Positions 1 to 64,000 of a DNA stretch of 64,000 bases are shown here, in pieces. The stretch is from an uncultured cyanobacterium. GTDB lineage: Bacteria; Cyanobacteriota; Cyanobacteriia; Cyanobacteriales; CAWCAG01. Numbering within the stretch: position 1 is the stretch's first letter; each line of letters starts with the position of its first letter. The stretch lies in NCBI GenBank assembly GCA_963803805.1, contig CAWDOD010000002.1:256001-320000 (forward strand), read 5' to 3'. Position numbers and translations under genes: made by a program. A model generated the notes under the pieces. That model was not told the origin of the DNA. It ran no database searches and saw only the letters and a program-made list of their open reading frames with translations.

Positions 1-80
1 TAATTAAACACAAAACGAACTTTTATGTAGGTTATTAACACTTCCCCCATCAAACAAACTGCATATTTAAAGATTACTAA

Positions 81-929
81 ATGACTGTTGCAACTTCAAA
101 TAAGCCCCCACTCAACTGGGTAATTATCACTTACATGGCTTCTATTCATCTAGTAGCTATGTTGGCATTCTTTCCTCGCTTTTTTAGCTGGAAAGCAGTT
201 GGTATCGCTATTTTATTCCACTGGATAACAGGAGGTTTAGGCATCACTCTGGGCTATCATCGCCTTGTTACTCACCGTAGCTTCCAAACTCCCAAATGGC
301 TAGAATATTTCCTCATTTTCTGCGGTACTTTATCTTGCCAGGGGGGTCCAATTGAATGGATTGGTATGCACCGTATTCACCATAAATATTCTGATACGGC
401 CCCAGATCCCCACAACTCTCACCGAGGTTTTTGGTGGAGTCACATGGATTGGATGCTTCACAACGCCCCAGCCAAAGAAGATATTCCTCGCTTTACTAAA
501 GATATTTATGATGACCCCGTTTATCGTTTCTTTGAAAACTATTTTATTCCTATCCAAATTGTTCTAGGATTAATTCTTTACACTTTAGGGGGTTGGTCTT
601 TTATTATTTGGGGCATTTTTGTTCGTTTAGTTGTGGTATTCCACTGTACTTGGTTTGTTAATAGCGCTACCCACAAATGGGGGTACCAAACCTACGAATC
701 TAACGATGAATCCCGTAATTGCTGGTGGGTAGCCTTAGTTACCTACGGTGAAGGTTGGCACAATAACCACCATGCCTATCAATCTTCTGCACGTCACGGC
801 TTGCGGTGGTGGGAAATTGATTTAACTTGGATGACTATTAAGCTATTCCAAATTCTCGGTTTAGCAACCAAAGTTAAATTGCCATCTCAAGGAAGTTTGA
901 ACTTGAAGACATCTAACGCCAGCCAATAG
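81..929 (+). CDS. desC: Delta-9 acyl-lipid (fatty acid) desaturase
   Basis: Three His boxes (HRLVTH, HRIHH, HNNHH) and GEGWHNNHH motif; hydrophobic segments. Confidence 0.93.
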   Translation: MTVATSNKPPLNWVIITYMASIHLVAMLAFFPRFFSWKAVGIAILFHWITGGLGITLGYHRLVTHRSFQTPKWLEYFLIFCGTLSCQGGPIEWIGMHRIHHKYSDTAPDPHNSHRGFWWSHMDWMLHNAPAKEDIPRFTKDIYDDPVYRFFENYFIPIQIVLGLILYTLGGWSFIIWGIFVRLVVVFHCTWFVNSATHKWGYQTYESNDESRNCWWVALVTYGEGWHNNHHAYQSSARHGLRWWEIDLTWMTIKLFQILGLATKVKLPSQGSLNLKTSNASQ

Positions 930-947
930 CCAGGTTTGAGTTTTTTT

Positions 948-2207
948 TCAGCCTTGAGCCACTTGTTTTAAAGTAGTTAAGGTTTCTAAGCCAATCAAAC
1001 CACGGCGATGTCCTCGTTGATTGGACATTCCTAAAAAAACAGCATTTCCTCCCTTGGGACGACGATAGAACCTGGGGGAGGAATTTATATATAATAGAGC
1101 GCTGTTAACTTTATCAGCAAATTGACGACTTTCTGGGTAAGATTGAGTTACCAAACAGTTAGCATGACCACTGCTATAGCGGTTTATCCAAGAAATTCCT
1201 TCATCCAAACTGGTCACTGTCTTAAAGGCAATACAGCGACGTAAATAAGCATTACCCCATTCTGAGGTAGCTGCCATCTTAAGCTGTTGAGGAAACCTCC
1301 TGGTTAACTCCTCATCGCCACGTAACTCAAAACCTGCCTTTTGCAAATTATCAAATAAACTCTGTAAAGCAGAAAAGTCTTGTTGAGGAGGGATAAGAAC
1401 TTTCTCAATAGCATTGACTGGATCTGGTTCACTTGCATGACTATCAAGGATAATCTCATAAACCACCTCTAATTCACTCTCCATAGACCAGTAGAGATAA
1501 CAATTACCCATCGCCGACTGTAAAACTGGCATGGTAGCCAGTTGGGTAACTTGCTGAACTAAACTAAAACGCCCGTAAGGGATGATTAAGTTAAGGTATT
1601 GGTCTAACTCTACCAAATCAGAAATAGAAGCCCCCTTGTCCGCAGGCAGAACTTCTAAACTTCCGTTGGGTAAACCAGCTTCTTCTATAGCTGAAAAAAG
1701 AGCTTTAGCGATCGCCACATTGGAATAACTAGCTTCACTACTACCTCGCAAAATCAAACTATTACCAGTTTTGAGAGCCATACCTGCGGCGATCGCACCC
1801 AATTCAGGAAATGCCTCATAAACAAAAGCAATAGTCCCTAAAGGTACTGGTTGGCAATAGGTTTGGAAAGGCTCTAGTTGATAAGGGGCGTTTCTTAACT
1901 TTTGGAGAGGGTCTGGTAACTCTTCTAGCCTACGCAAAATATCAATGGTACTGCGGAGTCTCTCCGGTGTCAGCCTTAACCAATCAATAATAATATTTGA
2001 TACTGCCATCTCTCGGCTTGTTTCTAGATCAAGGGTATTAGCTTCAAGAATTTCCTCAAACCCTTCTTCTATAGCTTGGGCCATACAACCCACTCCATAG
2101 CTGCGTTTCACCCCTTTAGTAGTTGCTAGCTTCAAAGATGCTTGGTAAGCGCTTTTAACTCCAGCAAGAGTCCGGTCTTGGGCTGCGTCATAGTCATCAA
2201 TTGCCAT
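948..2207 (-). CDS. Gamma-glutamyl phosphate reductase-like protein (cyanobacterial ProA paralogue, catalytic Cys absent)
   Basis: ALDH/ProA motifs (VPLGTIAFVYE, KTGNSLILRG, IIPYG, INRYSSGH); PDPVNAIEK where ProA has xxCNAxE. Confidence 0.8.
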   Translation of the reverse strand: MAIDDYDAAQDRTLAGVKSAYQASLKLATTKGVKRSYGVGCMAQAIEEGFEEILEANTLDLETSREMAVSNIIIDWLRLTPERLRSTIDILRRLEELPDPLQKLRNAPYQLEPFQTYCQPVPLGTIAFVYEAFPELGAIAAGMALKTGNSLILRGSSEASYSNVAIAKALFSAIEEAGLPNGSLEVLPADKGASISDLVELDQYLNLIIPYGRFSLVQQVTQLATMPVLQSAMGNCYLYWSMESELEVVYEIILDSHASEPDPVNAIEKVLIPPQQDFSALQSLFDNLQKAGFELRGDEELTRRFPQQLKMAATSEWGNAYLRRCIAFKTVTSLDEGISWINRYSSGHANCLVTQSYPESRQFADKVNSALLYINSSPRFYRRPKGGNAVFLGMSNQRGHRRGLIGLETLTTLKQVAQG

Positions 2208-2212
2208 TATTT

Positions 2213-2620
2213 TTAACGTCTATAAGCCAACCAAAATATTACTGTAAATAAGCTCAGTAATACTGCTAGAGGTAGAATAACTATTTTCAGTAATACATCC
2301 CAAGGTAGGGTGTGTAACCACCAGACTATCATCAAAAAAACAATGGTAAACAATCCCAAAATCATGGGTATGTAAAATTTCTTGAAGTTAGGACGAGTAG
2401 TAATCCAACGATGCCCTGTCCAACGCCAAGAGCGTTTGGAGGGATAGCCTGTTGATAATTGTTCTAATACTTTACCATTTTCTTCTACTACAAAAATTTG
2501 CTGACAGCGATCACAACCAAAAGCATCCGTAAGAGTAATTGGTAGCAGATGTCCCTTACGACGACAGGGGCAGGGATACTCAGTACTTAAGTCTATCTTC
2601 TGAGCTTTACGAGGTGGCAC
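2213..2620 (-). CDS. Conserved hypothetical membrane protein with N-terminal Cys (Zn-ribbon-like) motif
   Basis: CPC...CDRC followed by two C-terminal hydrophobic helices; 5-bp gap to the proA-like gene. Confidence 0.65.
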   Translation of the reverse strand: MPPRKAQKIDLSTEYPCPCRRKGHLLPITLTDAFGCDRCQQIFVVEENGKVLEQLSTGYPSKRSWRWTGHRWITTRPNFKKFYIPMILGLFTIVFLMIVWWLHTLPWDVLLKIVILPLAVLLSLFTVIFWLAYRR

Positions 2621-3132
2621 AGGCGCAGGGTTGAAAGAGTATTTTTTAAGATTTTCCTAAATCTATTATGAACAAACTGTTAAAGAAATGCAGATTTAAT
2701 TAATTTTAAGTATCTTGGCTCGCTGCGAATCAGAGCAAAATCAGCATCTATAGGTATTTTTTCCTGAAAAGAACTATTTGACAGAGCCGATTCTGATGAT
2801 GGTATCTCCTAAAAGGGATGGGAGAAATTTTCTCCTCTTGGGCATTCTTATAGATATAGAAGTTTAGTCTTGTGCTTCGGAATTATTTACCAGGATTTAC
2901 CGCAAACAGCAACTTTATTTGAGTGAAGTTGCTACTCAACAATCGAAGCTTCTCAAATTCACTTTCCTCATAGCTGATATAGCACTTTGGTAACTGAGTT
3001 GTTGCAACTTTAAGCATCTTAATAAATGCAAACCAGTTACTCCTATCAACCTGCCTTGTTAGCCGACTTTTAAATGATTTTCTCAGGGTGGATTACTTTG
3101 TTGTGCCGCAAAATACTCACCTTCGTTTGATA

Positions 3133-4737
3133 ATGCTAATTAAGACTTTTAAAACATTCACTCAGTTTTTAAAAACAACTGCTCTGTTTTCTATTTTAGG
3201 TTGTACGTTAATTTGCCTCCCAGCTTTAACTGAAGAAGAATCTGCAATAGATGTTTCCTCATTAGAAGAGGATTCAATATTAAATAATACTCCCATCATC
3301 CCAGCTTCAGAACTGTCCAATATTCAGCTTTGGGCATTGGAAGCTGTACAATCTTTAATTAAGCGTTATGGTTGCATCAGTAAAGATTCGGACAGCAATT
3401 TTCGTGGTGAAGAACCCCTTACTCGTTATGAATTTGCTGCTTTACTAACTTCGTGTCTTCAATACTTTGCTAACTCCACAGAAGAAACAATCGAAGTGAG
3501 TTCTGAGGATTGGACAGTAATCAAAAGATTGCAAGCAGACTTCGCTGAAGAATTACTATTTTTAGGTAATCGCTTAGATAATTTAGAGAATCGAGTTGCC
3601 CAAATAGAAGAAGAGCAATTTTCTACAACCACAACCTTAAGCGGTATCGCTATTTTTTCCCTGGAAGGAGTTAGCGGTGATCATAAAGCTGATAGCAACG
3701 AGCCTCTAGATGAAAGCATAACTTTTTCTAACTGGACTACTTTGTATCTCAATACCAGTTTCACAGGAAAAGATAACTTAAGAATTGGCATACTGGCAAG
3801 TAATGCCCCTGATTTAAGCCGCGCCACAGGGAGCAATTTTGCCACAAGAAGTTACTTTAGTAGTCCCGATAGTTCCCCCTTTATTTACCAGTTGTGGTAT
3901 TCTTTTCCCATCGGCGATCACATCATAGCTAAAATTGCTACGGCACACTCTACTATAGATAGTTTTAACGCTTTTTCTTCCCAACCCTATGGAGGAGATT
4001 CTTTCGCTTTAGCTAATAGTTTTAATCCCCTTATTTATTGGAATTTTGCTGCTTTTGGTGGACCGGGGGTTTCTGCTACTATTCGTTTTAATGATTCTAT
4101 TAGTTTAGATACTGGTTATTTTACTCCACACAGTGCTGCTAGCTCTCAAGCTGGACTGGGATTAATAGGTGGTTCTTATGCAACCGGGGGACAACTTAAT
4201 GTTAATTGGGGAAGCGATGTGGCCTTAGCTTTTAGCTATTTACATACCCATCAAAATAGTAAGACAGGTTATTATGACCTAGCCGGATTTACAGGTAACC
4301 TCGAAGCTTCAGACCCTTTTTCCTTACGAGCTAATTCTACTAACAATTTTAGCCTTCAAGGTAACTGGCGAGTAAGTCCTAGCTTTAATGTAGGTGGTTT
4401 TGTCGGTTATGCCCATGCCTATGCCGAAGGAGGAAACAAGGCTAGTGCTGATATTTGGAATTGGTCTGCTAATGTAGCTTTTCCCAATTTAGGAGGAGAA
4501 GGTAACTTGCTGCGTGTCGGTTTTGGTATGCCTCCTAAGATGACAGATTCTAGGGGTAATAGTATTGAAGTACCCACAACATCTGATACAGGCTACGTTT
4601 TAGATGCTGAGTATCGCTATCGAGTGAACCATAATCTTAATGTTACCTTTGGGGGCTATGCCCTCTTTAATCCTGAACACAACGCCGATAATAAGCCAAT
4701 TTATATATTTAGAATTCGCCCAATGTTCTTTTTTTAA
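3133..4737 (+). CDS. SLH-domain outer-membrane porin (cyanobacterial iron-uptake/OprB-type porin)
   Basis: Signal peptide from ATG 3133 (the ORF track starts at GTG 3088); SLH motif (WALEAVQSLIKRYGC...LTRYEFAA), coiled coil, QFSTTTTL, beta-barrel ending in Phe. Confidence 0.88.
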   Translation: MLIKTFKTFTQFLKTTALFSILGCTLICLPALTEEESAIDVSSLEEDSILNNTPIIPASELSNIQLWALEAVQSLIKRYGCISKDSDSNFRGEEPLTRYEFAALLTSCLQYFANSTEETIEVSSEDWTVIKRLQADFAEELLFLGNRLDNLENRVAQIEEEQFSTTTTLSGIAIFSLEGVSGDHKADSNEPLDESITFSNWTTLYLNTSFTGKDNLRIGILASNAPDLSRATGSNFATRSYFSSPDSSPFIYQLWYSFPIGDHIIAKIATAHSTIDSFNAFSSQPYGGDSFALANSFNPLIYWNFAAFGGPGVSATIRFNDSISLDTGYFTPHSAASSQAGLGLIGGSYATGGQLNVNWGSDVALAFSYLHTHQNSKTGYYDLAGFTGNLEASDPFSLRANSTNNFSLQGNWRVSPSFNVGGFVGYAHAYAEGGNKASADIWNWSANVAFPNLGGEGNLLRVGFGMPPKMTDSRGNSIEVPTTSDTGYVLDAEYRYRVNHNLNVTFGGYALFNPEHNADNKPIYIFRIRPMFFF

Positions 4738-5391
4738 TTTTTCCTTCTTTTCTTATGCTGTTATCATTTGAGCAAATGTAGATTTCAAGAAAGTTTCTCC
4801 CTAAAGAGAGAAAATGATGCTAGTTCTTTATAAATGATTGGGAATTGCTATAGTGTCACAAGAGGGATAATTAATTTAGAAATTAATAATAATTTTTAAA
4901 TCAACAACTATCAAGCCAAGTATGTAAGTGACGGAAGATCACAGAAAAGTATGAGCTAAATACCAGACAAATTTTGCCAAATCTAGTAACCTCATTTACG
5001 TCAAACTTAAAATATTGTTCTCTTTTTTAAGTAAATTATTTGACCGCTTAATCTTGTTGAGCTACAGGATACATTGGTCAACCAAGACAAACTAAAATAC
5101 AAATTTAATGAGCTAAAGAAGATACACCGTCTTTGTGGCTAGACTTAGGCTCATCTAGGCTTCAAAGCAAATTCGCTATCATAAAATTCATCCCAGCTAT
5201 ATCCTGAAATATAGCAAATTGGTAAGTAAAGGTTAATAAGTTAAGCTCAAGTAAAAGCCCATTGTATTCTAATATCTATCTATAGTTATATTCCTAAAAT
5301 CAAATACCCCGTTAATACAGTTCAACTTTGTTAGTTTTCGTCAAGGCCTTCTTCTAAGACTTCATCATAAAAAAATCTTTCATAAACATTC

Positions 5392-6315
5392 ATGTCTAGC
5401 CTAAAAGATCAATTCAAAATCCAATTTTGGGGAGTTAGGGGAAGTATTCCTTGCCCTGGGCCGGAGACTGTCCACTATGGAGGTAACACTCCTTGCCTTG
5501 ATATGGTAGTTAACGGAGAACATTTGATTTTTGATGGCGGTACGGGTTTACGAGTATTAGGACAGTCTTTACTACCCCAGCGTAACCTAGAAGGCTATAT
5601 GTTTTTCACCCATTCCCATTGGGACCATATCCAGGGTTTTCCTTTCTTTGTTCCTGCCTTTGTACCCGGCAATATGTTCCATATTTATGGTGCAGTTGCC
5701 CCTAATGGAGAAACCGTAGAACAACGCCTCCATAACCAGATGCTTCACCCCAATTTTCCTGTGCCTTTGCGAGTAATGCAAGCTAACTTGAAATTTTACG
5801 ATCTAGAGATTGGCGACAAAATTAGCATAGGAGACATTGTAGTCGAAAATGGTAGACTCAATCACCCAGGAGAAGCCATTGGCTATCGAGTCACCTGGCA
5901 AGGAAAAACTGCAGCTTATGTTAGCGATACAGAACATTTCCCCGAAGGATTAGATAAAAATGTTCTTCATCTCGCTCATAAAGCAGATGTCTTGATTATT
6001 GATGCTACTTACACCGATGAAGAGTACTACAGCGAAAAGTCTAGTAAAGTTGGTTGGGGACATTCAACTTGGCAAGAAGCAGTCAAAATAGCTAAAGCGG
6101 CTGAAGTTAAGCAACTGGTCATTTTCCATCACGATCCTCTCCACAACGATGATTTCTTAAATGAAGTTGGTAAACAAGCGGCTGCTGAATTTCCCAACAC
6201 AATTTTGGCTAGGGAAGGTATGTATATAGAATTAATGGAAGCTGACTTTCCCACAGTTTATCAACCTGAAATTTTAAAAGTAGAGGAACTCAACGCAAAA
6301 TATGTCAAAATGTAA
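5392..6315 (+). CDS. MBL-fold metallo-hydrolase (phosphodiesterase/RNase Z-like)
   Basis: FWGVRGSIP, THSHWDH, GHS and FHHDP motifs. Confidence 0.88.
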   Translation: MSSLKDQFKIQFWGVRGSIPCPGPETVHYGGNTPCLDMVVNGEHLIFDGGTGLRVLGQSLLPQRNLEGYMFFTHSHWDHIQGFPFFVPAFVPGNMFHIYGAVAPNGETVEQRLHNQMLHPNFPVPLRVMQANLKFYDLEIGDKISIGDIVVENGRLNHPGEAIGYRVTWQGKTAAYVSDTEHFPEGLDKNVLHLAHKADVLIIDATYTDEEYYSEKSSKVGWGHSTWQEAVKIAKAAEVKQLVIFHHDPLHNDDFLNEVGKQAAAEFPNTILAREGMYIELMEADFPTVYQPEILKVEELNAKYVKM

Positions 6316-6318
6316 AGC

Positions 6319-7251
6319 GTGTGGTTAACATCATCTACAGACCAAGTACTAACACCAACTGCAATCGCCCTTGGTAACTTTGACGGCATTCATCGAGGGC
6401 ATATTCAAGTTGTCAAACTAGTTTTGGCTTCAGATATCCCTGGGCAAACTATTCCTACCGTAGTTACTTTTGATCCCCACCCTAGAGAGTTCTTTTCTGG
6501 TCAAAGCCGCAAACTGTTAACTCCAGGGGAGGAAAGAGTGCAACAGCTAGAACATTTAGGGGTACAACAGTTAGTTTTATTACCTTTTAACCATCAGCTA
6601 GCTTCTTTGACCCCCCAAGAATTTATTACAGAAATCTTAGTTAAAAAACTGCAAGTAACCTATATTAGTGTAGGAAAAGACTTTCACTTTGGTCGCAACA
6701 GAAAGGGAACCACAGCAGACTTAAAAGCGATCGCTACACCTTTAGGTATTGAAGTTGCTATTGCTTCACTGCACAATTGTACTGGGAATGGATACAGTGA
6801 TCAACCTATACGCATTAGCAGTTCTCTCATTCGCCAGGCTTTAAGCGAAGGTAAAATTCCCCAAGCCAATTACTTACTTGGTCGTCCTTACACCCTAATT
6901 GGGAAAGTAGTTGTAGGGCAAAAATTGGGTAGAACGATTGGTTTTCCCACCGCCAATCTAAAACTACCAGAAAACAAGTTTTTACCCCGCCAAGGAGTTT
7001 ATAGCGTCCAAGTAACCCTTGCTGATCATTCTTCTCTACCTGGAGTGATGAATTTAGGTTGTCGTCCCACCATTGATGGCAAGTCTACAGCTATAGAAGT
7101 TTACTTATTAGATTGGTCAGGGGATTTATATGGTCAGACCTTAACTGTTAGTCTAAAAAGATTTTTGCGTTCAGAACAAAAATTTCCTTCTCTAGATGCG
7201 TTGAAACAACAAATCGCTTGGGACTGCCAGAGAGTTAGGATAGAGAGTTAA
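6319..7251 (+). CDS. ribF: Bifunctional riboflavin kinase/FAD synthetase
   Basis: ALGNFDGIHRGH, ISSSLIR, GRTIGFPTAN motifs. Confidence 0.95.
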   Translation: MWLTSSTDQVLTPTAIALGNFDGIHRGHIQVVKLVLASDIPGQTIPTVVTFDPHPREFFSGQSRKLLTPGEERVQQLEHLGVQQLVLLPFNHQLASLTPQEFITEILVKKLQVTYISVGKDFHFGRNRKGTTADLKAIATPLGIEVAIASLHNCTGNGYSDQPIRISSSLIRQALSEGKIPQANYLLGRPYTLIGKVVVGQKLGRTIGFPTANLKLPENKFLPRQGVYSVQVTLADHSSLPGVMNLGCRPTIDGKSTAIEVYLLDWSGDLYGQTLTVSLKRFLRSEQKFPSLDALKQQIAWDCQRVRIES

Positions 7252-7269
7252 GCTAAAGAAAATAATTTT

Positions 7270-7665
7270 ATGACTAAAAAAATAATTATCACTGATAAAG
7301 CACCTACACCTGTTGGTCCTTACAATCAAGCGATCGCCGCTATAGGTCAAATGGTCTTCGTAGCTGGTCAAATTCCTTTAGATCCAGAAAGTAGTGAGAT
7401 TATTGGTGTAGGAGATATCGCCATGCAAACTGAACGGGTAATGGAGAATTTACAAGCCATACTTCAAGCTGCTGGAGCGAGTTGGGAAGATGTGGTAAAA
7501 ACCACGGTTTACCTCTCAGACCTACAGCATTTCACCACCATGAACCAAGTCTACTCCCAATACTTTCAAGAGTCCACTGCTCCAGCTAGAGCAACGGTTG
7601 AAGTAGCACGCTTGCCAAAAGATGTATTGGTAGAAATAGATTGTATTGCTGTTGTAAGTAACTAA
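7270..7665 (+). CDS. ridA: RidA/YjgF family reactive-intermediate deaminase
   Basis: [32 protein letters not shown] motifs. Confidence 0.92.
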
Positions 7666-7823
7666 ATATAAAACCCTTGTAATTTAAAATTGGCGCTCTT
7701 CTCCAACTCTCATTTATTAACAAATGTAACAATAATACCGTCATAGCGTCTTGCCATCTTGACAGCCTTGGAAAAACCACCTATTCTGTATTCTCATACC
7801 CGGGTAGAACGATTGAGAGCGAT

Positions 7824-8174
7824 ATGCCAGATAAGCAAAAAGTAACATTATATCTTCCCCCAGGACTCCATCGTCAACTCAAAATTCGAGCTGCAGTTGA
7901 CATTGATTCAATGTCATCAATGATGGAAAAGGCAATCGTCTTCTATTTAGAACATCCCCAAGTAGTTGAAGAGGTTGAGTCCTTCAGAGGCAAAACCCAT
8001 CAAATTCACGCTTGTCCTGAATGTAACAGCTCTTTGGTGATGCGAGATGGAGAGATGGTTTCTTTGAATAATCAGCCTGGAGTACTGGTTGAGGAAAGCC
8101 CGGTAGAAAAAGTACCAGAACAAGTTAGTTGTAGTACTGATTCTCAAGGAGAGGAAGAACTGGTTCCTTGCTAA
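7824..8174 (+). CDS. Conserved hypothetical protein (ribbon-helix-helix-like N-terminus, CPEC motif), first gene of the ycf46 operon
   Basis: KQKVTLYLPPGLHRQLKIRAA RHH-like pattern; position upstream of the ycf46-like ATPase. Confidence 0.7.
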   Translation: MPDKQKVTLYLPPGLHRQLKIRAAVDIDSMSSMMEKAIVFYLEHPQVVEEVESFRGKTHQIHACPECNSSLVMRDGEMVSLNNQPGVLVEESPVEKVPEQVSCSTDSQGEEELVPC

Positions 8175-8236
8175 GGAGGGTTGGGGCTTACAGGCCTCAA
8201 GACTACAGTGGTTGCACCGTATAAATTTCTAGGTCG

Positions 8237-9754
8237 ATGGTTATGCAAGAAGAGCTAAATATTCTAATTCAAGCTCAATACCCCCTCATTTATCTCGTCA
8301 CTCCTGAAGAGGAGCGAGCTGAGCAAGCGATTAATAAAATTGCTCAGATGAGAACTCAACATCGGCGCGTCTTTATCTGGACGGTCACCCACGGTATTGT
8401 TGAGTATGGCAAGCCCCGCAATGTTACCCAACACAATACTGTTTCACCCGAAGCAGCAGTTGAATGGGTAGTTAGGCAAAAAGAACCAGGGATTTTTATC
8501 TTTAAAGACCTGCATCCTTTTATTGACGCTCCAGCCACAACCCGGTGGTTACGAGATGCGATCGCTAGTTTCAAAGGTACAGAAAAAATCATTATTCTTA
8601 TGTCTCCTGTTCAGGAGATTCCCATTGAACTAGAAAAGGAAGTAGTTGTTCTTGATTATCCCTTACCGGATTTGAGTGAACTTAATCAAGTCCTCAACCA
8701 ACAGCTAGAAAAAACCAAAAATCGTCGTACTACAACGGAAGTAAGGGAAAAGCTGCTGAAAGCAGCACTAGGACTAACACGAGATGAAGCGGAAAAAGTT
8801 TACCGTAAAGCTTGTGTTACAGCCGGAAAACTTACTGAAGAAGAAGTAGAAGTCATTCTCTCTGAGAAAAAGCAAATCATCCGACGTAATGGCATCTTGG
8901 AATATATGGAAGAAGATGAAACCATTGATTCTGTTGGGGGCTTAGAAGAGTTGAAGAAGTGGCTGAAGCAGCGCTCTAATGCCTTTACTGAAAGAGCAAG
9001 GGAGTACGGTTTGCCTCAACCTAAAGGAATGCTAATTCTTGGTGTACCTGGTTGTGGTAAGTCTCTAATTGCTAAAACCACCTCTCGTCTTTGGGGCTTA
9101 CCTCTGTTACGCCTGGATATGGGGCGCGTCTATGATGGGTCAATGGTAGGTCGTTCGGAAGCTAACTTACGCAATGCCCTTAAAACAGCCGAATCGATTT
9201 CTCCAGCAATTCTGTTTATTGATGAATTAGATAAATCCTTTGCTGGTGGTACAGGCTCTTCTGACTCTGATGGTGGTACATCCAGCCGTATTTTTGGTTC
9301 TTTCCTGACTTGGATGCAAGAAAAGACTTCTCCTGTCTTTGTGATGGCAACAGCCAACCGTATTGAGCGCTTACCAGGGGAATTCTTACGCAAAGGTCGC
9401 TTTGATGAAATTTTCTTCGTCGATCTGCCCAATGCAGAAGAGCGTATCGCTATATTTAAAATTCACCTGAGCAAACGTCGCCGAGATATAAACCGTTTCG
9501 ATCTCGAACAATTAGCTAAGGTTTCTGAAGGTTTTTCTGGAGCAGAAATAGAGCAAGGGCTTATAGCTGCGATGTATGAAGCATTCGCTCAAGATCGCGA
9601 ATTCACCCAGCTAGATATCATCGCCACGATTAAAGCAACCTTGCCTCTGTCTCGCACAATGACTGAGCAGGTCACGGCCCTACGGGATTGGGCTAGACAA
9701 AGAGCGCGGCCTGCAGCAGCCTCCGTAGCTGAATATCAGCGTATGGAGTTTTAA
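8237..9754 (+). CDS. ycf46: Ycf46-family AAA+ ATPase
   Basis: Walker A GVPGCGKS, Walker B ILFIDE, SRH LRKGRFDE; Ycf46-type N-terminal domain. Confidence 0.9.
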   Translation: MVMQEELNILIQAQYPLIYLVTPEEERAEQAINKIAQMRTQHRRVFIWTVTHGIVEYGKPRNVTQHNTVSPEAAVEWVVRQKEPGIFIFKDLHPFIDAPATTRWLRDAIASFKGTEKIIILMSPVQEIPIELEKEVVVLDYPLPDLSELNQVLNQQLEKTKNRRTTTEVREKLLKAALGLTRDEAEKVYRKACVTAGKLTEEEVEVILSEKKQIIRRNGILEYMEEDETIDSVGGLEELKKWLKQRSNAFTERAREYGLPQPKGMLILGVPGCGKSLIAKTTSRLWGLPLLRLDMGRVYDGSMVGRSEANLRNALKTAESISPAILFIDELDKSFAGGTGSSDSDGGTSSRIFGSFLTWMQEKTSPVFVMATANRIERLPGEFLRKGRFDEIFFVDLPNAEERIAIFKIHLSKRRRDINRFDLEQLAKVSEGFSGAEIEQGLIAAMYEAFAQDREFTQLDIIATIKATLPLSRTMTEQVTALRDWARQRARPAAASVAEYQRMEF

Positions 9755-9901
9755 AAGGCTTTCTCCTGCTTCCCAACAGGAGCGAAGGCTAGCGTAAGAA
9801 ACGCTAGCAGTTTAGAAAGACCGCCCCTTATTCTATTAAGTCAGGCGGCATCCATAAAAAACCCTAACATCGTCGTTTAATTCCCTTTAGGAGGAAATCC
9901 C

Positions 9902-10255
9902 ATGTCCCACTTTAGCACTCTGCGTACCAAAATTACTGAAGCTGAAATCCTTAAGACTTCTCTACGTGATTTAGGTATCAGCACTAAGACCGAAGCTGAT
10001 GTTCGCGGCTACAACGGTCAGCGCCTTCGTGCTGATATTGTTGCAGTCCTCGAAGGCGAGTATGATCTTGGTTGGTCACGTAACAGCGATGGCACCTTCG
10101 ATTTAATCGCTGATCTCTGGGGTGTTGCGAAAAAGCATAACCAAACCGAATTGATCAACTCCATCAATCAAAAGTATGCTGTTAACAAAACTTTAAATGA
10201 AGTTAAGCAGCGCGGTCTGCAAAACGCTAACGTTAAGTTAGTTGTTCAAAAATAG
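9902..10255 (+). CDS. ycf35: DUF1257 (Ycf35-like) protein
   Basis: MSHFSTLRT start, FDLIADLW, QKYA motifs; strong SD AGGAGG upstream. Confidence 0.85.
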   Translation: MSHFSTLRTKITEAEILKTSLRDLGISTKTEADVRGYNGQRLRADIVAVLEGEYDLGWSRNSDGTFDLIADLWGVAKKHNQTELINSINQKYAVNKTLNEVKQRGLQNANVKLVVQK

Positions 10256-10281
10256 AACTTGAAGTGCGTTCCCAAGCTGAC

Positions 10282-10314
10282 GGGTTGAGCCAATTCTTTG
10301 CTTAACCCTTTTTT
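10282..10314 (+). terminator. Rho-independent terminator after ycf35
   Basis: GGGTTGAGC...GCTTAACCC hairpin followed by a T run; boundaries approximate. Confidence 0.6.
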
Positions 10315-10511
10315 ATTGATAATAGTCAGAGAAACCCAGGTAGCTAAAAGCTACTTGGGTTTTACTTTTTGGACAAGACTCTAAGGTGAGAGGATCTTAT
10401 AGTCAAAATAGGTTAATATGAAAATAATTTACATAAATTAACTTAGTTTGTTAACTTAGATTAATTTTTGTAAGCTAAAATTGCAAAATCTACTTAAACA
10501 AGATTTTAATT

Positions 10512-11468
10512 ATGCCATTTACCCTTGACTCAGCCCGTGGAATTTTTCCTGGCACTTTATCTGCTGATGCAGTACCAGCAACAATTGCTAGGTTTGAACA
10601 ACTCAGTGCAGAAGATCAGCTTGCATTAATCTGGTTTGCTTACCTGGAAATGGGTAAAACCATTACTATTGCTGCTCCTGGTTCAGCTAGTATGCAGTTT
10701 GCTGAGGGAACTCTTAACAAAATTAAGCAAATGAGCTTCCAAGAGCAAAGCCAAGCTATGTGTGACTTAGCAAACCACGCTGATACAGAAGTTTGTCGTA
10801 CCTATGGTAGTTGGTCTCCTAATATTAAGTTAGGCTTTTGGTATCGTTTGGGAGAGTTAATGGAAAAGGGAGTTGTTGCTCCAATTCCAGAAGGCTATCA
10901 GCTATCTGCCAATGCTAAAGCTATCTTAGAAGCAATCAAAGGATTAGAATCAGGACAGCAAATCACAGTTTTACGTAACTCTGTAGTTAATATGGGGTAT
11001 TCAAGTAGTTCAGACAGCGTGAAAAGGGTTTCTGAACCCGTTGCTCCTCCTCAAGATATGTCCAAGCGCACTAAAGTAACTATTGAAGGTGTTACCAACT
11101 CTACAGTCTTAGAGTACATGAATAACCTTAACGCTAATGACTTTGAAGCGTTAATAGAACTATTTGCTCCTGACAGTGCGCTGCAACCTCCCTTCCGCAA
11201 GCCAGTAATCGGTAAAGATGCTATTTTGCGATTTTTCAAAGAGGAATGCCAGAATCTAAAACTAAGCCCGGAGCGGGGAATTTCTGAACCCGCAGAGGAT
11301 GGTTATACTCAAATCAAGGTAACAGGAAAAGTAGAAACTCCTTGGTTTGGCGTGGGTGTAGGCATGAATATTGCTTGGAGATTTTTGCTTAATGATCAAG
11401 GCAAGATTTTCTTTGTTGCTATTGATTTACTAGCTTCCCCCAAAGAATTGTTAAATTTAGCACGGTAG
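10512..11468 (+). CDS. ocp: Orange carotenoid protein
   Basis: MPFTLDSARGIFP start, N-terminal carotenoid domain plus NTF2-like C-terminal domain (VETPWFG, IDLLASPKELL), 318 aa. Confidence 0.97.
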   Translation: MPFTLDSARGIFPGTLSADAVPATIARFEQLSAEDQLALIWFAYLEMGKTITIAAPGSASMQFAEGTLNKIKQMSFQEQSQAMCDLANHADTEVCRTYGSWSPNIKLGFWYRLGELMEKGVVAPIPEGYQLSANAKAILEAIKGLESGQQITVLRNSVVNMGYSSSSDSVKRVSEPVAPPQDMSKRTKVTIEGVTNSTVLEYMNNLNANDFEALIELFAPDSALQPPFRKPVIGKDAILRFFKEECQNLKLSPERGISEPAEDGYTQIKVTGKVETPWFGVGVGMNIAWRFLLNDQGKIFFVAIDLLASPKELLNLAR

Positions 11469-11508
11469 AGAGAGATTAAATTACTAGTTAATTACAAATT
11501 CTCATTAT

Positions 11509-11562
11509 GGGCGCTCGGCTTAATTCAACCTAACTTAAAGACAACGAGCGCTCTTTTTTTTT
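11509..11562 (+). terminator. Probable terminator after ocp
   Basis: GGGCGCTCG...CGAGCGCTC inverted repeat followed by a long T run. Confidence 0.55.
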
Positions 11563-11697
11563 GAGCTTATACCTAATCTGATTTTCTATAGGTTGCTCAA
11601 TATTAGAGAATAAAGTTTGAGAACTTTATTCTCTGAATTTTATAAAACTAGGGGTGCAGGATAAAGTTGATTAGATATGACAATATAAGATTAAATT

Positions 11698-12030
11698 TTG
11701 ACAATGCAAGTGAATGAAGTTAGTTGGTCTGAAGAAGAAAAGAAAATAGCCCAAGAAGCATTTAGTAAAGCCCATGAGCGAGAAATTGCCACTTTAATAA
11801 ATGAGGTTCGTAGCCAAGCTGGTGAAATAGTAGAACTTGAAGATTTGTGGAAATTACACGATTTTTTGAGCGCAAGAAGGCATTATTTAGACGGTAAGTA
11901 TGAATATAAGTACTCAGAGCTTATTTTTACCTTTGCTAGCTTGGTTAAAGAAGGATGGTTGCAGCTTGAAGAACTTGAGGGTTTAGAGCCTGATAAACGT
12001 AGTAAGGTAGCTGCTCTTATGCGAATATAA
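11698..12030 (+). CDS. frp: Fluorescence recovery protein
   Basis: WSEEEKKIA, LWKLHDFLSARRH, DGKY motifs; directly downstream of ocp. Confidence 0.93.
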   Translation: MTMQVNEVSWSEEEKKIAQEAFSKAHEREIATLINEVRSQAGEIVELEDLWKLHDFLSARRHYLDGKYEYKYSELIFTFASLVKEGWLQLEELEGLEPDKRSKVAALMRI

Positions 12031-12144
12031 AATAATACCTAATACTATTTTTCTTTAGTTGTGTCAGAGATGCACTTAGTTAGGATAAAGGGTAAAGATT
12101 GATGTTCCCAGTCTTACCCTTTATCCAATTAATTGATTTAGATA

Positions 12145-12627
12145 ATGGTACAAAATTTAATTGAAGTTCGCGATGCCACCCTCAATGATGTAGCACTAAT
12201 TCTTACTTTTATTCAGAAGAAATCAGTTTTTGACCGTAACGTTGGAGCTTTTTCTGGCGCACTCACAACATCAGAAGAGAAGATAGTTAAAACGATATTT
12301 AGCACTATACCTTTTGCTTATGTTGTATTCGCAGAATTAGCTAGTTGTGTAGTAGGCTTTACTTTATACTACTTCAGGTATTCATCTTTTGCTGGTCAAC
12401 CGATTCTTTGGCTAGATGATTTATATGTAGATGAGCAGATGAGGAGTAAAGGTGCAGGCTGGGAATTAATGAATCATTTAGCTCAAATTTCTAGAGCCAA
12501 TAATTGCAGTCATATTGCTTGGACTGCTGATGTTAGAAATATTCGCGGACTCGCTTTTTATCGCCGTTTAGGAGCAGAAACTGTGAAGCAAGAAGGTAAT
12601 AGTTGTTATCTAATTTGGAAACCGTAA
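12145..12627 (+). CDS. GNAT family N-acetyltransferase (SSAT-like)
   Basis: LWLDDLYV...RSKGAG motif A; FYRRLGA. Confidence 0.85.
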   Translation: MVQNLIEVRDATLNDVALILTFIQKKSVFDRNVGAFSGALTTSEEKIVKTIFSTIPFAYVVFAELASCVVGFTLYYFRYSSFAGQPILWLDDLYVDEQMRSKGAGWELMNHLAQISRANNCSHIAWTADVRNIRGLAFYRRLGAETVKQEGNSCYLIWKP

Positions 12628-12763
12628 TTAATAGCATTTATAATTAACTATTTATAATAATTCTAAAAAAATGTAAAGCCACAGTATTATTTTTTCTAAT
12701 TGTAAAAATCTTTGTATCTCTTCTTCCTATTCCCTATTGACTATTGCTTTATAGTTTTTGATA

Positions 12764-13927
12764 TCAAAGAGTCATTGGTGAATCTATATAAACAACTGGT
12801 TCTGGCATAAAAAACTCAATACCGTAATCTAATAGCTGACGAGAAATTTCTTGGTTTGCTAAGTCTATTAAGCGCTTGCGTAAACGTAAAGAATCTTCTC
12901 CGGAACTTGTTATGAAAAAGTTTATTCTGGCTTGGCTGACTTCTTTTTCTTTAGGTTGAGAAAAGCTGATTCTTGTATTCGCTTTCTCAATACCCCAAAA
13001 GTGATTTGTACTTTCGACAACAACTCTTCTTACTAAGGCTTGTTCACTTTTATTTAATAATTTAGTAAAATCCAAATAAATCATAGCAACAACTTTCTTA
13101 CCTCGACTAATATTCTCAATATGTTTCCCTGCCATAATCGAATTGGGAACAATAATTAAAGTATTTCTAGCTGCGGTACGGATTTTAGTAGAACGCAAAC
13201 CAATTGATTCTACACGACCATAAACATCTTCGCCATAGGGATTAAAATTAACCTGAATATATTCTCCTGGTTGGTAAGGGCGATCAAGGAATAATTCTAA
13301 AGTACCTACAAGGCGTTCTAGGGCTTGTCTGGCGGCAAAAGCTACAGCAACACCACCAATACCAACACTAGCAGATATTGCCACTAAATTTAGTTGCAAT
13401 CCTTGGGCAAAGATGACCACGGCAAACATAATAATAATAACATTAGTTAAGGTTTCAAAAACCAAAATCACTTCATTGATTTCGCCCCCTGAACCCTGTA
13501 CTAAATTGACAACATAAACACGAATTAATCTTTGAGCTATTCGTGAAGTAAACCAAGCGATGCTAACTGCTAAGGCTAAGTAGATGAAGAAGCTTAAGAA
13601 TTGATAGAGTATTTGATATTTTGCTACTACATTCAAAGAAAGAGCAATAAAAACAAAAGTTCCTACTGTTACAAGAGAATTTCTGACTGGTTTAATAAAT
13701 TCGCTATAAACATTAGTTACGTCTAAAGGTACAAATTTTTGTGTGAATCTGAGCATCCACCAAAACAGGAAAGGTAACATTCTGCCCAATAAAGGGGCTA
13801 ATATAGCACAAAAAAAGAACAATGCTAATCTGCCAACTAATTCAAGCAGAAAATTTTGAATTTCCTCGCTTAGTTGCAATGATTCCAAACTGAACTCTGG
13901 CATAAATATTAACTCTTTAAAACCCAT
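12764..13927 (-). CDS. Small-conductance mechanosensitive channel (MscS family)
   Basis: GIGGVAVAFAA, DRPY, GRVESIGLRSTKIR, IIVPNS motifs. Confidence 0.88.
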   Translation of the reverse strand: MGFKELIFMPEFSLESLQLSEEIQNFLLELVGRLALFFFCAILAPLLGRMLPFLFWWMLRFTQKFVPLDVTNVYSEFIKPVRNSLVTVGTFVFIALSLNVVAKYQILYQFLSFFIYLALAVSIAWFTSRIAQRLIRVYVVNLVQGSGGEINEVILVFETLTNVIIIMFAVVIFAQGLQLNLVAISASVGIGGVAVAFAARQALERLVGTLELFLDRPYQPGEYIQVNFNPYGEDVYGRVESIGLRSTKIRTAARNTLIIVPNSIMAGKHIENISRGKKVVAMIYLDFTKLLNKSEQALVRRVVVESTNHFWGIEKANTRISFSQPKEKEVSQARINFFITSSGEDSLRLRKRLIDLANQEISRQLLDYGIEFFMPEPVVYIDSPMTL

Positions 13928-13964
13928 GAAAATTTTTTATATCTTGCTCCTTACTCCCCATTGT

Positions 13965-15095
13965 TTAAATATTCATTGGTTGAGCAATATCAAGAGTATT
14001 TTCTTCTAAGGTGAATTCAATGTCATAATCTTGCAGTTGCTCAACAATATTTTCTCTGGCAATCTCTAATAAATTGCGCCGTAGCTCCATAGAACTTTCT
14101 CTTGCTCCGAGGATATAAAATATTAATTGTGCTTGCACATAATCTTGCCCTGAAGCATCTTTGGCATCTTGGAAAGAAATTTGGGTGAGACGATGATCTA
14201 TACCTAAAATATCTCTAGTACTATCAAGAATGGATTGATGAATTAGAGCTTTTTCTTGGGGAGACATAGCCCTAAATAAAGTTAAATTAGCAATCGAAAT
14301 CATTCTTCTTGCCCTAGTCATATTTTCAATACTACTCTGAGCAAGCTGACTATTGGGAACAATAACTAAAGTGTTTTTTCCGGAAAGACGAATCTTGGTA
14401 GAACGCCAACCAATAGATTCTACTCGACCTAAAGTAGAGTCAGGTAAATGAATATAATCATCAATGATAAAAGGACGATCAATATACAGAACAATACTCC
14501 ATAAAATTTGCTCTAAGATCTTTTGAGAAGCAAAAGCGATCGCCACGCCTCCTACTCCAAGACTAGCGATTAAACCAAATAAATTAATTTGATGTACTTG
14601 AGCAAATAAAAAGATGACAATTAAAGCAACAACCGCGTTGGCAATAAATTTGGCAAGAACAATTAACTCACTATTAATTTTTTGCTGATTTTCTAGGGCA
14701 ACTTCTAATAAATAATGATCGAATAATTCCCCAAGTAGCTTGAATCCTAATAAACTGACATTAAGGGCTGCTACTAATCCTAAAGGAAATTCTAAAGCTC
14801 TTAAGGATATTGGTACAGGAAGAAGTAGAATGATAAAATCAACAGTAGTTAAAATAATTGTCCAGCTTAACCAACTTTGATAGGGCAAAAAAACGTTTTT
14901 ATAAATATCTTGTTCTGCTGTTAATATGAAACTTTTAGTTAGAATTTTGATTAGTTTAGGAAGTTGTAAATAAGACAGACCAATTATAAGTAGTAAAGTC
15001 AAAAAAGCAATAGTAGCTATCAATAAAGCTGTACCTATTTGAAGACTATTGGGTAAATCAAAATTATTGTCCAAACCTCTCAACCAATAATTCAT
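13965..15095 (-). CDS. Small-conductance mechanosensitive channel (MscS family)
   Basis: GVGGVAIAFAS, DRPF, GRVESIGWRSTKIR, VIVPNS motifs. Confidence 0.88.
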   Translation of the reverse strand: MNYWLRGLDNNFDLPNSLQIGTALLIATIAFLTLLLIIGLSYLQLPKLIKILTKSFILTAEQDIYKNVFLPYQSWLSWTIILTTVDFIILLLPVPISLRALEFPLGLVAALNVSLLGFKLLGELFDHYLLEVALENQQKINSELIVLAKFIANAVVALIVIFLFAQVHQINLFGLIASLGVGGVAIAFASQKILEQILWSIVLYIDRPFIIDDYIHLPDSTLGRVESIGWRSTKIRLSGKNTLVIVPNSQLAQSSIENMTRARRMISIANLTLFRAMSPQEKALIHQSILDSTRDILGIDHRLTQISFQDAKDASGQDYVQAQLIFYILGARESSMELRRNLLEIARENIVEQLQDYDIEFTLEENTLDIAQPMNI

Positions 15096-15308
15096 AGCTT
15101 GCTATAATTCCAGCATTAAATGTGAACAGAGAATTAGACACTCTAGGCAATAGGCATTCTATAGCAAAGGTACACAGATATTAATTATTCCTTTATAATG
15201 AGTGACTTTTTACTTTTGACTTGTTACAAAGCAGTTTTTTCTTCCCAGCAATCCTCATCCTAGTATAGGATTATCTTAAGAAGGAAAAGCGGGAAAACTT
15301 TAAAGGCA

Positions 15309-17075
15309 ATGGTTAGCAATACATCTACCAATAAATCATCTTTGGGCAGTAAACCCCGCGACGTGAAAGTAGTTCCTATTGTCAGAGAGACAACTTTGTT
15401 GCGATCGCGGACTTGGGATAGATTGAAGTTTGAAATTGAATACGCTCTAGGAAAAGGGACAACGGCTAATTCTTATGTAATTCAAGGGGATAAGATTGCT
15501 GTTTTAGACCCTCCGGGGGAATCTTTCACTCCTATTTACTTAGAAGCCCTGCAAAGACACCTCGACCCCAAAACCATTGATTATGTAATTTTGGGTCATG
15601 TTAACCCCAACCGGGGGGCAACTCTCAAGGCGTTGTTAGAAATTGCGCCACAAATAACCTTTGTTTGTTCCAATCCTGGGGCGATCGCCTTAAGCAAAGT
15701 CTTAGAAAATCAGAAGTTAATCATTGATGTGATTAAAAAAGGAGATACCCTCGATTTAGGACAAGGGCATCACCTGGAATTTCTCCTCACCCCCACACCC
15801 CGTTGGCCCGATTCTCTGTGTACCTACGACCCCAAAACCTCTGTGCTTTATACAGATAAGTTTTTCGGTTCCCACGTTTGTGGTGATCAGGTTTTAGATG
15901 AAGGGTGGCAAGTTTATGCAGAAGATCGTCGCTACTATTTTGATAGTCTCATGGCTCCCTACGCTAAGCAAGTGGAGACAGCCTTAGAAAAATTTGCCAC
16001 CAAACCAGCTAAACTTTATGCTACAGGTCATGGCCCTTTGGTTAGGTATGGTTTCACGGAATTAACATCTCTTTATCAAGAGTGGGTGAAAAAGCAGCGT
16101 ACTCAAGATTTAAGTGTCGCCCTCCTCTACGCTTCTGCCTATGGGAATACCGCAACCTTGGCCCAGGCGATCGCTAATGGTATTACCAAAGCTGGGGTTG
16201 GGGTAGAGTCTCTTAATTGTGAATCAGCCGAACCAGAAGAAATTAAAGCCGCAGTAGAAAAGTCTGCTGGTTTTATCATGGGTTCCCCAACTTTAGGAGG
16301 TCATGCCCCAACCCAGGTGCAAACGGCATTAGGTATTGTGCTTTCCACCGCAGATAAAACTAAATTAGCGGGGGTATTTGGTTCCTTTGGTTGGAGTGGA
16401 GAAGCCATTGATTTATTGGAACAGAAATTCAAAGATGGCGGTTATCGCTTTGGTTTTGACCCCATTCGGGTGAAGTTTAAACCCACCGATGTTGTACTGA
16501 AAACCTGTGAGGAAGCAGGGACAGACTTTGCCCAAGCATTGAAAAAAGCCAGGAAACGGGCCGAAGCAGCAGCCAAGAAAACCGCCGGTAGCACTTCTCA
16601 ACAGGCAGATAGGACAGAACAAGCATTAGGTAGAGTTGTGGGTTCCCTTTGTGTGGTAACAACCAAACAAGGAGAGTTGCAAGGGGGAATGTTGGCTTCT
16701 TGGGTATCCCAAGCTACTTTTAATCCTCCCGGTTTAACCGTTGCTGTAGCCAAGGATCGGGCCATTGAATCTTTGTTGCATAGTGGCAATACTTTTGTCC
16801 TTAATATCCTTGCAGAAGGTGAACATTTAGGCATAATGAAGCATTTCCTTAAGCCCTTTGCCCCTGGGGAAGATCGTTTTGCTGATGTCGAGACTGAGGC
16901 GACGGAGAATGGTAATCCGATTCTCAAAGATGCTTTAGCTTATATTGAGTGTAGTGTGGAAAGTCGTATGGAATGTGGCGATCATTGGTTGATTTACGGA
17001 GTGGCGAAGGAAGGGAATTTACTTGGTGATGGGATTACGGCTGTACATCATCGTAAGTCGGGGAGTCATTATTAA
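15309..17075 (+). CDS. Class C flavodiiron protein (diflavin flavoprotein, Flv1/Flv2-type)
   Basis: Beta-lactamase-like domain with non-canonical GHVNPNR, flavodoxin domain (YASAYGNT), C-terminal flavin reductase (ASWVSQATF, GDHW). Confidence 0.92.
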   Translation: MVSNTSTNKSSLGSKPRDVKVVPIVRETTLLRSRTWDRLKFEIEYALGKGTTANSYVIQGDKIAVLDPPGESFTPIYLEALQRHLDPKTIDYVILGHVNPNRGATLKALLEIAPQITFVCSNPGAIALSKVLENQKLIIDVIKKGDTLDLGQGHHLEFLLTPTPRWPDSLCTYDPKTSVLYTDKFFGSHVCGDQVLDEGWQVYAEDRRYYFDSLMAPYAKQVETALEKFATKPAKLYATGHGPLVRYGFTELTSLYQEWVKKQRTQDLSVALLYASAYGNTATLAQAIANGITKAGVGVESLNCESAEPEEIKAAVEKSAGFIMGSPTLGGHAPTQVQTALGIVLSTADKTKLAGVFGSFGWSGEAIDLLEQKFKDGGYRFGFDPIRVKFKPTDVVLKTCEEAGTDFAQALKKARKRAEAAAKKTAGSTSQQADRTEQALGRVVGSLCVVTTKQGELQGGMLASWVSQATFNPPGLTVAVAKDRAIESLLHSGNTFVLNILAEGEHLGIMKHFLKPFAPGEDRFADVETEATENGNPILKDALAYIECSVESRMECGDHWLIYGVAKEGNLLGDGITAVHHRKSGSHY

Positions 17076-17221
17076 ACAATTTCACTTGGGAGCTTTACAC
17101 AATAGAGACGTAGTTTTTTCTCTCTACTATCCTCCGCACTTAAAGTAAAAAAAGCTACGGAAATGAGCCGCCTCAAGCTGAAAAGAGAAACTACAATAGC
17201 AACTAAGTAAAGCTTTCAATC

Positions 17222-18265
17222 GTGACTATGAAAAGAAAATATTTTTGGCTCACAATTGCCGTAAGCCTATTAGCCATAACCACCACGACAGCAAGTTTAG
17301 CTCAAACAGAAACAGAAGACTTTCGTTACTTTCGGGAATGGTGTGCTGCCAAAGATAGTCTTCCTACTCAAGCAAAACATACCGTAGATGTCTTACTCAA
17401 AGAAGCAGGAAGCCAAGATTGTTTAGAAGCTGAAGCGAATTTATACCGAAAGTCAGGTTTAGATATTGCCTATCTTGATGTGCCAGATTTACGCCCTCTT
17501 GCCGCTTTGACTAACCTAACTTTTTTAGACTTAGCTGGAAATGGTATTACTGACCTAAGCCCTCTATCAAACTTAAAGTCTTTAACTAAACTTGACCTTG
17601 ATTCTAATAGTATAAAAGACTTAACACCCTTAGCCAATTTAACTAATCTAACTGAACTTAATCTATCTTATAATCGTCTCCAAGACTTAACTCCTTTATC
17701 TGGCTTAACCAATTTAACCGAGCTTTATCTCTTTGGAAACAAAATTAAGGATTTGAAGCCGTTATCTAGCTTAACAAGTTTGACAATATTAGACCTTTTG
17801 AGCAACGACGAAATTGAAAGTTTGGAAGGTCTTTCAAACCTAACTCAATTAACTTACTTGAATCTTGCTAATAACCAAATTAAGGATTTAACTCCCCTAT
17901 CAACTCTAACTAATTTGACAGACCTTGATTTAGGTGGTAATCAGATAGAAGATTTAACTCCATTATCTTCTTTAACTAATTTACTTTCTCTATTTGCAGA
18001 CTCTAATCAAATCAAAGATGTAACACCTCTTGCTTCTCTTGAGAAACTGGATACTCTAATGTTGAGCCACAATCAAATTACTGATTTAACTCCTTTGTCC
18101 AACTTAGATAGCTTGAAAAGGCTTTACTTCAAAAATAATCAAGTTCAACAAATAACTAACGTGCTGGATCTTAACAAGTTAGACCGATTTTGCCCTGTGG
18201 ATAATCCTTTAACTGAAACTATTCCTGAACGCATACTTGACGATAAACAAGAATGCTTTTTTTGA
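17222..18265 (+). CDS. Secreted internalin-like leucine-rich repeat protein
   Basis: Signal peptide, Cys-containing N-cap, about ten 22-aa LxxLxxLxLxxNxIxDLxPL repeats. Confidence 0.9.
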   Translation: MTMKRKYFWLTIAVSLLAITTTTASLAQTETEDFRYFREWCAAKDSLPTQAKHTVDVLLKEAGSQDCLEAEANLYRKSGLDIAYLDVPDLRPLAALTNLTFLDLAGNGITDLSPLSNLKSLTKLDLDSNSIKDLTPLANLTNLTELNLSYNRLQDLTPLSGLTNLTELYLFGNKIKDLKPLSSLTSLTILDLLSNDEIESLEGLSNLTQLTYLNLANNQIKDLTPLSTLTNLTDLDLGGNQIEDLTPLSSLTNLLSLFADSNQIKDVTPLASLEKLDTLMLSHNQITDLTPLSNLDSLKRLYFKNNQVQQITNVLDLNKLDRFCPVDNPLTETIPERILDDKQECFF

Positions 18266-18321
18266 GGAACTTTACTTATTGGCTGACTTAAAATTGACTT
18301 AAAATCAAAGCCAGAACAAGC

Positions 18322-20148
18322 TTAGTAAGCACTTCCTAGTAACTCAAAAGCTGACCAATAGTAAGGATGTTCAAAATTTTGATCCTGAATTGATAGGTTA
18401 TTAGGTAAAAGCTGGGCAATTAGTTTCGGATTTGGCTCTTCTGCTGATGCTTTAGGTCGATATATAAGGGAGTTACTCTTAATTTTAACTCTTTGTTCTA
18501 TCATAGCTAACTGAGCTTCCTGTAAGATTTGCGCTCTTGTTAATCCTCTCTGCTCAGAAAGAATCCGGTAGAAGGTTCTCATCATAGCCATTGTTCCCTC
18601 GTCACTTACTCTCCATAAAGAACCAATAGCTGATTCAGTACCTTGTGACCACATAGCCCCACCAAGACCAAACTCTCTGTCTTTGGCTAGATTGGAAGAT
18701 GAACCAGAATTATTATCTACTAAAGATTCACAAGCACTAAAAACAACCATTTCTATTGCTGAAAAGTCAAGTTCTATAAGTTCTTGAATATTTATCTCTC
18801 CTTGCCTTGTACTTAGATTAATATGATCTCCTCCTTTAGCCTCTCCGTGGGTAGCAATATGTAAAATTTGGCTGGCGACTTCTTCACCTAAGCCTAGTTT
18901 GAGGGCTTCCTGAACTTTCTCCCCCCCTTGAGGATGCTGTTGTACTGCTTGCCCTAAAATATCCTGAATGCGATTGAGACGAGGCAATAAACTTCCTAAT
19001 TGGGCTTGTATATTTGGTTCAACTTCTTGTTCTTGAAGATATTTTTTCAAATTAGCTAGATTAAATAAATACTCTTTCGGTATAGTTATACCCTCAAGAT
19101 TATTAATATGCATCACCTCTGGAAGCACAAAAGGCAAAGGAGCAGGACCATTAAAGGTTGTTTCTCCTAAAGCTGTAATTTCCGGACTCTCTTGATTAAG
19201 AGGAGTTGTTTGGGTCATGGAGAAACTAGGAGATACGGAGAGGCTGAAGCGTTCAATCAAGAATTCATGCTCATTGGATAATGCTGATACAGGCATAGTT
19301 TGTAACTCTTGGTCTAGCACTAAATGGAGATGATTGACTCCTATGTTGCTTAAGGTTTTTTCAATTGGTTTAATCATCGCCGTATACAATAGTTGTGCCG
19401 GCCCTTCAAATGCTGTTCGCCGACTGGAGTTTGTTGCTGTTGCTCTGAAGTTTATTAATCGCTTCTGCAAATCTCTCCAATCAATAGGCTTAAACCGATG
19501 AATAGGAGGGTACTGAGGATCACCAGGAATAACTACAATATCTATACCCTGTTCCGCACCTTCTTCGTTTTGTACCATCAAATAAATAATTGCTGACTTC
19601 ATGCCTGTTGCTTGATCTGCGGCATGGATTCTCTGCTGCATCGAAGCCATTGTTTCTGGATCGTTAGCAATTTCTTGATTATTGAATTCCTTAATCCTTT
19701 GCAGCTCAAACTGTTCTACTGTTTCACTAACTTCTTCGGCTGATTCACTAATTGTACGGGGAGCAAAGGGGTCGTTAACGGTATCTTCTTGCTGTCGCTG
19801 TAATGCCGCAGTTGCCCTTCGCTGTACCATAGATGCTAAATTATCAGCAATTAATTCTTCTCTCCTCTCATTTTGGGGGGCATAAACCCCTTGGTAAGAA
19901 AAGTTACCAGATTCAGTATAAGCTTCGGGCTTGGCTTGTATTCCCTGATCTGGGGCGGCTTCAGACAAATTAACTAGATGATCTCCAAGACGTTCAGCAT
20001 TTGCCCGACTAATCTCCATTTCCTCTAAAGTTTGTCCAACTTTCTGGGGCTGAGGTGCAGGTGCATAACTTGGTTGTGGGAAACTTGAACCTTGAGGTAG
20101 CTTAGCTGGCTGAAAATTAGGCTTTTTGATCCTTTCGTAACTTGCCAT
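18322..20148 (-). CDS. CHAT-domain (caspase-like) protease with eCIS/DUF4157-like N-terminal leader
   Basis: ILHIATHG and VFSACES dyad motifs, GSLWRVSDEGT, HPYYWSAFELLG C-terminus. Confidence 0.88.
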   Translation of the reverse strand: MASYERIKKPNFQPAKLPQGSSFPQPSYAPAPQPQKVGQTLEEMEISRANAERLGDHLVNLSEAAPDQGIQAKPEAYTESGNFSYQGVYAPQNERREELIADNLASMVQRRATAALQRQQEDTVNDPFAPRTISESAEEVSETVEQFELQRIKEFNNQEIANDPETMASMQQRIHAADQATGMKSAIIYLMVQNEEGAEQGIDIVVIPGDPQYPPIHRFKPIDWRDLQKRLINFRATATNSSRRTAFEGPAQLLYTAMIKPIEKTLSNIGVNHLHLVLDQELQTMPVSALSNEHEFLIERFSLSVSPSFSMTQTTPLNQESPEITALGETTFNGPAPLPFVLPEVMHINNLEGITIPKEYLFNLANLKKYLQEQEVEPNIQAQLGSLLPRLNRIQDILGQAVQQHPQGGEKVQEALKLGLGEEVASQILHIATHGEAKGGDHINLSTRQGEINIQELIELDFSAIEMVVFSACESLVDNNSGSSSNLAKDREFGLGGAMWSQGTESAIGSLWRVSDEGTMAMMRTFYRILSEQRGLTRAQILQEAQLAMIEQRVKIKSNSLIYRPKASAEEPNPKLIAQLLPNNLSIQDQNFEHPYYWSAFELLGSAY

Positions 20149-20356
20149 AATTAACCCCTAGAGATTTCGTCGAGTGTTAAGCAGCTAATACTATTTGTTA
20201 TTAAACATCATTAACCTCATCAAGGGGCAAACTTAAAGCCTTAGCTACTTGCTCCGGTGTCAAACCCATTTTTAGTAACCAAGGTTCAATCGAGTAATGC
20301 CCTCGTTCATTTAGAGAACTGCAACAAATAAAATATCCTCACAAAGTATAAGATTT

Positions 20357-20524
20357 TAGCAACTAGCGACTAGCCATTAGCCATTAGCTTAAGAATCTGG
20401 TAGCTGAGTATGGTCAGGGAAAGGGGGTGGCAGTATTGTAGGTTCCAAACTTTGAGTCATAACCGTTGAAGAGAAGGAGTTACTCTCATTTTACTCCCTT
20501 ACCCTTTACCCTTTACCCTTTACC
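20357..20524. repeat. Heptamer short tandem repeats (TAGCCAT/TAGCAAC-type and TTACCCT-type)
   Basis: tagcaactagcgactagccattagccattagc at about 20357 and (ttaccct)n at about 20498-20524; similar arrays at about 36181, 43074-43122, 43554 and 52441. Confidence 0.75.
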
Positions 20525-20532
20525 AGTCCACC

Positions 20533-21579
20533 CTACAACTGAACTGGACTTAGCCAACCTCGTAGGAAGTAGAATAAAGAACTGAGATACTCTTCAACTA
20601 CTCGCGTTGTGGTTACTAAAGCCTCCGCAGAGGGTAGAAAATCACTTAGTCTAATTCGCCTTTGAGGAGTTTGTTCACCGCTTTCAAAAGTGTAAAAATC
20701 TGTAGGACGAGGTAAAACATTCAAGCCTTCTCGTTCAAAAGTTAACTGGGCGCGGCGGATATTAATCCCCGATGATACTAAAATAATTGGTTGACCAGCT
20801 AATCCTCGCTGACTGAGAATATCCTTAACTGATAAAGCACTACTACGTAAATTGCCCCCTCCGTTATTAGGGACAATTTGACTAGCAGGAACACCATATT
20901 TTTGCAGCAAAATAGAAATATCCCTGGCTTCATCAACAGTTTGTTCGTCTCCTTTTAAATTACTCCTGGGACCAGCACTAACAATAACAATAGGAGTACT
21001 ACCCAAACTACGTTGTTGTCGATATAAATCTGCTGCATAGAGAATGCGATCGCCACTTTCAGTAAGCTGAATTTGGGTACGATAGGGAAGATTAGCTTGG
21101 GTTGTCCCTTCCCCTAAAAGAACAATGGCTTCAGCCCGCTGTTGTCCTGTGGGAGTGACGCTACCTCTGGGACCTAAAGCTTCCTGCCTTCTTTGTTCTA
21201 CTGTGATGGCATCTCTTTCTGCTAGTTGAGCCATTTGATAGGCAAACACAGGCAAACTAGAAAGAAGTAAGACAATAAAAGCCGCCCAGATAAAATAAGG
21301 CTTAGGGGATTTAATATCACCACCAAACTTAATAGGTGCTATACCCAAAAGTAGTAACAAAAGAGTTAAACCTATTGGTTTTAAAGGAATAGAAAGTATT
21401 GTCCAAGCGGTAGAAATAAGACCATCTTGAGGATTCAAAAAAGCCAGAAAAATTAGGGCTATAAAAGCTAAGCCCCCAAAAATAGTCAGAAATTTATTGG
21501 GAATCAGCTTGATCAGTAAATAGTAAATAGCAAAGCCAACTAGCAGCCAAAGAAAAACCCGTGTCAGTAGTAGGAACAT
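20533..21579 (-). CDS. YdcF/DUF218 family membrane protein
   Basis: N-terminal TM helices, AIVLLG, DRILYAADLY, ILVSS...RRA, PTDF, EYL motifs. Confidence 0.8.
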   Translation of the reverse strand: MFLLLTRVFLWLLVGFAIYYLLIKLIPNKFLTIFGGLAFIALIFLAFLNPQDGLISTAWTILSIPLKPIGLTLLLLLLGIAPIKFGGDIKSPKPYFIWAAFIVLLLSSLPVFAYQMAQLAERDAITVEQRRQEALGPRGSVTPTGQQRAEAIVLLGEGTTQANLPYRTQIQLTESGDRILYAADLYRQQRSLGSTPIVIVSAGPRSNLKGDEQTVDEARDISILLQKYGVPASQIVPNNGGGNLRSSALSVKDILSQRGLAGQPIILVSSGINIRRAQLTFEREGLNVLPRPTDFYTFESGEQTPQRRIRLSDFLPSAEALVTTTRVVEEYLSSLFYFLRGWLSPVQL

Positions 21580-21627
21580 AATTTATCAGTTAATCACTTG
21601 TTTTGTAGTTATGGGGAATAACCCCAA

Positions 21628-23109
21628 TTAAAGCTTGCCCTGAATTGCCTTAATGACAGTGGAAATAGTTTCCACACGAGCATAGTACTTGTCATTTGCT
21701 GGCACAATCTTCCAAGGGGCATGGGGAGTATTTGTTGCTTCAATTGCTTGATTAATTGCTCCCTCATAAAGATGCCATTTTTCTCGATTGCGCCAATCTT
21801 CCTCAGTTAGCTTATATTGCTTGAGGGGATCTTGGCGACGTTGTTCAAATCTTTTAAGCTGTTCTTCTGAACTAAGATGCAACCAGAATTTTACTAGCAC
21901 ATAGCTGCTACTAGTTAATTGCTCTTCAAATTGATTAATTTCTTCGTATGCTCTACTCCATTGAGCAACATTAGCTAAACCCTCTACTCTTTCTACTAAA
22001 ACCCTACCGTACCAACTGCGGTCAAAGATACCAATAGTTCCGGCCGGAGGCAAGCGTCGCCAGAAACGCCAGAGGTAATGATACTGTTTTTCTTCTGGGG
22101 TGGGGGCAGCAAAAGTACTAACTTGATAACTACGAGGGTCTAAAATAGCACTCAAACGCTTAATTGCCCCTCCTTTACCTGATGCGTCCCAACCCTCAAA
22201 AATAACTAACACAGGAATTTTTGATTTATGAATACTGCGTTGAAGCGATCGCAACTCAACTTGGGCTTGACGTAACTGTTTTTGATAATTTTCTTTAGTT
22301 AGTTTTTTGCTTAAATCAACTTTTTCTAGCCGATTAGATTTAGGCTTTCCCGTCAAAATCAAGGTGGGAGTAGAAGACATCCCCGGAAACAAGCTTGATT
22401 TTTCTTCTAAGGCTTTTTTGAGGATAGTAACTAATTGTGAAAGAACTTTTACCTTCGCCCAACGGGGACAATCACTAGCAATTGGGTTCCAAGGAGCGAA
22501 CTTAGTATTAGTTTTTAGCAGCATCTCCTCAGCTAAATCAAAATACTCTTGATAGCGTTTAGCTTGTTGCCAATCTTCTGGACGCACTCGCCAAGAGTTT
22601 AATTCGTTGGCTGCATATTTTTTCAATCTCTTTTTTAATTCTTTATGACTTAAGTGCAAGCAAAACTTAGCTATGGCAACACCATCAGCAGCTAAATTTT
22701 TTTCAAAAGCATTAATTTGGTCAAAAACCTCTGCTACTTTAGCTTCTGGCAACTTCCCTAATAACCAATCTTCCCAAACATGGGAATACCAACTATGGTA
22801 AAAAAAACTAATTTTGCCTTGGTGAGGAATCTTACTCCAAAAACGCCAAAGAAAAGGATACTGTTGCTCCTGCGGAGTAGGAGGCAAAATAGGATGTACC
22901 TCGAAACCACGAGGGTCCATATAGTTGACTATTTTTTTGACTAAAGACCCCTTTCCTGCGGCTGCCCAACCTTCTAAGACCACAATTACCGGTAACTTTT
23001 TTTCCCAACAAGCCAGTTGTAACATTCTTAACTGGCGCATTAAGTCATTTATTTGCGACTTATAGGAGTCTTTATCAAGGGTAGGGGTCAAATCGAGATT
23101 ATTGAGCAT
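21628..23109 (-). CDS. ppk2: Polyphosphate:AMP phosphotransferase (two-domain PPK2)
   Basis: Duplicated EGWxAxGKG Walker A; FDRSWYGRVLVERVEG. Confidence 0.92.
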   Translation of the reverse strand: MLNNLDLTPTLDKDSYKSQINDLMRQLRMLQLACWEKKLPVIVVLEGWAAAGKGSLVKKIVNYMDPRGFEVHPILPPTPQEQQYPFLWRFWSKIPHQGKISFFYHSWYSHVWEDWLLGKLPEAKVAEVFDQINAFEKNLAADGVAIAKFCLHLSHKELKKRLKKYAANELNSWRVRPEDWQQAKRYQEYFDLAEEMLLKTNTKFAPWNPIASDCPRWAKVKVLSQLVTILKKALEEKSSLFPGMSSTPTLILTGKPKSNRLEKVDLSKKLTKENYQKQLRQAQVELRSLQRSIHKSKIPVLVIFEGWDASGKGGAIKRLSAILDPRSYQVSTFAAPTPEEKQYHYLWRFWRRLPPAGTIGIFDRSWYGRVLVERVEGLANVAQWSRAYEEINQFEEQLTSSSYVLVKFWLHLSSEEQLKRFEQRRQDPLKQYKLTEEDWRNREKWHLYEGAINQAIEATNTPHAPWKIVPANDKYYARVETISTVIKAIQGKL

Positions 23110-23486
23110 TAACTTAAACTGATCAACTAAATAAAAAATACCGGAGAATGAACATAAAAGGTTGAAGTAGCAAAATAATGCAAGTAATTCACCATTAATG
23201 GAAAAAGCTCAAATATAAAATTTTTGCTTTTTAGTGAAGTATATCTTAACGGTGTTGTTTCCCTTACATCTTGCCCAGAGGTGAGGTCGCATCGCAATTT
23301 AAAATTAGCTAGCTATTAGCCAAAACGTAAAAATCAAGGTGTGAGAATGGACATTATTTTTAGTGAGAACTGCTATATGACCGATGCTCTATCATTTTGT
23401 TATCTAAAGTAAAGCAAAACCATACTAAGATTTACTGAGTCGCTCGGCAAAGGTTTAAAGTGCCAAAAACTACTGAGGAAAGTTAA

Positions 23487-24485
23487 GTGTCGCAAAGTAA
23501 ACCAACCATTCTTGTCACTGGCGGTGCTGGATACATTGGTTCTCATGCCGTACTAGCATTGCTAAATACTGGATACAGAGTTGTCGTGCTAGACAACCTA
23601 TCCTATGGACATCGGGAACTAGTAGAAGAAGTTTTGCAAGTCGAATTAATAGTCGGAGATACAAGGGATCGCCTTCTTTTAGACCAGCTATTTGCTTCTT
23701 ATAACATTACGGCAGTTATGCACTTTGCAGCTTATATCGCCGTAGGAGAATCTGTTCAAGATCCAGGCAAATACTATCGTAATAATGTTAGTGGGACTTT
23801 AACTCTTCTTGAAGCTATGGTGGCAGCTCAAATTAAGAAGTTTGTTTTTTCTTCTACTTGTGCCATCTATGGAATGCCTCAAAGCATACCTATGACTGAA
23901 GAACATCCTCAAAATCCTCTCAGTCCCTATGCCACTAGCAAATGGATGATTGAGAAAATTCTCACGGATTTTGATCAAGCTTATGGCTTAAAATCCGTAG
24001 CTTTTCGCTATTTTAATGCCTCTGGCGCTCATCCTGATGGTTTGCTTGGAGAAGATCACAATCCCGAAACTCACTTAATTCCTCTAGCTTTATTAACAGC
24101 TTTGGGTAAAAGAGAATCTCTAGCTATTTTTGGTACAGATTATGATACCCAAGATGGTACTGCCATGCGAGATTATATCCACGTCTGCGACTTGGCTGAT
24201 GCCCATGTTTTGGGACTTAATTATCTCCTCCAAGGTGGTAAGAGTAATGTTTTCAACCTTGGTAATGGCAATGGCTTTTCTGTTAAAGAAGTTATTGAAA
24301 CCGCAAGACAAGTTACCGGCAAAGAAATTGTTGCCCATCATAGCGATCGCCGCCCAGGAGATGCCCCGATTTTAATTGGTAGTAGCCAGAAAACGCAAAA
24401 AATCCTTAGTTGGCAACCCCAATATCCAGATTTGCCTACCATTGTTGCCCACGCCTGGAAATGGCATCAACAACGTCATGGTTAG
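23487..24485 (+). CDS. galE: UDP-glucose 4-epimerase
   Basis: GGAGYIGSH, YxxxK, RYFNASGA, RDYIHV motifs. Confidence 0.95.
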   Translation: MSQSKPTILVTGGAGYIGSHAVLALLNTGYRVVVLDNLSYGHRELVEEVLQVELIVGDTRDRLLLDQLFASYNITAVMHFAAYIAVGESVQDPGKYYRNNVSGTLTLLEAMVAAQIKKFVFSSTCAIYGMPQSIPMTEEHPQNPLSPYATSKWMIEKILTDFDQAYGLKSVAFRYFNASGAHPDGLLGEDHNPETHLIPLALLTALGKRESLAIFGTDYDTQDGTAMRDYIHVCDLADAHVLGLNYLLQGGKSNVFNLGNGNGFSVKEVIETARQVTGKEIVAHHSDRRPGDAPILIGSSQKTQKILSWQPQYPDLPTIVAHAWKWHQQRHG

Positions 24486-24535
24486 GAGTTAGTAACTACC
24501 ACATCCTCACCAAAAACTAATCACCAACAAAAAGA

Positions 24536-24838
24536 ATGACTAGTGACCAATTTAATCGCTTAGAGTCAGTTATTGCCCAAATAGGAGAAACGGTGCTAGC
24601 AACTACCCAAACTGTTGAAAATCTTGCTAAAAGGGTAGATGCCCTAGCTGTACAGATACAACACCAAGGGCATCAAGTTCAACAGCAAGGCTACCAAATT
24701 TTTGCTTTGAGTGATGCAGTACAAGCCTTAGCTGAAACCCACAATAAATCAGAAGTACAACTTAACCAATTAACAGAAACCTTACAGCGCTTTACTCAAG
24801 CTATTGAAATGGCTAATCAGCAACAAAAAGTGCGATAA
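24536..24838 (+). CDS. Hypothetical coiled-coil protein
   Basis: Gln-rich heptad pattern; co-oriented with galE. Confidence 0.6.
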   Translation: MTSDQFNRLESVIAQIGETVLATTQTVENLAKRVDALAVQIQHQGHQVQQQGYQIFALSDAVQALAETHNKSEVQLNQLTETLQRFTQAIEMANQQQKVR

Positions 24839-24872
24839 ATCTAATGTGTAAATATTCTTGGGAAAAGATTTA

Positions 24873-25313
24873 ATGCCTCATTTTCACTCCTATTCTAAGC
24901 TAGTTTTGCTTAGTGCTGTCCTTAGCTTCGTTAGTGTTAGTTGTGCCAATAACAAAGTACAAGAGTGCCGAAAAATTATTGATATTACTGTAAGTGCATC
25001 CGGACAGATTGAAGAGCTTTCAGATAATGGTAAAACTCAAGACCCCCAAGAAGCTCGTGAAGCAGCTCAGGCGATGGAAGAAGCTGCTCAAGAAATGGAA
25101 AACTTGGTAATCAAAGATGAACAACTTCAAGAATATCAAGCTGGCTTAGCTAAATCCTATCGCGGTTTTAGCCAATATACTCGCGATTTTATTGCTGAAC
25201 TAGAAAAGAAGAATTTGCAAGCAGCTAAATCAGTACAGAAAAAATTGCAAGAGGTTGGCAAACAAGAAGAGAAATTTGGCAACGGCATCAACAACTATTG
25301 TCAGTCAGAATAA
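24873..25313 (+). CDS. Putative helical lipoprotein
   Basis: Lipobox-like VSVSC after a hydrophobic stretch; ATG at 24873 is the likely start (ORF track begins at TTG 24858). Confidence 0.65.
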   Translation: MPHFHSYSKLVLLSAVLSFVSVSCANNKVQECRKIIDITVSASGQIEELSDNGKTQDPQEAREAAQAMEEAAQEMENLVIKDEQLQEYQAGLAKSYRGFSQYTRDFIAELEKKNLQAAKSVQKKLQEVGKQEEKFGNGINNYCQSE

Positions 25314-25336
25314 ACATTCCCTACTCCCATGATCCT

Positions 25337-26464
25337 ATGAAATATGCTCTGATTCACGAGTGGTTAACCCCAAAAGCGACTGGAGGTTCAGAGCTTGTGG
25401 TGCAAGAAATTCTACAACATATTGAAGCTGACCTTTATGCCCTCATAGACTTTGAATCGGTTAACCCCCAGAGCTATTTATATAAACGGAAAATTGGCAC
25501 GACTTTCTTACAAAACTTTCCTTTTGCACGTGATGGCATACAAAAATATTTGCCTTTGCTACCTTTAGCTATTGAACAGTTGGATGTGCGAGATTATGAG
25601 GTAATTCTTTCGTCTTCCCATGCAGTAGCTAAAGGAGTCCTAACAACTCCTCAACAACTACATATCTGCTATTGTCATAGCCCCATGCGTTACGCCTGGG
25701 ATTTGACCTTCGATTACCTAAAAAATAGCCGCCTAGGGGGCGGTTTACCAGGTATTATTAGTCGTTATATGCTTCATCAAATACGCCAATGGGACGTTAT
25801 TTCAGCTAATAGAGTAGATTATTTTATTGCTAACTCTCAACATACAGCAAACCGTATTTGGCGCTGCTATCGGCGCAAAGCAGAAGTGATTTACCCACCA
25901 GTACAAACTAAGAGATTTCCTTTTGAGTCTCAAAAGGAAGACTTTTTTATTACTGTTTCTCGCTTAGTTAGTTATAAACAAGTATCTTTAATTGTTAAAG
26001 CTTTTAATCAATTAGGATTACCCCTAATGGTTATTGGTGACGGTCCGGAGTTAGCAAAAATTACCAAATTAGCAAAACCTAACGTAAAAATTATGGGTTC
26101 TCAACCAAATGAAGTAGTAGAGCAATACCTAGCGAAGGCGAAAGCTTTTGTCTACGCTGCTTGTGAAGATTTTGGTATCGCCTTAGTAGAAGCACAAGCT
26201 TGTGGTACACCAGTAATTGCTTTTGGTACTGGTGGTGCAGCAGAAACCGTTCGTGATATCAGGGACTATCCTCAACAAGGAACAGGTATATTATTCTCTG
26301 GGCAAACCTCAGAAGCCCTCGTCAAAGCTGTGGGAACTTTTCAAGAACTTCAGGGAACATTTAACCCAGAAGTCTGTAGACTTCAAGCTAACAAGTTTGA
26401 ACCCCAAGTTTTTGTCAAGAGCTATTTGAGCTTTATTGAAAGCTGCGTTCATAAATTAAAATAG
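25337..26464 (+). CDS. Glycosyltransferase family 4
   Basis: ALIHEWL...GGSE, EDFGIALVEAQACGTPVI motif; likely start MKYAL. Confidence 0.9.
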   Translation: MKYALIHEWLTPKATGGSELVVQEILQHIEADLYALIDFESVNPQSYLYKRKIGTTFLQNFPFARDGIQKYLPLLPLAIEQLDVRDYEVILSSSHAVAKGVLTTPQQLHICYCHSPMRYAWDLTFDYLKNSRLGGGLPGIISRYMLHQIRQWDVISANRVDYFIANSQHTANRIWRCYRRKAEVIYPPVQTKRFPFESQKEDFFITVSRLVSYKQVSLIVKAFNQLGLPLMVIGDGPELAKITKLAKPNVKIMGSQPNEVVEQYLAKAKAFVYAACEDFGIALVEAQACGTPVIAFGTGGAAETVRDIRDYPQQGTGILFSGQTSEALVKAVGTFQELQGTFNPEVCRLQANKFEPQVFVKSYLSFIESCVHKLK

Positions 26465-26566
26465 GTAACTTAGTTCAAAATACTGATCTCTTGTAACTAG
26501 ATTTGCCTTAATTAAGGTCTTGTGGCTTTATGATCAAGGCTGTGTGGTGTGATGTGAAGGAGTAAG

Positions 26567-27298
26567 ATGACTGCTGAAAGCCAACTTGTCTCCGTCAAGC
26601 TTATGGAAGCCATCGTTAAACGAGGCTTTCAATCATTAAACGCTAAAGGGAAACGAAAAAGTTTACCTTGGCTAGTGCTAGACGGAAATTTTACCAAAAG
26701 GCTGTTTGACGTTCTATTTTCTTTATCCGTTCTGGTTTTGTTTTCACCTTTTTATTTGCTGCTGACTTGCTTAATTGGGATCAGTTCTCCTGGGCCTATT
26801 TTTTATGTCCAGCAAAGAATCGGGAAGAATCATCGGCCCTTTGGCTGTATAAAATTTAGAACTATGGTCAACAATGCCGATGAAGTATTGCTAGATATAT
26901 TGACTAACTCGCCAGATTTACAGGAGGAATTTGAAAAGAGTTTCAAACTTAAACATGACCCTCGTATTACTAAGATTGGTAAATTCCTCCGCTTAACTAG
27001 TTTGGATGAATTTCCTCAATTCTGGAATGTTTTGATGGGAGATATGAGTGTTGTCGGCCCTCGACCATTAGTTCCTGGAGAGCTACATAAATACGGTCGT
27101 CAAATCGATAAAGTGCTAACTATTCGACCAGGGATTACTGGTTTGTGGCAAGTCTCTGGTCGTAATGATATTCCTTATCACCGACGCATTCAAATTGACG
27201 TTTACTACGTAAATTGTCGAAATTGGTTGCTGGATATGTGGATTGTTGTTAAGACTATAGGCGTTATTCTTTTCCCTGGTAATAAAGGTGCTTACTAA
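26567..27298 (+). CDS. Sugar transferase (undecaprenyl-phosphate glycosylphosphotransferase, HepC/WcaJ-like)
   Basis: KRLFDV, KFRTM, DPRITKIG, LDEFPQ, GDMSVVGPRP, PGITGLWQ. Confidence 0.92.
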   Translation: MTAESQLVSVKLMEAIVKRGFQSLNAKGKRKSLPWLVLDGNFTKRLFDVLFSLSVLVLFSPFYLLLTCLIGISSPGPIFYVQQRIGKNHRPFGCIKFRTMVNNADEVLLDILTNSPDLQEEFEKSFKLKHDPRITKIGKFLRLTSLDEFPQFWNVLMGDMSVVGPRPLVPGELHKYGRQIDKVLTIRPGITGLWQVSGRNDIPYHRRIQIDVYYVNCRNWLLDMWIVVKTIGVILFPGNKGAY

Positions 27299-27566
27299 AG
27301 CACAATTTCCTAACCAAGGATAGGGGAGAGGGAATTATTTTCCTGAGTGAGAGTATATTTGGGGCGCTACATCTTAACTATTATTTAGCTAAGTTATTTT
27401 TGAGTAGCAGGAAATCTCCCCTATCCTTTGCCCACATTTGAATTAAAGAAATATTAGCTTAACATAGGGTGGACAGTAACAATCCTAGTTGAGTTAACTT
27501 GGTGTTAGATTAGTCGCCCACAAATTTTTAGCGGCTAGAAAACCTATTTCTTTATCTGGTGAAGAT

Positions 27567-28652
27567 TTGAGTATGACCCAACCCAAGCGAGCGTTAATAA
27601 CTGGTATCACTGGTCAAGATGGTTCTTATCTGAGTGAGTTGTTACTCTCTAAAGGCTATGAGGTTCACGGTATTATTCGCCGTACTTCTACATTTAATAC
27701 CGATAGGATCGATCATATTTACGTAGATCCTCATAATGAAAAGGCGAAATTATTTCTCCATTATGGTGACTTAACAGATGGCACAACTCTACGCCGTATT
27801 ATTGAGGAAATTAAGCCAGTAGAAATTTACAACTTGGGCGCTCAATCTCACGTCCGAGTCAGTTTTGACTCCCCAGAATATACAGTGGATGCTGTGGGTA
27901 TGGGGACATTGAGGATTTTAGAAGCAGTTCGGGATTATCAACAGCGTACAGGTATTGAAGTACGCTTTTACCAAGCGGGGTCTTCGGAGATGTTTGGTAA
28001 GGTACAAGATGTCCCTCAAAAAGAGACTACACCTTTTTATCCCCGTAGTCCCTATGCTTGTGCGAAGGTTTATGCTCACTGGCAAACGATTAATTATCGC
28101 GAGTCCTATGACTTGTTTGCCTGTAATGGGATACTTTTTAACCATGAATCTCCCCGTCGCGGAGAAACCTTTGTTACCCGTAAAATAACTCGTGCGATCG
28201 CTAGAATTGTCGAGGGTACTCAGAAAAAGCTTTATTTAGGTAATCTCGATGCTAAAAGGGATTGGGGTTATGCTAAAGATTATGTTGAAGCAATGTGGTT
28301 AATGCTCCAGCAAGATAAACCCGATGATTATGTCGTTGCTACCGGGGAAACCCACTCAATCAAGGAATTTCTCACTACTTCTTTTAGCTGTGTCAACTTA
28401 GACTGGCATGATTATGTCGAGTTTGATGAGCGTTATCTTCGCCCCACAGAAGTGGATCTACTCATTGGCGATCCTAGTAAAGCGAAAGAAAAGCTAGGCT
28501 GGGAACCCTCTGTAACCTTTGAGGAACTTGTTGCTTTAATGGTAGCAGCAGATTTGAAGGCTTTGGGTTTAGACCTACCTCAAACCGAAAAAATGCAAAT
28601 GGTAGAAGATAATGCTTATATACGTCGGGCAGTAGGAAGTGCAGTTGATTAA
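27567..28652 (+). CDS. gmd: GDP-mannose 4,6-dehydratase
   Basis: [33 protein letters not shown]. Confidence 0.97.
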
Positions 28653-28759
28653 CAGATCTGGATTTAACCAGATATGATTCCTATAGGGTGCTAAAGGGGT
28701 AAATCCGCAACGCACCCTCCCCAGTTCATTATCGCCCCTGCAGAGAACAGAAAGTAAAA

Positions 28760-29698
28760 ATGCTCAATTTAAGTAATCAAAGAATTCTTGTAACTGGCGG
28801 GGCTGGTTTCCTAGGCCGCCAAGTGGTAGACCAACTTTGTCAAGCAGGAGCTAAAGCTGAGAAAATTAGTGTACCACGCTCGGTAGACTGTGATTTACGC
28901 TCCCTAGAAAAATGTCAACAAGCAGTGGCTGAGCAAGATATTGTTATTCACTTAGCTGCCCATGTGGGAGGAATTGGTTTAAATAGGGAAAAACCGGCGG
29001 AGCTTTTTTACGATAATTTGATGATGGGAGCGCAACTAATCCATTGTGCCTATGAGGCTGGAGTAGAAAAGTTTGTTTGTTTGGGTACTATTTGTGCTTA
29101 CCCTAAATATACTCCTGTACCCTTCACTGAAGACGATCTTTGGGCAGGGTATCCTGAAGAAACCAATGCTCCCTACGGGATCGCAAAAAAGGCTCTTTTG
29201 GTACAACTCCAAGCTTACCGCCAACAATATGGCTTTGATGGTATTTATCTTTTGCCAGTTAATCTTTATGGACCAGAAGATAATTTCGATCCTAGTAGTT
29301 CTCATGTTATTCCTGCTTTAATTCGTAAAGTTTACGAAGCTAAACAAAAGGGAGATCATAAGTTAGCAGTTTGGGGAGATGGTAGCCCTACTCGCGAATT
29401 TCTCTATTCTACAGATGCAGCTAAGGGAATCGTTATGGCAACCCAAAAATATAATGGCGCAGAACCTGTTAATTTGGGAACTAACCACGAGATTTCTATT
29501 AAGGAATTAGTAGAATTAATTTGCGAGTTAATGAACTTTACAGGAGAAATCGTTTGGCAAATAGATAAACCAAATGGGCAACCTCGCCGCTGTTTAAATA
29601 CTCAAAGGGCAAAGCAAGAGTTTGATTTTGAAGCCCAAACAGATTTTCGCCAAGGCTTAAAGCAAACTATTGAGTGGTATCAAGAAAACCCCCAATAA
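28760..29698 (+). CDS. fcl: GDP-L-fucose synthase
   Basis: [38 protein letters not shown]. Confidence 0.94.
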
Positions 29699-29716
29699 TT
29701 AGGTTAGAGAAAAACC

Positions 29717-30199
29717 ATGGCGATCGCAATTACTATTGATTCTGAAGCAATAAATAATCTCGATTTATCTCCAGCAGGCAAACAGATTGAAAAACTATTG
29801 CAACCCGAAGATATCCTGGCCCAAGAACAACAATTGACCTTTACAATTGATTATTCCCGCCCAGAAACAGATCCTAGAGAACTTTCAGAAATTCCTGAAA
29901 TACGTTTGTGGTTTTTACGCTTAGATTCCCAATATCCTTGGCTACCCTTGTTTCTTGATTGGAAATCAGGAGAACTAACTCGCTATCTAGCCATGCAAGT
30001 TCCCCATCAATTTAGTCGGGCTGAAGGAATTCAATTTAACCCTGAAGCTTTGGAAATTTTTGTTATGAAAAAGATTTTTATTATTACTCATTGGCTTGAA
30101 GAAAAGGGTTTACCTAGTAAATCTCGTCTTCAAGCAATGGCTCAAACAATTGGCTATGAACTTGATGATAATTTCTTCAGCTTAATCAGCCAAAATTAA
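29717..30199 (+). CDS. crr6: CRR6-family NDH-1 (NdhI) maturation factor
   Basis: DPRELSEIPEIRLWFLRLD and FNPEALEIFVM motifs. Confidence 0.88.
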   Translation: MAIAITIDSEAINNLDLSPAGKQIEKLLQPEDILAQEQQLTFTIDYSRPETDPRELSEIPEIRLWFLRLDSQYPWLPLFLDWKSGELTRYLAMQVPHQFSRAEGIQFNPEALEIFVMKKIFIITHWLEEKGLPSKSRLQAMAQTIGYELDDNFFSLISQN

Positions 30200-30949
30200 T
30201 TGCAAAACTCGTTCCATATTCTCAAATTTTCCCACAATACGTCGTACCGGTTGAGGCCAAACTCTGATTAAAGTAGGAGTAGCAGAAACTTGATTAGCTT
30301 CAGTTTGTTCTGGGTGTTTGAAAATATCAATCACTTTGAGAGTATAAGGGGAATGCAAGCCTTTTTCTAAAAGTTTATGTAAGTTTTTTAAAGTATTTTC
30401 TGTAGCAGTATTATGGCCAGCAATAAAAAGTCGTAGTACGTAACTATTACTTGTTACTAACTTCTTTTTAGAATGGACGCTAATTTCTTGAGGAACAGAG
30501 TAACGAACATCAGATAAACTACGCTGATCTTCAAAGCGAAAGATTAAATCATGTTCTTCCCAAAGTTGAGGAAATCTTTCTTGATAGGTTTCTAAAATAA
30601 TGGGGCTGCAAGATTCTTCTTGCCAAGGAATAACTTGCCATTGGCTAGGAGTAGTGCCAAAAACTGAACTCAATAGCGCTTTATGCTTTTGTACTGGTGG
30701 ATGTAATTCTGCTGTAGTTCTTACTTTTTGAATATGGGAATCTAGCCAACAGTCAATAGTTGCTGTATATCCAGGTACTAAAAAATGAGGTGGTTCTGGC
30801 AAACTTAAAATTTCTTGTAAACTAGCACATAAATGTAAATGCCAACGACCTTGTTTATTAGGATCAATGCTATAAATCAAGTCTCCGCTGGGAGTAAATA
30901 AGGCAATTCCTTTAAATAGTTTTGGTGAAGGATAGGGAAGAGACATCAC
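30182..30949 (-). CDS. Long KaiB-domain protein (N-terminal unknown domain plus C-terminal KaiB-like domain)
   Basis: C-terminal YVLRLFIAG...YTLKVIDI...ATPTLIRVWPQPVRRIVG. Confidence 0.85.
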   Translation of the reverse strand: MMSLPYPSPKLFKGIALFTPSGDLIYSIDPNKQGRWHLHLCASLQEILSLPEPPHFLVPGYTATIDCWLDSHIQKVRTTAELHPPVQKHKALLSSVFGTTPSQWQVIPWQEESCSPIILETYQERFPQLWEEHDLIFRFEDQRSLSDVRYSVPQEISVHSKKKLVTSNSYVLRLFIAGHNTATENTLKNLHKLLEKGLHSPYTLKVIDIFKHPEQTEANQVSATPTLIRVWPQPVRRIVGKFENMERVLQLILAD

Positions 30950-31067
30950 TTTAAATATGAGGGAATAAGTAATAGCATTTTTACTTATTACTTCCTCATT
31001 CCCTCATCTCATAATTCATTAACAGCCTGGACAACTTAAGAAAGAGTCGCCCAATGAAACTAATAGC

Positions 31068-32345
31068 TTAAACTCTACCTCGCAGCATTTGAGCCATTTC
31101 ATTTTGAGCAGGAGATAATTCTAGGGCCGTTTCTTCTGTAATTCTTCCTTCTTGATAAAGGTTGAACAGAGCCTTATTCATCGTAATCATGCCATCAAAT
31201 TCCCCATCTTGCATAAGCTGAAGCATTTCTTCTGGCTTATCATCTCGGATATATTCCCGCATCGTCACAGTATTAACCAAGATGTCGTGGAAAGCAGCTC
31301 GTTTACCATCGGTAGTACGACATAAACCTTGAGAAATCACAGCTACGAGGGATTCAGCTAAGGCTACTCGCATAGCAGGCTGTTCTTCAGCGTTATAAAG
31401 GGTAAGAATACGCTCAATAGTCTTGATAGCGCTGTTGGTGTGTAAAGTTCCCATCACCAAGTGACCAGTTTGAGCCGCTTTTAAAGCTGTATTAACTGTA
31501 AATTTATCCCGCATTTCCCCTACTAGAATCAAGTCAGGGTCTTCCCGTAAAGAAGCTTTAAGGGCATTATCAAATTCGAGGGTGTGCATCCCCACTTCCC
31601 TTTGCTTAATTAAAGATTTACGACTTTGATGGACAAATTCAATGGGGTCTTCAATGGTAATAATGTGCTTGGCCATGTTTTTATTGATGTAATCCACCAT
31701 TGCTGCCATAGTAGTGGATTTACCAGAACCCGTTGGCCCTGTTACCAAGACTAATCCTTTATGGGCAGAAGAAACTTCTTTAAAAACCTCTGGCAAGTTC
31801 AACTGCTCTAAAGTCAGGATTTTAAGGGGAATCAAACGCATGACCATCGAAGGCCCTGTGAGGGTTTCAAAGATATTGATCCTTACCCTAGCAAATTCGT
31901 ATTGGGTAGCCCCGTCAAACTCCAGAGTTTCTTGAAACCTCTTGATTTCTGCATCTGTTAGCACCTCACCAAGCCAACTCATAAACGTATCCCTGTCTGT
32001 TTCGGGATACTCAGTAATTAGCATCTCTCCTCTGTCCCTAAAGCGAGGAGGTTGCCCTACGCCAACGTGGACATCAGAATAGCCTTTGTCATAGGCCATA
32101 TTGACTATATCTGCTAAGCTTGGCTGTCCAGAAGGGCGTTGCTGTTTTCCTGAAGTACTTTGAGCTTTGGGAGTAGCTGGTACTTGTTGCCTAGTAGCTG
32201 AGCTAACGACAGTTTTCGTCTGGGCAACAGAGGCTGAAGAACTTTTAGGCGCTTCACCTCTAGGAGGAGTTTGCCTCGGAGGTGGTGCAGGGGGCATCCG
32301 GGGAGGAGGAGGAGGAGAAATAGGGGGGCGCTGGGATTCTGTCAT
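31068..32345 (-). CDS. pilT: Type IV pilus retraction ATPase (PilT2-like, Pro-rich N-terminal extension)
   Basis: SDVH, GPTGSGKST, TIEDPIE, LREDPD, GEMRD, TLHTNSA. Confidence 0.93.
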   Translation of the reverse strand: MTESQRPPISPPPPPRMPPAPPPRQTPPRGEAPKSSSASVAQTKTVVSSATRQQVPATPKAQSTSGKQQRPSGQPSLADIVNMAYDKGYSDVHVGVGQPPRFRDRGEMLITEYPETDRDTFMSWLGEVLTDAEIKRFQETLEFDGATQYEFARVRINIFETLTGPSMVMRLIPLKILTLEQLNLPEVFKEVSSAHKGLVLVTGPTGSGKSTTMAAMVDYINKNMAKHIITIEDPIEFVHQSRKSLIKQREVGMHTLEFDNALKASLREDPDLILVGEMRDKFTVNTALKAAQTGHLVMGTLHTNSAIKTIERILTLYNAEEQPAMRVALAESLVAVISQGLCRTTDGKRAAFHDILVNTVTMREYIRDDKPEEMLQLMQDGEFDGMITMNKALFNLYQEGRITEETALELSPAQNEMAQMLRGRV

Positions 32346-32706
32346 AGGTAAACTGCTACTAGTTTTGACTATAGATTAATTGAAATTCAGGAAATCCTTT
32401 GTATCTATTATTCCCTAAATTTCCTTTTGCTTAATCATTACTTATTCAAGCAAAAATAAGTCCTAAGAGTGAGTGAAAAATTGTTTTTCTTTCTTGGGAC
32501 AGAAAATATTTTTTAATAGAACTATCACTTGAGAAATAACCTAGCTAAAGCACTTGCTCCCAATGTAAATTTTTTTTTCTATTTACTCATCTTATTAGAA
32601 AGTTTATATATACTTATTTCTACATAGCTTGACTCAATCAAATTAAATAATTTTTCGAGAAATTCCCTTTACTTTTTGTTACATAAAACCTTTAGGAGGT
32701 AAGAAC

Positions 32707-33081
32707 ATGGAACTAACTCAAGAACATAGTTTAGGAAAAACTTATTTTGCCACTCTTGTTAAAAGCTTCTTGCTGTGGAGCTTTACTTTAACGGTTTGCT
32801 TATTAGTAGTAGGTTTTCCTTTAATCGTCTTAATGATGACTGTAGGCGCTCTCTTATCGATTGTTTTACAATCAGTGTTGCCTGTAAGCGCAGTTTTACT
32901 AGTAGCAGGTAGCCTACTAGGTTTTAATATTCTAGCTATTGTTACAGGAGCCGGAGTTCTTACCGTCAAAGGAGTTCATCCCCAGGAAGTTAGTTGGTTA
33001 AACTGGTTACATGGAAAAGATGGGGCTTTAGACTCCCCGATTTACCCCTCATGCCCTTTAACTTGCAATTTAATTCATTAG
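32707..33081 (+). CDS. Conserved hypothetical membrane protein
   Basis: Strong SD (AGGAGG), hydrophobic helices, C-terminal CPLTC. Confidence 0.7.
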   Translation: MELTQEHSLGKTYFATLVKSFLLWSFTLTVCLLVVGFPLIVLMMTVGALLSIVLQSVLPVSAVLLVAGSLLGFNILAIVTGAGVLTVKGVHPQEVSWLNWLHGKDGALDSPIYPSCPLTCNLIH

Positions 33082-33124
33082 AACTGAGTTAGTTCAAAAG
33101 TTGTTTTGAAGATAAGGTTTGTGT

Positions 33125-33148
33125 AACCCGGTAAGTACCGGGTTTTTT
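33125..33148 (+). terminator. Rho-independent terminator
   Basis: AACCCGGTA-AG-TACCGGGTT perfect hairpin plus T run. Confidence 0.7.
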
Positions 33149-33185
33149 CGTATATAGGAAGTGAAGTATTGTTAAACTTCTTTAA

Positions 33186-34328
33186 GTGAAACATACTCTA
33201 GCTATGAAAAAATCAGCCTCTTCTTCAATTTGCATCACCATAGGAACTCGTCCAGAAGCTATTAAATTAGCTCCTGTGGTGCAAGAATTTCTTAGTTCCT
33301 CTGTTTTACAAACTCAAGTAGTTCTCACTGGACAGCATCGCGAGATGGTAGACCAAGTTATGCAGCTATTTGAGTTAAGCGCCAACTGGGACTTAAATAT
33401 TATGCGACCTAAGCAAACCTTAACCGATATTACTTGTCGCAGCTTACAGGGCCTAGAAGCTCTATTTAAAGAAATTAAGCCTCAATTGGTGTTAGTTCAG
33501 GGTGACACAACTACAGCCTTTGCTGCGGCTTTAGGGGCATTTTATCAACAAATTCCTATTGGTCATGTTGAGGCAGGTTTACGTACAGATAATCTTTATA
33601 ACCCCTATCCAGAAGAAGCTAACCGCCGCTTGATCTCCCAGTTAAGCCAGCTACACTTTGCCCCAACTCCCAAAGCAGTAGAAAATTTATTTAAGTCTGG
33701 AGTGACAGGGGAGATTCATCAAACAGGAAATACAGTTATTGATGCTTTGCTAAAAGTAGCTAACAATAAGCCAAACTGTGACATTCCTGGTTTAGAATGG
33801 GAACAATATCGCCTTCTTTTGGCTACAGTACATCGGCGGGAAAACTGGGGCGAACCTTTAGAAGATATCCTTAAGGGTTTTCTATTGATTCTCGAAGAAT
33901 TCCCTGATACTGCTTTGTTGTTACCATTGCATCGCAATCCAACAGTAAGGAAACCAATTAAAGCGGCATTAGGGGAACACCCTCGCGTTTTTTTAACTGA
34001 ACCTTTAGATTATGCTCAGTTAGTAGGAGCAATTCAACGTTGTTATTTGCTCTTAACTGATTCGGGGGGATTGCAGGAAGAAGCCCCTAGTTTAGGCAAA
34101 CCGGTATTAGTTTTGCGAGAAACTACAGAGCGTCCTGAAGCAGTTGAAGCAGGTACAGCCGAATTGGTGGGAACTACAGCTAATAATATTTTGGCAACAG
34201 CTAGTAAGTTATTGCGAGATAAAGTTGCTTATCAAAAAATGGCTGGAGCGATTAATCCTTTCGGAGATGGTCATGCTTCAGCAAGAATTGTCAAAATTGT
34301 TGAAAAGTATTTGGGTTTTAGTAATTAA
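33186..34328 (+). CDS. wecB: UDP-N-acetylglucosamine 2-epimerase (non-hydrolysing)
   Basis: GTRPEAIK, TGQHREM, VQGDTTT, HVEAGLR, TDSGGLQEEAP. Confidence 0.96.
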   Translation: MKHTLAMKKSASSSICITIGTRPEAIKLAPVVQEFLSSSVLQTQVVLTGQHREMVDQVMQLFELSANWDLNIMRPKQTLTDITCRSLQGLEALFKEIKPQLVLVQGDTTTAFAAALGAFYQQIPIGHVEAGLRTDNLYNPYPEEANRRLISQLSQLHFAPTPKAVENLFKSGVTGEIHQTGNTVIDALLKVANNKPNCDIPGLEWEQYRLLLATVHRRENWGEPLEDILKGFLLILEEFPDTALLLPLHRNPTVRKPIKAALGEHPRVFLTEPLDYAQLVGAIQRCYLLLTDSGGLQEEAPSLGKPVLVLRETTERPEAVEAGTAELVGTTANNILATASKLLRDKVAYQKMAGAINPFGDGHASARIVKIVEKYLGFSN

Positions 34329-34334
34329 CAAGTT

Positions 34335-34395
34335 GTAAGGGCGAGTTCTAGTAAATTTACGAGATTATTAAAAATACTAATAGACCCGCCTTTAC
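34335..34395. repeat. About 62-nt palindromic REP-like element, copy 1
   Basis: GTAAGGGCG...CGCCTTTAC termini; an inverted related copy lies at 52487-52549. Confidence 0.65.
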
Positions 34396-34417
34396 TAAAA
34401 TTTCTAATTATTTAACA

Positions 34418-34978
34418 ATGAATCAAGAATGGCTAGAAATTGGTAAAATCGTCGCTCCTCAAGGCTTAAAAGGAGAAATGCGAGTTGTTAGTAGCTCTGA
34501 CTTTCCTGAACGTTTTGAGGAACCAGGGGAACGTTGGTTGAAAGATAGTCAAGGTAATCCTCCTCAAAAAGTCGAACTTGTCAAAGGACGCTTGCTACCA
34601 GGAAAAAAACTTTATGTAATTCAATTAGCTGAAGTTAAAGGGCGCGATCGCGCAGAAGCCTTGCGAGGTTATAAATTATTAATAGCTAAAAGTAGTGACA
34701 GTCTCCCTGTTTTAGCAGAGGATGAGTATCACGTCGGTGATTTAGTAGATTTAGAAGTTTACAATCAGAAAACTAGCAAAGTGATTGGTATAGTTGTGGA
34801 TGTTTTTACCGCAGGAAATGACTTATTAGAAGTCCAACTGACTCAAAAAGCTGCACCTTCTAGCTCAACAAGAGTTTTTATTCCTTTTGTTAAAGAAATT
34901 GTTCCCATAGTTGATTTAAAAGCTGGTCGCCTGGAAATTAATCCCCCTGACGGATTGTTAGAAATTAATTCAAATTGA
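34418..34978 (+). CDS. rimM: Ribosome maturation factor RimM
   Basis: IGKIVAPQGLKGE, EDEYHVGDL, GNDLLEV, IPFVKEIVP. Confidence 0.95.
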   Translation: MNQEWLEIGKIVAPQGLKGEMRVVSSSDFPERFEEPGERWLKDSQGNPPQKVELVKGRLLPGKKLYVIQLAEVKGRDRAEALRGYKLLIAKSSDSLPVLAEDEYHVGDLVDLEVYNQKTSKVIGIVVDVFTAGNDLLEVQLTQKAAPSSSTRVFIPFVKEIVPIVDLKAGRLEINPPDGLLEINSN

Positions 34979-35190
34979 ACTCAAACCTCTACTCCCTACT
35001 AGCTACTCACTCTTTTACGGCGTATCTCCGACACAACTAAAGAAAAATTGTCTTAAGTGTGATATCATGCTCAAACACAATGCTTAAGGTTGAAGAGTCA
35101 ATGAATCTAATAAGCATTATTCAGAGTGAACTAAGGGCTTAACCACGCATCTTCTAGTTACTGGAATTTAGACTATAGGTACTAGATTCG

Positions 35191-35224
35191 GGTAGGCAAA
35201 ATCTGTTCTTAGATTTTGCCTACC
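35191..35224. terminator. Perfect 14-bp hairpin between convergent rimM and the CIS operon (probable terminator)
   Basis: GGTAGGCAAAATCT-gttctt-AGATTTTGCCTACC. Confidence 0.6.
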
Positions 35225-35287
35225 TTACAGTAAAAATTGTTAGACCTCAAAAGGCGATCGCTCAAGTTGAAGAGATTATAGTTACTC

Positions 35288-35434
35288 TTAAGAAAGCTTG
35301 CCAATCTCTACAACCCAGCGTCGGCGCTCAGAATGTTCCAGAAGTAAGATATCCTCTAAAGACCAGTGGAAATGCAAAGCAATAAAGGCTACCTCTTGGT
35401 ACAACTCATCCAAGGGGTAGCCAAGGATTCCCCC
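35288..35434 (-). CDS. DUF6760-like small ORF without ATG; probable -1 frameshift extension of the upstream tail assembly chaperone
   Basis: Manual translation GGILGYPLDELYQEVAFIALHFHWSLEDILLLEHSERRRWVVEIGKLS*; overlaps 35389-35748 in the -1 frame at GGGGGAA. Confidence 0.8.
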   Translation of the reverse strand, partial: GGILGYPLDELYQEVAFIALHFHWSLEDILLLEHSERRRWVVEIGKLS

Positions 35435-35748
35435 GACGGATCTATTACCTCCTCTATAAGGTTGAGGCGTTGATAAAAGTCTTGTAAATAAGCAAAGTCT
35501 ACCAAGAATAGCTTTTGTAACGTTTCTGGAGTAACAGCACTAAACTGACCTAAAGAAGTGATTACCCTTGATAAAGCGATAAAAACCCGCTCTTCTTCGT
35601 AATTAGCTTCGCGGTATTTTTGGACAAAAATTTCATCTTTTCCTGTAGCAGGGCGCATTTTTCCGTGGCGATGGACAACTCCCTGCTCATCTACAAAACC
35701 TTTAGGTAGAGTGAAGGGAAATTCAGTATAGGACATATCAATTATCAC
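35389..35748 (-). CDS. eCIS/phage tail assembly chaperone, paralogue 2
   Basis: TEFPFTLPKGFVD...HRHGKMRPAT..DE...SRVITSLG...DFAYLQDFY; paralogous to the upstream gene. Confidence 0.8.
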   Translation of the reverse strand: MIIDMSYTEFPFTLPKGFVDEQGVVHRHGKMRPATGKDEIFVQKYREANYEEERVFIALSRVITSLGQFSAVTPETLQKLFLVDFAYLQDFYQRLNLIEEVIDPSGESLATPWMSCTKR

Positions 35749-35798
35749 ATTGAGAATTAAACATTAATCATTAATCATTTTCCTAATTAGATTAATAT

Positions 35799-36137
35799 CT
35801 ATTCCACATTTTCCTTGGCTTTAACTTCTTTGGGTTGCTCATTTTCTAACTCCAAACCATTAATTTGGCGATAGAATTTTTGTAAATAGTTGAGGTCGCA
35901 AGCAAAAAAGCCTTCGATTACTGCTGGACTTATATCATCTAAAGCACCCAAGCGGGTTATAACCCTAGCAAGAATCAACACTGTAGCATAGGCTGGATTT
36001 GATTTAACGCGGGGATCGCGCATCGGTGTAATTTCATCCATCGCCCGCGAAAGACGCATCACCCCTTTGCGGTGGAGATTTCCTTCTGTGTCAATGTAAC
36101 CTTTTGGTAAAGTAAATTCAAATTCAGTTTGCAGCAT
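35799..36137 (-). CDS. eCIS/phage tail assembly chaperone, paralogue 1
   Basis: TEFEFTLPKGYID...HRKGVMRL...DPRV..NPAY...DLNYLQKFY; follows the tube genes. Confidence 0.82.
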   Translation of the reverse strand: MLQTEFEFTLPKGYIDTEGNLHRKGVMRLSRAMDEITPMRDPRVKSNPAYATVLILARVITRLGALDDISPAVIEGFFACDLNYLQKFYRQINGLELENEQPKEVKAKENVE

Positions 36138-36216
36138 TTATAGTAATTTTTTCATCATGAGGAAGTAGAATAACAAGACAATTAGCCATTAGCAATTAGC
36201 TGTTAGCCAAATAAGG

Positions 36217-36702
36217 CTATTTAACCCTTATAAAATGATCCACAGCTAATTCTACTTCTTCAACCTCAAACTCATTGTTACCGGCTTTAACATCTCCTAT
36301 TTTGTAACCTACAGGCCAAGCACCTTGGAAACGAAATCTGGCTCTTTCAATTGCACCTTGATCATAAATTGTCAAGTCCCCATCTTTCCTTTGCTTACTC
36401 CACTCTCCCTCTTCCACGGCTTGAAACCACTTCCACATAGTTGTCGAAACCGTTAAACCTCGCTTCAGAGTAATATTCTCGCTTTTGCTGTTACCGGGAA
36501 GTTTAGTACGAACAACCTTACCGTTTTTAGCTCCACCCTTGCCCCATTTTTGGGGAGTAACTTCGCAAATCTCAATTACCTCTTGGCTACGCTTAAATCC
36601 TTGACACTCCATAAAATAAGCATCAATAGGATTTTTCGACCCATCTAATTTTAATTCCAGGTAAAAGCGGGCGCTACTAAGGATTTCAAATTGTTCTGCC
36701 AT
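36217..36702 (-). CDS. CIS inner tube protein (T4 gp19-like, Afp1/5 family)
   Basis: FMECQG, KLPG, NITLKRG, WKW, AWPVGY, EEVELA. Confidence 0.9.
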   Translation of the reverse strand: MAEQFEILSSARFYLELKLDGSKNPIDAYFMECQGFKRSQEVIEICEVTPQKWGKGGAKNGKVVRTKLPGNSKSENITLKRGLTVSTTMWKWFQAVEEGEWSKQRKDGDLTIYDQGAIERARFRFQGAWPVGYKIGDVKAGNNEFEVEEVELAVDHFIRVK

Positions 36703-36773
36703 GGTGTACTCCTACAACTGAGCAAGACAGGAAGAAAGTTAAACTCTTACCATTCTTCCTGTTTGCCCTGAAC

Positions 36774-37247
36774 TTACTTAACCCGATGTAAGTTTTCGTA
36801 AACAATTTCAACAGTTTCTGTACCCAATTCCGTAGCACCTGCTTCTAACTTAGATGACTTGTAACTTGCAGGCATCGCTCCGGTAAAATTCCAACGGGCG
36901 GCTTCTTCTCCAGCTTGGTTATAGAGAATAATTGAGCCTGTTTTTCTTTCTCCTTTACTGCTTGTACCACCACCAGCAATAGGTTCAGAATGGGAGTCTT
37001 CATACCATTGCATCAATCTATTATCTTCAACAGTATCCACATACTCTATAGTTATTTTGCCATTTTCCACCCCGGTAACAGTAGCCTGCATTTGGCTTTT
37101 GCCTCCCTTAGTAACACCAAAAGCTTTGGTATCCCCAGCAGTTTGTAATTTAACTTCTATACCACTAACCTTTTTGACGATTAGATCATCTAAGCCATCT
37201 AGCTGAGCATAAAACTTAGAACAAGCAAGAATTTCACCAGCAGCCAT
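36774..37247 (-). CDS. CIS inner tube protein (gp19-like)
   Basis: RKTGSIILYNQAGEEAARWNFTGAMPASY...ETVEIVYE. Confidence 0.85.
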   Translation of the reverse strand: MAAGEILACSKFYAQLDGLDDLIVKKVSGIEVKLQTAGDTKAFGVTKGGKSQMQATVTGVENGKITIEYVDTVEDNRLMQWYEDSHSEPIAGGGTSSKGERKTGSIILYNQAGEEAARWNFTGAMPASYKSSKLEAGATELGTETVEIVYENLHRVK

Positions 37248-37298
37248 AGTTAAACTCCAAAATTTAGTTCAATAACAATAATTCAATAACTTCAGTGA

Positions 37299-37772
37299 CT
37301 ATTTCACACGATTAACTTGTTCGCAGAGTACAGTAAAAGTTTCCTTACAAAGGTCTTTACTATCTGCGGCGAAGTCATTGACTTTATAGGTTTTAATCCA
37401 GATATTGACAAGATTCCAGCGCAAAACTTCGTTATCTTCACTGTCATAACCAACAATGGAACCATTTTTACGGTTTTCACGCCACTTACCGTCGCCACCT
37501 TCGCTCTTGGGCATGGTGGCCTTCAACCAGTTATACCAATCCTGATCGCCTTCACAAAGATAAGTTTCGATGGTTACATCAGGGTTTTCTTCAAATCCTG
37601 CTGAGGTGGTTTGCCATAGAGTCTTACCATCTTTAGTAGAAGCTAGTGGTTTTTCGTGACCGGCGGTTTGTCCTGTAAAAGTTACCTCTTGGACGCTAGC
37701 AACTAGTTTATCTGTCAAGCCATCTACTTCCCAGTAAAATCGACTAGTTGGGGTTGGTCTTAATTCTGTCAT
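37299..37772 (-). CDS. CIS inner tube protein (gp19-like)
   Basis: RKNGSIVGYDSEDNEVLRWNLVNIW...ETFTV; first gene after the sheath. Confidence 0.85.
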   Translation of the reverse strand: MTELRPTPTSRFYWEVDGLTDKLVASVQEVTFTGQTAGHEKPLASTKDGKTLWQTTSAGFEENPDVTIETYLCEGDQDWYNWLKATMPKSEGGDGKWRENRKNGSIVGYDSEDNEVLRWNLVNIWIKTYKVNDFAADSKDLCKETFTVLCEQVNRVK

Positions 37773-37888
37773 TGTTTAACTCCTAAATCTGCAACAAAAT
37801 TAATAGTTTTCTTTTGCTTAGTTGGAACAGAAGAAGGGCGACTCTTGAAAATTTTTGGGTCGCTCTTCTCCATTTTAGATCCTAATGA

Positions 37889-39604
37889 TTACTGGTTGGG
37901 GGCCCATTGGCTAACGCGGAAAATGACAAATTCGGCCGGACGTACAGGACAAACACCAACTTCTACATAAAGGCGACCCATCATCATGGTTTCTGGGGTA
38001 TTGAGAGTGCCGTCACACTTGACATAAAAAGATTCGGCAGGGGAAGCACCAAATAGCGCTCCTTCGCGCCACAAACGCTCTAGGAATGTACCAACGGTAC
38101 GCTTTACCCTTTCCCAAAGATCCATATCATTAGGTTCAAAAACAACCCATTGAGTACCAATCTCAATGGACTTTTCAATGTAGCTAATCAAGCGACGTAC
38201 ACTGATATAGCGCCATTGAATATTATCAGGTTCAACCAGAGTACGAGCGCCCCAAACTTTGTAGCCTCGATTGTAGTTAGCAAAGTTACGGATACAGTTA
38301 ATCCCCATGGGGTTGAGAAGTTCTTGTTCCCGCATATTGGTTTCGTAGGCTAAACCAATGACTCCCCTGGGGGTGTCATTAGCTGGGGCTTTGAAAATAC
38401 CACGGTTTTGGTCAGTGCGACACCAAATTCCCATCATATGACCACAAGGGGGGATACTAATGGGTCTTCCTGCATTGCGAGGGTTGGGAACTTTGATCCA
38501 GGGGTAGTATAAGGCGCCAAACATAGAACGGCGGTTAAAGGCTTTTAACCACTCAGCTATGTGTTGGGGTCTTTGTTCTTCAGGCTTGACAGCTTGGTTC
38601 TCATTCTTACCCATCTTAACAGGGGGGGGATCTAACACCACCATGCGGTAAGGAGGGCCAGGGAAGGAGTTCTCGCAGAGACTAACCATCATCTCCATGA
38701 CCCCATGTACCTGATCTAAGTCCAGCAAATTGTCTTGGTAGGCCCGCATCAGGTCAGGACAGGCTATCATAGCTACTTCGTCTACTTCAAACAGCCCTTG
38801 CATCCCTTGGCGTTCGTCCCGGCTACCGGTTACATCCCTGGTTAAGCGATCAGGAGGCGCAATGTAAGGAGGGGGGGCAACTTCATAGGTTCCATTGGCA
38901 GGCCGTCGAGAGATGGCAGATTGTCCAGTGATGGAGATGTCAGCAACGCTTACATACTCAGAAGCTTCCATAACTGCAACAGCATAATCTGCTACGGCTG
39001 TTTCTACTTCTGGGTTCATGGTGAGGTTATCGTAGCGCTCTAATTCTTCGTTACCACTTCTGACTACTACATTGAAGAATTCCCCAGTATTGATTGGGGA
39101 TTCTGCGTCTTCCGGGGCATCATCGGGTAGGGGTTTAGGTGTGCTTTCTTCTACATAAACCCGGATGCGTCCATCAGCAGAAGGTAAGGCCAGTTGACTA
39201 TTTTCTCCTTCTGGCATTTTCAAATTGAATGCTAAAGAAGGTTTGCCCCCAGGAGTAAGCATTTTCGTTGCCGTTTCTTCTGGTGCTGGGGCTTCGGAAC
39301 CAGGTAATTTTGTACCGATACTTGTTACCCAACAACGTCCTCCCCCATTCAAAAACCAACCTTGGACAGCGAAAGGAAGATAGGCATCAAAATCTGTAAA
39401 ACCATCAGAACCCGGTTTAGCAAAATACTCCCTAAACTGATCGAAGTTGGTAACCATCATTGGCTTAAACAATTCTGCGTCGCCCCGGACATCTTCGGTA
39501 AAACCGATAAATCCTGCTACGCTCATACTTAACCCTTCAATCGGGCGACTGCCCCGGTCTACTTCTTCAACGTAGACCCCAGGAGCGAAATAATCCAATG
39601 CCAT
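37889..39604 (-). CDS. CIS contractile sheath protein (Afp2/3/4, phage tail sheath family)
   Basis: APGVYVEEV, ALYYPWIKV, PPCGH, KAPAN, WGARTL, WRYISVRRL, WVVFEPND, PVRPAEFVIFR. Confidence 0.96.
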   Translation of the reverse strand: MALDYFAPGVYVEEVDRGSRPIEGLSMSVAGFIGFTEDVRGDAELFKPMMVTNFDQFREYFAKPGSDGFTDFDAYLPFAVQGWFLNGGGRCWVTSIGTKLPGSEAPAPEETATKMLTPGGKPSLAFNLKMPEGENSQLALPSADGRIRVYVEESTPKPLPDDAPEDAESPINTGEFFNVVVRSGNEELERYDNLTMNPEVETAVADYAVAVMEASEYVSVADISITGQSAISRRPANGTYEVAPPPYIAPPDRLTRDVTGSRDERQGMQGLFEVDEVAMIACPDLMRAYQDNLLDLDQVHGVMEMMVSLCENSFPGPPYRMVVLDPPPVKMGKNENQAVKPEEQRPQHIAEWLKAFNRRSMFGALYYPWIKVPNPRNAGRPISIPPCGHMMGIWCRTDQNRGIFKAPANDTPRGVIGLAYETNMREQELLNPMGINCIRNFANYNRGYKVWGARTLVEPDNIQWRYISVRRLISYIEKSIEIGTQWVVFEPNDMDLWERVKRTVGTFLERLWREGALFGASPAESFYVKCDGTLNTPETMMMGRLYVEVGVCPVRPAEFVIFRVSQWAPNQ

Positions 39605-39849
39605 GATTCAGCGATCCTCCAGATGTAGAATATCTTTACCTTAAATTTATTAATCCCCTAAATCTAGTAAACAGCCGCTTTCTTGCAAATTTCTTAAACT
39701 TTTCGAGAATGTTTACCCAACTTAATAACATTTCTTGCCAGAGGGGGGATTTACTTTTTGATGTTTAGATATTGTTAATATGTAAAGCCACCTTCACTTT
39801 TAGGCTAGACATAGCATTCAGTCTAAACAAGGGATCTGGCGGTAGCCAT

Positions 39850-39863
39850 TAGACTTTGGTCTA
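39850..39863. promoter_or_regulatory. Candidate operator palindrome TAGAC-TTTG-GTCTA
   Basis: Inverted repeat in the divergent sheath/regulator spacer; a second TAGAC...GTCTA pair with a longer spacer lies at about 39806-39825. Confidence 0.4.
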
Positions 39864-40198
39864 TAGCTATATTTTGAGGAATTGGCAAAAGTATTAATTT
39901 TTTCTAACTATTAAGCAATTGTGATCCTAACTTAGGTTAGTTTCAAAAGTAAAAAGTAACTTAAAATATACGCTGATTAATCTTGATCCTTACACCAACA
40001 AGAGCAAGTACAGCAAAGAATTAGGAAATCAAGGTAGCATCTGGGTACAAAACTTAGTCAAATGGTGGGGCGCAATTTTCTTTTCCTCTATCGCGCTTAG
40101 GAAAAAATCAGGAAAAGTCAAGAGAAAGTTTGAAGTTAAAAAGACAAAAAACATTTTTCTTGATAACTTCTTCGCAAAAGAGTTTTAGGGGCAATTTT

Positions 40199-40894
40199 AT
40201 GATGACTACTGCAACCCAGTCAATCTCAATTTTGTTAGTGGATGACCAACCTCTATTCCGCCAGGGGCTGCGTACTTTGCTAAATTTTTATGGCGAAAGT
40301 GGTTCTTTGCAATTTAATATTGTTGGTGAAGGGGCTACGGTAGAACAAGCTGTTAAACTTACGGTGCAACAAAATCCTTCCTTGATATTATTAGATTTAG
40401 AATTAGCTCATGGTAGCGGTATTCATGCCCTGCTACGTTTAAGAGAGTTATCCTATAAAGGAAGAGTATTAGTTCTTTCTGCCCACAGGGAAGACGAATG
40501 GGTCTTTAAAGCTATGCAAGCAGGAGCAAAAGGCTATGTATTTAAGGATTACCTAGCTAGTCAACTTTGTGAAGCAATTTCTACAGTAATGAGGGATGAG
40601 GTCTATTTAGCCCCAGAGGTAGCTACCAGCTTTTTTAGAATGTTTCACTTCTATGCAGGCAATTCTTTTAAAACGGCTTCCAACCTCAACTTAACTGAAA
40701 GAGAACAAGAAGTCCTACATTGGCTAGTGCAGGGTTCTTCAAATGACCAAATTGCCCGTAAACTGCACGTTACAGTAGCTACAGTCAAAGCTCATTTAAC
40801 TTCTATTTTTGATAAATTAAGTGTAAGAAGTCGAACCCAAGCAATTATTAAAGCGTTAAAACTAGGGCTAGTAGGGGCAACTATCGTACCCTAG
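40199..40894 (+). CDS. NarL/LuxR-family DNA-binding response regulator
   Basis: REC domain (LVDD, LLDL, SA, K) plus LTEREQEVL...TVKAHL HTH; likely start ATG 40199/40202 (ORF track begins at TTG 40130). Confidence 0.92.
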   Translation: MMTTATQSISILLVDDQPLFRQGLRTLLNFYGESGSLQFNIVGEGATVEQAVKLTVQQNPSLILLDLELAHGSGIHALLRLRELSYKGRVLVLSAHREDEWVFKAMQAGAKGYVFKDYLASQLCEAISTVMRDEVYLAPEVATSFFRMFHFYAGNSFKTASNLNLTEREQEVLHWLVQGSSNDQIARKLHVTVATVKAHLTSIFDKLSVRSRTQAIIKALKLGLVGATIVP

Positions 40895-41000
40895 TGCTTT
40901 GTCCTATATTTTAAGGAAGTGATGAAGAGAATAAAACTATTCCCTATTCCTTACTCTCTGGGCGAAGGCCCTTTGCCCCCACTCCCCACTCCCTTCTAAA

Positions 41001-42299
41001 ATGAGTAATTATCTAGCAATTGCCACCGTAACTGCTGTTTTACAGAGAACCTTAATCAAGGCAATAGAAGCAGATATAGAGGGTGTAAGAGTAACTACCA
41101 ACCGTCCTGATAACCCTGGCGGTGGCATACCAGAAACCAGAGTTAATCTTTATCTTTATCAAGCCGAACTCAATGAAGTGTGGCGCAATAGTGCCAACAT
41201 GAGAGCAAACCGTAATCGTCAAGGAGAGTCTGCTAAGCAAAATCGTACCGCTTTCGATCTGCACTATATGATTAGCTTTTACGGTAACGATGCGGAATTA
41301 AAGCCCCAGCGTCTTATGGGAAGTGCAATACAAGCTCTTACAGATAAACCCATTATTACCACAGACATGATCAAAGGTGCTACTGATGATTCTAGCTTTG
41401 CTTATTTAGCGGAAAATACTCTCATTGAACAGGTAGAACAAATCAAATTTATACCCTTAGATTTATCGGTAGAGGATTTATCTAAAATTTGGTCAATATT
41501 TTTTCAAACTCCCTATACTTTATCTATTGCCTATCGTGTTACGGCAGTAGTTATTGAAGGACATAAACCTGCTCAAAAATCTTTGCCTGTTACAGACCGC
41601 AGTACTGGGGGCATAGCACCTTTTCCTAACCAGCCTATTATTGAAAGTATCGAATCAGAAGTCGGTAGATTTGAACCAATTTTAGCAAGTAGTATCTTAA
41701 CGATTAAAGGACAAAATTTGCAAGGTCAAATCACTCAGGTTTTAGTGGGGAATTTTGAAGCGACACCAACAGAGGTAAATGACACTGAAGTAAAATTTGA
41801 TCTTGGTTTCTTACCTAGCCCCGCTTTAAAAGTAGGAGTACAGAGTTTGCAAATAATTCATCGTTTTAACCCTGGTCAAGTTCCCCAAATTATTACTCCT
41901 CAAACTAAGTCTATGACTGTTGTAGAGTCTAATGTCATGCCTTTTGTAGTACGTCCTAGTATCAAAGAAATTAAGGTAGAAAATTTACAAGGTCGTCGTG
42001 ATGAATCCCGTTCTGGAGATTTAGTTATTCAAACCGATGTCTCCATTGCTAAAGAACAGCGCATACTTATATCTCTAAATGAGTGGTCAACCGATGATCC
42101 AGCAACTTATATGTTTAAAAGTCCCCACTCTCGTTCTGGAGATACTCAAACTATCACTGTGCCAATTAATCAAGTTCAAGCAGGACAATATTTAGTTCGC
42201 CTCCATGTTGATGGGGCAGAAAGTCCTTTAGAAAGAGATACAGACCCCGATAGTCCTACCTTTAATTGGTATGTTAGACCTAAAGTTTTAATTGCTTAA
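41001..42299 (+). CDS. DUF4255/Pvc16-like CIS terminator (cap) protein with C-terminal Ig-like (IPT/TIG-like) domains
   Basis: MSNYLAIATVT, RVNLYLYQ, DLHYMISF, LSKIWS, SIAYRVTAVVIE; YLVRLHVDGAES C-terminal repeat. Confidence 0.85.
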   Translation: MSNYLAIATVTAVLQRTLIKAIEADIEGVRVTTNRPDNPGGGIPETRVNLYLYQAELNEVWRNSANMRANRNRQGESAKQNRTAFDLHYMISFYGNDAELKPQRLMGSAIQALTDKPIITTDMIKGATDDSSFAYLAENTLIEQVEQIKFIPLDLSVEDLSKIWSIFFQTPYTLSIAYRVTAVVIEGHKPAQKSLPVTDRSTGGIAPFPNQPIIESIESEVGRFEPILASSILTIKGQNLQGQITQVLVGNFEATPTEVNDTEVKFDLGFLPSPALKVGVQSLQIIHRFNPGQVPQIITPQTKSMTVVESNVMPFVVRPSIKEIKVENLQGRRDESRSGDLVIQTDVSIAKEQRILISLNEWSTDDPATYMFKSPHSRSGDTQTITVPINQVQAGQYLVRLHVDGAESPLERDTDPDSPTFNWYVRPKVLIA

Positions 42300-42323
42300 T
42301 CTTAAAAATCAAGGATAAGTATA

Positions 42324-42551
42324 ATGTACCGTATTAGAATTCCTGGTTTAGGTTTTATTCACAAACAATGGCAAGATGAAGAACCGAGGTTTTGCAGTGC
42401 TAAGACTAAAGCGAAAACTTGGAAAAGCCTGAAGGGAGCAATGGATTTTGGCAATCAAAAACTCACTCCTAAAGTTAAAATGGCTTGGGAGTTATGGCAA
42501 GAAGCTGATGAAGTATTAACTCCTGTATTTCGCCCTCGATCTGGTAAATAA
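42324..42551 (+). CDS. Small hypothetical protein
   Basis: 75-aa ORF with SD-like AAGGA; co-oriented with the Pvc16-like gene. Confidence 0.55.
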   Translation: MYRIRIPGLGFIHKQWQDEEPRFCSAKTKAKTWKSLKGAMDFGNQKLTPKVKMAWELWQEADEVLTPVFRPRSGK

Positions 42552-42613
42552 TCACGAGACGAGGAGCAAGATTGGTGAGAGTGATTTTTGTTAATTAAAA
42601 TAAGGTAAGAAAG

Positions 42614-42841
42614 ATGGAAGATCAAGATTTAAACGAACAAAAAGATGAGCAAGAGAAGGAAGAGGAGGTTCTTAGTTTAAATAAGTTAACTGAACTAGGT
42701 AATCAAGCTATCAGTCAGGGGCTGATTTTTGGCCATGGCTATCGGGGTGGTAAATATGAAATTCTCCGCCAAGGAGAAGTTCTGTTAATGACTCCCCAAG
42801 AAGCGGAAACTTATTTACAAGAGTTAATTGACAGCATCTAA
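42614..42841 (+). CDS. Small acidic hypothetical protein
   Basis: 75-aa ORF with AAGGA upstream; GHGY motif. Confidence 0.55.
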   Translation: MEDQDLNEQKDEQEKEEEVLSLNKLTELGNQAISQGLIFGHGYRGGKYEILRQGEVLLMTPQEAETYLQELIDSI

Positions 42842-42953
42842 CAAGCTGTTAGGCATTTAATTATTTTTTGATATTGACACCGGAGAATAGTATTCTGTCA
42901 ATTTCCAACTCGTTTTATTCTATAAAACAGGTAATAGCAAGCAGAGAAAAGTG

Positions 42954-43082
42954 ATGAATAGAGGAGACTTAACAGGCGAACAGTGGGATAGGTTAAAACC
43001 GCTACTCCTACCCCAAAAACCTTGAACAGGTAAGCCAAATAATGACCATAGAAGAGTGGTAAACGGGATTATGGGGAAATAG
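42954..43082 (+). pseudogene. IS5-family transposase N-terminal remnant
   Basis: Manual translation MNRGDLTGEQWDRLKPLLLPQKP*TGKPNNDHRRVVNGI; internal TGA at 43023-43025; truncated. Confidence 0.8.
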
Positions 43083-43174
43083 GGAATTAGGGAAATTTAG
43101 CAACTAGCAACTAGCAATTACCAATTGTTGAACTAGAATAGTTACATAAGCTTCCAACAGATATTCTGAGGATA

Positions 43175-43549
43175 GTGGGTAATATGAAAAGATTAGGTAC
43201 AGCGATTTTATATTTGGTAGGATTAAGCTTAAGTAGTTCTACGGCAATTGCTCAAGAATTAGAACCAGATTTGCCTCCTAACTCTACAACATTAGGAAAT
43301 GAACCTGTAAGAATTGAGCCAAGTTCTTTATCTCCAACTGAGTTTCCTCCTCAACTAAATACAGTATCTTTACAAGAAGGTATTTATTATGAAACTAATC
43401 CTGTTTTAGGAGGGATTCAATACGAAGTTATTCTTGAACAAGTAACTCTCGAAGATGGAAATTGGAGTCACGGCGTGTTTCTTGATGAAAATTACCTCCA
43501 ACAAGATATACAGGATCGTAATGGAGTCTTTTTTAAGAATCAATTTTAG
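43175..43549 (+). CDS. Hypothetical secreted protein
   Basis: Signal peptide ending AIA-Q; terminal Phe. Confidence 0.55.
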   Translation: MGNMKRLGTAILYLVGLSLSSSTAIAQELEPDLPPNSTTLGNEPVRIEPSSLSPTEFPPQLNTVSLQEGIYYETNPVLGGIQYEVILEQVTLEDGNWSHGVFLDENYLQQDIQDRNGVFFKNQF

Positions 43550-43564
43550 CTTAATGGCTAACGG

Positions 43565-45025
43565 CTAATTGCTAATAGTTTTCTTCCTGTCCTCTTTTAC
43601 CTCCTCTACTGGTAAGAAAACGCTAAAAGTAGTCTTTCCTGGTTGACTTTCTACTGAGATTTTACCTTGATGTTTATCAACAATCTTACGAACGATACTT
43701 AATCCTAAGCCACTACCTTCTCCTGGGCTTTTAGTGGTAAAGAACGGTTGAAAAATTTTCTCTTTTATTTCTGCTGGAATACCACAACCTGAATCAGTAA
43801 TTTTTACCACTATATAATTGTTTTGGGGCTGGACTTCTATACCTAACTTACCCTGATTTTTCATCCCTTGGATAGCATTGTAAATTAAATTGAGCCAAAC
43901 TTGTTTTATTTCATCGGGACAACAAAGTATTTTTGGAATAGTTTGGTAGCTTTTAGTTACCTCAATACCTTGCTTAAAACGAGTTTGTTGTAAATTCAAA
44001 ACTGCTTCTATACCTTCAGTTAAGTCAACTAGAAGTTTTGCGCTAGAATGTTCGTAATTAGCATAGGTTTTTAAAACAAACACTATTTTATTAGTTAACT
44101 CTGTTGCCTCTAAGATGGTTTTTGTATTGCGATATAAAGAGGTAATGTCATAAACAGTATTCAAAATTTGTTGGCAATTTTCTTCTTTTAAAAGGGGCAA
44201 AGTGAATTTCCACTCTTCATAAACACCTACACTAATTAAGATATTAGCTTTTAAGCTAGCATCCCTAATATTATGTGCTTTGAGTTGCTGAGTTAAAGAC
44301 TTCTTTAAACTGCGTTTTTCCCTAGAAGATAAGGAAAAAATATGGTTTTGTTGAGTCGCGATTTTTAATAAACTTAGAACTAGGACATGATATTGGGGAG
44401 GAAGTTCTTGGAAGAAGTCTGGTAATTGACTCAAGGTTTCTCTAAAAAAATAGAGGCTGTTTCCTGCTGAAGAACGAATTGCCGCTAGGGGGCTATTCAT
44501 TTCATGGGCAACTCCTGCTACTAATTGAGTTAAATGGCTTTCGCTTTCTTTTAACTGTTTAATTAGTTTAGCTTGTTGGCAATTTAATTGTTGTAATTGG
44601 GCATTCTGCTTTTCAAGTTGTTGAGATTGTAAATAGCTCTTGACTGCTTCTTTAATAGTCAAATTCAGGTCTTCAATTTGCCAAGGCTTAGCAATATAAC
44701 GATACAGTTGAGCTGAATTTATAGCATTAGTCACCCCTTCTATTTTTGCTTGGCCAGTGAGCATTATTTTGAGGGTTTGAGGTGAAACTTGATGAATTTT
44801 TTTTAAAACTTCATCCCCTTTTAAACCTGGCATAATATAGTCGGAGATTACTAGAGCAATTTCACAATTTTCTTCTAATAGTTCAGCCACTAAATCTAAT
44901 GCTTCTAACCCACCAATAGCAGTTTCAATTTCAAAATCATCTTCTAGTTCTTTTGATAGTTGTCTCCTTAAACTATCGAGAACAGTTTCTTCATCATCAA
45001 CGCACATAATAATAGGTTTATTCAT
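43565..45025 (-). CDS. Hybrid response regulator-histidine kinase
   Basis: N-terminal REC (VDDE, ISDYIMP, KPW); H-box VAHEMNSPL; HATPase (NAIQ, DSGCGI, FFTTK, GSGLGL). Confidence 0.92.
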   Translation of the reverse strand: MNKPIIMCVDDEETVLDSLRRQLSKELEDDFEIETAIGGLEALDLVAELLEENCEIALVISDYIMPGLKGDEVLKKIHQVSPQTLKIMLTGQAKIEGVTNAINSAQLYRYIAKPWQIEDLNLTIKEAVKSYLQSQQLEKQNAQLQQLNCQQAKLIKQLKESESHLTQLVAGVAHEMNSPLAAIRSSAGNSLYFFRETLSQLPDFFQELPPQYHVLVLSLLKIATQQNHIFSLSSREKRSLKKSLTQQLKAHNIRDASLKANILISVGVYEEWKFTLPLLKEENCQQILNTVYDITSLYRNTKTILEATELTNKIVFVLKTYANYEHSSAKLLVDLTEGIEAVLNLQQTRFKQGIEVTKSYQTIPKILCCPDEIKQVWLNLIYNAIQGMKNQGKLGIEVQPQNNYIVVKITDSGCGIPAEIKEKIFQPFFTTKSPGEGSGLGLSIVRKIVDKHQGKISVESQPGKTTFSVFLPVEEVKEDRKKTISN

Positions 45026-45417
45026 AATTGTTCTAATCCTGATTTAATACATTTAATTAGTTCTGCTTCACTCCAGGGCTTGTTTAAATAAGCATGAATA
45101 TGACCTTCTGTTTTAGCACGTTCAATAGCTTCTGGGTCAGCTTGTCCTGTTAATAGTATTTTGACTACTTGGGGGAACTTATCATGTACTGCTACCAAAA
45201 ATTCATCTCCTTTCATTCCTGGCATTAACCAATCAGAAACTATGACAATAATATTACTTCCTTCTGCTTGTAATTCTTCAATGATTTCTAAAGCTTCTTC
45301 AGCACTTTCTGAGGTTTCGTAAACATAGCGCTCACCGAATGCTCCTTGCAATTGTCGAAGGAGGCTGTTTAGGATAATTACTTCGTCGTCGATACATATA
45401 ATAGCTAGTTCTGACAT
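45022..45417 (-). CDS. Single-domain response regulator
   Basis: IDDE, SDWLMP, LTG, KPW. Confidence 0.92.
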   Translation of the reverse strand: MSELAIICIDDEVIILNSLLRQLQGAFGERYVYETSESAEEALEIIEELQAEGSNIIVIVSDWLMPGMKGDEFLVAVHDKFPQVVKILLTGQADPEAIERAKTEGHIHAYLNKPWSEAELIKCIKSGLEQL

Positions 45418-45454
45418 GATTGGATAAGGGGTAATGAAAAGTTATTTTATGGGG

Positions 45455-48400
45455 TTAAACTGGTAGGGAAACTGTGAAAGTGGTTTTTCCTGGTATAGAG
45501 GTAAAATCAATTTCTCCTTGATGCTTTTTAACAATCTTTTTAACAATATCTAAACCTAAACCACTTCCTTCTCCTGGAGGTTTTGTGGTGAAGAAAGGTT
45601 GGAATATTTTGCTTTGTATTTCTGTCGGTATGCCTTCACCACTATCTGTAATACTTACTTTAATTTGCTCCTCTTCTTGCCAAGCAGTAATGGTTAAAGT
45701 GCCTTTGTTACTCATTGCTTGAAAAGCATTATGAATTAAATTTGTCCAAACTTGATTGAGTTCATCAAAATAGCATTGAATTGGTGATATATGTTGATAA
45801 TCACAAACTAATTTTACCCCTTGTTTAAAATGATTTTGATACAAGGTTAAAACGGCATTAATGCCGTCAAGAATATTAATTGTTCTCTTCTCTCCACTTT
45901 GGTCATAATGGGCATAGGTTTTTAAAGCAAAAACTACTTTTGCTGCTCGATCAGAAGCTAAGTTAATATCTCTAGTACTTTGTTGTAAACGAGCAAACTG
46001 CCGCACAATCTTCAAAAAACCTTCACTGTCTGATTCTTTTAACACAGGGAAAAATGGTTCTATATTTGCATAAATTCCTAAATCAATAAATAAATTAGCT
46101 AAGTTACTCGCTTTGGCAATTTTCTCAGCTTCTAAAACACTGGTTACAGCCTTTCTTAACTTCCTCCTTTCCCTACCGGAAACCATCAGGGTATTTTCCT
46201 GAGAAAGTTGCAATAGAGTCAAAAAAGTTGCTTGTTGTTGCTCAGAAAGACTTTGGAAAAATTCTGGAAGTTGGGTTAATTGTTGCGCTAGAAAATCGCC
46301 AATATACTGCACCGAAGAACGAATAGCCCCCAAGGGAGTATTAATTTCGTGGGCAACACCAGCCACAAGCTGCCCCAAGGCTGCCATTTTCTCAGCTTGG
46401 ATTAATTCATCTTGGGTGGCTTCTAGTTCCCTTAAAGTTGTAGAAAGTTTTGCGGTGCGTTCAGCAACTTTTTGTTCTAGGTTGTTATAAAGTCGGGCAT
46501 TATCAATAGCGATGGCAGCTTCTCCTGAGAGGAGTTGTAATATCTGCAATCTCTCGGAGGTGAAGGCTCCTGTGGTAAGATTATTTTCTAAGTAAAGGAT
46601 GCCACTAAGTTTGCCTTGGTTAATTAAAGGGGTACAAAGGATCGATTTTGGTTGCTGGTTTTTGATGTAGGGATCATTGCTGAATTGAGCTTGTGCTATG
46701 GCATTGTCTAAAACCACATCTTTATGAGTGTGCCACACATAGTTGACAATGCTTCGTGCCAGGTTGGGATTATGTTTTAGGGAAATAGATTCAAGGATGC
46801 TTGCTTGTTGTTGATCAATTCTCTTGGCAGCTTCGATGAATAATCTGCCCTTAGTTTCCAAGATTAAATAACCGGTTTGCGCCCCAGCATTGGTAATCAG
46901 AATAACCATTAATTTTTCAAGCAACTTCGGTAAGACAATTTCCCCAGAAATAGCTTGAGAAGCCTGGAGGACAGCCCCTAAATCCAGTTGGCTTGTGAGA
47001 GTTTTGCTGGTAGTTGTGATGTTAGTATTGCTGATGTGACTGAGGGCAGGAGGTTTAGTTTGCAGTTGAGGATATTGTGTTTGCAAAGCTTGAACTTTTG
47101 CTGTTGCTCCCCATTTTAGATAGCAGTGGTAAGCTTCTTTGAGGTAATCTAGGGCTAGTCGAGGTTTGCCCCAATCAAAGTAGAATTTAGCTGCCAATTC
47201 ATTAGCCAGGGCTTCTTCATTAAGATACTGATTTTCTTTAGCTTGGGCAATAGCAAGGTCATAATAATCTATGGCTGCTGACTTATCCCCTACAACGTGA
47301 TACCTTTGGGCTTCTACCAAGGAAAATTTGTGCAAGAAGTTGCTAGGACAGCGATTCGCCCATTGCTCCATCTTCTCTTGGTTCACCTTAACTTGCCACA
47401 ATAACTCTTCTGATTGTGGTTGTGCTAATTGAATCAAAGCATCGTAGAAGTAAAATAAGGGAATACTGAGGGTTGCTGTCACTCCATCTAAATACTGCTT
47501 TGCTTTAGTGATGTTCTCTGCTGCCTGTTGATACTCCTCAAAAAGATAATGTAGGAAAGCTTTGTTAAAATACAAATAATAAAGAGCAGTTTTATCATTA
47601 GCTTCCTGGTGCAAGGGTAACATCTTAACTTCATCATAAGCTTCTCCCTGTAAAAGACAAGGCTGTTGGGATTGTCCCCGTAAATTCAAAACTACCTGGT
47701 AATAAACTTGGTGATAATTTAAGGCTGTTTCTTGTTTAAGTTGGGCGATCGCCTCACTATACTTAGCCATACCTGTTGCCAATGTCCCCAATTCCTCTCC
47801 TAAGAAAAATTTGTGCAGCCAGTACACCGCCGCACAATAAGCACCATATTCTACATCCCCCGTTTCCCAAGCACTCTTGTATGCCTCTTGTAAAGGTTGT
47901 AAGGTATTGCTAAGGGGTTCTCGCCAATGACAAAGAAAGCTATAAACTATTTGCATAGTTCTAGTTTTTACTTTTCTGGCATTGTCGCGTTCCAACAATC
48001 CTAAAGCAAGTTGCCCAAATTGATACCCCAATTCAAAATCTTCTTTAATGCCGCATAAAATTAGTCCGTAGGTAGCATAGGCGAAAGCAGACACCGCAGC
48101 ATTACCATACTTAATTGACAAGCTAACCTGGCGACAAACAATTAAGGGAAACATAGCCGGAACTGCTTGAAATGCCGCAGAAAAAACATTACCGAGAATT
48201 TTTATCGCTACTAGCTTTGCGGGATCTTTCATCTCCGGCAATTGCAGTAATTCCAAAGGTTGCTTACCTTGCAAGTCCACTTCTGCAAAAGCTTGTTGCA
48301 AGTCAGCTTCACCTGGTTGTTGAGGAAACTCAACTCCCAACTGCTTCAGAAAAACCAGGGCGGTTTGCCATGCTTCTAGCTGTTTGTTTTGCGCCATGGC

Positions 48401-50959
48401 AGCTTGTAGTTGTACTTGCTGCACTTTGACTTTATCTGCTAATTTCCTAGCTTGTTGCTGAACAACTTGGCATAAAGTGACTTGCTGTTGCCAGTCTCCC
48501 TTTAAATAAGCGGCTTCTGCCCCTAAAGAATGCAAAGACAAGGTTAAATCATAGTGGGTTTGCCAACTTTGGGATGGTAAAAGTGCCAACCCATTGTGGA
48601 AATACTCAAAAGCAGCTTCGTAGGCTGTTGCAGATCCTGCTTTCTGCCCAGCTAGTAAATTCAGCTTCGCAATATCATGCCGTTCCTTTGCTTCTATTGC
48701 CAAGGTAGCACCAAGGTTGAGGTGATCGACAATCTCAAACAATCTTTCTGTATTTGTATTTTGCCACAACTGCCGACCAATTTTCAAATGCACAGCTTGT
48801 TTTTCAGCTTCATTAATTAAAGCATAAGCTGCTTGTTGAATGCGATCATGGGCAAACTTATAAGCTTGTTGCCCTACGGGATAAACCAAGTCTGCTTGAA
48901 GCGCAACTGCTAATTCTTCTCTAACTTGCAATGCTTGCTGATCACAGATCATTACTAAAGTTTCTAAGTCAAAATGCGCTCCCACACAAGCTGCCAAACA
49001 CAAGACTTGTTGACTAGATTGCCGCAACTTCTGTATCTTGGCAATGGTTAACTCTACTACATTATCAGTGATGTTTTTTCCTTCAATCTCAGCCAGATTC
49101 CATTGCCAACCTGCCCTAACAGTTTCGTTGTCATCCAAAGAAGATGCAGAATAGGAAAACGTGATTAATTCTTCTTCATAAAGGGTTTTGAGAAACTCCC
49201 TAACAAAAAAAGGATTGCCTGCGGTTTTACGCAGTATCAACTCTGCCAAGGGTTGCACAAAAGACATCTTGCCTTGCAGGGTAGCCGCAACTAATTGCTG
49301 AATTTGCCCTAAATTCAAAGGAGTTAAGTTAATTTGCTCAACAATACCCCCTTGCTTACTAATATTTTCTAGGGTTAGCATCAAAGGATGAGTAGGACTA
49401 ACTTCATTGTCACGATAAGCACCAATTAAAAGTAGCCCACTTACCTTGTCAGCCATCATAATTTGCATCAGCTTCAAACTTGCTGCATCAGCCCATTGCA
49501 AATCATCAAGGAAGATTATTAAAGGCTGTTGCCAAGAACAAAAAGCTTGAATGAATTTACTAAAAACAAAATTGAAGCGATTTTGAGACTTTGTAGCCCC
49601 TAACTTAGTGACAGCAGGCTGGGAACCAATAATTAGTTCAACTTCTGGTATCACCTCAATAATAACCCTTCCCAAACTTCCCAAAGCCTGTAAAAGCTTG
49701 GTACGCCATTGCTGAAGCTGTTCTTTACTTTGACTCAAAAGCTGTTCTACCAATACCCGCAAAGCAGCAACAACGGCTGAATAGGGGACGTTGCGTTGAA
49801 ACTGCTCAAACTTACCAGAGATAAAGTGATGTTGCTGCAAGGCAAGGGAATTGCGAAACTGCTTAATTAAAGAAGATTTACCAATACCGGAGTAGCCTGC
49901 AACCAGAAGAAGTTCTGAATTATAAGGGGATGAGGGTGTAGAGTGATCAGGGGGTAGGAGATTTTTGTCACTACGATTTTCTGGGCTTAGGGTAACTCTT
50001 TCAAAGGCTGCTAATAACTGGGCAACCTCCGTTTCTCTACCATAAATCTTGTCCGGAATCATGAAGCGATTGGTAATATCCCTTTCACCTAATCTAAAAG
50101 CCTCAACTGTCCCCCTTTCCTGCCATTGCTGGCAACATTTTTGCAGATCATACCTCAACCCCAAAGCACTCTGATAGCGCTCCTCCGGATTTTTGGCCAT
50201 CAACTTCATCACAATATCTGCAACCACCTGGGGAACCTGTTCTTTACTGTTCCCTAATGCCCTTGGCATTTTAGCCAGATGACAATGTACCAACTCCATG
50301 GCATCTTGGGTTTCAAAAGGCAACCTTCCTGTCAATAGTTCGTAAAAAGTTACTCCAAGGGAATAAAAATCAGTGCGATAATCTAAAGCTGAATTTGTTC
50401 TACCCGTTTGTTCTGGAGATATATAAGCTAAAGTTCCCTCAAGAACATTGGGATCGCGGGATAGGGGATTTTCTCGGCTAAAAGTTGTAGAAATACCAAA
50501 ATCAATAATCTTAACCTGCCCCGTTTCTGGGTTAAGAAGGATATTACTAGGATTTATATCTTTATGAATGATATTACTGTGGTGAATTCCCCCCAAAATC
50601 TGGGTTATTTCTATAGCTAGGGGAAAAAACTCTCCTAAAGGTAAAGGATATTCCTTGGGTTGTTTCAGAGATTGACCACCAAAATCTTCCAAAACCAGCA
50701 CCAGAGTTCCCTGATGGTATTCTTGGCTATAAGCAGCGATCGCCCCAGGAATTTTTAGCTTACGAATAATTTCGTACTCCTTTTGGTAGCGATTCAATTC
50801 CTGGGGGTTGGGATATTCTTGCTTGAGGACTTTCAGGATGACACAAAGATCGTCTTTTTCGCGAATGCCACGAAAAATAAGGGAATTGCCACTGTCATAG
50901 AGTTGTTCAGTTAAGCAATAACCAGCAAGTTTTAACATGATTTTTTGTTGGTTTAGCAA
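45455..50959 (-). CDS. HstK-type trifunctional Ser/Thr kinase - AAA ATPase - GAF - histidine kinase
   Basis: HKDINPSN/IIDFG kinase, GYSGIGKS P-loop, FLDDLQW, GAF (LYLEN), VAHEINTPL H-box, HATPase. Confidence 0.93.
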   Translation of the reverse strand: MLNQQKIMLKLAGYCLTEQLYDSGNSLIFRGIREKDDLCVILKVLKQEYPNPQELNRYQKEYEIIRKLKIPGAIAAYSQEYHQGTLVLVLEDFGGQSLKQPKEYPLPLGEFFPLAIEITQILGGIHHSNIIHKDINPSNILLNPETGQVKIIDFGISTTFSRENPLSRDPNVLEGTLAYISPEQTGRTNSALDYRTDFYSLGVTFYELLTGRLPFETQDAMELVHCHLAKMPRALGNSKEQVPQVVADIVMKLMAKNPEERYQSALGLRYDLQKCCQQWQERGTVEAFRLGERDITNRFMIPDKIYGRETEVAQLLAAFERVTLSPENRSDKNLLPPDHSTPSSPYNSELLLVAGYSGIGKSSLIKQFRNSLALQQHHFISGKFEQFQRNVPYSAVVAALRVLVEQLLSQSKEQLQQWRTKLLQALGSLGRVIIEVIPEVELIIGSQPAVTKLGATKSQNRFNFVFSKFIQAFCSWQQPLIIFLDDLQWADAASLKLMQIMMADKVSGLLLIGAYRDNEVSPTHPLMLTLENISKQGGIVEQINLTPLNLGQIQQLVAATLQGKMSFVQPLAELILRKTAGNPFFVREFLKTLYEEELITFSYSASSLDDNETVRAGWQWNLAEIEGKNITDNVVELTIAKIQKLRQSSQQVLCLAACVGAHFDLETLVMICDQQALQVREELAVALQADLVYPVGQQAYKFAHDRIQQAAYALINEAEKQAVHLKIGRQLWQNTNTERLFEIVDHLNLGATLAIEAKERHDIAKLNLLAGQKAGSATAYEAAFEYFHNGLALLPSQSWQTHYDLTLSLHSLGAEAAYLKGDWQQQVTLCQVVQQQARKLADKVKVQQVQLQAAMAQNKQLEAWQTALVFLKQLGVEFPQQPGEADLQQAFAEVDLQGKQPLELLQLPEMKDPAKLVAIKILGNVFSAAFQAVPAMFPLIVCRQVSLSIKYGNAAVSAFAYATYGLILCGIKEDFELGYQFGQLALGLLERDNARKVKTRTMQIVYSFLCHWREPLSNTLQPLQEAYKSAWETGDVEYGAYCAAVYWLHKFFLGEELGTLATGMAKYSEAIAQLKQETALNYHQVYYQVVLNLRGQSQQPCLLQGEAYDEVKMLPLHQEANDKTALYYLYFNKAFLHYLFEEYQQAAENITKAKQYLDGVTATLSIPLFYFYDALIQLAQPQSEELLWQVKVNQEKMEQWANRCPSNFLHKFSLVEAQRYHVVGDKSAAIDYYDLAIAQAKENQYLNEEALANELAAKFYFDWGKPRLALDYLKEAYHCYLKWGATAKVQALQTQYPQLQTKPPALSHISNTNITTTSKTLTSQLDLGAVLQASQAISGEIVLPKLLEKLMVILITNAGAQTGYLILETKGRLFIEAAKRIDQQQASILESISLKHNPNLARSIVNYVWHTHKDVVLDNAIAQAQFSNDPYIKNQQPKSILCTPLINQGKLSGILYLENNLTTGAFTSERLQILQLLSGEAAIAIDNARLYNNLEQKVAERTAKLSTTLRELEATQDELIQAEKMAALGQLVAGVAHEINTPLGAIRSSVQYIGDFLAQQLTQLPEFFQSLSEQQQATFLTLLQLSQENTLMVSGRERRKLRKAVTSVLEAEKIAKASNLANLFIDLGIYANIEPFFPVLKESDSEGFLKIVRQFARLQQSTRDINLASDRAAKVVFALKTYAHYDQSGEKRTINILDGINAVLTLYQNHFKQGVKLVCDYQHISPIQCYFDELNQVWTNLIHNAFQAMSNKGTLTITAWQEEEQIKVSITDSGEGIPTEIQSKIFQPFFTTKPPGEGSGLGLDIVKKIVKKHQGEIDFTSIPGKTTFTVSLPV

Positions 50960-51258
50960 TTTTCTTGAGAGAACTCTGATGCAACCTTAAAAAGCTTTCT
51001 TTTCTGCTAGTTTTTACTAAGCATAATCGATCAAAACTTGATTTTGTGATCTTATATTAACTTTTCTATAAATATTTTTACTTAATTATTTGTCCCGCCT
51101 TAACATTGCTTAATTCTTATTCCTGTGTTGCTGATATCAACTACAAAGATAAATCCTGTAAAAAAACACAACACATTTTCTTTTGCTAAGCTCTCAATAT
51201 GAGACAATTATATGCTTGCTAATTTAATTTTTAAGTTGCAACTGAAGAGTCAAATATA

Positions 51259-52434
51259 ATGCTAAATCCCAACTTAGAAGAAATCGAACTCAGTAAAGAT
51301 GAATACGAACGCTATTCTCGCCATATTATTCTGCCCGAAGTTGGCTTAGAAGGACAAAAACGTCTCAAATCAGCTAGCGTCCTTTGTATTGGTACGGGAG
51401 GATTAGGTTCACCGTTATTACTATATTTAGCTGCTGCTGGTATTGGTAACATCGGTATTGTGGACTTTGATGTTGTTGACAGTTCCAACTTACAAAGACA
51501 GGTTATTCACGGTACATCCTGGGTGGGTAAACCAAAAATAGAGTCTGCGAAGAATCGTATTTTAGAAATTAATCCCTACTGCCAGGTAGATTTATACAAT
51601 ACTCTGCTTAGTTCTGCTAATGCTTTAGATATTGTAGCTAAATATGATGTTGTGGTAGATGGCACTGACAACTTTCCCACCCGCTATTTAGTTAATGATG
51701 CTTGTGTCTTGCTAAACAAACCTAATGTCTACGGTTCCATTTTCCGTTTTGAAGGACAAGCTAGCGTCTTCAACTATCAAGATGGCCCCAACTACCGAGA
51801 CTTATTCCCCGAACCTCCACCACCGGGAATGGTTCCTTCCTGTGCTGAAGGTGGTGTTTTAGGGGTACTATGCGGCATCATTGGTTCTATCCAAGCCACA
51901 GAAACGATCAAAATCATCTTAGGTACAGGGAATACCCTTAGTGGCAGATTGTTGTTATACAATGCCCTAGAGATGAAGTTTAGAGAACTAAAACTACGTC
52001 CTAACCCAGAACGTCCGGTAATTGAAAAATTAATTGATTACCAAGAGTTCTGCGGTATTCCCCAAGCCAAAGCAGAAGAAGAGAAACAAAAAACAGCTAT
52101 GGATGAGATGACAGTACAGGAGTTGAAAGAACTCCTCGACAGTGACAAAGATGATTACTTACTCATTGATGTACGCAACCCCAATGAGTACGAAATTGCC
52201 CAAATTCCTGGTGCGGTGTTAATTCCTCTGCCGGAAATTGAAGAGGGCATAGGTATTGAGAAGGTACAGGAAATGCTTAATGGCCATCGCCTCATTGCCC
52301 ATTGTAAAATGGGAGGACGTTCTGCTAGGGCATTAGCTATTCTTAACCAAACCGTAGGTTTAGAAGGTACTAATGTTGTGGGGGGCATCAGGGCTTGGAG
52401 TCAGGAAATTGATCCTTCTGTTCCAGAATACTAA
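51259..52434 (+). CDS. moeB: Molybdopterin-synthase adenylyltransferase MoeB with rhodanese domain (MoeZ-type)
   Basis: RYSRH, GTGGLG, SNLQRQ, DGTDNF, SCAEGGV; C-terminal rhodanese HCKMGGRS. Confidence 0.93.
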   Translation: MLNPNLEEIELSKDEYERYSRHIILPEVGLEGQKRLKSASVLCIGTGGLGSPLLLYLAAAGIGNIGIVDFDVVDSSNLQRQVIHGTSWVGKPKIESAKNRILEINPYCQVDLYNTLLSSANALDIVAKYDVVVDGTDNFPTRYLVNDACVLLNKPNVYGSIFRFEGQASVFNYQDGPNYRDLFPEPPPPGMVPSCAEGGVLGVLCGIIGSIQATETIKIILGTGNTLSGRLLLYNALEMKFRELKLRPNPERPVIEKLIDYQEFCGIPQAKAEEEKQKTAMDEMTVQELKELLDSDKDDYLLIDVRNPNEYEIAQIPGAVLIPLPEIEEGIGIEKVQEMLNGHRLIAHCKMGGRSARALAILNQTVGLEGTNVVGGIRAWSQEIDPSVPEY

Positions 52435-52486
52435 ATTATTGCTAACGGCTAACAGCTAATGGCTAATGGGTAAAACAATCAATTGA

Positions 52487-52549
52487 GTAAGGGCGGGTTG
52501 ATGAGTATTTTTGAGCAATTCCTAAGATTGATCTCGAATCCGCCCCTAC
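52487..52549. repeat. About 62-nt palindromic REP-like element, copy 2
   Basis: GTAAGGGCGGGTT...ATCCGCCCCTAC; similar to the reverse complement of 34335-34395. Confidence 0.65.
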
Positions 52550-52583
52550 ACACCCTAACCCCCCTACACCCCTAAATTTCTAA

Positions 52584-53117
52584 ATGACTAACATCCGTTC
52601 AAAACTCCCTACCTTCCTCCAGCGTACCGTTAGTTTCACCGCAGCTACCTCTTTGCCTATAGTAGGAGTAGCTGCACTTTCTGCCCCTAGCTATAGTCTG
52701 GAAGCAGATAGTTGGAATCCTTGGCAAGTTTGTGCTATAGAATTAATCAACAGTAATATTTCCCACGAACAAGCTGCCGCAGCTTGTAGTTCAGCAATTG
52801 AACCAAAGGATTTATCCTTTTGTACCATTAAGATTAATTCCCTCACTCCGGTAGATAGTAACATTGCTCTTGCTGCTTGTATTCGAGTGAGAAGACCCTT
52901 AGAATTGGCTAGTTGTGTTGTTGATATCAACAAAGACACAGATAATCCTATACCTTTAGCTGTGGTGGATCACTGCCGCCGCAGTTTGTTACCCATACGC
53001 TATGCAGAGTGTGTCATTGGCTTAGATCGAGAAGTTAACTTTTCCACTAGCCAAGCTTTAGCAACTTGTATTAATGCTGAGGATTTTCCTCGCGTTTTAT
53101 ATCGTACTGGCAACTGA
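52584..53117 (+). CDS. Secreted Cys-rich repeat hypothetical protein
   Basis: Signal-like N-terminus; four roughly 30-aa repeats, each with two Cys. Confidence 0.7.
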   Translation: MTNIRSKLPTFLQRTVSFTAATSLPIVGVAALSAPSYSLEADSWNPWQVCAIELINSNISHEQAAAACSSAIEPKDLSFCTIKINSLTPVDSNIALAACIRVRRPLELASCVVDINKDTDNPIPLAVVDHCRRSLLPIRYAECVIGLDREVNFSTSQALATCINAEDFPRVLYRTGN

Positions 53118-53127
53118 AATATAAATC

Positions 53128-54180
53128 ATGAAGTTTAGTGAGATTCTTAACCACATAACTACTCCTAATGAAGATAATAGCCTGGGTCAACACAAACAAC
53201 TAGACCCAGAAATTCATGCTGTTGCAGCGGTAGATGAGGCAGAATCGGGAACTATTAGTTATATAGAAGGAGCAGGATTTGCTAGGTTTATAGCTAAGAC
53301 GGCTGCAAGTGCTTTAATTTTGCCTTTGGATGTAGAACTACAACAACAAGCTAATGCTAAAGGTATTGCTTGGGTAGCCACATCCCAACCCCGACTGGCA
53401 TTTGCTAAGGCGATCGCCCTTTTTTATCAACCTTGGCAACCGAAGCCGGGAATACACCCTTCAGCAGTTATTGATCCTGGTGCAACCATTGGTAAAGATG
53501 TTTATATTGGCCCGAATGTGGTAATTTCAGCCGAGGTAACTATCGGCGATCGAGTCTCTATCTACGGCAATGTAGTTATTTATCCTCAAGTAGAAATTGG
53601 TGCTGGCACAACCCTACACGCCAACTGTACCATCCACGAACGTAGTAAAATTGGTGCTAATTGTTTTGTTAATAGTGGGGCTGTGATTGGGGCAGAAGGA
53701 TTTGGTTTCGTCCACACCCCAGAAGGGCTTTATAAAATGCCTCAGTCTGGTTATGTCGTCTTAGAAGATGGTGTCGAAGTGGCTTGCAACACAGCTATAG
53801 ATCGTCCTGCTTTAGGGGAAACTCGCATCGGCAAAAATACTAAAATTGATAACCTTGTTCAAGTAGGTCATGGTTGTCAAATTGGTTCAAACTGTGCTAT
53901 ATCAGGACAATCTGGTATGTCTGGGGGAGTCGAACTTGGTAACAGAGTCATCCTCGCAGGCCAAGTTGGGATATCCAACAAAGCAAAACTAGGTGATGGT
54001 GTGATCGCCACTGCCCAAGCAGGTATTCACAAAAATGTTGAATCAGGGCAAATCTTCTCAGGTAGCCCTGCCATTCCTCACCCAGTCTTCCTCAAAGCAG
54101 CAGCTATTTATCAGCGTTTACCGGAGATGTATAAAACATTAAAAAGCCTTAAAAAGCAGTTACCAATTGATAATCGCTAG
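53128..54180 (+). CDS. lpxD: UDP-3-O-(3-hydroxyacyl)glucosamine N-acyltransferase
   Basis: Hexapeptide repeats, IGAEGFGF, TAIDR, KIDNLVQVGH. Confidence 0.96.
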   Translation: MKFSEILNHITTPNEDNSLGQHKQLDPEIHAVAAVDEAESGTISYIEGAGFARFIAKTAASALILPLDVELQQQANAKGIAWVATSQPRLAFAKAIALFYQPWQPKPGIHPSAVIDPGATIGKDVYIGPNVVISAEVTIGDRVSIYGNVVIYPQVEIGAGTTLHANCTIHERSKIGANCFVNSGAVIGAEGFGFVHTPEGLYKMPQSGYVVLEDGVEVACNTAIDRPALGETRIGKNTKIDNLVQVGHGCQIGSNCAISGQSGMSGGVELGNRVILAGQVGISNKAKLGDGVIATAQAGIHKNVESGQIFSGSPAIPHPVFLKAAAIYQRLPEMYKTLKSLKKQLPIDNR

Positions 54181-54234
54181 TTAATAATAGGAAAGCGTGT
54201 ATTATTTACCTATTACAAGCTTTTCTATTACTTA

Positions 54235-54789
54235 ATGCTCAACTCTCTTTTAGGATTAGATGCTGCGCAACTTAATCTTTGGCAAATGGCACTCAGGGCT
54301 GCCTTGGTTTATGTTTTAGCCCTTGTTATGTTACGTTTAGGGGATGATCGTCGCTTCAGTGGTAAATATGCAGCTTTTGATGTAATCTTAGGTATTATTT
54401 TAGGTGCAACTTTGAGTAATGCTATCACGGGAACAGCTCCTTTTTTCCCGACCCTAGTAGCAGGAGGAGTTTTAGTTGTTGTACATTGGCTTGTGGCTGA
54501 ACTTTGTTTTCGTTTTGAAGCTTTTGATCGCGCCATCAAAGGTACTCCCCACATCGTCATTAAAGACGGCGAAACTAAACGTAAAGCTATGGCAATCACT
54601 CGCTTGAATGAGCAAGATTTAGAAGCAATTATTAGAACTCAAGGTAAACTGAGTGATCCTCACCAAGTTAAAATAGCCCGCGTCGAAAAAAGTGGTGATA
54701 TCAGCATAATTCCTGAAAAAACTCCTCCTCAAGTCATCGAATTTACTGTAGAATCTGGAATTCAGACTGTTAAAATTCAGCTTAATTAA
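54235..54789 (+). CDS. DUF421 (YetF-like) membrane protein
   Basis: FDVILGIILG, G.P..VIKDG, VEKSGDISII. Confidence 0.85.
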   Translation: MLNSLLGLDAAQLNLWQMALRAALVYVLALVMLRLGDDRRFSGKYAAFDVILGIILGATLSNAITGTAPFFPTLVAGGVLVVVHWLVAELCFRFEAFDRAIKGTPHIVIKDGETKRKAMAITRLNEQDLEAIIRTQGKLSDPHQVKIARVEKSGDISIIPEKTPPQVIEFTVESGIQTVKIQLN

Positions 54790-54986
54790 ATTCAGAATAA
54801 TTTTTTTGTTAAATGTTCCCTCTAAAACAGTTCTCTTTTTAAAAGATGACCTAAAATAAAAGCCTAATGGAGTAGAAATGGCCACTCTACTGCTTGGGCT
54901 TAGTGCAATCTAATTCTGTATATTTCTCCCTCACACCACTGTCTTAATGTGCTTAATTCTTCACAAGGGGAAAGGAGATCGCAAAC

Positions 54987-56363
54987 ATGAGCAACTACCC
55001 AGATTTTTCTACCTACGGCTATCAAGTCGAAGAGGAAATCAAACAAAATTGCGCCCCCGGTTGTATTTTATATCGGGCGACGGAAATAGCAACACAAAAA
55101 CCTGTATTAATTGAACAGTTTTCTCTCAGTGAAGCTAGAGGAAATTGTGAGTTAGTTGTTGAAGTATTACAGCAACTAAATTGTTCTGGAGTACCTACCT
55201 ATTTCGATTCTTTGATAACTTCTGAAGCTTTTTGTTTAATCCGCCCAGAAACAGGAATTCCTTCTTTAGCTAGCCAGAATAACTTAACTTATCAAGAAGT
55301 TAAGCAAATCGCTATAGGGGTTTTGCAAATATTAGTAAAACTGCAAAAGCAACCTCTTCCTCTCATTCATCGCCAGATTCAACCAGAAAATATTCTCTGG
55401 CAAAATTCCCAGGTTTACTTAGTTAATTTTAGTTTAGCTGTGGTAGTAAAAGAAGACTTAAAAATTAACAACATTAATCAGGGGACTTGGGGCTTTGTCC
55501 CTCCGGAACAATTTCTCCATCAGCCTTTAAATCTTGCCTCGGATCTTTATAGTTTAGGAGTAACAATTATTTGCTTATTAGCCGGCAAAAAATCCACAGA
55601 AATTGCTGATATTATTGACGATACTCGAAGCATTAATTTTGATTTTCTTGTTCCCAACTTAAATCCTCGCTTTGTTGATTGGTTAGATTGTATGGTATCT
55701 CCTAGCACCAGAGAACGTTATGAAAATGCGGCTGAAGCTTTAGCTGTTTTGCAAACTATTGACTCCATTGCTTATCAAAAAACAACTTCCCAAAAGAGAA
55801 ACAACTCATCTCTAATTCCCATGGTGGCTGCAAGTTTTGCTGCTTTAGCAGCCTTGATTCCTATTAGCATTTATAGCCAAAAAGCGATCTTTAGTAATAG
55901 CGATCAATTAGGTTTAGATAAGACTACTAACTTAATTGAACAAGAAGAGAAATCTCCTCTTCAAGGGGAACAAGCCAAAAAGCAGCTATTAGCAACAGGG
56001 AAATGTCAAGATTGTAATTTAGCTTGGACTGATTTAGGAGGGGTAAATCTAGCAGGAGTTGATTTGAAAAGAGCAAACTTAGAAGGGGCAAATTTGGTAG
56101 GTGCGAATTTAGAAGATGCTAACTTAATAGAATCTAATTTAAAGTCAGCTCATTTAGAAAATGCCAACTTAATTAATGCTAATCTTAGGGGGGCAAACTT
56201 AGAAATTGCTAGCCTTTTTAGTACTAACTTATCTGGGGCTAATCTAAGCTATGCTAACATCCAAAGAGCCAATCTGATGGGGGCTAATCTGAAGTATGCC
56301 AAACTATGGCAAGCAGATGTTCAAGGGGCAATGATGCCTAATGGAGTTAATGTTAGTTATTAA
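54987..56363 (+). CDS. Degenerate Ser/Thr kinase-like domain plus TM plus pentapeptide repeats
   Basis: Kinase fold (GFVPPEQ, SDLYSLG) with altered catalytic motifs; A(N/D)LxG repeats at the C-terminus. Confidence 0.85.
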   Translation: MSNYPDFSTYGYQVEEEIKQNCAPGCILYRATEIATQKPVLIEQFSLSEARGNCELVVEVLQQLNCSGVPTYFDSLITSEAFCLIRPETGIPSLASQNNLTYQEVKQIAIGVLQILVKLQKQPLPLIHRQIQPENILWQNSQVYLVNFSLAVVVKEDLKINNINQGTWGFVPPEQFLHQPLNLASDLYSLGVTIICLLAGKKSTEIADIIDDTRSINFDFLVPNLNPRFVDWLDCMVSPSTRERYENAAEALAVLQTIDSIAYQKTTSQKRNNSSLIPMVAASFAALAALIPISIYSQKAIFSNSDQLGLDKTTNLIEQEEKSPLQGEQAKKQLLATGKCQDCNLAWTDLGGVNLAGVDLKRANLEGANLVGANLEDANLIESNLKSAHLENANLINANLRGANLEIASLFSTNLSGANLSYANIQRANLMGANLKYAKLWQADVQGAMMPNGVNVSY

Positions 56364-56368
56364 AGCCT

Positions 56369-57895
56369 ATGCTAGCTAGGGTTTGGAGTGCATCTATTGT
56401 TGGTATTAATGCTGTTCAAGTTGGTGTCGAAGTTGATGTGTCGGGAGGGCTACCTAAAACTGTAGTAGTGGGTTTGCCAGATGCGGCGGTTCAAGAATCG
56501 CGAGAAAGGGTGAAAGCAGCCTTGAAAAATGCAGATTTTGCCTTTCCGGGAGGCAACATCGTTATCAATCTTACCCCAGCAGATTTGCGTAAAGAAGGTC
56601 CTAGCTTTGACTTGCCTATTAGTGTCGGAATTTTAGCCGCTTCAGGACAGGTAAATGCCCAATTATTGGGGGATTATTTATTTTTAGGAGAAGTTTCCTT
56701 AGATGGCAGCCTCCGGGCGATCGCTGGGGTTTTACCCATTGCCGCTAGTGCCTCAGAATTTGGTATCACTGGTTTAGTTGTTCCTGTGGATAATGCCCAG
56801 GAAGCGGCGGTGGTAGCAGGAATTTCTGTATATGGATTTCAACATATCTCAGAAGTTACCGACTTTCTTAACAGGCCAAATCAATATAAACCAGTAGTCT
56901 CAAACCCGCAAGAAAAATTAGGACAATCCCAGGTTTATGAACCAGATCTAAAAGATGTGAAAGGACAAAACCATGCCCGTCGTGCCTTAGAAATTGCTGC
57001 TGCTGGAGGGCATAACCTGATTTTAGTGGGGCCACCTGGTAGTGGTAAAACCATGTTAGCCAGACGCTTACCAGGCATTCTACCGCCATTGAGTTTCCAA
57101 GAAGCCTTAGATGTGTCGCAAATCCATTCCGTAGCTGGTTTTCTCAAAGATAAAGGTTCTTTAGTTACTAAGCGTCCTTTTCGTAGTCCTCACCACTCTG
57201 CTTCTGGCCCTTCTTTAGTTGGGGGTGGAAGCTTTCCCCGTCCTGGAGAAATATCCTTGGCGCACCGTGGGGTACTATTTCTCGATGAGTTAACAGAGTT
57301 TAAACGCAATGTTTTAGAATTTTTGCGCCAACCCTTAGAAGATGGCTTTGTGGCCATTTCTCGCACTCGCCAATCCGTCGTCTTCCCTTCCCAATTCACC
57401 CTTGTAGCCAGTACTAACCCCTGTCCTTGCGGTTACTACGGCGACCCCATCCAACAATGTACCTGCTCTCCTCGCCAAAGAGAACAGTATTGGGCCAAAC
57501 TTTCTGGTCCTTTAATGGATCGCATTGATTTACAAGTATCTGTAAACCGCCTCAAACCAGAAGAAATGACTCGCCAAACCACAGGAGAACAATCAGAACC
57601 CGTTAGAATTAGAGTTCAACAAGCCCGCGATCTTGCCTCACAACGTTTCCAAACAGAAAAAATTCAGTGCAATGCAGAAATGAAAAGTCATCACCTACGT
57701 CACTTTTGTCAACTTGATGATGCCAGTCGTAACATCTTAGAAGGGGCGATTCGTAAATTAGGTCTTTCTGCCAGGGCAATGGATCGGGTATTAAAAGTAG
57801 GGCGGACTATTGCCGATTTAGCAGGGGAGGAAAATATGCAAACTGCCCACCTAGCTGAGGCAATTCAATATCGTACTCTTGATCGGGTTCAGTAA
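56369..57895 (+). CDS. comM: YifB/ComM Mg-chelatase-like AAA ATPase
   Basis: VGLPDAAVQESRERV, GPPGSGKT, RSPHHS, LFLDE, NPCPCG. Confidence 0.93.
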   Translation: MLARVWSASIVGINAVQVGVEVDVSGGLPKTVVVGLPDAAVQESRERVKAALKNADFAFPGGNIVINLTPADLRKEGPSFDLPISVGILAASGQVNAQLLGDYLFLGEVSLDGSLRAIAGVLPIAASASEFGITGLVVPVDNAQEAAVVAGISVYGFQHISEVTDFLNRPNQYKPVVSNPQEKLGQSQVYEPDLKDVKGQNHARRALEIAAAGGHNLILVGPPGSGKTMLARRLPGILPPLSFQEALDVSQIHSVAGFLKDKGSLVTKRPFRSPHHSASGPSLVGGGSFPRPGEISLAHRGVLFLDELTEFKRNVLEFLRQPLEDGFVAISRTRQSVVFPSQFTLVASTNPCPCGYYGDPIQQCTCSPRQREQYWAKLSGPLMDRIDLQVSVNRLKPEEMTRQTTGEQSEPVRIRVQQARDLASQRFQTEKIQCNAEMKSHHLRHFCQLDDASRNILEGAIRKLGLSARAMDRVLKVGRTIADLAGEENMQTAHLAEAIQYRTLDRVQ

Positions 57896-58032
57896 AAGTA
57901 ATTATTTAAGCAAGAAGAGTTTATCGAAACTTTATGGTTTATCCTTAATTCTTCACTGAATCTTGACCTAAAGCTTTGTAGAGAAAGCTTATACTTAACC
58001 TCATCAGGAAGAAGTCAGGGTCACTACAAATT

Positions 58033-58692
58033 ATGATAGCTACTAGTTTTTTTACCGATAAATTAATCAGCAATTCTCCTATTTTAGCCCGTCCCAGTTG
58101 TCATAAAGCCGCCAAAATCATCGCTAATTGGCAAGTTGCCACAGTCAGTTATGGGCTATTACTTAGTAATGCCAAAGCAAGAGAAGAAAAATATATTTTT
58201 GTGCAACCTAGTATTTTCAGACAGTATACAGATGGAACAGCGAATTTATTAGGTTTAGTTGTTGATGTAGATAATCCCTATAAAACGTGGAATCTTAATA
58301 TTTGGTTTCAAACTAATCAAAGAGAAACTAGCTGTTGCTGGCCAGAAAGAGAACAAAATTTCTCCTACCAAATTAATGAAAAATATCCAGTAGTCTTAAT
58401 TGGGGGAGGACATTATTTAGGAAAAATATTACATCTTTATGAAAATGGTTCTGGTTTAGAGCTTAGTTTAAACAAGAGAAAAAATAGCTCAAAAATATTA
58501 ATAAAAGGAAGTTTTGGTTGTGTTGGGCTAGAGAATAACTGTAGCATTAATATTAAAGTTCATTTAGAAAAAGTTACTCATACTGTCAATAAAAACCATC
58601 TACAAAAACCTTTACAAGTTACTCTTCCTAGGATAAACAATACTAATCTATTGAACTTTGATTCTTGCACTTGCCAGCTTATGAGTGCCTAA
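58033..58692 (+). CDS. Hypothetical protein
   Basis: 219-aa AT-rich ORF; no confidently recognised family. Confidence 0.5.
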   Translation: MIATSFFTDKLISNSPILARPSCHKAAKIIANWQVATVSYGLLLSNAKAREEKYIFVQPSIFRQYTDGTANLLGLVVDVDNPYKTWNLNIWFQTNQRETSCCWPEREQNFSYQINEKYPVVLIGGGHYLGKILHLYENGSGLELSLNKRKNSSKILIKGSFGCVGLENNCSINIKVHLEKVTHTVNKNHLQKPLQVTLPRINNTNLLNFDSCTCQLMSA

Positions 58693-58850
58693 TATAATTA
58701 TATTCATTAAACATTTTAGCCTCCGGCAACTTCTGTCTTAATCCCCTCGTCAAAGCTAGTTAACTGAAAAATTCTTATACCATTTTTCATAAAACATACG
58801 ACACAGCTAAAGAAAAATGGTATTAACTCTATTTTGGGGACTACAGCTTA

Positions 58851-60233
58851 ATGTTCTATCTCAAACAAAAAATCTTTGGACTTTCCTTCTTCCTTTTCTT
58901 GGTACTTACTTTAATACCTATTAAACCAGCTAGTGCCTGTAAACCAGCCCCAGGTAGCCGCCCTTCTACCCTACTTCAAAAAGCGCAAGAAACTCAGTAT
59001 GTTTTTGAGGGAGTTGTCACTGAGGTAGAGGGTAAGGCAATTGTTATTCAAGTTAACAAATATTTTAAAGGTCAAGGCCCAAAAACCGTTACCTTAACAG
59101 GATTTAATCAAACTTCTTGTGATGACATCCTCTCACAAGGAGAACACCGTCTCTTTTTTGGTGAAGATAATGGCCAAGGAAGTTGGCAAGCTATTTATGA
59201 TGGTGCTTTCGGCTCTACAAAACCTTGGTCAGAACAAATTGAATTTCAATTACAGGAGATAGATTGGCAAGCGGTATCTTCTCCGAATAATTTACCTCAG
59301 TCAGTGGCTGAAGCAGTTAATAATCAAGCTAATCAAGATTTTGGTTTTGGTAATAGTAAGATAGAAATTATCTCCGCTCAAAAGCGTACTTGGTCTAACG
59401 GTTGCTTAGGTATTTTTTTCCCGGATCTTTTTTGTACAGAAGCTTTAGTAGAAGGTTGGTTAGTTGAGGTAACTAGAGGCGATCGCCGTTTAAGATATCG
59501 TACTGATGGGACAGGGAATACAGTTTATTTAGAAAATGGCGCGGAGATTCTACCGAATTCTGTAGAAGAAGCAATTTTTAATCAGGCTTTACCCCTGTTA
59601 CCAGTCAACCTTAATAAAATTAAGCTAACTCAAGCCTTTCCTCGCATTTGGGATGGTTGTTTGGGTATTTATCCTGAAAAAAATACCCCTTGCACCAAAA
59701 TTGCTATTTCCGGTTGGCAAGTTGTGGTTGAAGAAGGAGAGAAACGTTGGGTTTTTCATAGCAATCAAGATGGTTCCCAAATTAAGATTAACCTCGCTGC
59801 GAGCTATCTTGATAACTTAAGCCCAACTCAACCTCAACCCATCTCCTCAAACAACTTACCTCAAGGGGCAATCTTCCGTACCATTTCCTCCGGAGGATTT
59901 GCTGGTACAACTACAGAAGTTACTCTTTATGCCAATGGTCGTATAGTAACCAAAAACCTTACTCCCAATAATAGAACTTTGTTACCTAAAGTTAGTCGGG
60001 TAACTAGAAAACAAGTTCAAGAGTTTCAGCAACTTCTCACTCAGCAAGACTTTTCTAGCTATAATGGTCGCAATTTTCCTCCACCAGAAGGTGCTGCGGA
60101 CTTTTTTGGTATAACTCTTCTTACTCAAGATAGTTCCGTAAGTTATACCGACATTAATACAAATGAGTTACCTGAATCTTTACAAACTGCGATCGCCGCT
60201 TGGCAAGATTTGTTAGCTACAGCCAAGGAATAA
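58851..60233 (+). CDS. Secreted multidomain protein (TIMP/NTR-like N-domain, two WxxGCLG repeats, SGGFAG C-domain)
   Basis: Signal peptide ending ASA-C; duplicated WSNGCLG...CT...GW / WDGCLG...CT...GW; C-terminal SGGFAG...AD. Confidence 0.7.
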   Translation: MFYLKQKIFGLSFFLFLVLTLIPIKPASACKPAPGSRPSTLLQKAQETQYVFEGVVTEVEGKAIVIQVNKYFKGQGPKTVTLTGFNQTSCDDILSQGEHRLFFGEDNGQGSWQAIYDGAFGSTKPWSEQIEFQLQEIDWQAVSSPNNLPQSVAEAVNNQANQDFGFGNSKIEIISAQKRTWSNGCLGIFFPDLFCTEALVEGWLVEVTRGDRRLRYRTDGTGNTVYLENGAEILPNSVEEAIFNQALPLLPVNLNKIKLTQAFPRIWDGCLGIYPEKNTPCTKIAISGWQVVVEEGEKRWVFHSNQDGSQIKINLAASYLDNLSPTQPQPISSNNLPQGAIFRTISSGGFAGTTTEVTLYANGRIVTKNLTPNNRTLLPKVSRVTRKQVQEFQQLLTQQDFSSYNGRNFPPPEGAADFFGITLLTQDSSVSYTDINTNELPESLQTAIAAWQDLLATAKE

Positions 60234-60367
60234 GTAATAAGTTGAGAAGTTTAGGTGATAGGCAATCTTAACTTGCTTAACTTGTCAAAATTGCATTACC
60301 TAACAAAGTATCTTAAAAATAACAAAAGCTGTCTTATGATGACGGGGTTTCTGACCTAATTATTTGA

Positions 60368-60772
60368 ATGAAAAAAAGAGTTACTCTCACCTTCCCACAA
60401 AGAACAGTACAGATGCCCGTCACCTATCGCTTGGCTAAAGATTTTAATGTGGCAGCTAATATTATTCGAGCGCAAGTAGCCCCCAACCAAGTAGGAAAAC
60501 TAGTAGTAGAACTATTGGGGGATATAGATGAATTGGATGCTTGTATTGAATGGATGCGAGGACAAAACATCAGCGTCTCTTTAGCTAGCCGAGAAATTTT
60601 AATCGACGAAGACAGTTGTGTAGACTGCGGTTTATGTACCGGAGTTTGTCCTACCCAAGCTCTCACCCTCCATCCTCAAACCTTTGAATTAAATTTTCAG
60701 CGATCGCGTTGTATTGTTTGTGAACAGTGTATTCCTACCTGTCCAGTACAAGCAATTTCTACAAATTTGTAA
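60368..60772 (+). CDS. NIL domain plus 2x[4Fe-4S] ferredoxin protein
   Basis: N-terminal NIL (NIIRAQV); two CxxCxxCxxxCP motifs. Confidence 0.9.
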   Translation: MKKRVTLTFPQRTVQMPVTYRLAKDFNVAANIIRAQVAPNQVGKLVVELLGDIDELDACIEWMRGQNISVSLASREILIDEDSCVDCGLCTGVCPTQALTLHPQTFELNFQRSRCIVCEQCIPTCPVQAISTNL

Positions 60773-60777
60773 CATCG

Positions 60778-61560
60778 CTAATTGCTGTTATTTGGTTGAG
60801 AACCTTCAGTTGCTCCTTCGGGGATATTTTCGGGAACTTCGTTAGGAAATTGCTGATTTTGTCCTGGTTGGATAGGTACATTTAATCCTGGTTCCACAGG
60901 TTGGGTTGGTTGTTGTGGCTGGATTGGCTGCCTTGGTTGAGTTGGAGTATTAGGAGGAAATTCTTGTTGCCCCGGCAACCCTGGAGTCAGAGGAGGAAGA
61001 GAGTTTCCACTCCCATCTGGGAAATTATTACCAGGGGAACCTATTCCAGGTAGGGGGGCAGGTGTTAAATTAGGAGAACTTTCATCTCCTGCACTTATCG
61101 TCGCTAAAGATACGCGATCGCCCCCTTCTGCGCGAAGAATATCTAAAACTCCCATAACAGCGTTATACTGGGTTTCCCTAGAAGCTCGCAGTACAATGGA
61201 GCCATTAGGACTTTTTTTGGTGTAATCTTTGACTGCCTGTTCTAAACGCTTTTTAGTTAGAACAGGAGTTTGATTAAGATAAACTTGCCCCGTATAATCC
61301 AAGCTGACAATTAACATATCTTGCATTTGTGGCGTTCCAGTCTTCGCTTCAGGCAAATCGAGGTTAATTGCCTGTTGGCGAGACAAACCTACTGCCGCCA
61401 AAATAAAGAATGTCAAGATACAAAAAATAACATCGATTAAAGGGACAATCTCGATACGTATATCCTGAGTAGCTGCTGAATCTAACCACAGTTTCAGGGG
61501 TGGTGCTGATAAAGCTGCATCTGAGGATAAAGGTTGTTTTTGAGAAGTTTCTTCAGTCAT
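60778..61560 (-). CDS. exbD: ExbD/TolR family protein with Pro/Gln-rich tail
   Basis: IVPLIDVIFCILTFFIL, LDLPEA; likely start ATG at 61560 (ORF track extends to 61638). Confidence 0.88.
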   Translation of the reverse strand: MTEETSQKQPLSSDAALSAPPLKLWLDSAATQDIRIEIVPLIDVIFCILTFFILAAVGLSRQQAINLDLPEAKTGTPQMQDMLIVSLDYTGQVYLNQTPVLTKKRLEQAVKDYTKKSPNGSIVLRASRETQYNAVMGVLDILRAEGGDRVSLATISAGDESSPNLTPAPLPGIGSPGNNFPDGSGNSLPPLTPGLPGQQEFPPNTPTQPRQPIQPQQPTQPVEPGLNVPIQPGQNQQFPNEVPENIPEGATEGSQPNNSN

Positions 61561-61678
61561 AACACCATTTTTCTTTAATTGTGTTGGAGATACGTTGGGA
61601 AAGAGGGAGTAGAGAAAAAGCAAAAAGCTTACTCGCATTACTTTTGTACTTTTGACTACCTCATCCCCTTACTATCAA

Positions 61679-62413
61679 TCATTCTTCCTCAGCAAATTTA
61701 TCTTCAGAAGGAGGGAGATTAGGAGGTAAATTAAGGTCTTCCCTTATTTCTGGCGGAACTTCCTCTTTTTTGGGTAAGGTTACTCCATACCACTTATGAC
61801 GATAAATAACCTCTAGTTTATTACCCGCCCGACGGAAAAGTCTGACTTGGTTAAACCAGAAGCCTTGAAATAAGCGATAGAAAGCCAAACTAATAATAGC
61901 GACTATTAGTCCGGCGGCTGTGGAAATTAAAGATTCACCAATACCTAAAGTAACTCCTGATGTAGAAGATGTTCCCAAATCACTAATTTGAATGGAACTT
62001 AAGGAGTTGATTAACCCTAATACCGTACCCAACAATCCGAGTAAAGGGGATAAAGCAATTACTGCTTCAAAAATCTTTTCTCCGCGACGCATCACCGCTA
62101 GTTCATTATCTGCGGCAGCTTCAATTGCTAGATGAATAAATTCTGGTTCAGGCTTAGTTAATTGTAAAGGCGCACTTAAGAAACGTCCGATGGGATGATT
62201 TTCATATTCTTCAGCAATTTCTGCGGCCATTTCCCAGTTACGCTCTGCGGCATCTAATATCTTATTGAGGATTTGTCTTTGAGCTATTAATACTCCTCCC
62301 CAAAACCAAATGCGCTCTATGATCGTTCCCAAAGTGAGAATTGATAATAAGAGCAAAACTACTAATATCCAGATGGATATACTACTACTTTCAATAATCT
62401 GTTCAAATGTCAC
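61679..62413 (-). CDS. exbB: MotA/TolQ/ExbB proton channel protein
   Basis: [13 protein letters not shown] and [17 protein letters not shown]; likely GTG start at 62413. Confidence 0.9.
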
Positions 62414-62586
62414 TTTCTTTTCCCTCCGTTTCCTCACCCACACCAAAAATGGTTTTGATTATTTAGGTCATTAACAATTCTAAGGTCGGAAGTAGTAACT
62501 ATGAAGCTAAAAAACAGGATTGGGTTTCTTAATCTTCCTATTTAAGTAGAAGTCGGCAAAAAAGCGATCGCCCAACAACCACCCAA

Positions 62587-63063
62587 TTACTTAATCTGCC
62601 AATAATAAAGAGTTACTTCTTCTTCTTTGGTTTCTAAAGAAATAGTTTGGCAAGGTTCCCAGTCCCCTAGATCAAAATCGCGGGATATTATTTGCGTACC
62701 AGGTTGGAGTTGTTGCCAAAGTTGCGATCGCAAGCGCAGATTTAGATGGGGTAGCAGATAAATTATTACTACCGTAGCCTCCCGGAAGTTGCTAGTAAAT
62801 AAGTCTTGTAAACGAAACTCGACCAAGGAAGTAATGCCAGCTTGTTCAGCATTGTCTTGTCCCTTTTGAATCCTTTGAGGGTCAATATCAATACCAACAC
62901 TTTTAATACCATACTTTTGGGCTGCTGTAATCACAATACGCCCATCTCCGCTACCAAGGTCATAGAGAATATCTTGGGAGCCTAATTTTGCTAAACTAAG
63001 CATAGATTCAACGATTTGTGGCGAAGTGGGAATATAGCCAATATCTGGCTTTCTTAAGTTCAT
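62587..63063 (-). CDS. Class I SAM-dependent methyltransferase
   Basis: YIPT, YDLGSGDGRI, GIDID, YLLP. Confidence 0.88.
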   Translation of the reverse strand: MNLRKPDIGYIPTSPQIVESMLSLAKLGSQDILYDLGSGDGRIVITAAQKYGIKSVGIDIDPQRIQKGQDNAEQAGITSLVEFRLQDLFTSNFREATVVIIYLLPHLNLRLRSQLWQQLQPGTQIISRDFDLGDWEPCQTISLETKEEEVTLYYWQIK

Positions 63064-63082
63064 ATTTAACGGTTGTGGTGAA

Positions 63083-63304
63083 ATGAAACCAATTAAAGAA
63101 ATTGATATTCTAGGGCAAGAACGTCCTCTTCCTTCTCCACTCCAGAGAAAATTACTTTATCGACAACAATTAGAGCAGGAAAAACGGCAAGGCTATGAAA
63201 GACTAACGGAATTATGCCGTTTAGGAGAATATGATGCAGCACGCCACTTAGCTAGACGCAACCCTCAATGGGGTTATCAAATACTAGAAGGACAGGTATG
63301 TTAG
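63083..63304 (+). CDS. Small hypothetical protein
   Basis: 73-aa ORF between two minus-strand genes; GEYDAA..LA..NPQWGY pattern. Confidence 0.5.
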   Translation: MKPIKEIDILGQERPLPSPLQRKLLYRQQLEQEKRQGYERLTELCRLGEYDAARHLARRNPQWGYQILEGQVC

Positions 63305-63315
63305 TTGCCTTTAAC

Positions 63316-63999
63316 TTACGAATAGCTTACTACCATCTCAACTACCGTTTCGCAACTTTTTCCTGGCTCAAGATTAATTAAATGTTCCCCTGTATTGAGG
63401 GCATTGCGTAAAGCTGTCCAAGGTTCTAAACAAGTATATTGTTTCCCTTTGACTGTCCAAAAAACCAAAGCGCTGTAAAGGTCAGAATAATTTAAGGTGA
63501 CTTTCCAATTACTACGATTATTTTTAATTGAACCAGTATTTTTGCTCACAGGACTAAAAGCAATGTCGATTTCTTCTTGCTCAAAATTTAAGTTGCCGGT
63601 AAAGGGATGAATTTCTTTTGTATTTTGATCTTGGTATTGATTAGCTGGAATTTCTAGCACTAAATCTTTTTTGTTCGAGGTGAAGAAATAAGGATGCAGC
63701 CCACTTGAAAAAGGCATAATTTCCTCTGATTTGTTGGTGTAGCGCTGTTTGATTACTAGCTTATTACCTTGAATTTGGTAGGTAAAGGCTAGCTCAAAAT
63801 CAAAGGGATAAACTTGATGGGTTTCCTCGTTACTTTCTAAAACTAAGGTAATGGCAGCAAAATCTTCTGTAAGTTGTTCTTGAACTTCCCAAGGCAGGTT
63901 TCGGGCAAAACCATGTTGCTTGAGGATATACTGCTGATTTTGATAAATATAAATATCATCAGGAAGATTGCCGCAAATGGGAAATAAGATCGGGATTCC
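63316..63999 (-). CDS. Aldose 1-epimerase family protein (5' end beyond the window)
   Basis: Open frame to the window edge: GIPILFPICGNLP, KQHGFAR, GLHPYF, CLEPW. Confidence 0.9.
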   Translation of the reverse strand, partial: GIPILFPICGNLPDDIYIYQNQQYILKQHGFARNLPWEVQEQLTEDFAAITLVLESNEETHQVYPFDFELAFTYQIQGNKLVIKQRYTNKSEEIMPFSSGLHPYFFTSNKKDLVLEIPANQYQDQNTKEIHPFTGNLNFEQEEIDIAFSPVSKNTGSIKNNRSNWKVTLNYSDLYSALVFWTVKGKQYTCLEPWTALRNALNTGEHLINLEPGKSCETVVEMVVSYS

Positions 64000-64000
64000 T

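Follow-up and report, generated by a model that had tools for sequence, protein, structure and literature searches.

A CHAT protease with a probably disordered leader and a DUF4157 vestige, candidate cargo of the contractile injection system of an uncultured cyanobacterium

The window, that is the whole 64,000-nucleotide stretch of DNA analysed here, carries an intact open reading frame (ORF) that begins with ATG and codes for a protein of 608 amino acids, in which a leader and a short vestige of a DUF4157 domain precede a protease of the CHAT family (Table 1). The Pfam CHAT model PF12770 matches residues 250–605 over positions 3–288 of 289 (E 1.5e-43; score 149.8 bits, cut-off 24). The first-pass annotation had described a CHAT domain with an intact His/Cys dyad in the motifs ATHG and SACE; these lie at residues 432–435 and 471–474, and all 31 CHAT proteins that were aligned share H434, G435 and C473. 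AlphaFold2 predicts residues 165–608 with a pLDDT of about 90. By sequence and predicted fold, the protein is a caspase-like CHAT cysteine protease whose dyad is intact and which is predicted to be proteolytic. A scan of positions 17000–20700 found three promoter-like sites, with 7.0 expected, and no terminator. No RNA datasets are listed for the stretch; three DNA runs from one study cover all or part of it.

Table 1. Features of the CHAT locus and of the nearest injection-system genes in the window
Feature	Position	Strand	Evidence
Leader / DUF4157-vestige / CHAT gene, whole	18322..20148	(-)	ORF list; Pfam CHAT, E 1.5e-43
N-terminal leader, aa 1-73, ending at the IQAK motif; core helix at about aa 41-61	19930..20148	(-)	Local HMM, identity, pLDDT, composition
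Remnant of DUF4157/eCIS_core (C-terminal half), aa 76-110: last beta-hairpin and former HExxH helix	19819..19923	(-)	tblastn, lineage HMM, hhalign
Acidic linker of low confidence, aa 111-164	19657..19818	(-)	pLDDT <55; 60% identity to G001 paralogue
Folded CHAT protease unit, aa 165-608	18325..19656	(-)	pLDDT ~85-96, Foldseek, conserved dyad
Catalytic His434 codon	18847-18849	(-)	H434 invariant in 31 sequences
Catalytic Cys473 codon	18730-18732	(-)	C473 invariant in 31 sequences
Convergent gene for an LRR protein with a signal-peptide-like N-terminus (read from translation)	17222..18265	(+)	Pfam LRR_4, E 3e-61
CIS sheath-tube module: TAC-like ORF, 112-aa ORF, three gp19-type tube genes, sheath gene	35389..39604	(-)	Pfam Phage_T4_gp19 (three), Phage_sheath_1, Phage_sheath_1C
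Response regulator (GerE type) and CIS tail terminator gene (Pvc16_N)	40130..42299	(+)	Pfam Response_reg and GerE; Pvc16_N, E 8.8e-43

The best Foldseek matches of the folded unit are the TPR-CHAT protease Csx29 (E 1.4e-13), separase and the anti-sigma factor DdvA, and gingipain was matched as well. A sequence search of the PDB with the whole protein gave no match at E<=1, and the NCBIfam Csx29 profile matched partially (E 6e-4; 18.7 bits, far short of the cut-off of 300). Pfam detected no TPR family in the whole protein, as had been read from the letters, and there is no sensor or regulatory domain in it; none of the ORFs of the window is a cas gene. In a phylogenetic tree, the CHAT module does not group with TPR-CHAT proteins but with the C-terminal CHAT of giant cyanobacterial exoproteins of the two-partner-secretion (TPS) type (support 92/94, not starred). 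This sister relationship indicates that CHAT modules of this type serve as terminal modules of exported proteins.

The N-terminal motifs of the low-complexity region are all located as first described, SRANAERLGDHL at residues 47–58 and GIQAK at residues 69–73. Neither Pfam nor NCBIfam contains a model that matches this N-terminus. The pLDDT falls below 50 for residues 1–41 and 52–141, hence for almost all of residues 1–160, and an intact leader-DUF4157 paralogue has a low-pLDDT N-terminus too. Compared with the 2,862 long ORFs of the genome, the first 75 residues stand at the 2.5th percentile of hydrophobicity and in the top 0.2 per cent for disorder-promoting residues, and the absence of a signal peptide, noted at first reading, agrees with the lack of any hydrophobic signal-like segment in the sequence. 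By composition and structure prediction, the leader is hydrophilic and probably disordered.

Directly behind the leader, and colinear with it, residues 76–110 (AYTES...MVQR) resemble the C-terminal half of DUF4157. In tblastn searches of the genome itself, residues 1–130 match four true DUF4157 domains within this half (E 0.0017, 0.0036, 0.086 and 0.23). A lineage-specific DUF4157 HMM built from 12 sequences and run with filters off on all 23,450 ORFs placed the CHAT ORF at the head of those that are not true members (E 0.02), with positions 46–84 of 85 aligned to residues 70–109 and the N-terminal half of the domain absent. Comparison of the segment behind the leader with DUF4157 by hhalign gave a probability of 83 per cent (P 8.7e-6, 21 columns). 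In the fold of the intact paralogue, the elements retained correspond to strands 227–236 and helix 246–263. The general model PF13699, on the other hand, did not match the whole protein at E<=10, nor residues 1–250 or 1–130 at E<=0.01 (the gathering score of the model is 22 bits), and the CHAT ORF was not among the matches of a genome-wide search. Profile similarity to DUF4157 is therefore found with the lineage HMM and hhalign and not with PF13699. The likeness is weak but beyond chance, and by sequence the segment is a real degenerate remnant. A complete domain of about 79 positions and the zinc-binding motif HExxH are both missing in the protein; the sequence DNLAS (residues 102–106) occupies the position of the latter. 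The idea of an eroded DUF4157, with HELTH turned into DNLAS, is thereby borne out. It had also been proposed that the middle of the domain was deleted between two IQAK motifs. Full-length relatives have two IQAK-type motifs, and in the CHAT protein these are indeed merged into one; however, a paralogue in the related genome G001 keeps a degenerate EQEAD-type motif between its two IQAK-type motifs while lacking the helix that the CHAT gene retains. A single IQAK-to-IQAK deletion was consequently rejected as the whole story in favour of stepwise erosion.

A search of the genome for further proteins with the leader, one of the checks proposed at first, was productive. Residues 1–76 match seven other ORFs at 52–72 per cent local identity (tblastn), and a local HMM found the leader, at the N-terminus each time, on exactly eight ORFs (E<=3e-21; next match 0.16); the leader of the CHAT protein is 35–57 per cent identical to those of its paralogues. 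The first-pass annotation saw the shared element as derived from DUF4157. The N-terminus is homologous to that of genuine DUF4157 proteins, but the conserved part is the stretch of about 73 residues upstream of the domain. A word-index search of public databases retrieved 24 leader proteins, and a HMMER scan of 1.84 billion representatives gave 18 matches, 15 of them true and five of these new, which brings the database total to 29. P0079, P0080 and P0082 were discarded, as their matches are internal and repeated in SDR, fn3 and MBG repeat proteins. The C-termini behind the leader vary and include CHAT, a calpain-like Peptidase_C2 (P0072), a Peptidase_M91 'Effector protein' (P0075), a Peptidase_M15_4 (P0081) and unassigned sequences. 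Eroded DUF4157 remnants are also present in the leader ORFs C2:1031381 and C2:1002957, and P0068 shares its C-terminal domain with the DUF4157-bearing ORF C8:142585, yet lacks DUF4157. As judged from these sequences, the loss of DUF4157 behind the leader has been a recurrent event.

Such losses raise the question of whether the CHAT gene, too, is a DUF4157 toxin gene in decay, a relic devoid of present function. The large deletion of the domain with its HExxH motif would fit this, as would a sibling leader gene of the same genome that is interrupted by a TAG codon and the syntenic copy of the CHAT gene in G001, a pseudogene wrecked by two large deletions, which implies that the gene is dispensable in that species. 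However, the 608-codon frame is undamaged, neither the dyad nor any of 12 invariant CHAT positions has been lost, structure prediction gives the folded part high confidence, the leader core is conserved and intact homologues exist at 57–66 per cent identity (G001 C5, P0002, P0003). We regard a relic as very unlikely.

The gene had been called an orphan. This is not quite so, because the convergent gene for a leucine-rich repeat (LRR) protein travels with it: three loci (G000, G001 C5 and the remnant at G001 C9) each have an LRR gene beside a CHAT copy. From this arrangement, the LRR protein is a possible partner of the protease. Its signal-peptide-like segment would place it outside the cytoplasm, and thus points to an action outside the cytoplasm of the producer. 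This bears on the suggestion that the protease acts within the producing cell, either by processing cargos in trans in place of the lost DUF4157 metallopeptidase or in stress-induced death and the formation of ghost cells, with the leader tethering it to a contractile injection system (CIS). The best structural matches, including Csx29, separase, DdvA and SAVED-CHAT, are intracellular regulated proteases. Moreover, the CIS of Anabaena is reported to fire only on lysis, and its authors see a relation with programmed cell death and with the formation of ghost cells (PMC8894136); no co-directional immunity-like ORF adjoins the CHAT gene downstream, whereas three other leader genes have one. An intracellular role nevertheless appears rather improbable to us, given that the protein lacks a sensor, that its CHAT domain occupies the C-terminal 'payload' position taken by other enzymes in sibling proteins and that its nearest CHAT relatives are C-terminal modules of secreted giants, in addition to the exported character suggested for the LRR partner.

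The genome encodes one CIS, and its sole sheath gene is that of the module in the window. The parts identified are the sheath, three gp19 tubes, CIS_tube, Pvc16_N, gp25, Baseplate_J, Tail_P2_I, a VgrG-like spike and PAAR, and their genes are spread over at least three loci, with those for baseplate and spike on another contig. The CHAT protein had been considered an effector for a CIS encoded about 15 kb away. The system exists, but only its sheath, tube and terminator genes are found at that distance, the nearest of them starting at 35389, 15.2 kb and 15 ORFs from the CHAT gene. No leader gene of the genome directly adjoins a CIS structural gene. An AAA+ gene at 8237–9754 was examined as a possible loading ATPase and rejected as a gene universal in cyanobacteria, being present in 41 of 41 relatives at 78–99 per cent identity with or without a sheath; no CIS-type AAA+ ATPase was identified in the genome. 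A type VI secretion system (T6SS) was likewise set aside as an alternative carrier: VipB gave no match in this genome, which is 97.4 per cent complete.

Among 41 related genomes searched, the sheath is present in 15 and the leader in two (G000 and G001), and both genomes with the leader hold the sheath (97 per cent identical). Profile similarity to DUF4157, further proteins with the leader and this co-occurrence mean that none of the computational grounds for rejection named in the first-pass annotation applied. The co-occurrence is a weak test, because 13 of the 15 sheath-positive relatives lack the leader and G000 and G001 are closely related. The leader, specific to the genus, is thus far more restricted than the CIS. 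Together with the absence of leader genes next to CIS structural genes, this would be expected if the leader marked a polymorphic toxin family exported by another route, such as an unrecognised secretion system or lysis, the link to DUF4157 being historical; the use of TPS by the nearest relatives of the CHAT module shows, in addition, that delivery routes get swapped. We nonetheless consider export by such a route unlikely. The leader contains no hydrophobic signal-like segment and no T6SS sheath was found, while an intact eCIS_core domain (PF13699) stands directly behind the leader in three of the eight members in the genome and in 11 of the 29 in databases. Furthermore, a disordered N-terminus followed by an optional DUF4157 and a variable C-terminus is the layout reported for AlgoCIS cargos that have been loaded experimentally.

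On balance, the CHAT protein is probably an effector cargo of the single CIS of the genome, with the leader as its loading signal and DUF4157 as a dispensable vestige, since the leader is common to a toxin-like family linked to CIS. We infer the link between leader and CIS from the association with DUF4157 and from analogy with AlgoCIS and the Photorhabdus PVC. Published surveys describe DUF4157 as a signature of eCIS-associated toxins: it has been reported in 36 per cent of them, against 0.06 per cent of other proteins (PMC11297309), and its odds ratio for eCIS operons was 2614 (PMC8213781). According to a preprint on AlgoCIS (10.64898/2026.05.27.728243), deletion data show that loading requires the disordered N-terminal domain but not DUF4157, and N-terminal domains resemble each other within a system and differ from one system to the next; the repeated loss of DUF4157 behind the leader fits these data. 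By analogy, the leader of about 73 residues would be a system-specific sequence for loading into the CIS tube, and the vestige, reduced to the last hairpin and helix without zinc ligands, would be non-functional. The sensor-less protease would be delivered by the CIS and would then cleave target proteins. The minimal loading leader fused to a caspase-like effector that was first envisaged is therefore matched by a leader family, a CHAT protease and one CIS, while loading and injection keep their conjectural character.

Some observations tell against a cargo role. The CHAT gene lies outside the ten-gene neighbourhood reported to hold 88 per cent of known eCIS toxins (PMC11297309) and PF13699 is blind to its remnant. 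The missing immunity-like ORF, the wrecked copy in G001, the lack of an identified CIS-type ATPase, the separation of leader genes from structural genes and the 13 sheath-positive relatives that lack the leader belong to the same side.

A bolder version of the cargo reading, in which the CIS delivers the protease, the co-travelling secreted LRR protein is its immunity protein or inhibitor and the leader by itself is a sequence-defined loading signal from which all cargos of a CIS with scattered genes could be listed, is one to which we give little credence at present. If true, it would provide a protease–LRR effector/immunity pair for a contractile injection system, and the cyanobacterial CIS, for which a link to ghost-cell formation exists already, would be connected with caspase-like killing of neighbouring cells or kin. 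On the cargo reading itself, a caspase-like protease would join the known CIS payloads. Full-text literature searches, the looser of which covered its 12 best-ranked papers, found no paper linking CHAT domains with contractile injection systems, although supplementary tables of eCIS toxins may list CHAT proteins. The leader family also gives the AlgoCIS deletion experiments a parallel from nature: one genus keeps the leader while DUF4157 has been lost or eroded at least four times, which argues that the leader, and not the 'eCIS core' domain, is under selection. Because CIS and cargo genes are both dispersed in this genome, a leader profile would find cargo genes missed by neighbourhood-based predictors.

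In its protease fold and His/Cys dyad, the CHAT protein is the same as Csx29 (Craspase), separase and SAVED-CHAT (Foldseek E 1.4e-13 to 1e-4). It differs from them by the absence of TPR, SAVED or any other sensor, by a window without CRISPR context and by an identity of only about 12–15 per cent. The closest CHAT modules are those of the giant cyanobacterial exoproteins (2,610–3,822 residues), at 27–29 per cent identity over about 440 residues and C-terminal in both cases. These giants, however, carry an N-terminal TPS domain (PF05860, found by Pfam in three of four examined and absent from the CHAT protein) and thousands of residues of repeats, where the CHAT protein has a 73-residue leader. 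A literature search combining CHAT, cyanobacteria and hemagglutinin/DUF928 found no paper.

Among known systems, the tCIS of Anabaena is also a cyanobacterial CIS accompanied by DUF4157 proteins. Two of these, the putative effectors Alr3311 and Alr3312, co-purify with the particles, as mass spectrometry of CIS preparations revealed (PMC8894136). Their genes adjoin a contiguous cluster of 15 ORFs, whereas the CIS genes are scattered here; the main text of that paper mentions neither a CIS-type AAA+ ATPase nor 'CHAT'. The Photorhabdus PVC payloads Pdp1 and Pnf provide a precedent for an N-terminal disordered signal that reportedly directs loading without DUF4157 (10.64898/2026.05.27.728243; PMC11495950; 10.1101/2023.08.15.553202). 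Their sequences are unrelated to the leader, and PVC loading depends on the Pvc15 ATPase, of which no counterpart was found here. The AlgoCIS cargos Cgo1 and Cgo2 of Algoriphagus machipongonensis differ from the CHAT protein in their leaders, which have no sequence similarity to its own, in a DUF4157 that is here cut to about 35 residues, in payload and in gene position, the CHAT gene lying outside the CIS cluster of a genome in which no Alg15-like ATPase was identified. They share with it the succession of a disordered N-terminal domain, DUF4157 and a variable C-terminus (PMC8894135; 10.64898/2026.05.27.728243). Toxicity of Cgo1 reportedly does not need the HExxH motif of its DUF4157 (same sources). 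In AlgoCIS the N-terminal domain is common to the cargos of one system, and DUF4157 can be dispensed with for loading; the leader family described here likewise has its N-terminal domain in common, and part of its members lack DUF4157.

The leader of the CHAT gene belongs to a small family within the genome that encodes it (5.3 Mb in 11 contigs, 97.4% complete), where a tblastn search with aa 1-130 matched aa 1-76 at seven other places with 52-72% local identity, three of them sharing an ORF with a genuine DUF4157 (eCIS_core, PF13699) domain. The search for further bearers of the leader proposed in the first-pass annotation was extended with a local leader HMM, applied with filtering disabled to the full set of 23,450 stop-to-stop ORFs (50 aa or longer). 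It returned exactly eight ORFs at E<=3e-21, the CHAT gene included (see the table), and the next match had an E-value of 0.16. The match was N-terminal in all eight. Ranked against 2,862 long ORFs, the first 75 residues of the leader fall at the 2.5th percentile of hydrophobicity and, by content of disorder-promoting residues, in the top 0.2%; in an AlphaFold2 model of an intact leader + DUF4157 paralogue, aa 1-170 are of low confidence and the DUF4157 fold (aa 171-263) reaches a pLDDT of 82-90.

Coordinates of the CHAT gene, its leader family, the LRR genes and the contractile injection system (CIS); plain numbers are window positions, C2, C4 and C8 are contigs of the same genome, and L loci carry their own coordinates
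Feature	Location	Strand	Remark
CHAT gene	18322-20148	-	leader + DUF4157 vestige + CHAT
Leader + DUF4157 proteins (three)	C8:145173, C8:142585, C2:919965		
Leader + eroded DUF4157 remnant (two)	C2:1031381, C2:1002957		
Leader without any DUF4157 (two)	C8:130749, C2:380091		
LRR gene	17222-18265	+	convergent to CHAT gene, 56 bp apart
LRR companions elsewhere	L047:1714-3563; L045:1140-1811		congeneric genome G001, contigs C5 and C9
TAC-like ORF, three gp19 tube genes, sheath gene, GerE response regulator, Pvc16_N terminator gene	35389-42299		
GerE-type response regulator	40130-40894	+	beside sheath/terminator genes
gp25, Baseplate_J, Tail_P2_I	C4 ~343.7-347.6 kb (L024:7753-11649)		
CIS_tube (tube initiator), VgrG-like spike, PAAR	C4 ~523.3-526.3 kb (L025:11308-14308)		

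In a collection of 5.8 billion proteins the leader profile matched 24, all from this genome or from records labelled 'Spirulinaceae cyanobacterium' by their sources, ten of them with PF13699. A full HMMER scan of 1.84 billion representatives gave 18 matches at E<=0.001; three were discarded as internal repeat matches, and five of the 15 true N-terminal ones were new, bringing the total to 29 leader proteins, 11 with PF13699. Among the payloads, Pfam recognises CHAT, Peptidase_C2 (P0072), Peptidase_M91 'Effector protein' (P0075) and Peptidase_M15_4 (P0081), and the remaining leader proteins have no Pfam family in the payload. Database protein P0068 shares its C-terminal domain with the DUF4157-bearing ORF C8:142585, yet lacks DUF4157. 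The leader was found in two of 41 related genomes, with 8 places in this one (G000) and 15 in G001.

Several observations concern other members of these families. The leader gene at C2:1002957-1003640 has an in-frame TAG after about 30 codons and is likely a pseudogene. Three others (C8:142600-144965, C2:919992-922915 and C2:1031390-1033367) are tightly followed by co-directional ORFs of 198, 153 and 327 aa, with gaps of -4, 47 and 13 bp, respectively; these ORFs are candidate immunity genes, and at least the 198-aa one has no Pfam family. A GerE-type response regulator and a HisKA_3 kinase (L026:6639-8557) are divergent from the leader gene at C8:130749. A second, separate DUF4157 family comprises three tandem short-type ORFs (C3:198062-201870) whose N-terminus is a different one and whose C-termini vary; a third type of N-terminus is common to the DUF4157 proteins C2:205131 and C3:165504.

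The first-pass annotation had proposed an eroded DUF4157 domain in the leader region. The Pfam model of PF13699 sees nothing in the CHAT protein, even in a genome-wide search, but three other comparisons recover a remnant. By tblastn within the genome, aa 64-119 align to four genuine DUF4157 domains, in each case over the C-terminal half (E 0.0017, 0.0036, 0.086 and 0.23). In a search with an 85-position HMM made from 12 DUF4157 domains found in this lineage, the CHAT ORF comes directly below the true members (E 0.02, 15.6 bits), model positions 46-84 corresponding to aa 70-109. Finally, hhalign gives a probability of 83% (P 8.7e-6, 21 columns) when the segment behind the leader in three CHAT homologues is aligned with six DUF4157 domains. 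The match is colinear and placed exactly behind the leader; mapped on the model of the intact paralogue, it retains only strands 227-236 and helix 246-263. Full-length relatives have two IQAK-type motifs, one closing the leader and the other ahead of the last DUF4157 hairpin. The CHAT gene has a single IQAK, followed directly by the last hairpin and the former HExxH helix, which indeed reads DNLAS in place of HELTH. The G001 homologue (C5:299321-301048) keeps a degenerate EQEAD-type segment between two IQAK-type motifs and is devoid of the helix that G000 retains. Loss of the N-terminal half is thus old, with further decay in each lineage. The deletion between two IQAK motifs supposed earlier is a second step, a merger in G000.

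The CHAT gene is a 608-codon ORF with an ATG start in a window of about 40% G+C and cyanobacterial gene content (flavodiiron protein, OCP, FRP, KaiB-like protein, Crr6). The motifs quoted in the first-pass annotation were located at aa 47-58, 69-73, 76-110, 432-435 and 471-474. CHAT is the sole significant Pfam family in the protein (aa 250-605, E 1.5e-43); as had been claimed, Pfam finds no TPR and the His/Cys pair is intact, H430, H434, G435 and C473 being invariant in an alignment of 31 CHAT proteins. With this alignment as input, AlphaFold2 folds aa 165-608 with confidence (pLDDT mostly 85-96); aa 1-160 remain below 50 nearly throughout, except for short low-confidence helices at 41-61 and 94-119. 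Foldseek matches in the PDB include Csx29 TPR-CHAT (E 1.4e-13), separase, DdvA, SAVED-CHAT and gingipains. The protease portion is thus a regular CHAT unit, apparently active and lacking a sensor domain. Such a protease might act inside the producer, for instance in cargo processing or stress-induced death; we consider this quite unlikely.

Only three close homologues were found: P0002 (66% identical), P0003 (57%) and the copy on G001 C5, a protein almost identical to P0003. The near-length search otherwise matched TPR-CHAT proteins alone, at about 25% identity. The best matches to the catalytic half in relatives are giant ORFs of 2,610-3,822 aa, and three of four giants examined start with a two-partner secretion (TPS) domain. 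A maximum-likelihood tree was built from 33 rows: 3 leader-CHAT proteins, 4 giants and 26 TPR-type or other near-length matches. Left out were P0003, as a near-duplicate of the G001 C5 copy, P0016, P0021, P0022, P0029, P0033-P0040 and P0042-P0053. In this tree the leader-CHAT clade, on a long branch, is sister to the giants with support of 92/94 (not starred). The G000 and G001 C5 proteins are 37% identical over the leader and 64.5% over the fold, and their differing leader subtypes suggest shuffling of modules. In another relative (G006), a gene for a 2,650-aa TPS-...-CHAT exoprotein (L041:1816-9768(-)), followed by two DUF928 genes, is separated by about 4.7 kb from the tube genes and by 5.9 kb from the sheath gene of the CIS in that genome (L041:14447-17816), possibly by coincidence.

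At the syntenic G001 locus (PPK2, DUF218 and others; contig C9), the CHAT copy is a 126-codon remnant (L045:1553-1933(-)) in which leader aa 18-58 run directly into CHAT aa 272-356, with loss of the catalytic half; the convergent LRR gene lacks its 3' part. Decay of this kind could be imagined for the G000 gene too, but with its full-length ORF and invariant catalytic residues a functionless relic is very unlikely. The intact, divergent G001 paralogue lies elsewhere, beside GlmU, and is convergent with two tandem LRR genes 66-68% identical to the LRR protein of the window, which has a signal-peptide-like hydrophobic N-terminal segment as read from its translation. LRR and CHAT genes occur together in three loci (G000, G001 C5 and the degraded C9) and thus travel together, making the LRR protein a candidate immunity protein or partner. 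This link is suggestive only, because LRR paralogues, otherwise at most 52% identical, are common (matches in 25 of 41 genomes).

The injection system assumed in the first-pass annotation is present in G000, with one sheath gene and no T6SS VipB found. It is spread over three or more widely separated loci (one for sheath, tube and terminator, one for the baseplate, one for spike, PAAR and tube initiator), and no tape measure or fibre genes were identified. GerE regulators have been reported as eCIS-associated (PMC8213781). Sheath homologues occur in 15 of 41 relatives, that of G001 being 97% identical, and PF13699 proteins in all five relatives tested. An AAA gene at 8237-9754(+), adjoined by a DUF1257 gene (9902-10255(+)), was rejected as the CIS loading ATPase: with 78-99% identity in 41/41 relatives, it is a core cyanobacterial gene. 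Several points weaken the assignment of the CHAT protein to this CIS: leader and CIS co-occur in only two of two genomes, which are close kin, 15 ORFs separate the CHAT gene from the nearest CIS gene, and no CIS-type ATPase was found in G000. Delivery by a route other than the CIS we regard as unlikely, given the DUF4157 domains in the leader family.

On balance, a leader borne by varied payloads, with DUF4157 intact, eroded or absent, argues that the CHAT gene encodes a cargo of the CIS, with the protease as payload. No paper linking CHAT to a contractile injection system was found in the literature searched, including the best-ranked matches of a looser search. Two eCIS toxin surveys (PMC8213781, PMC11297309), whose supplementary tables may list such proteins, mention neither 'CHAT' nor 'caspase' in their main texts, and 'CHAT' is also missing from the main text of the Anabaena paper (PMC8894136). 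As a CIS cargo, a status we hold to be reasonably probable, the CHAT protein would bring a new class of payload together with a vestigial eCIS_core domain.

DUF4157 is described as the signature domain of eCIS-associated toxins (PMC8213781, PMC11297309). The AlgoCIS tube is filled by Cgo1 and Cgo2, in both of which DUF4157 comes after a shared disordered N-terminal domain, and Cgo1 toxicity is independent of HExxH (PMC8894135). According to a preprint (10.64898/2026.05.27.728243), AlgoCIS loading requires the N-terminal domain and can dispense with DUF4157, and N-terminal domains are alike within one system, not between systems. The Anabaena DUF4157 proteins Alr3311 and Alr3312 were found by mass spectrometry in CIS preparations (PMC8894136). 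Whereas the Anabaena tCIS is a contiguous 15-ORF cluster, the G000 system is scattered. In its anatomy, the genus-specific leader on many different payloads, with DUF4157 kept, eroded or lost, is the natural counterpart to these published cargos.
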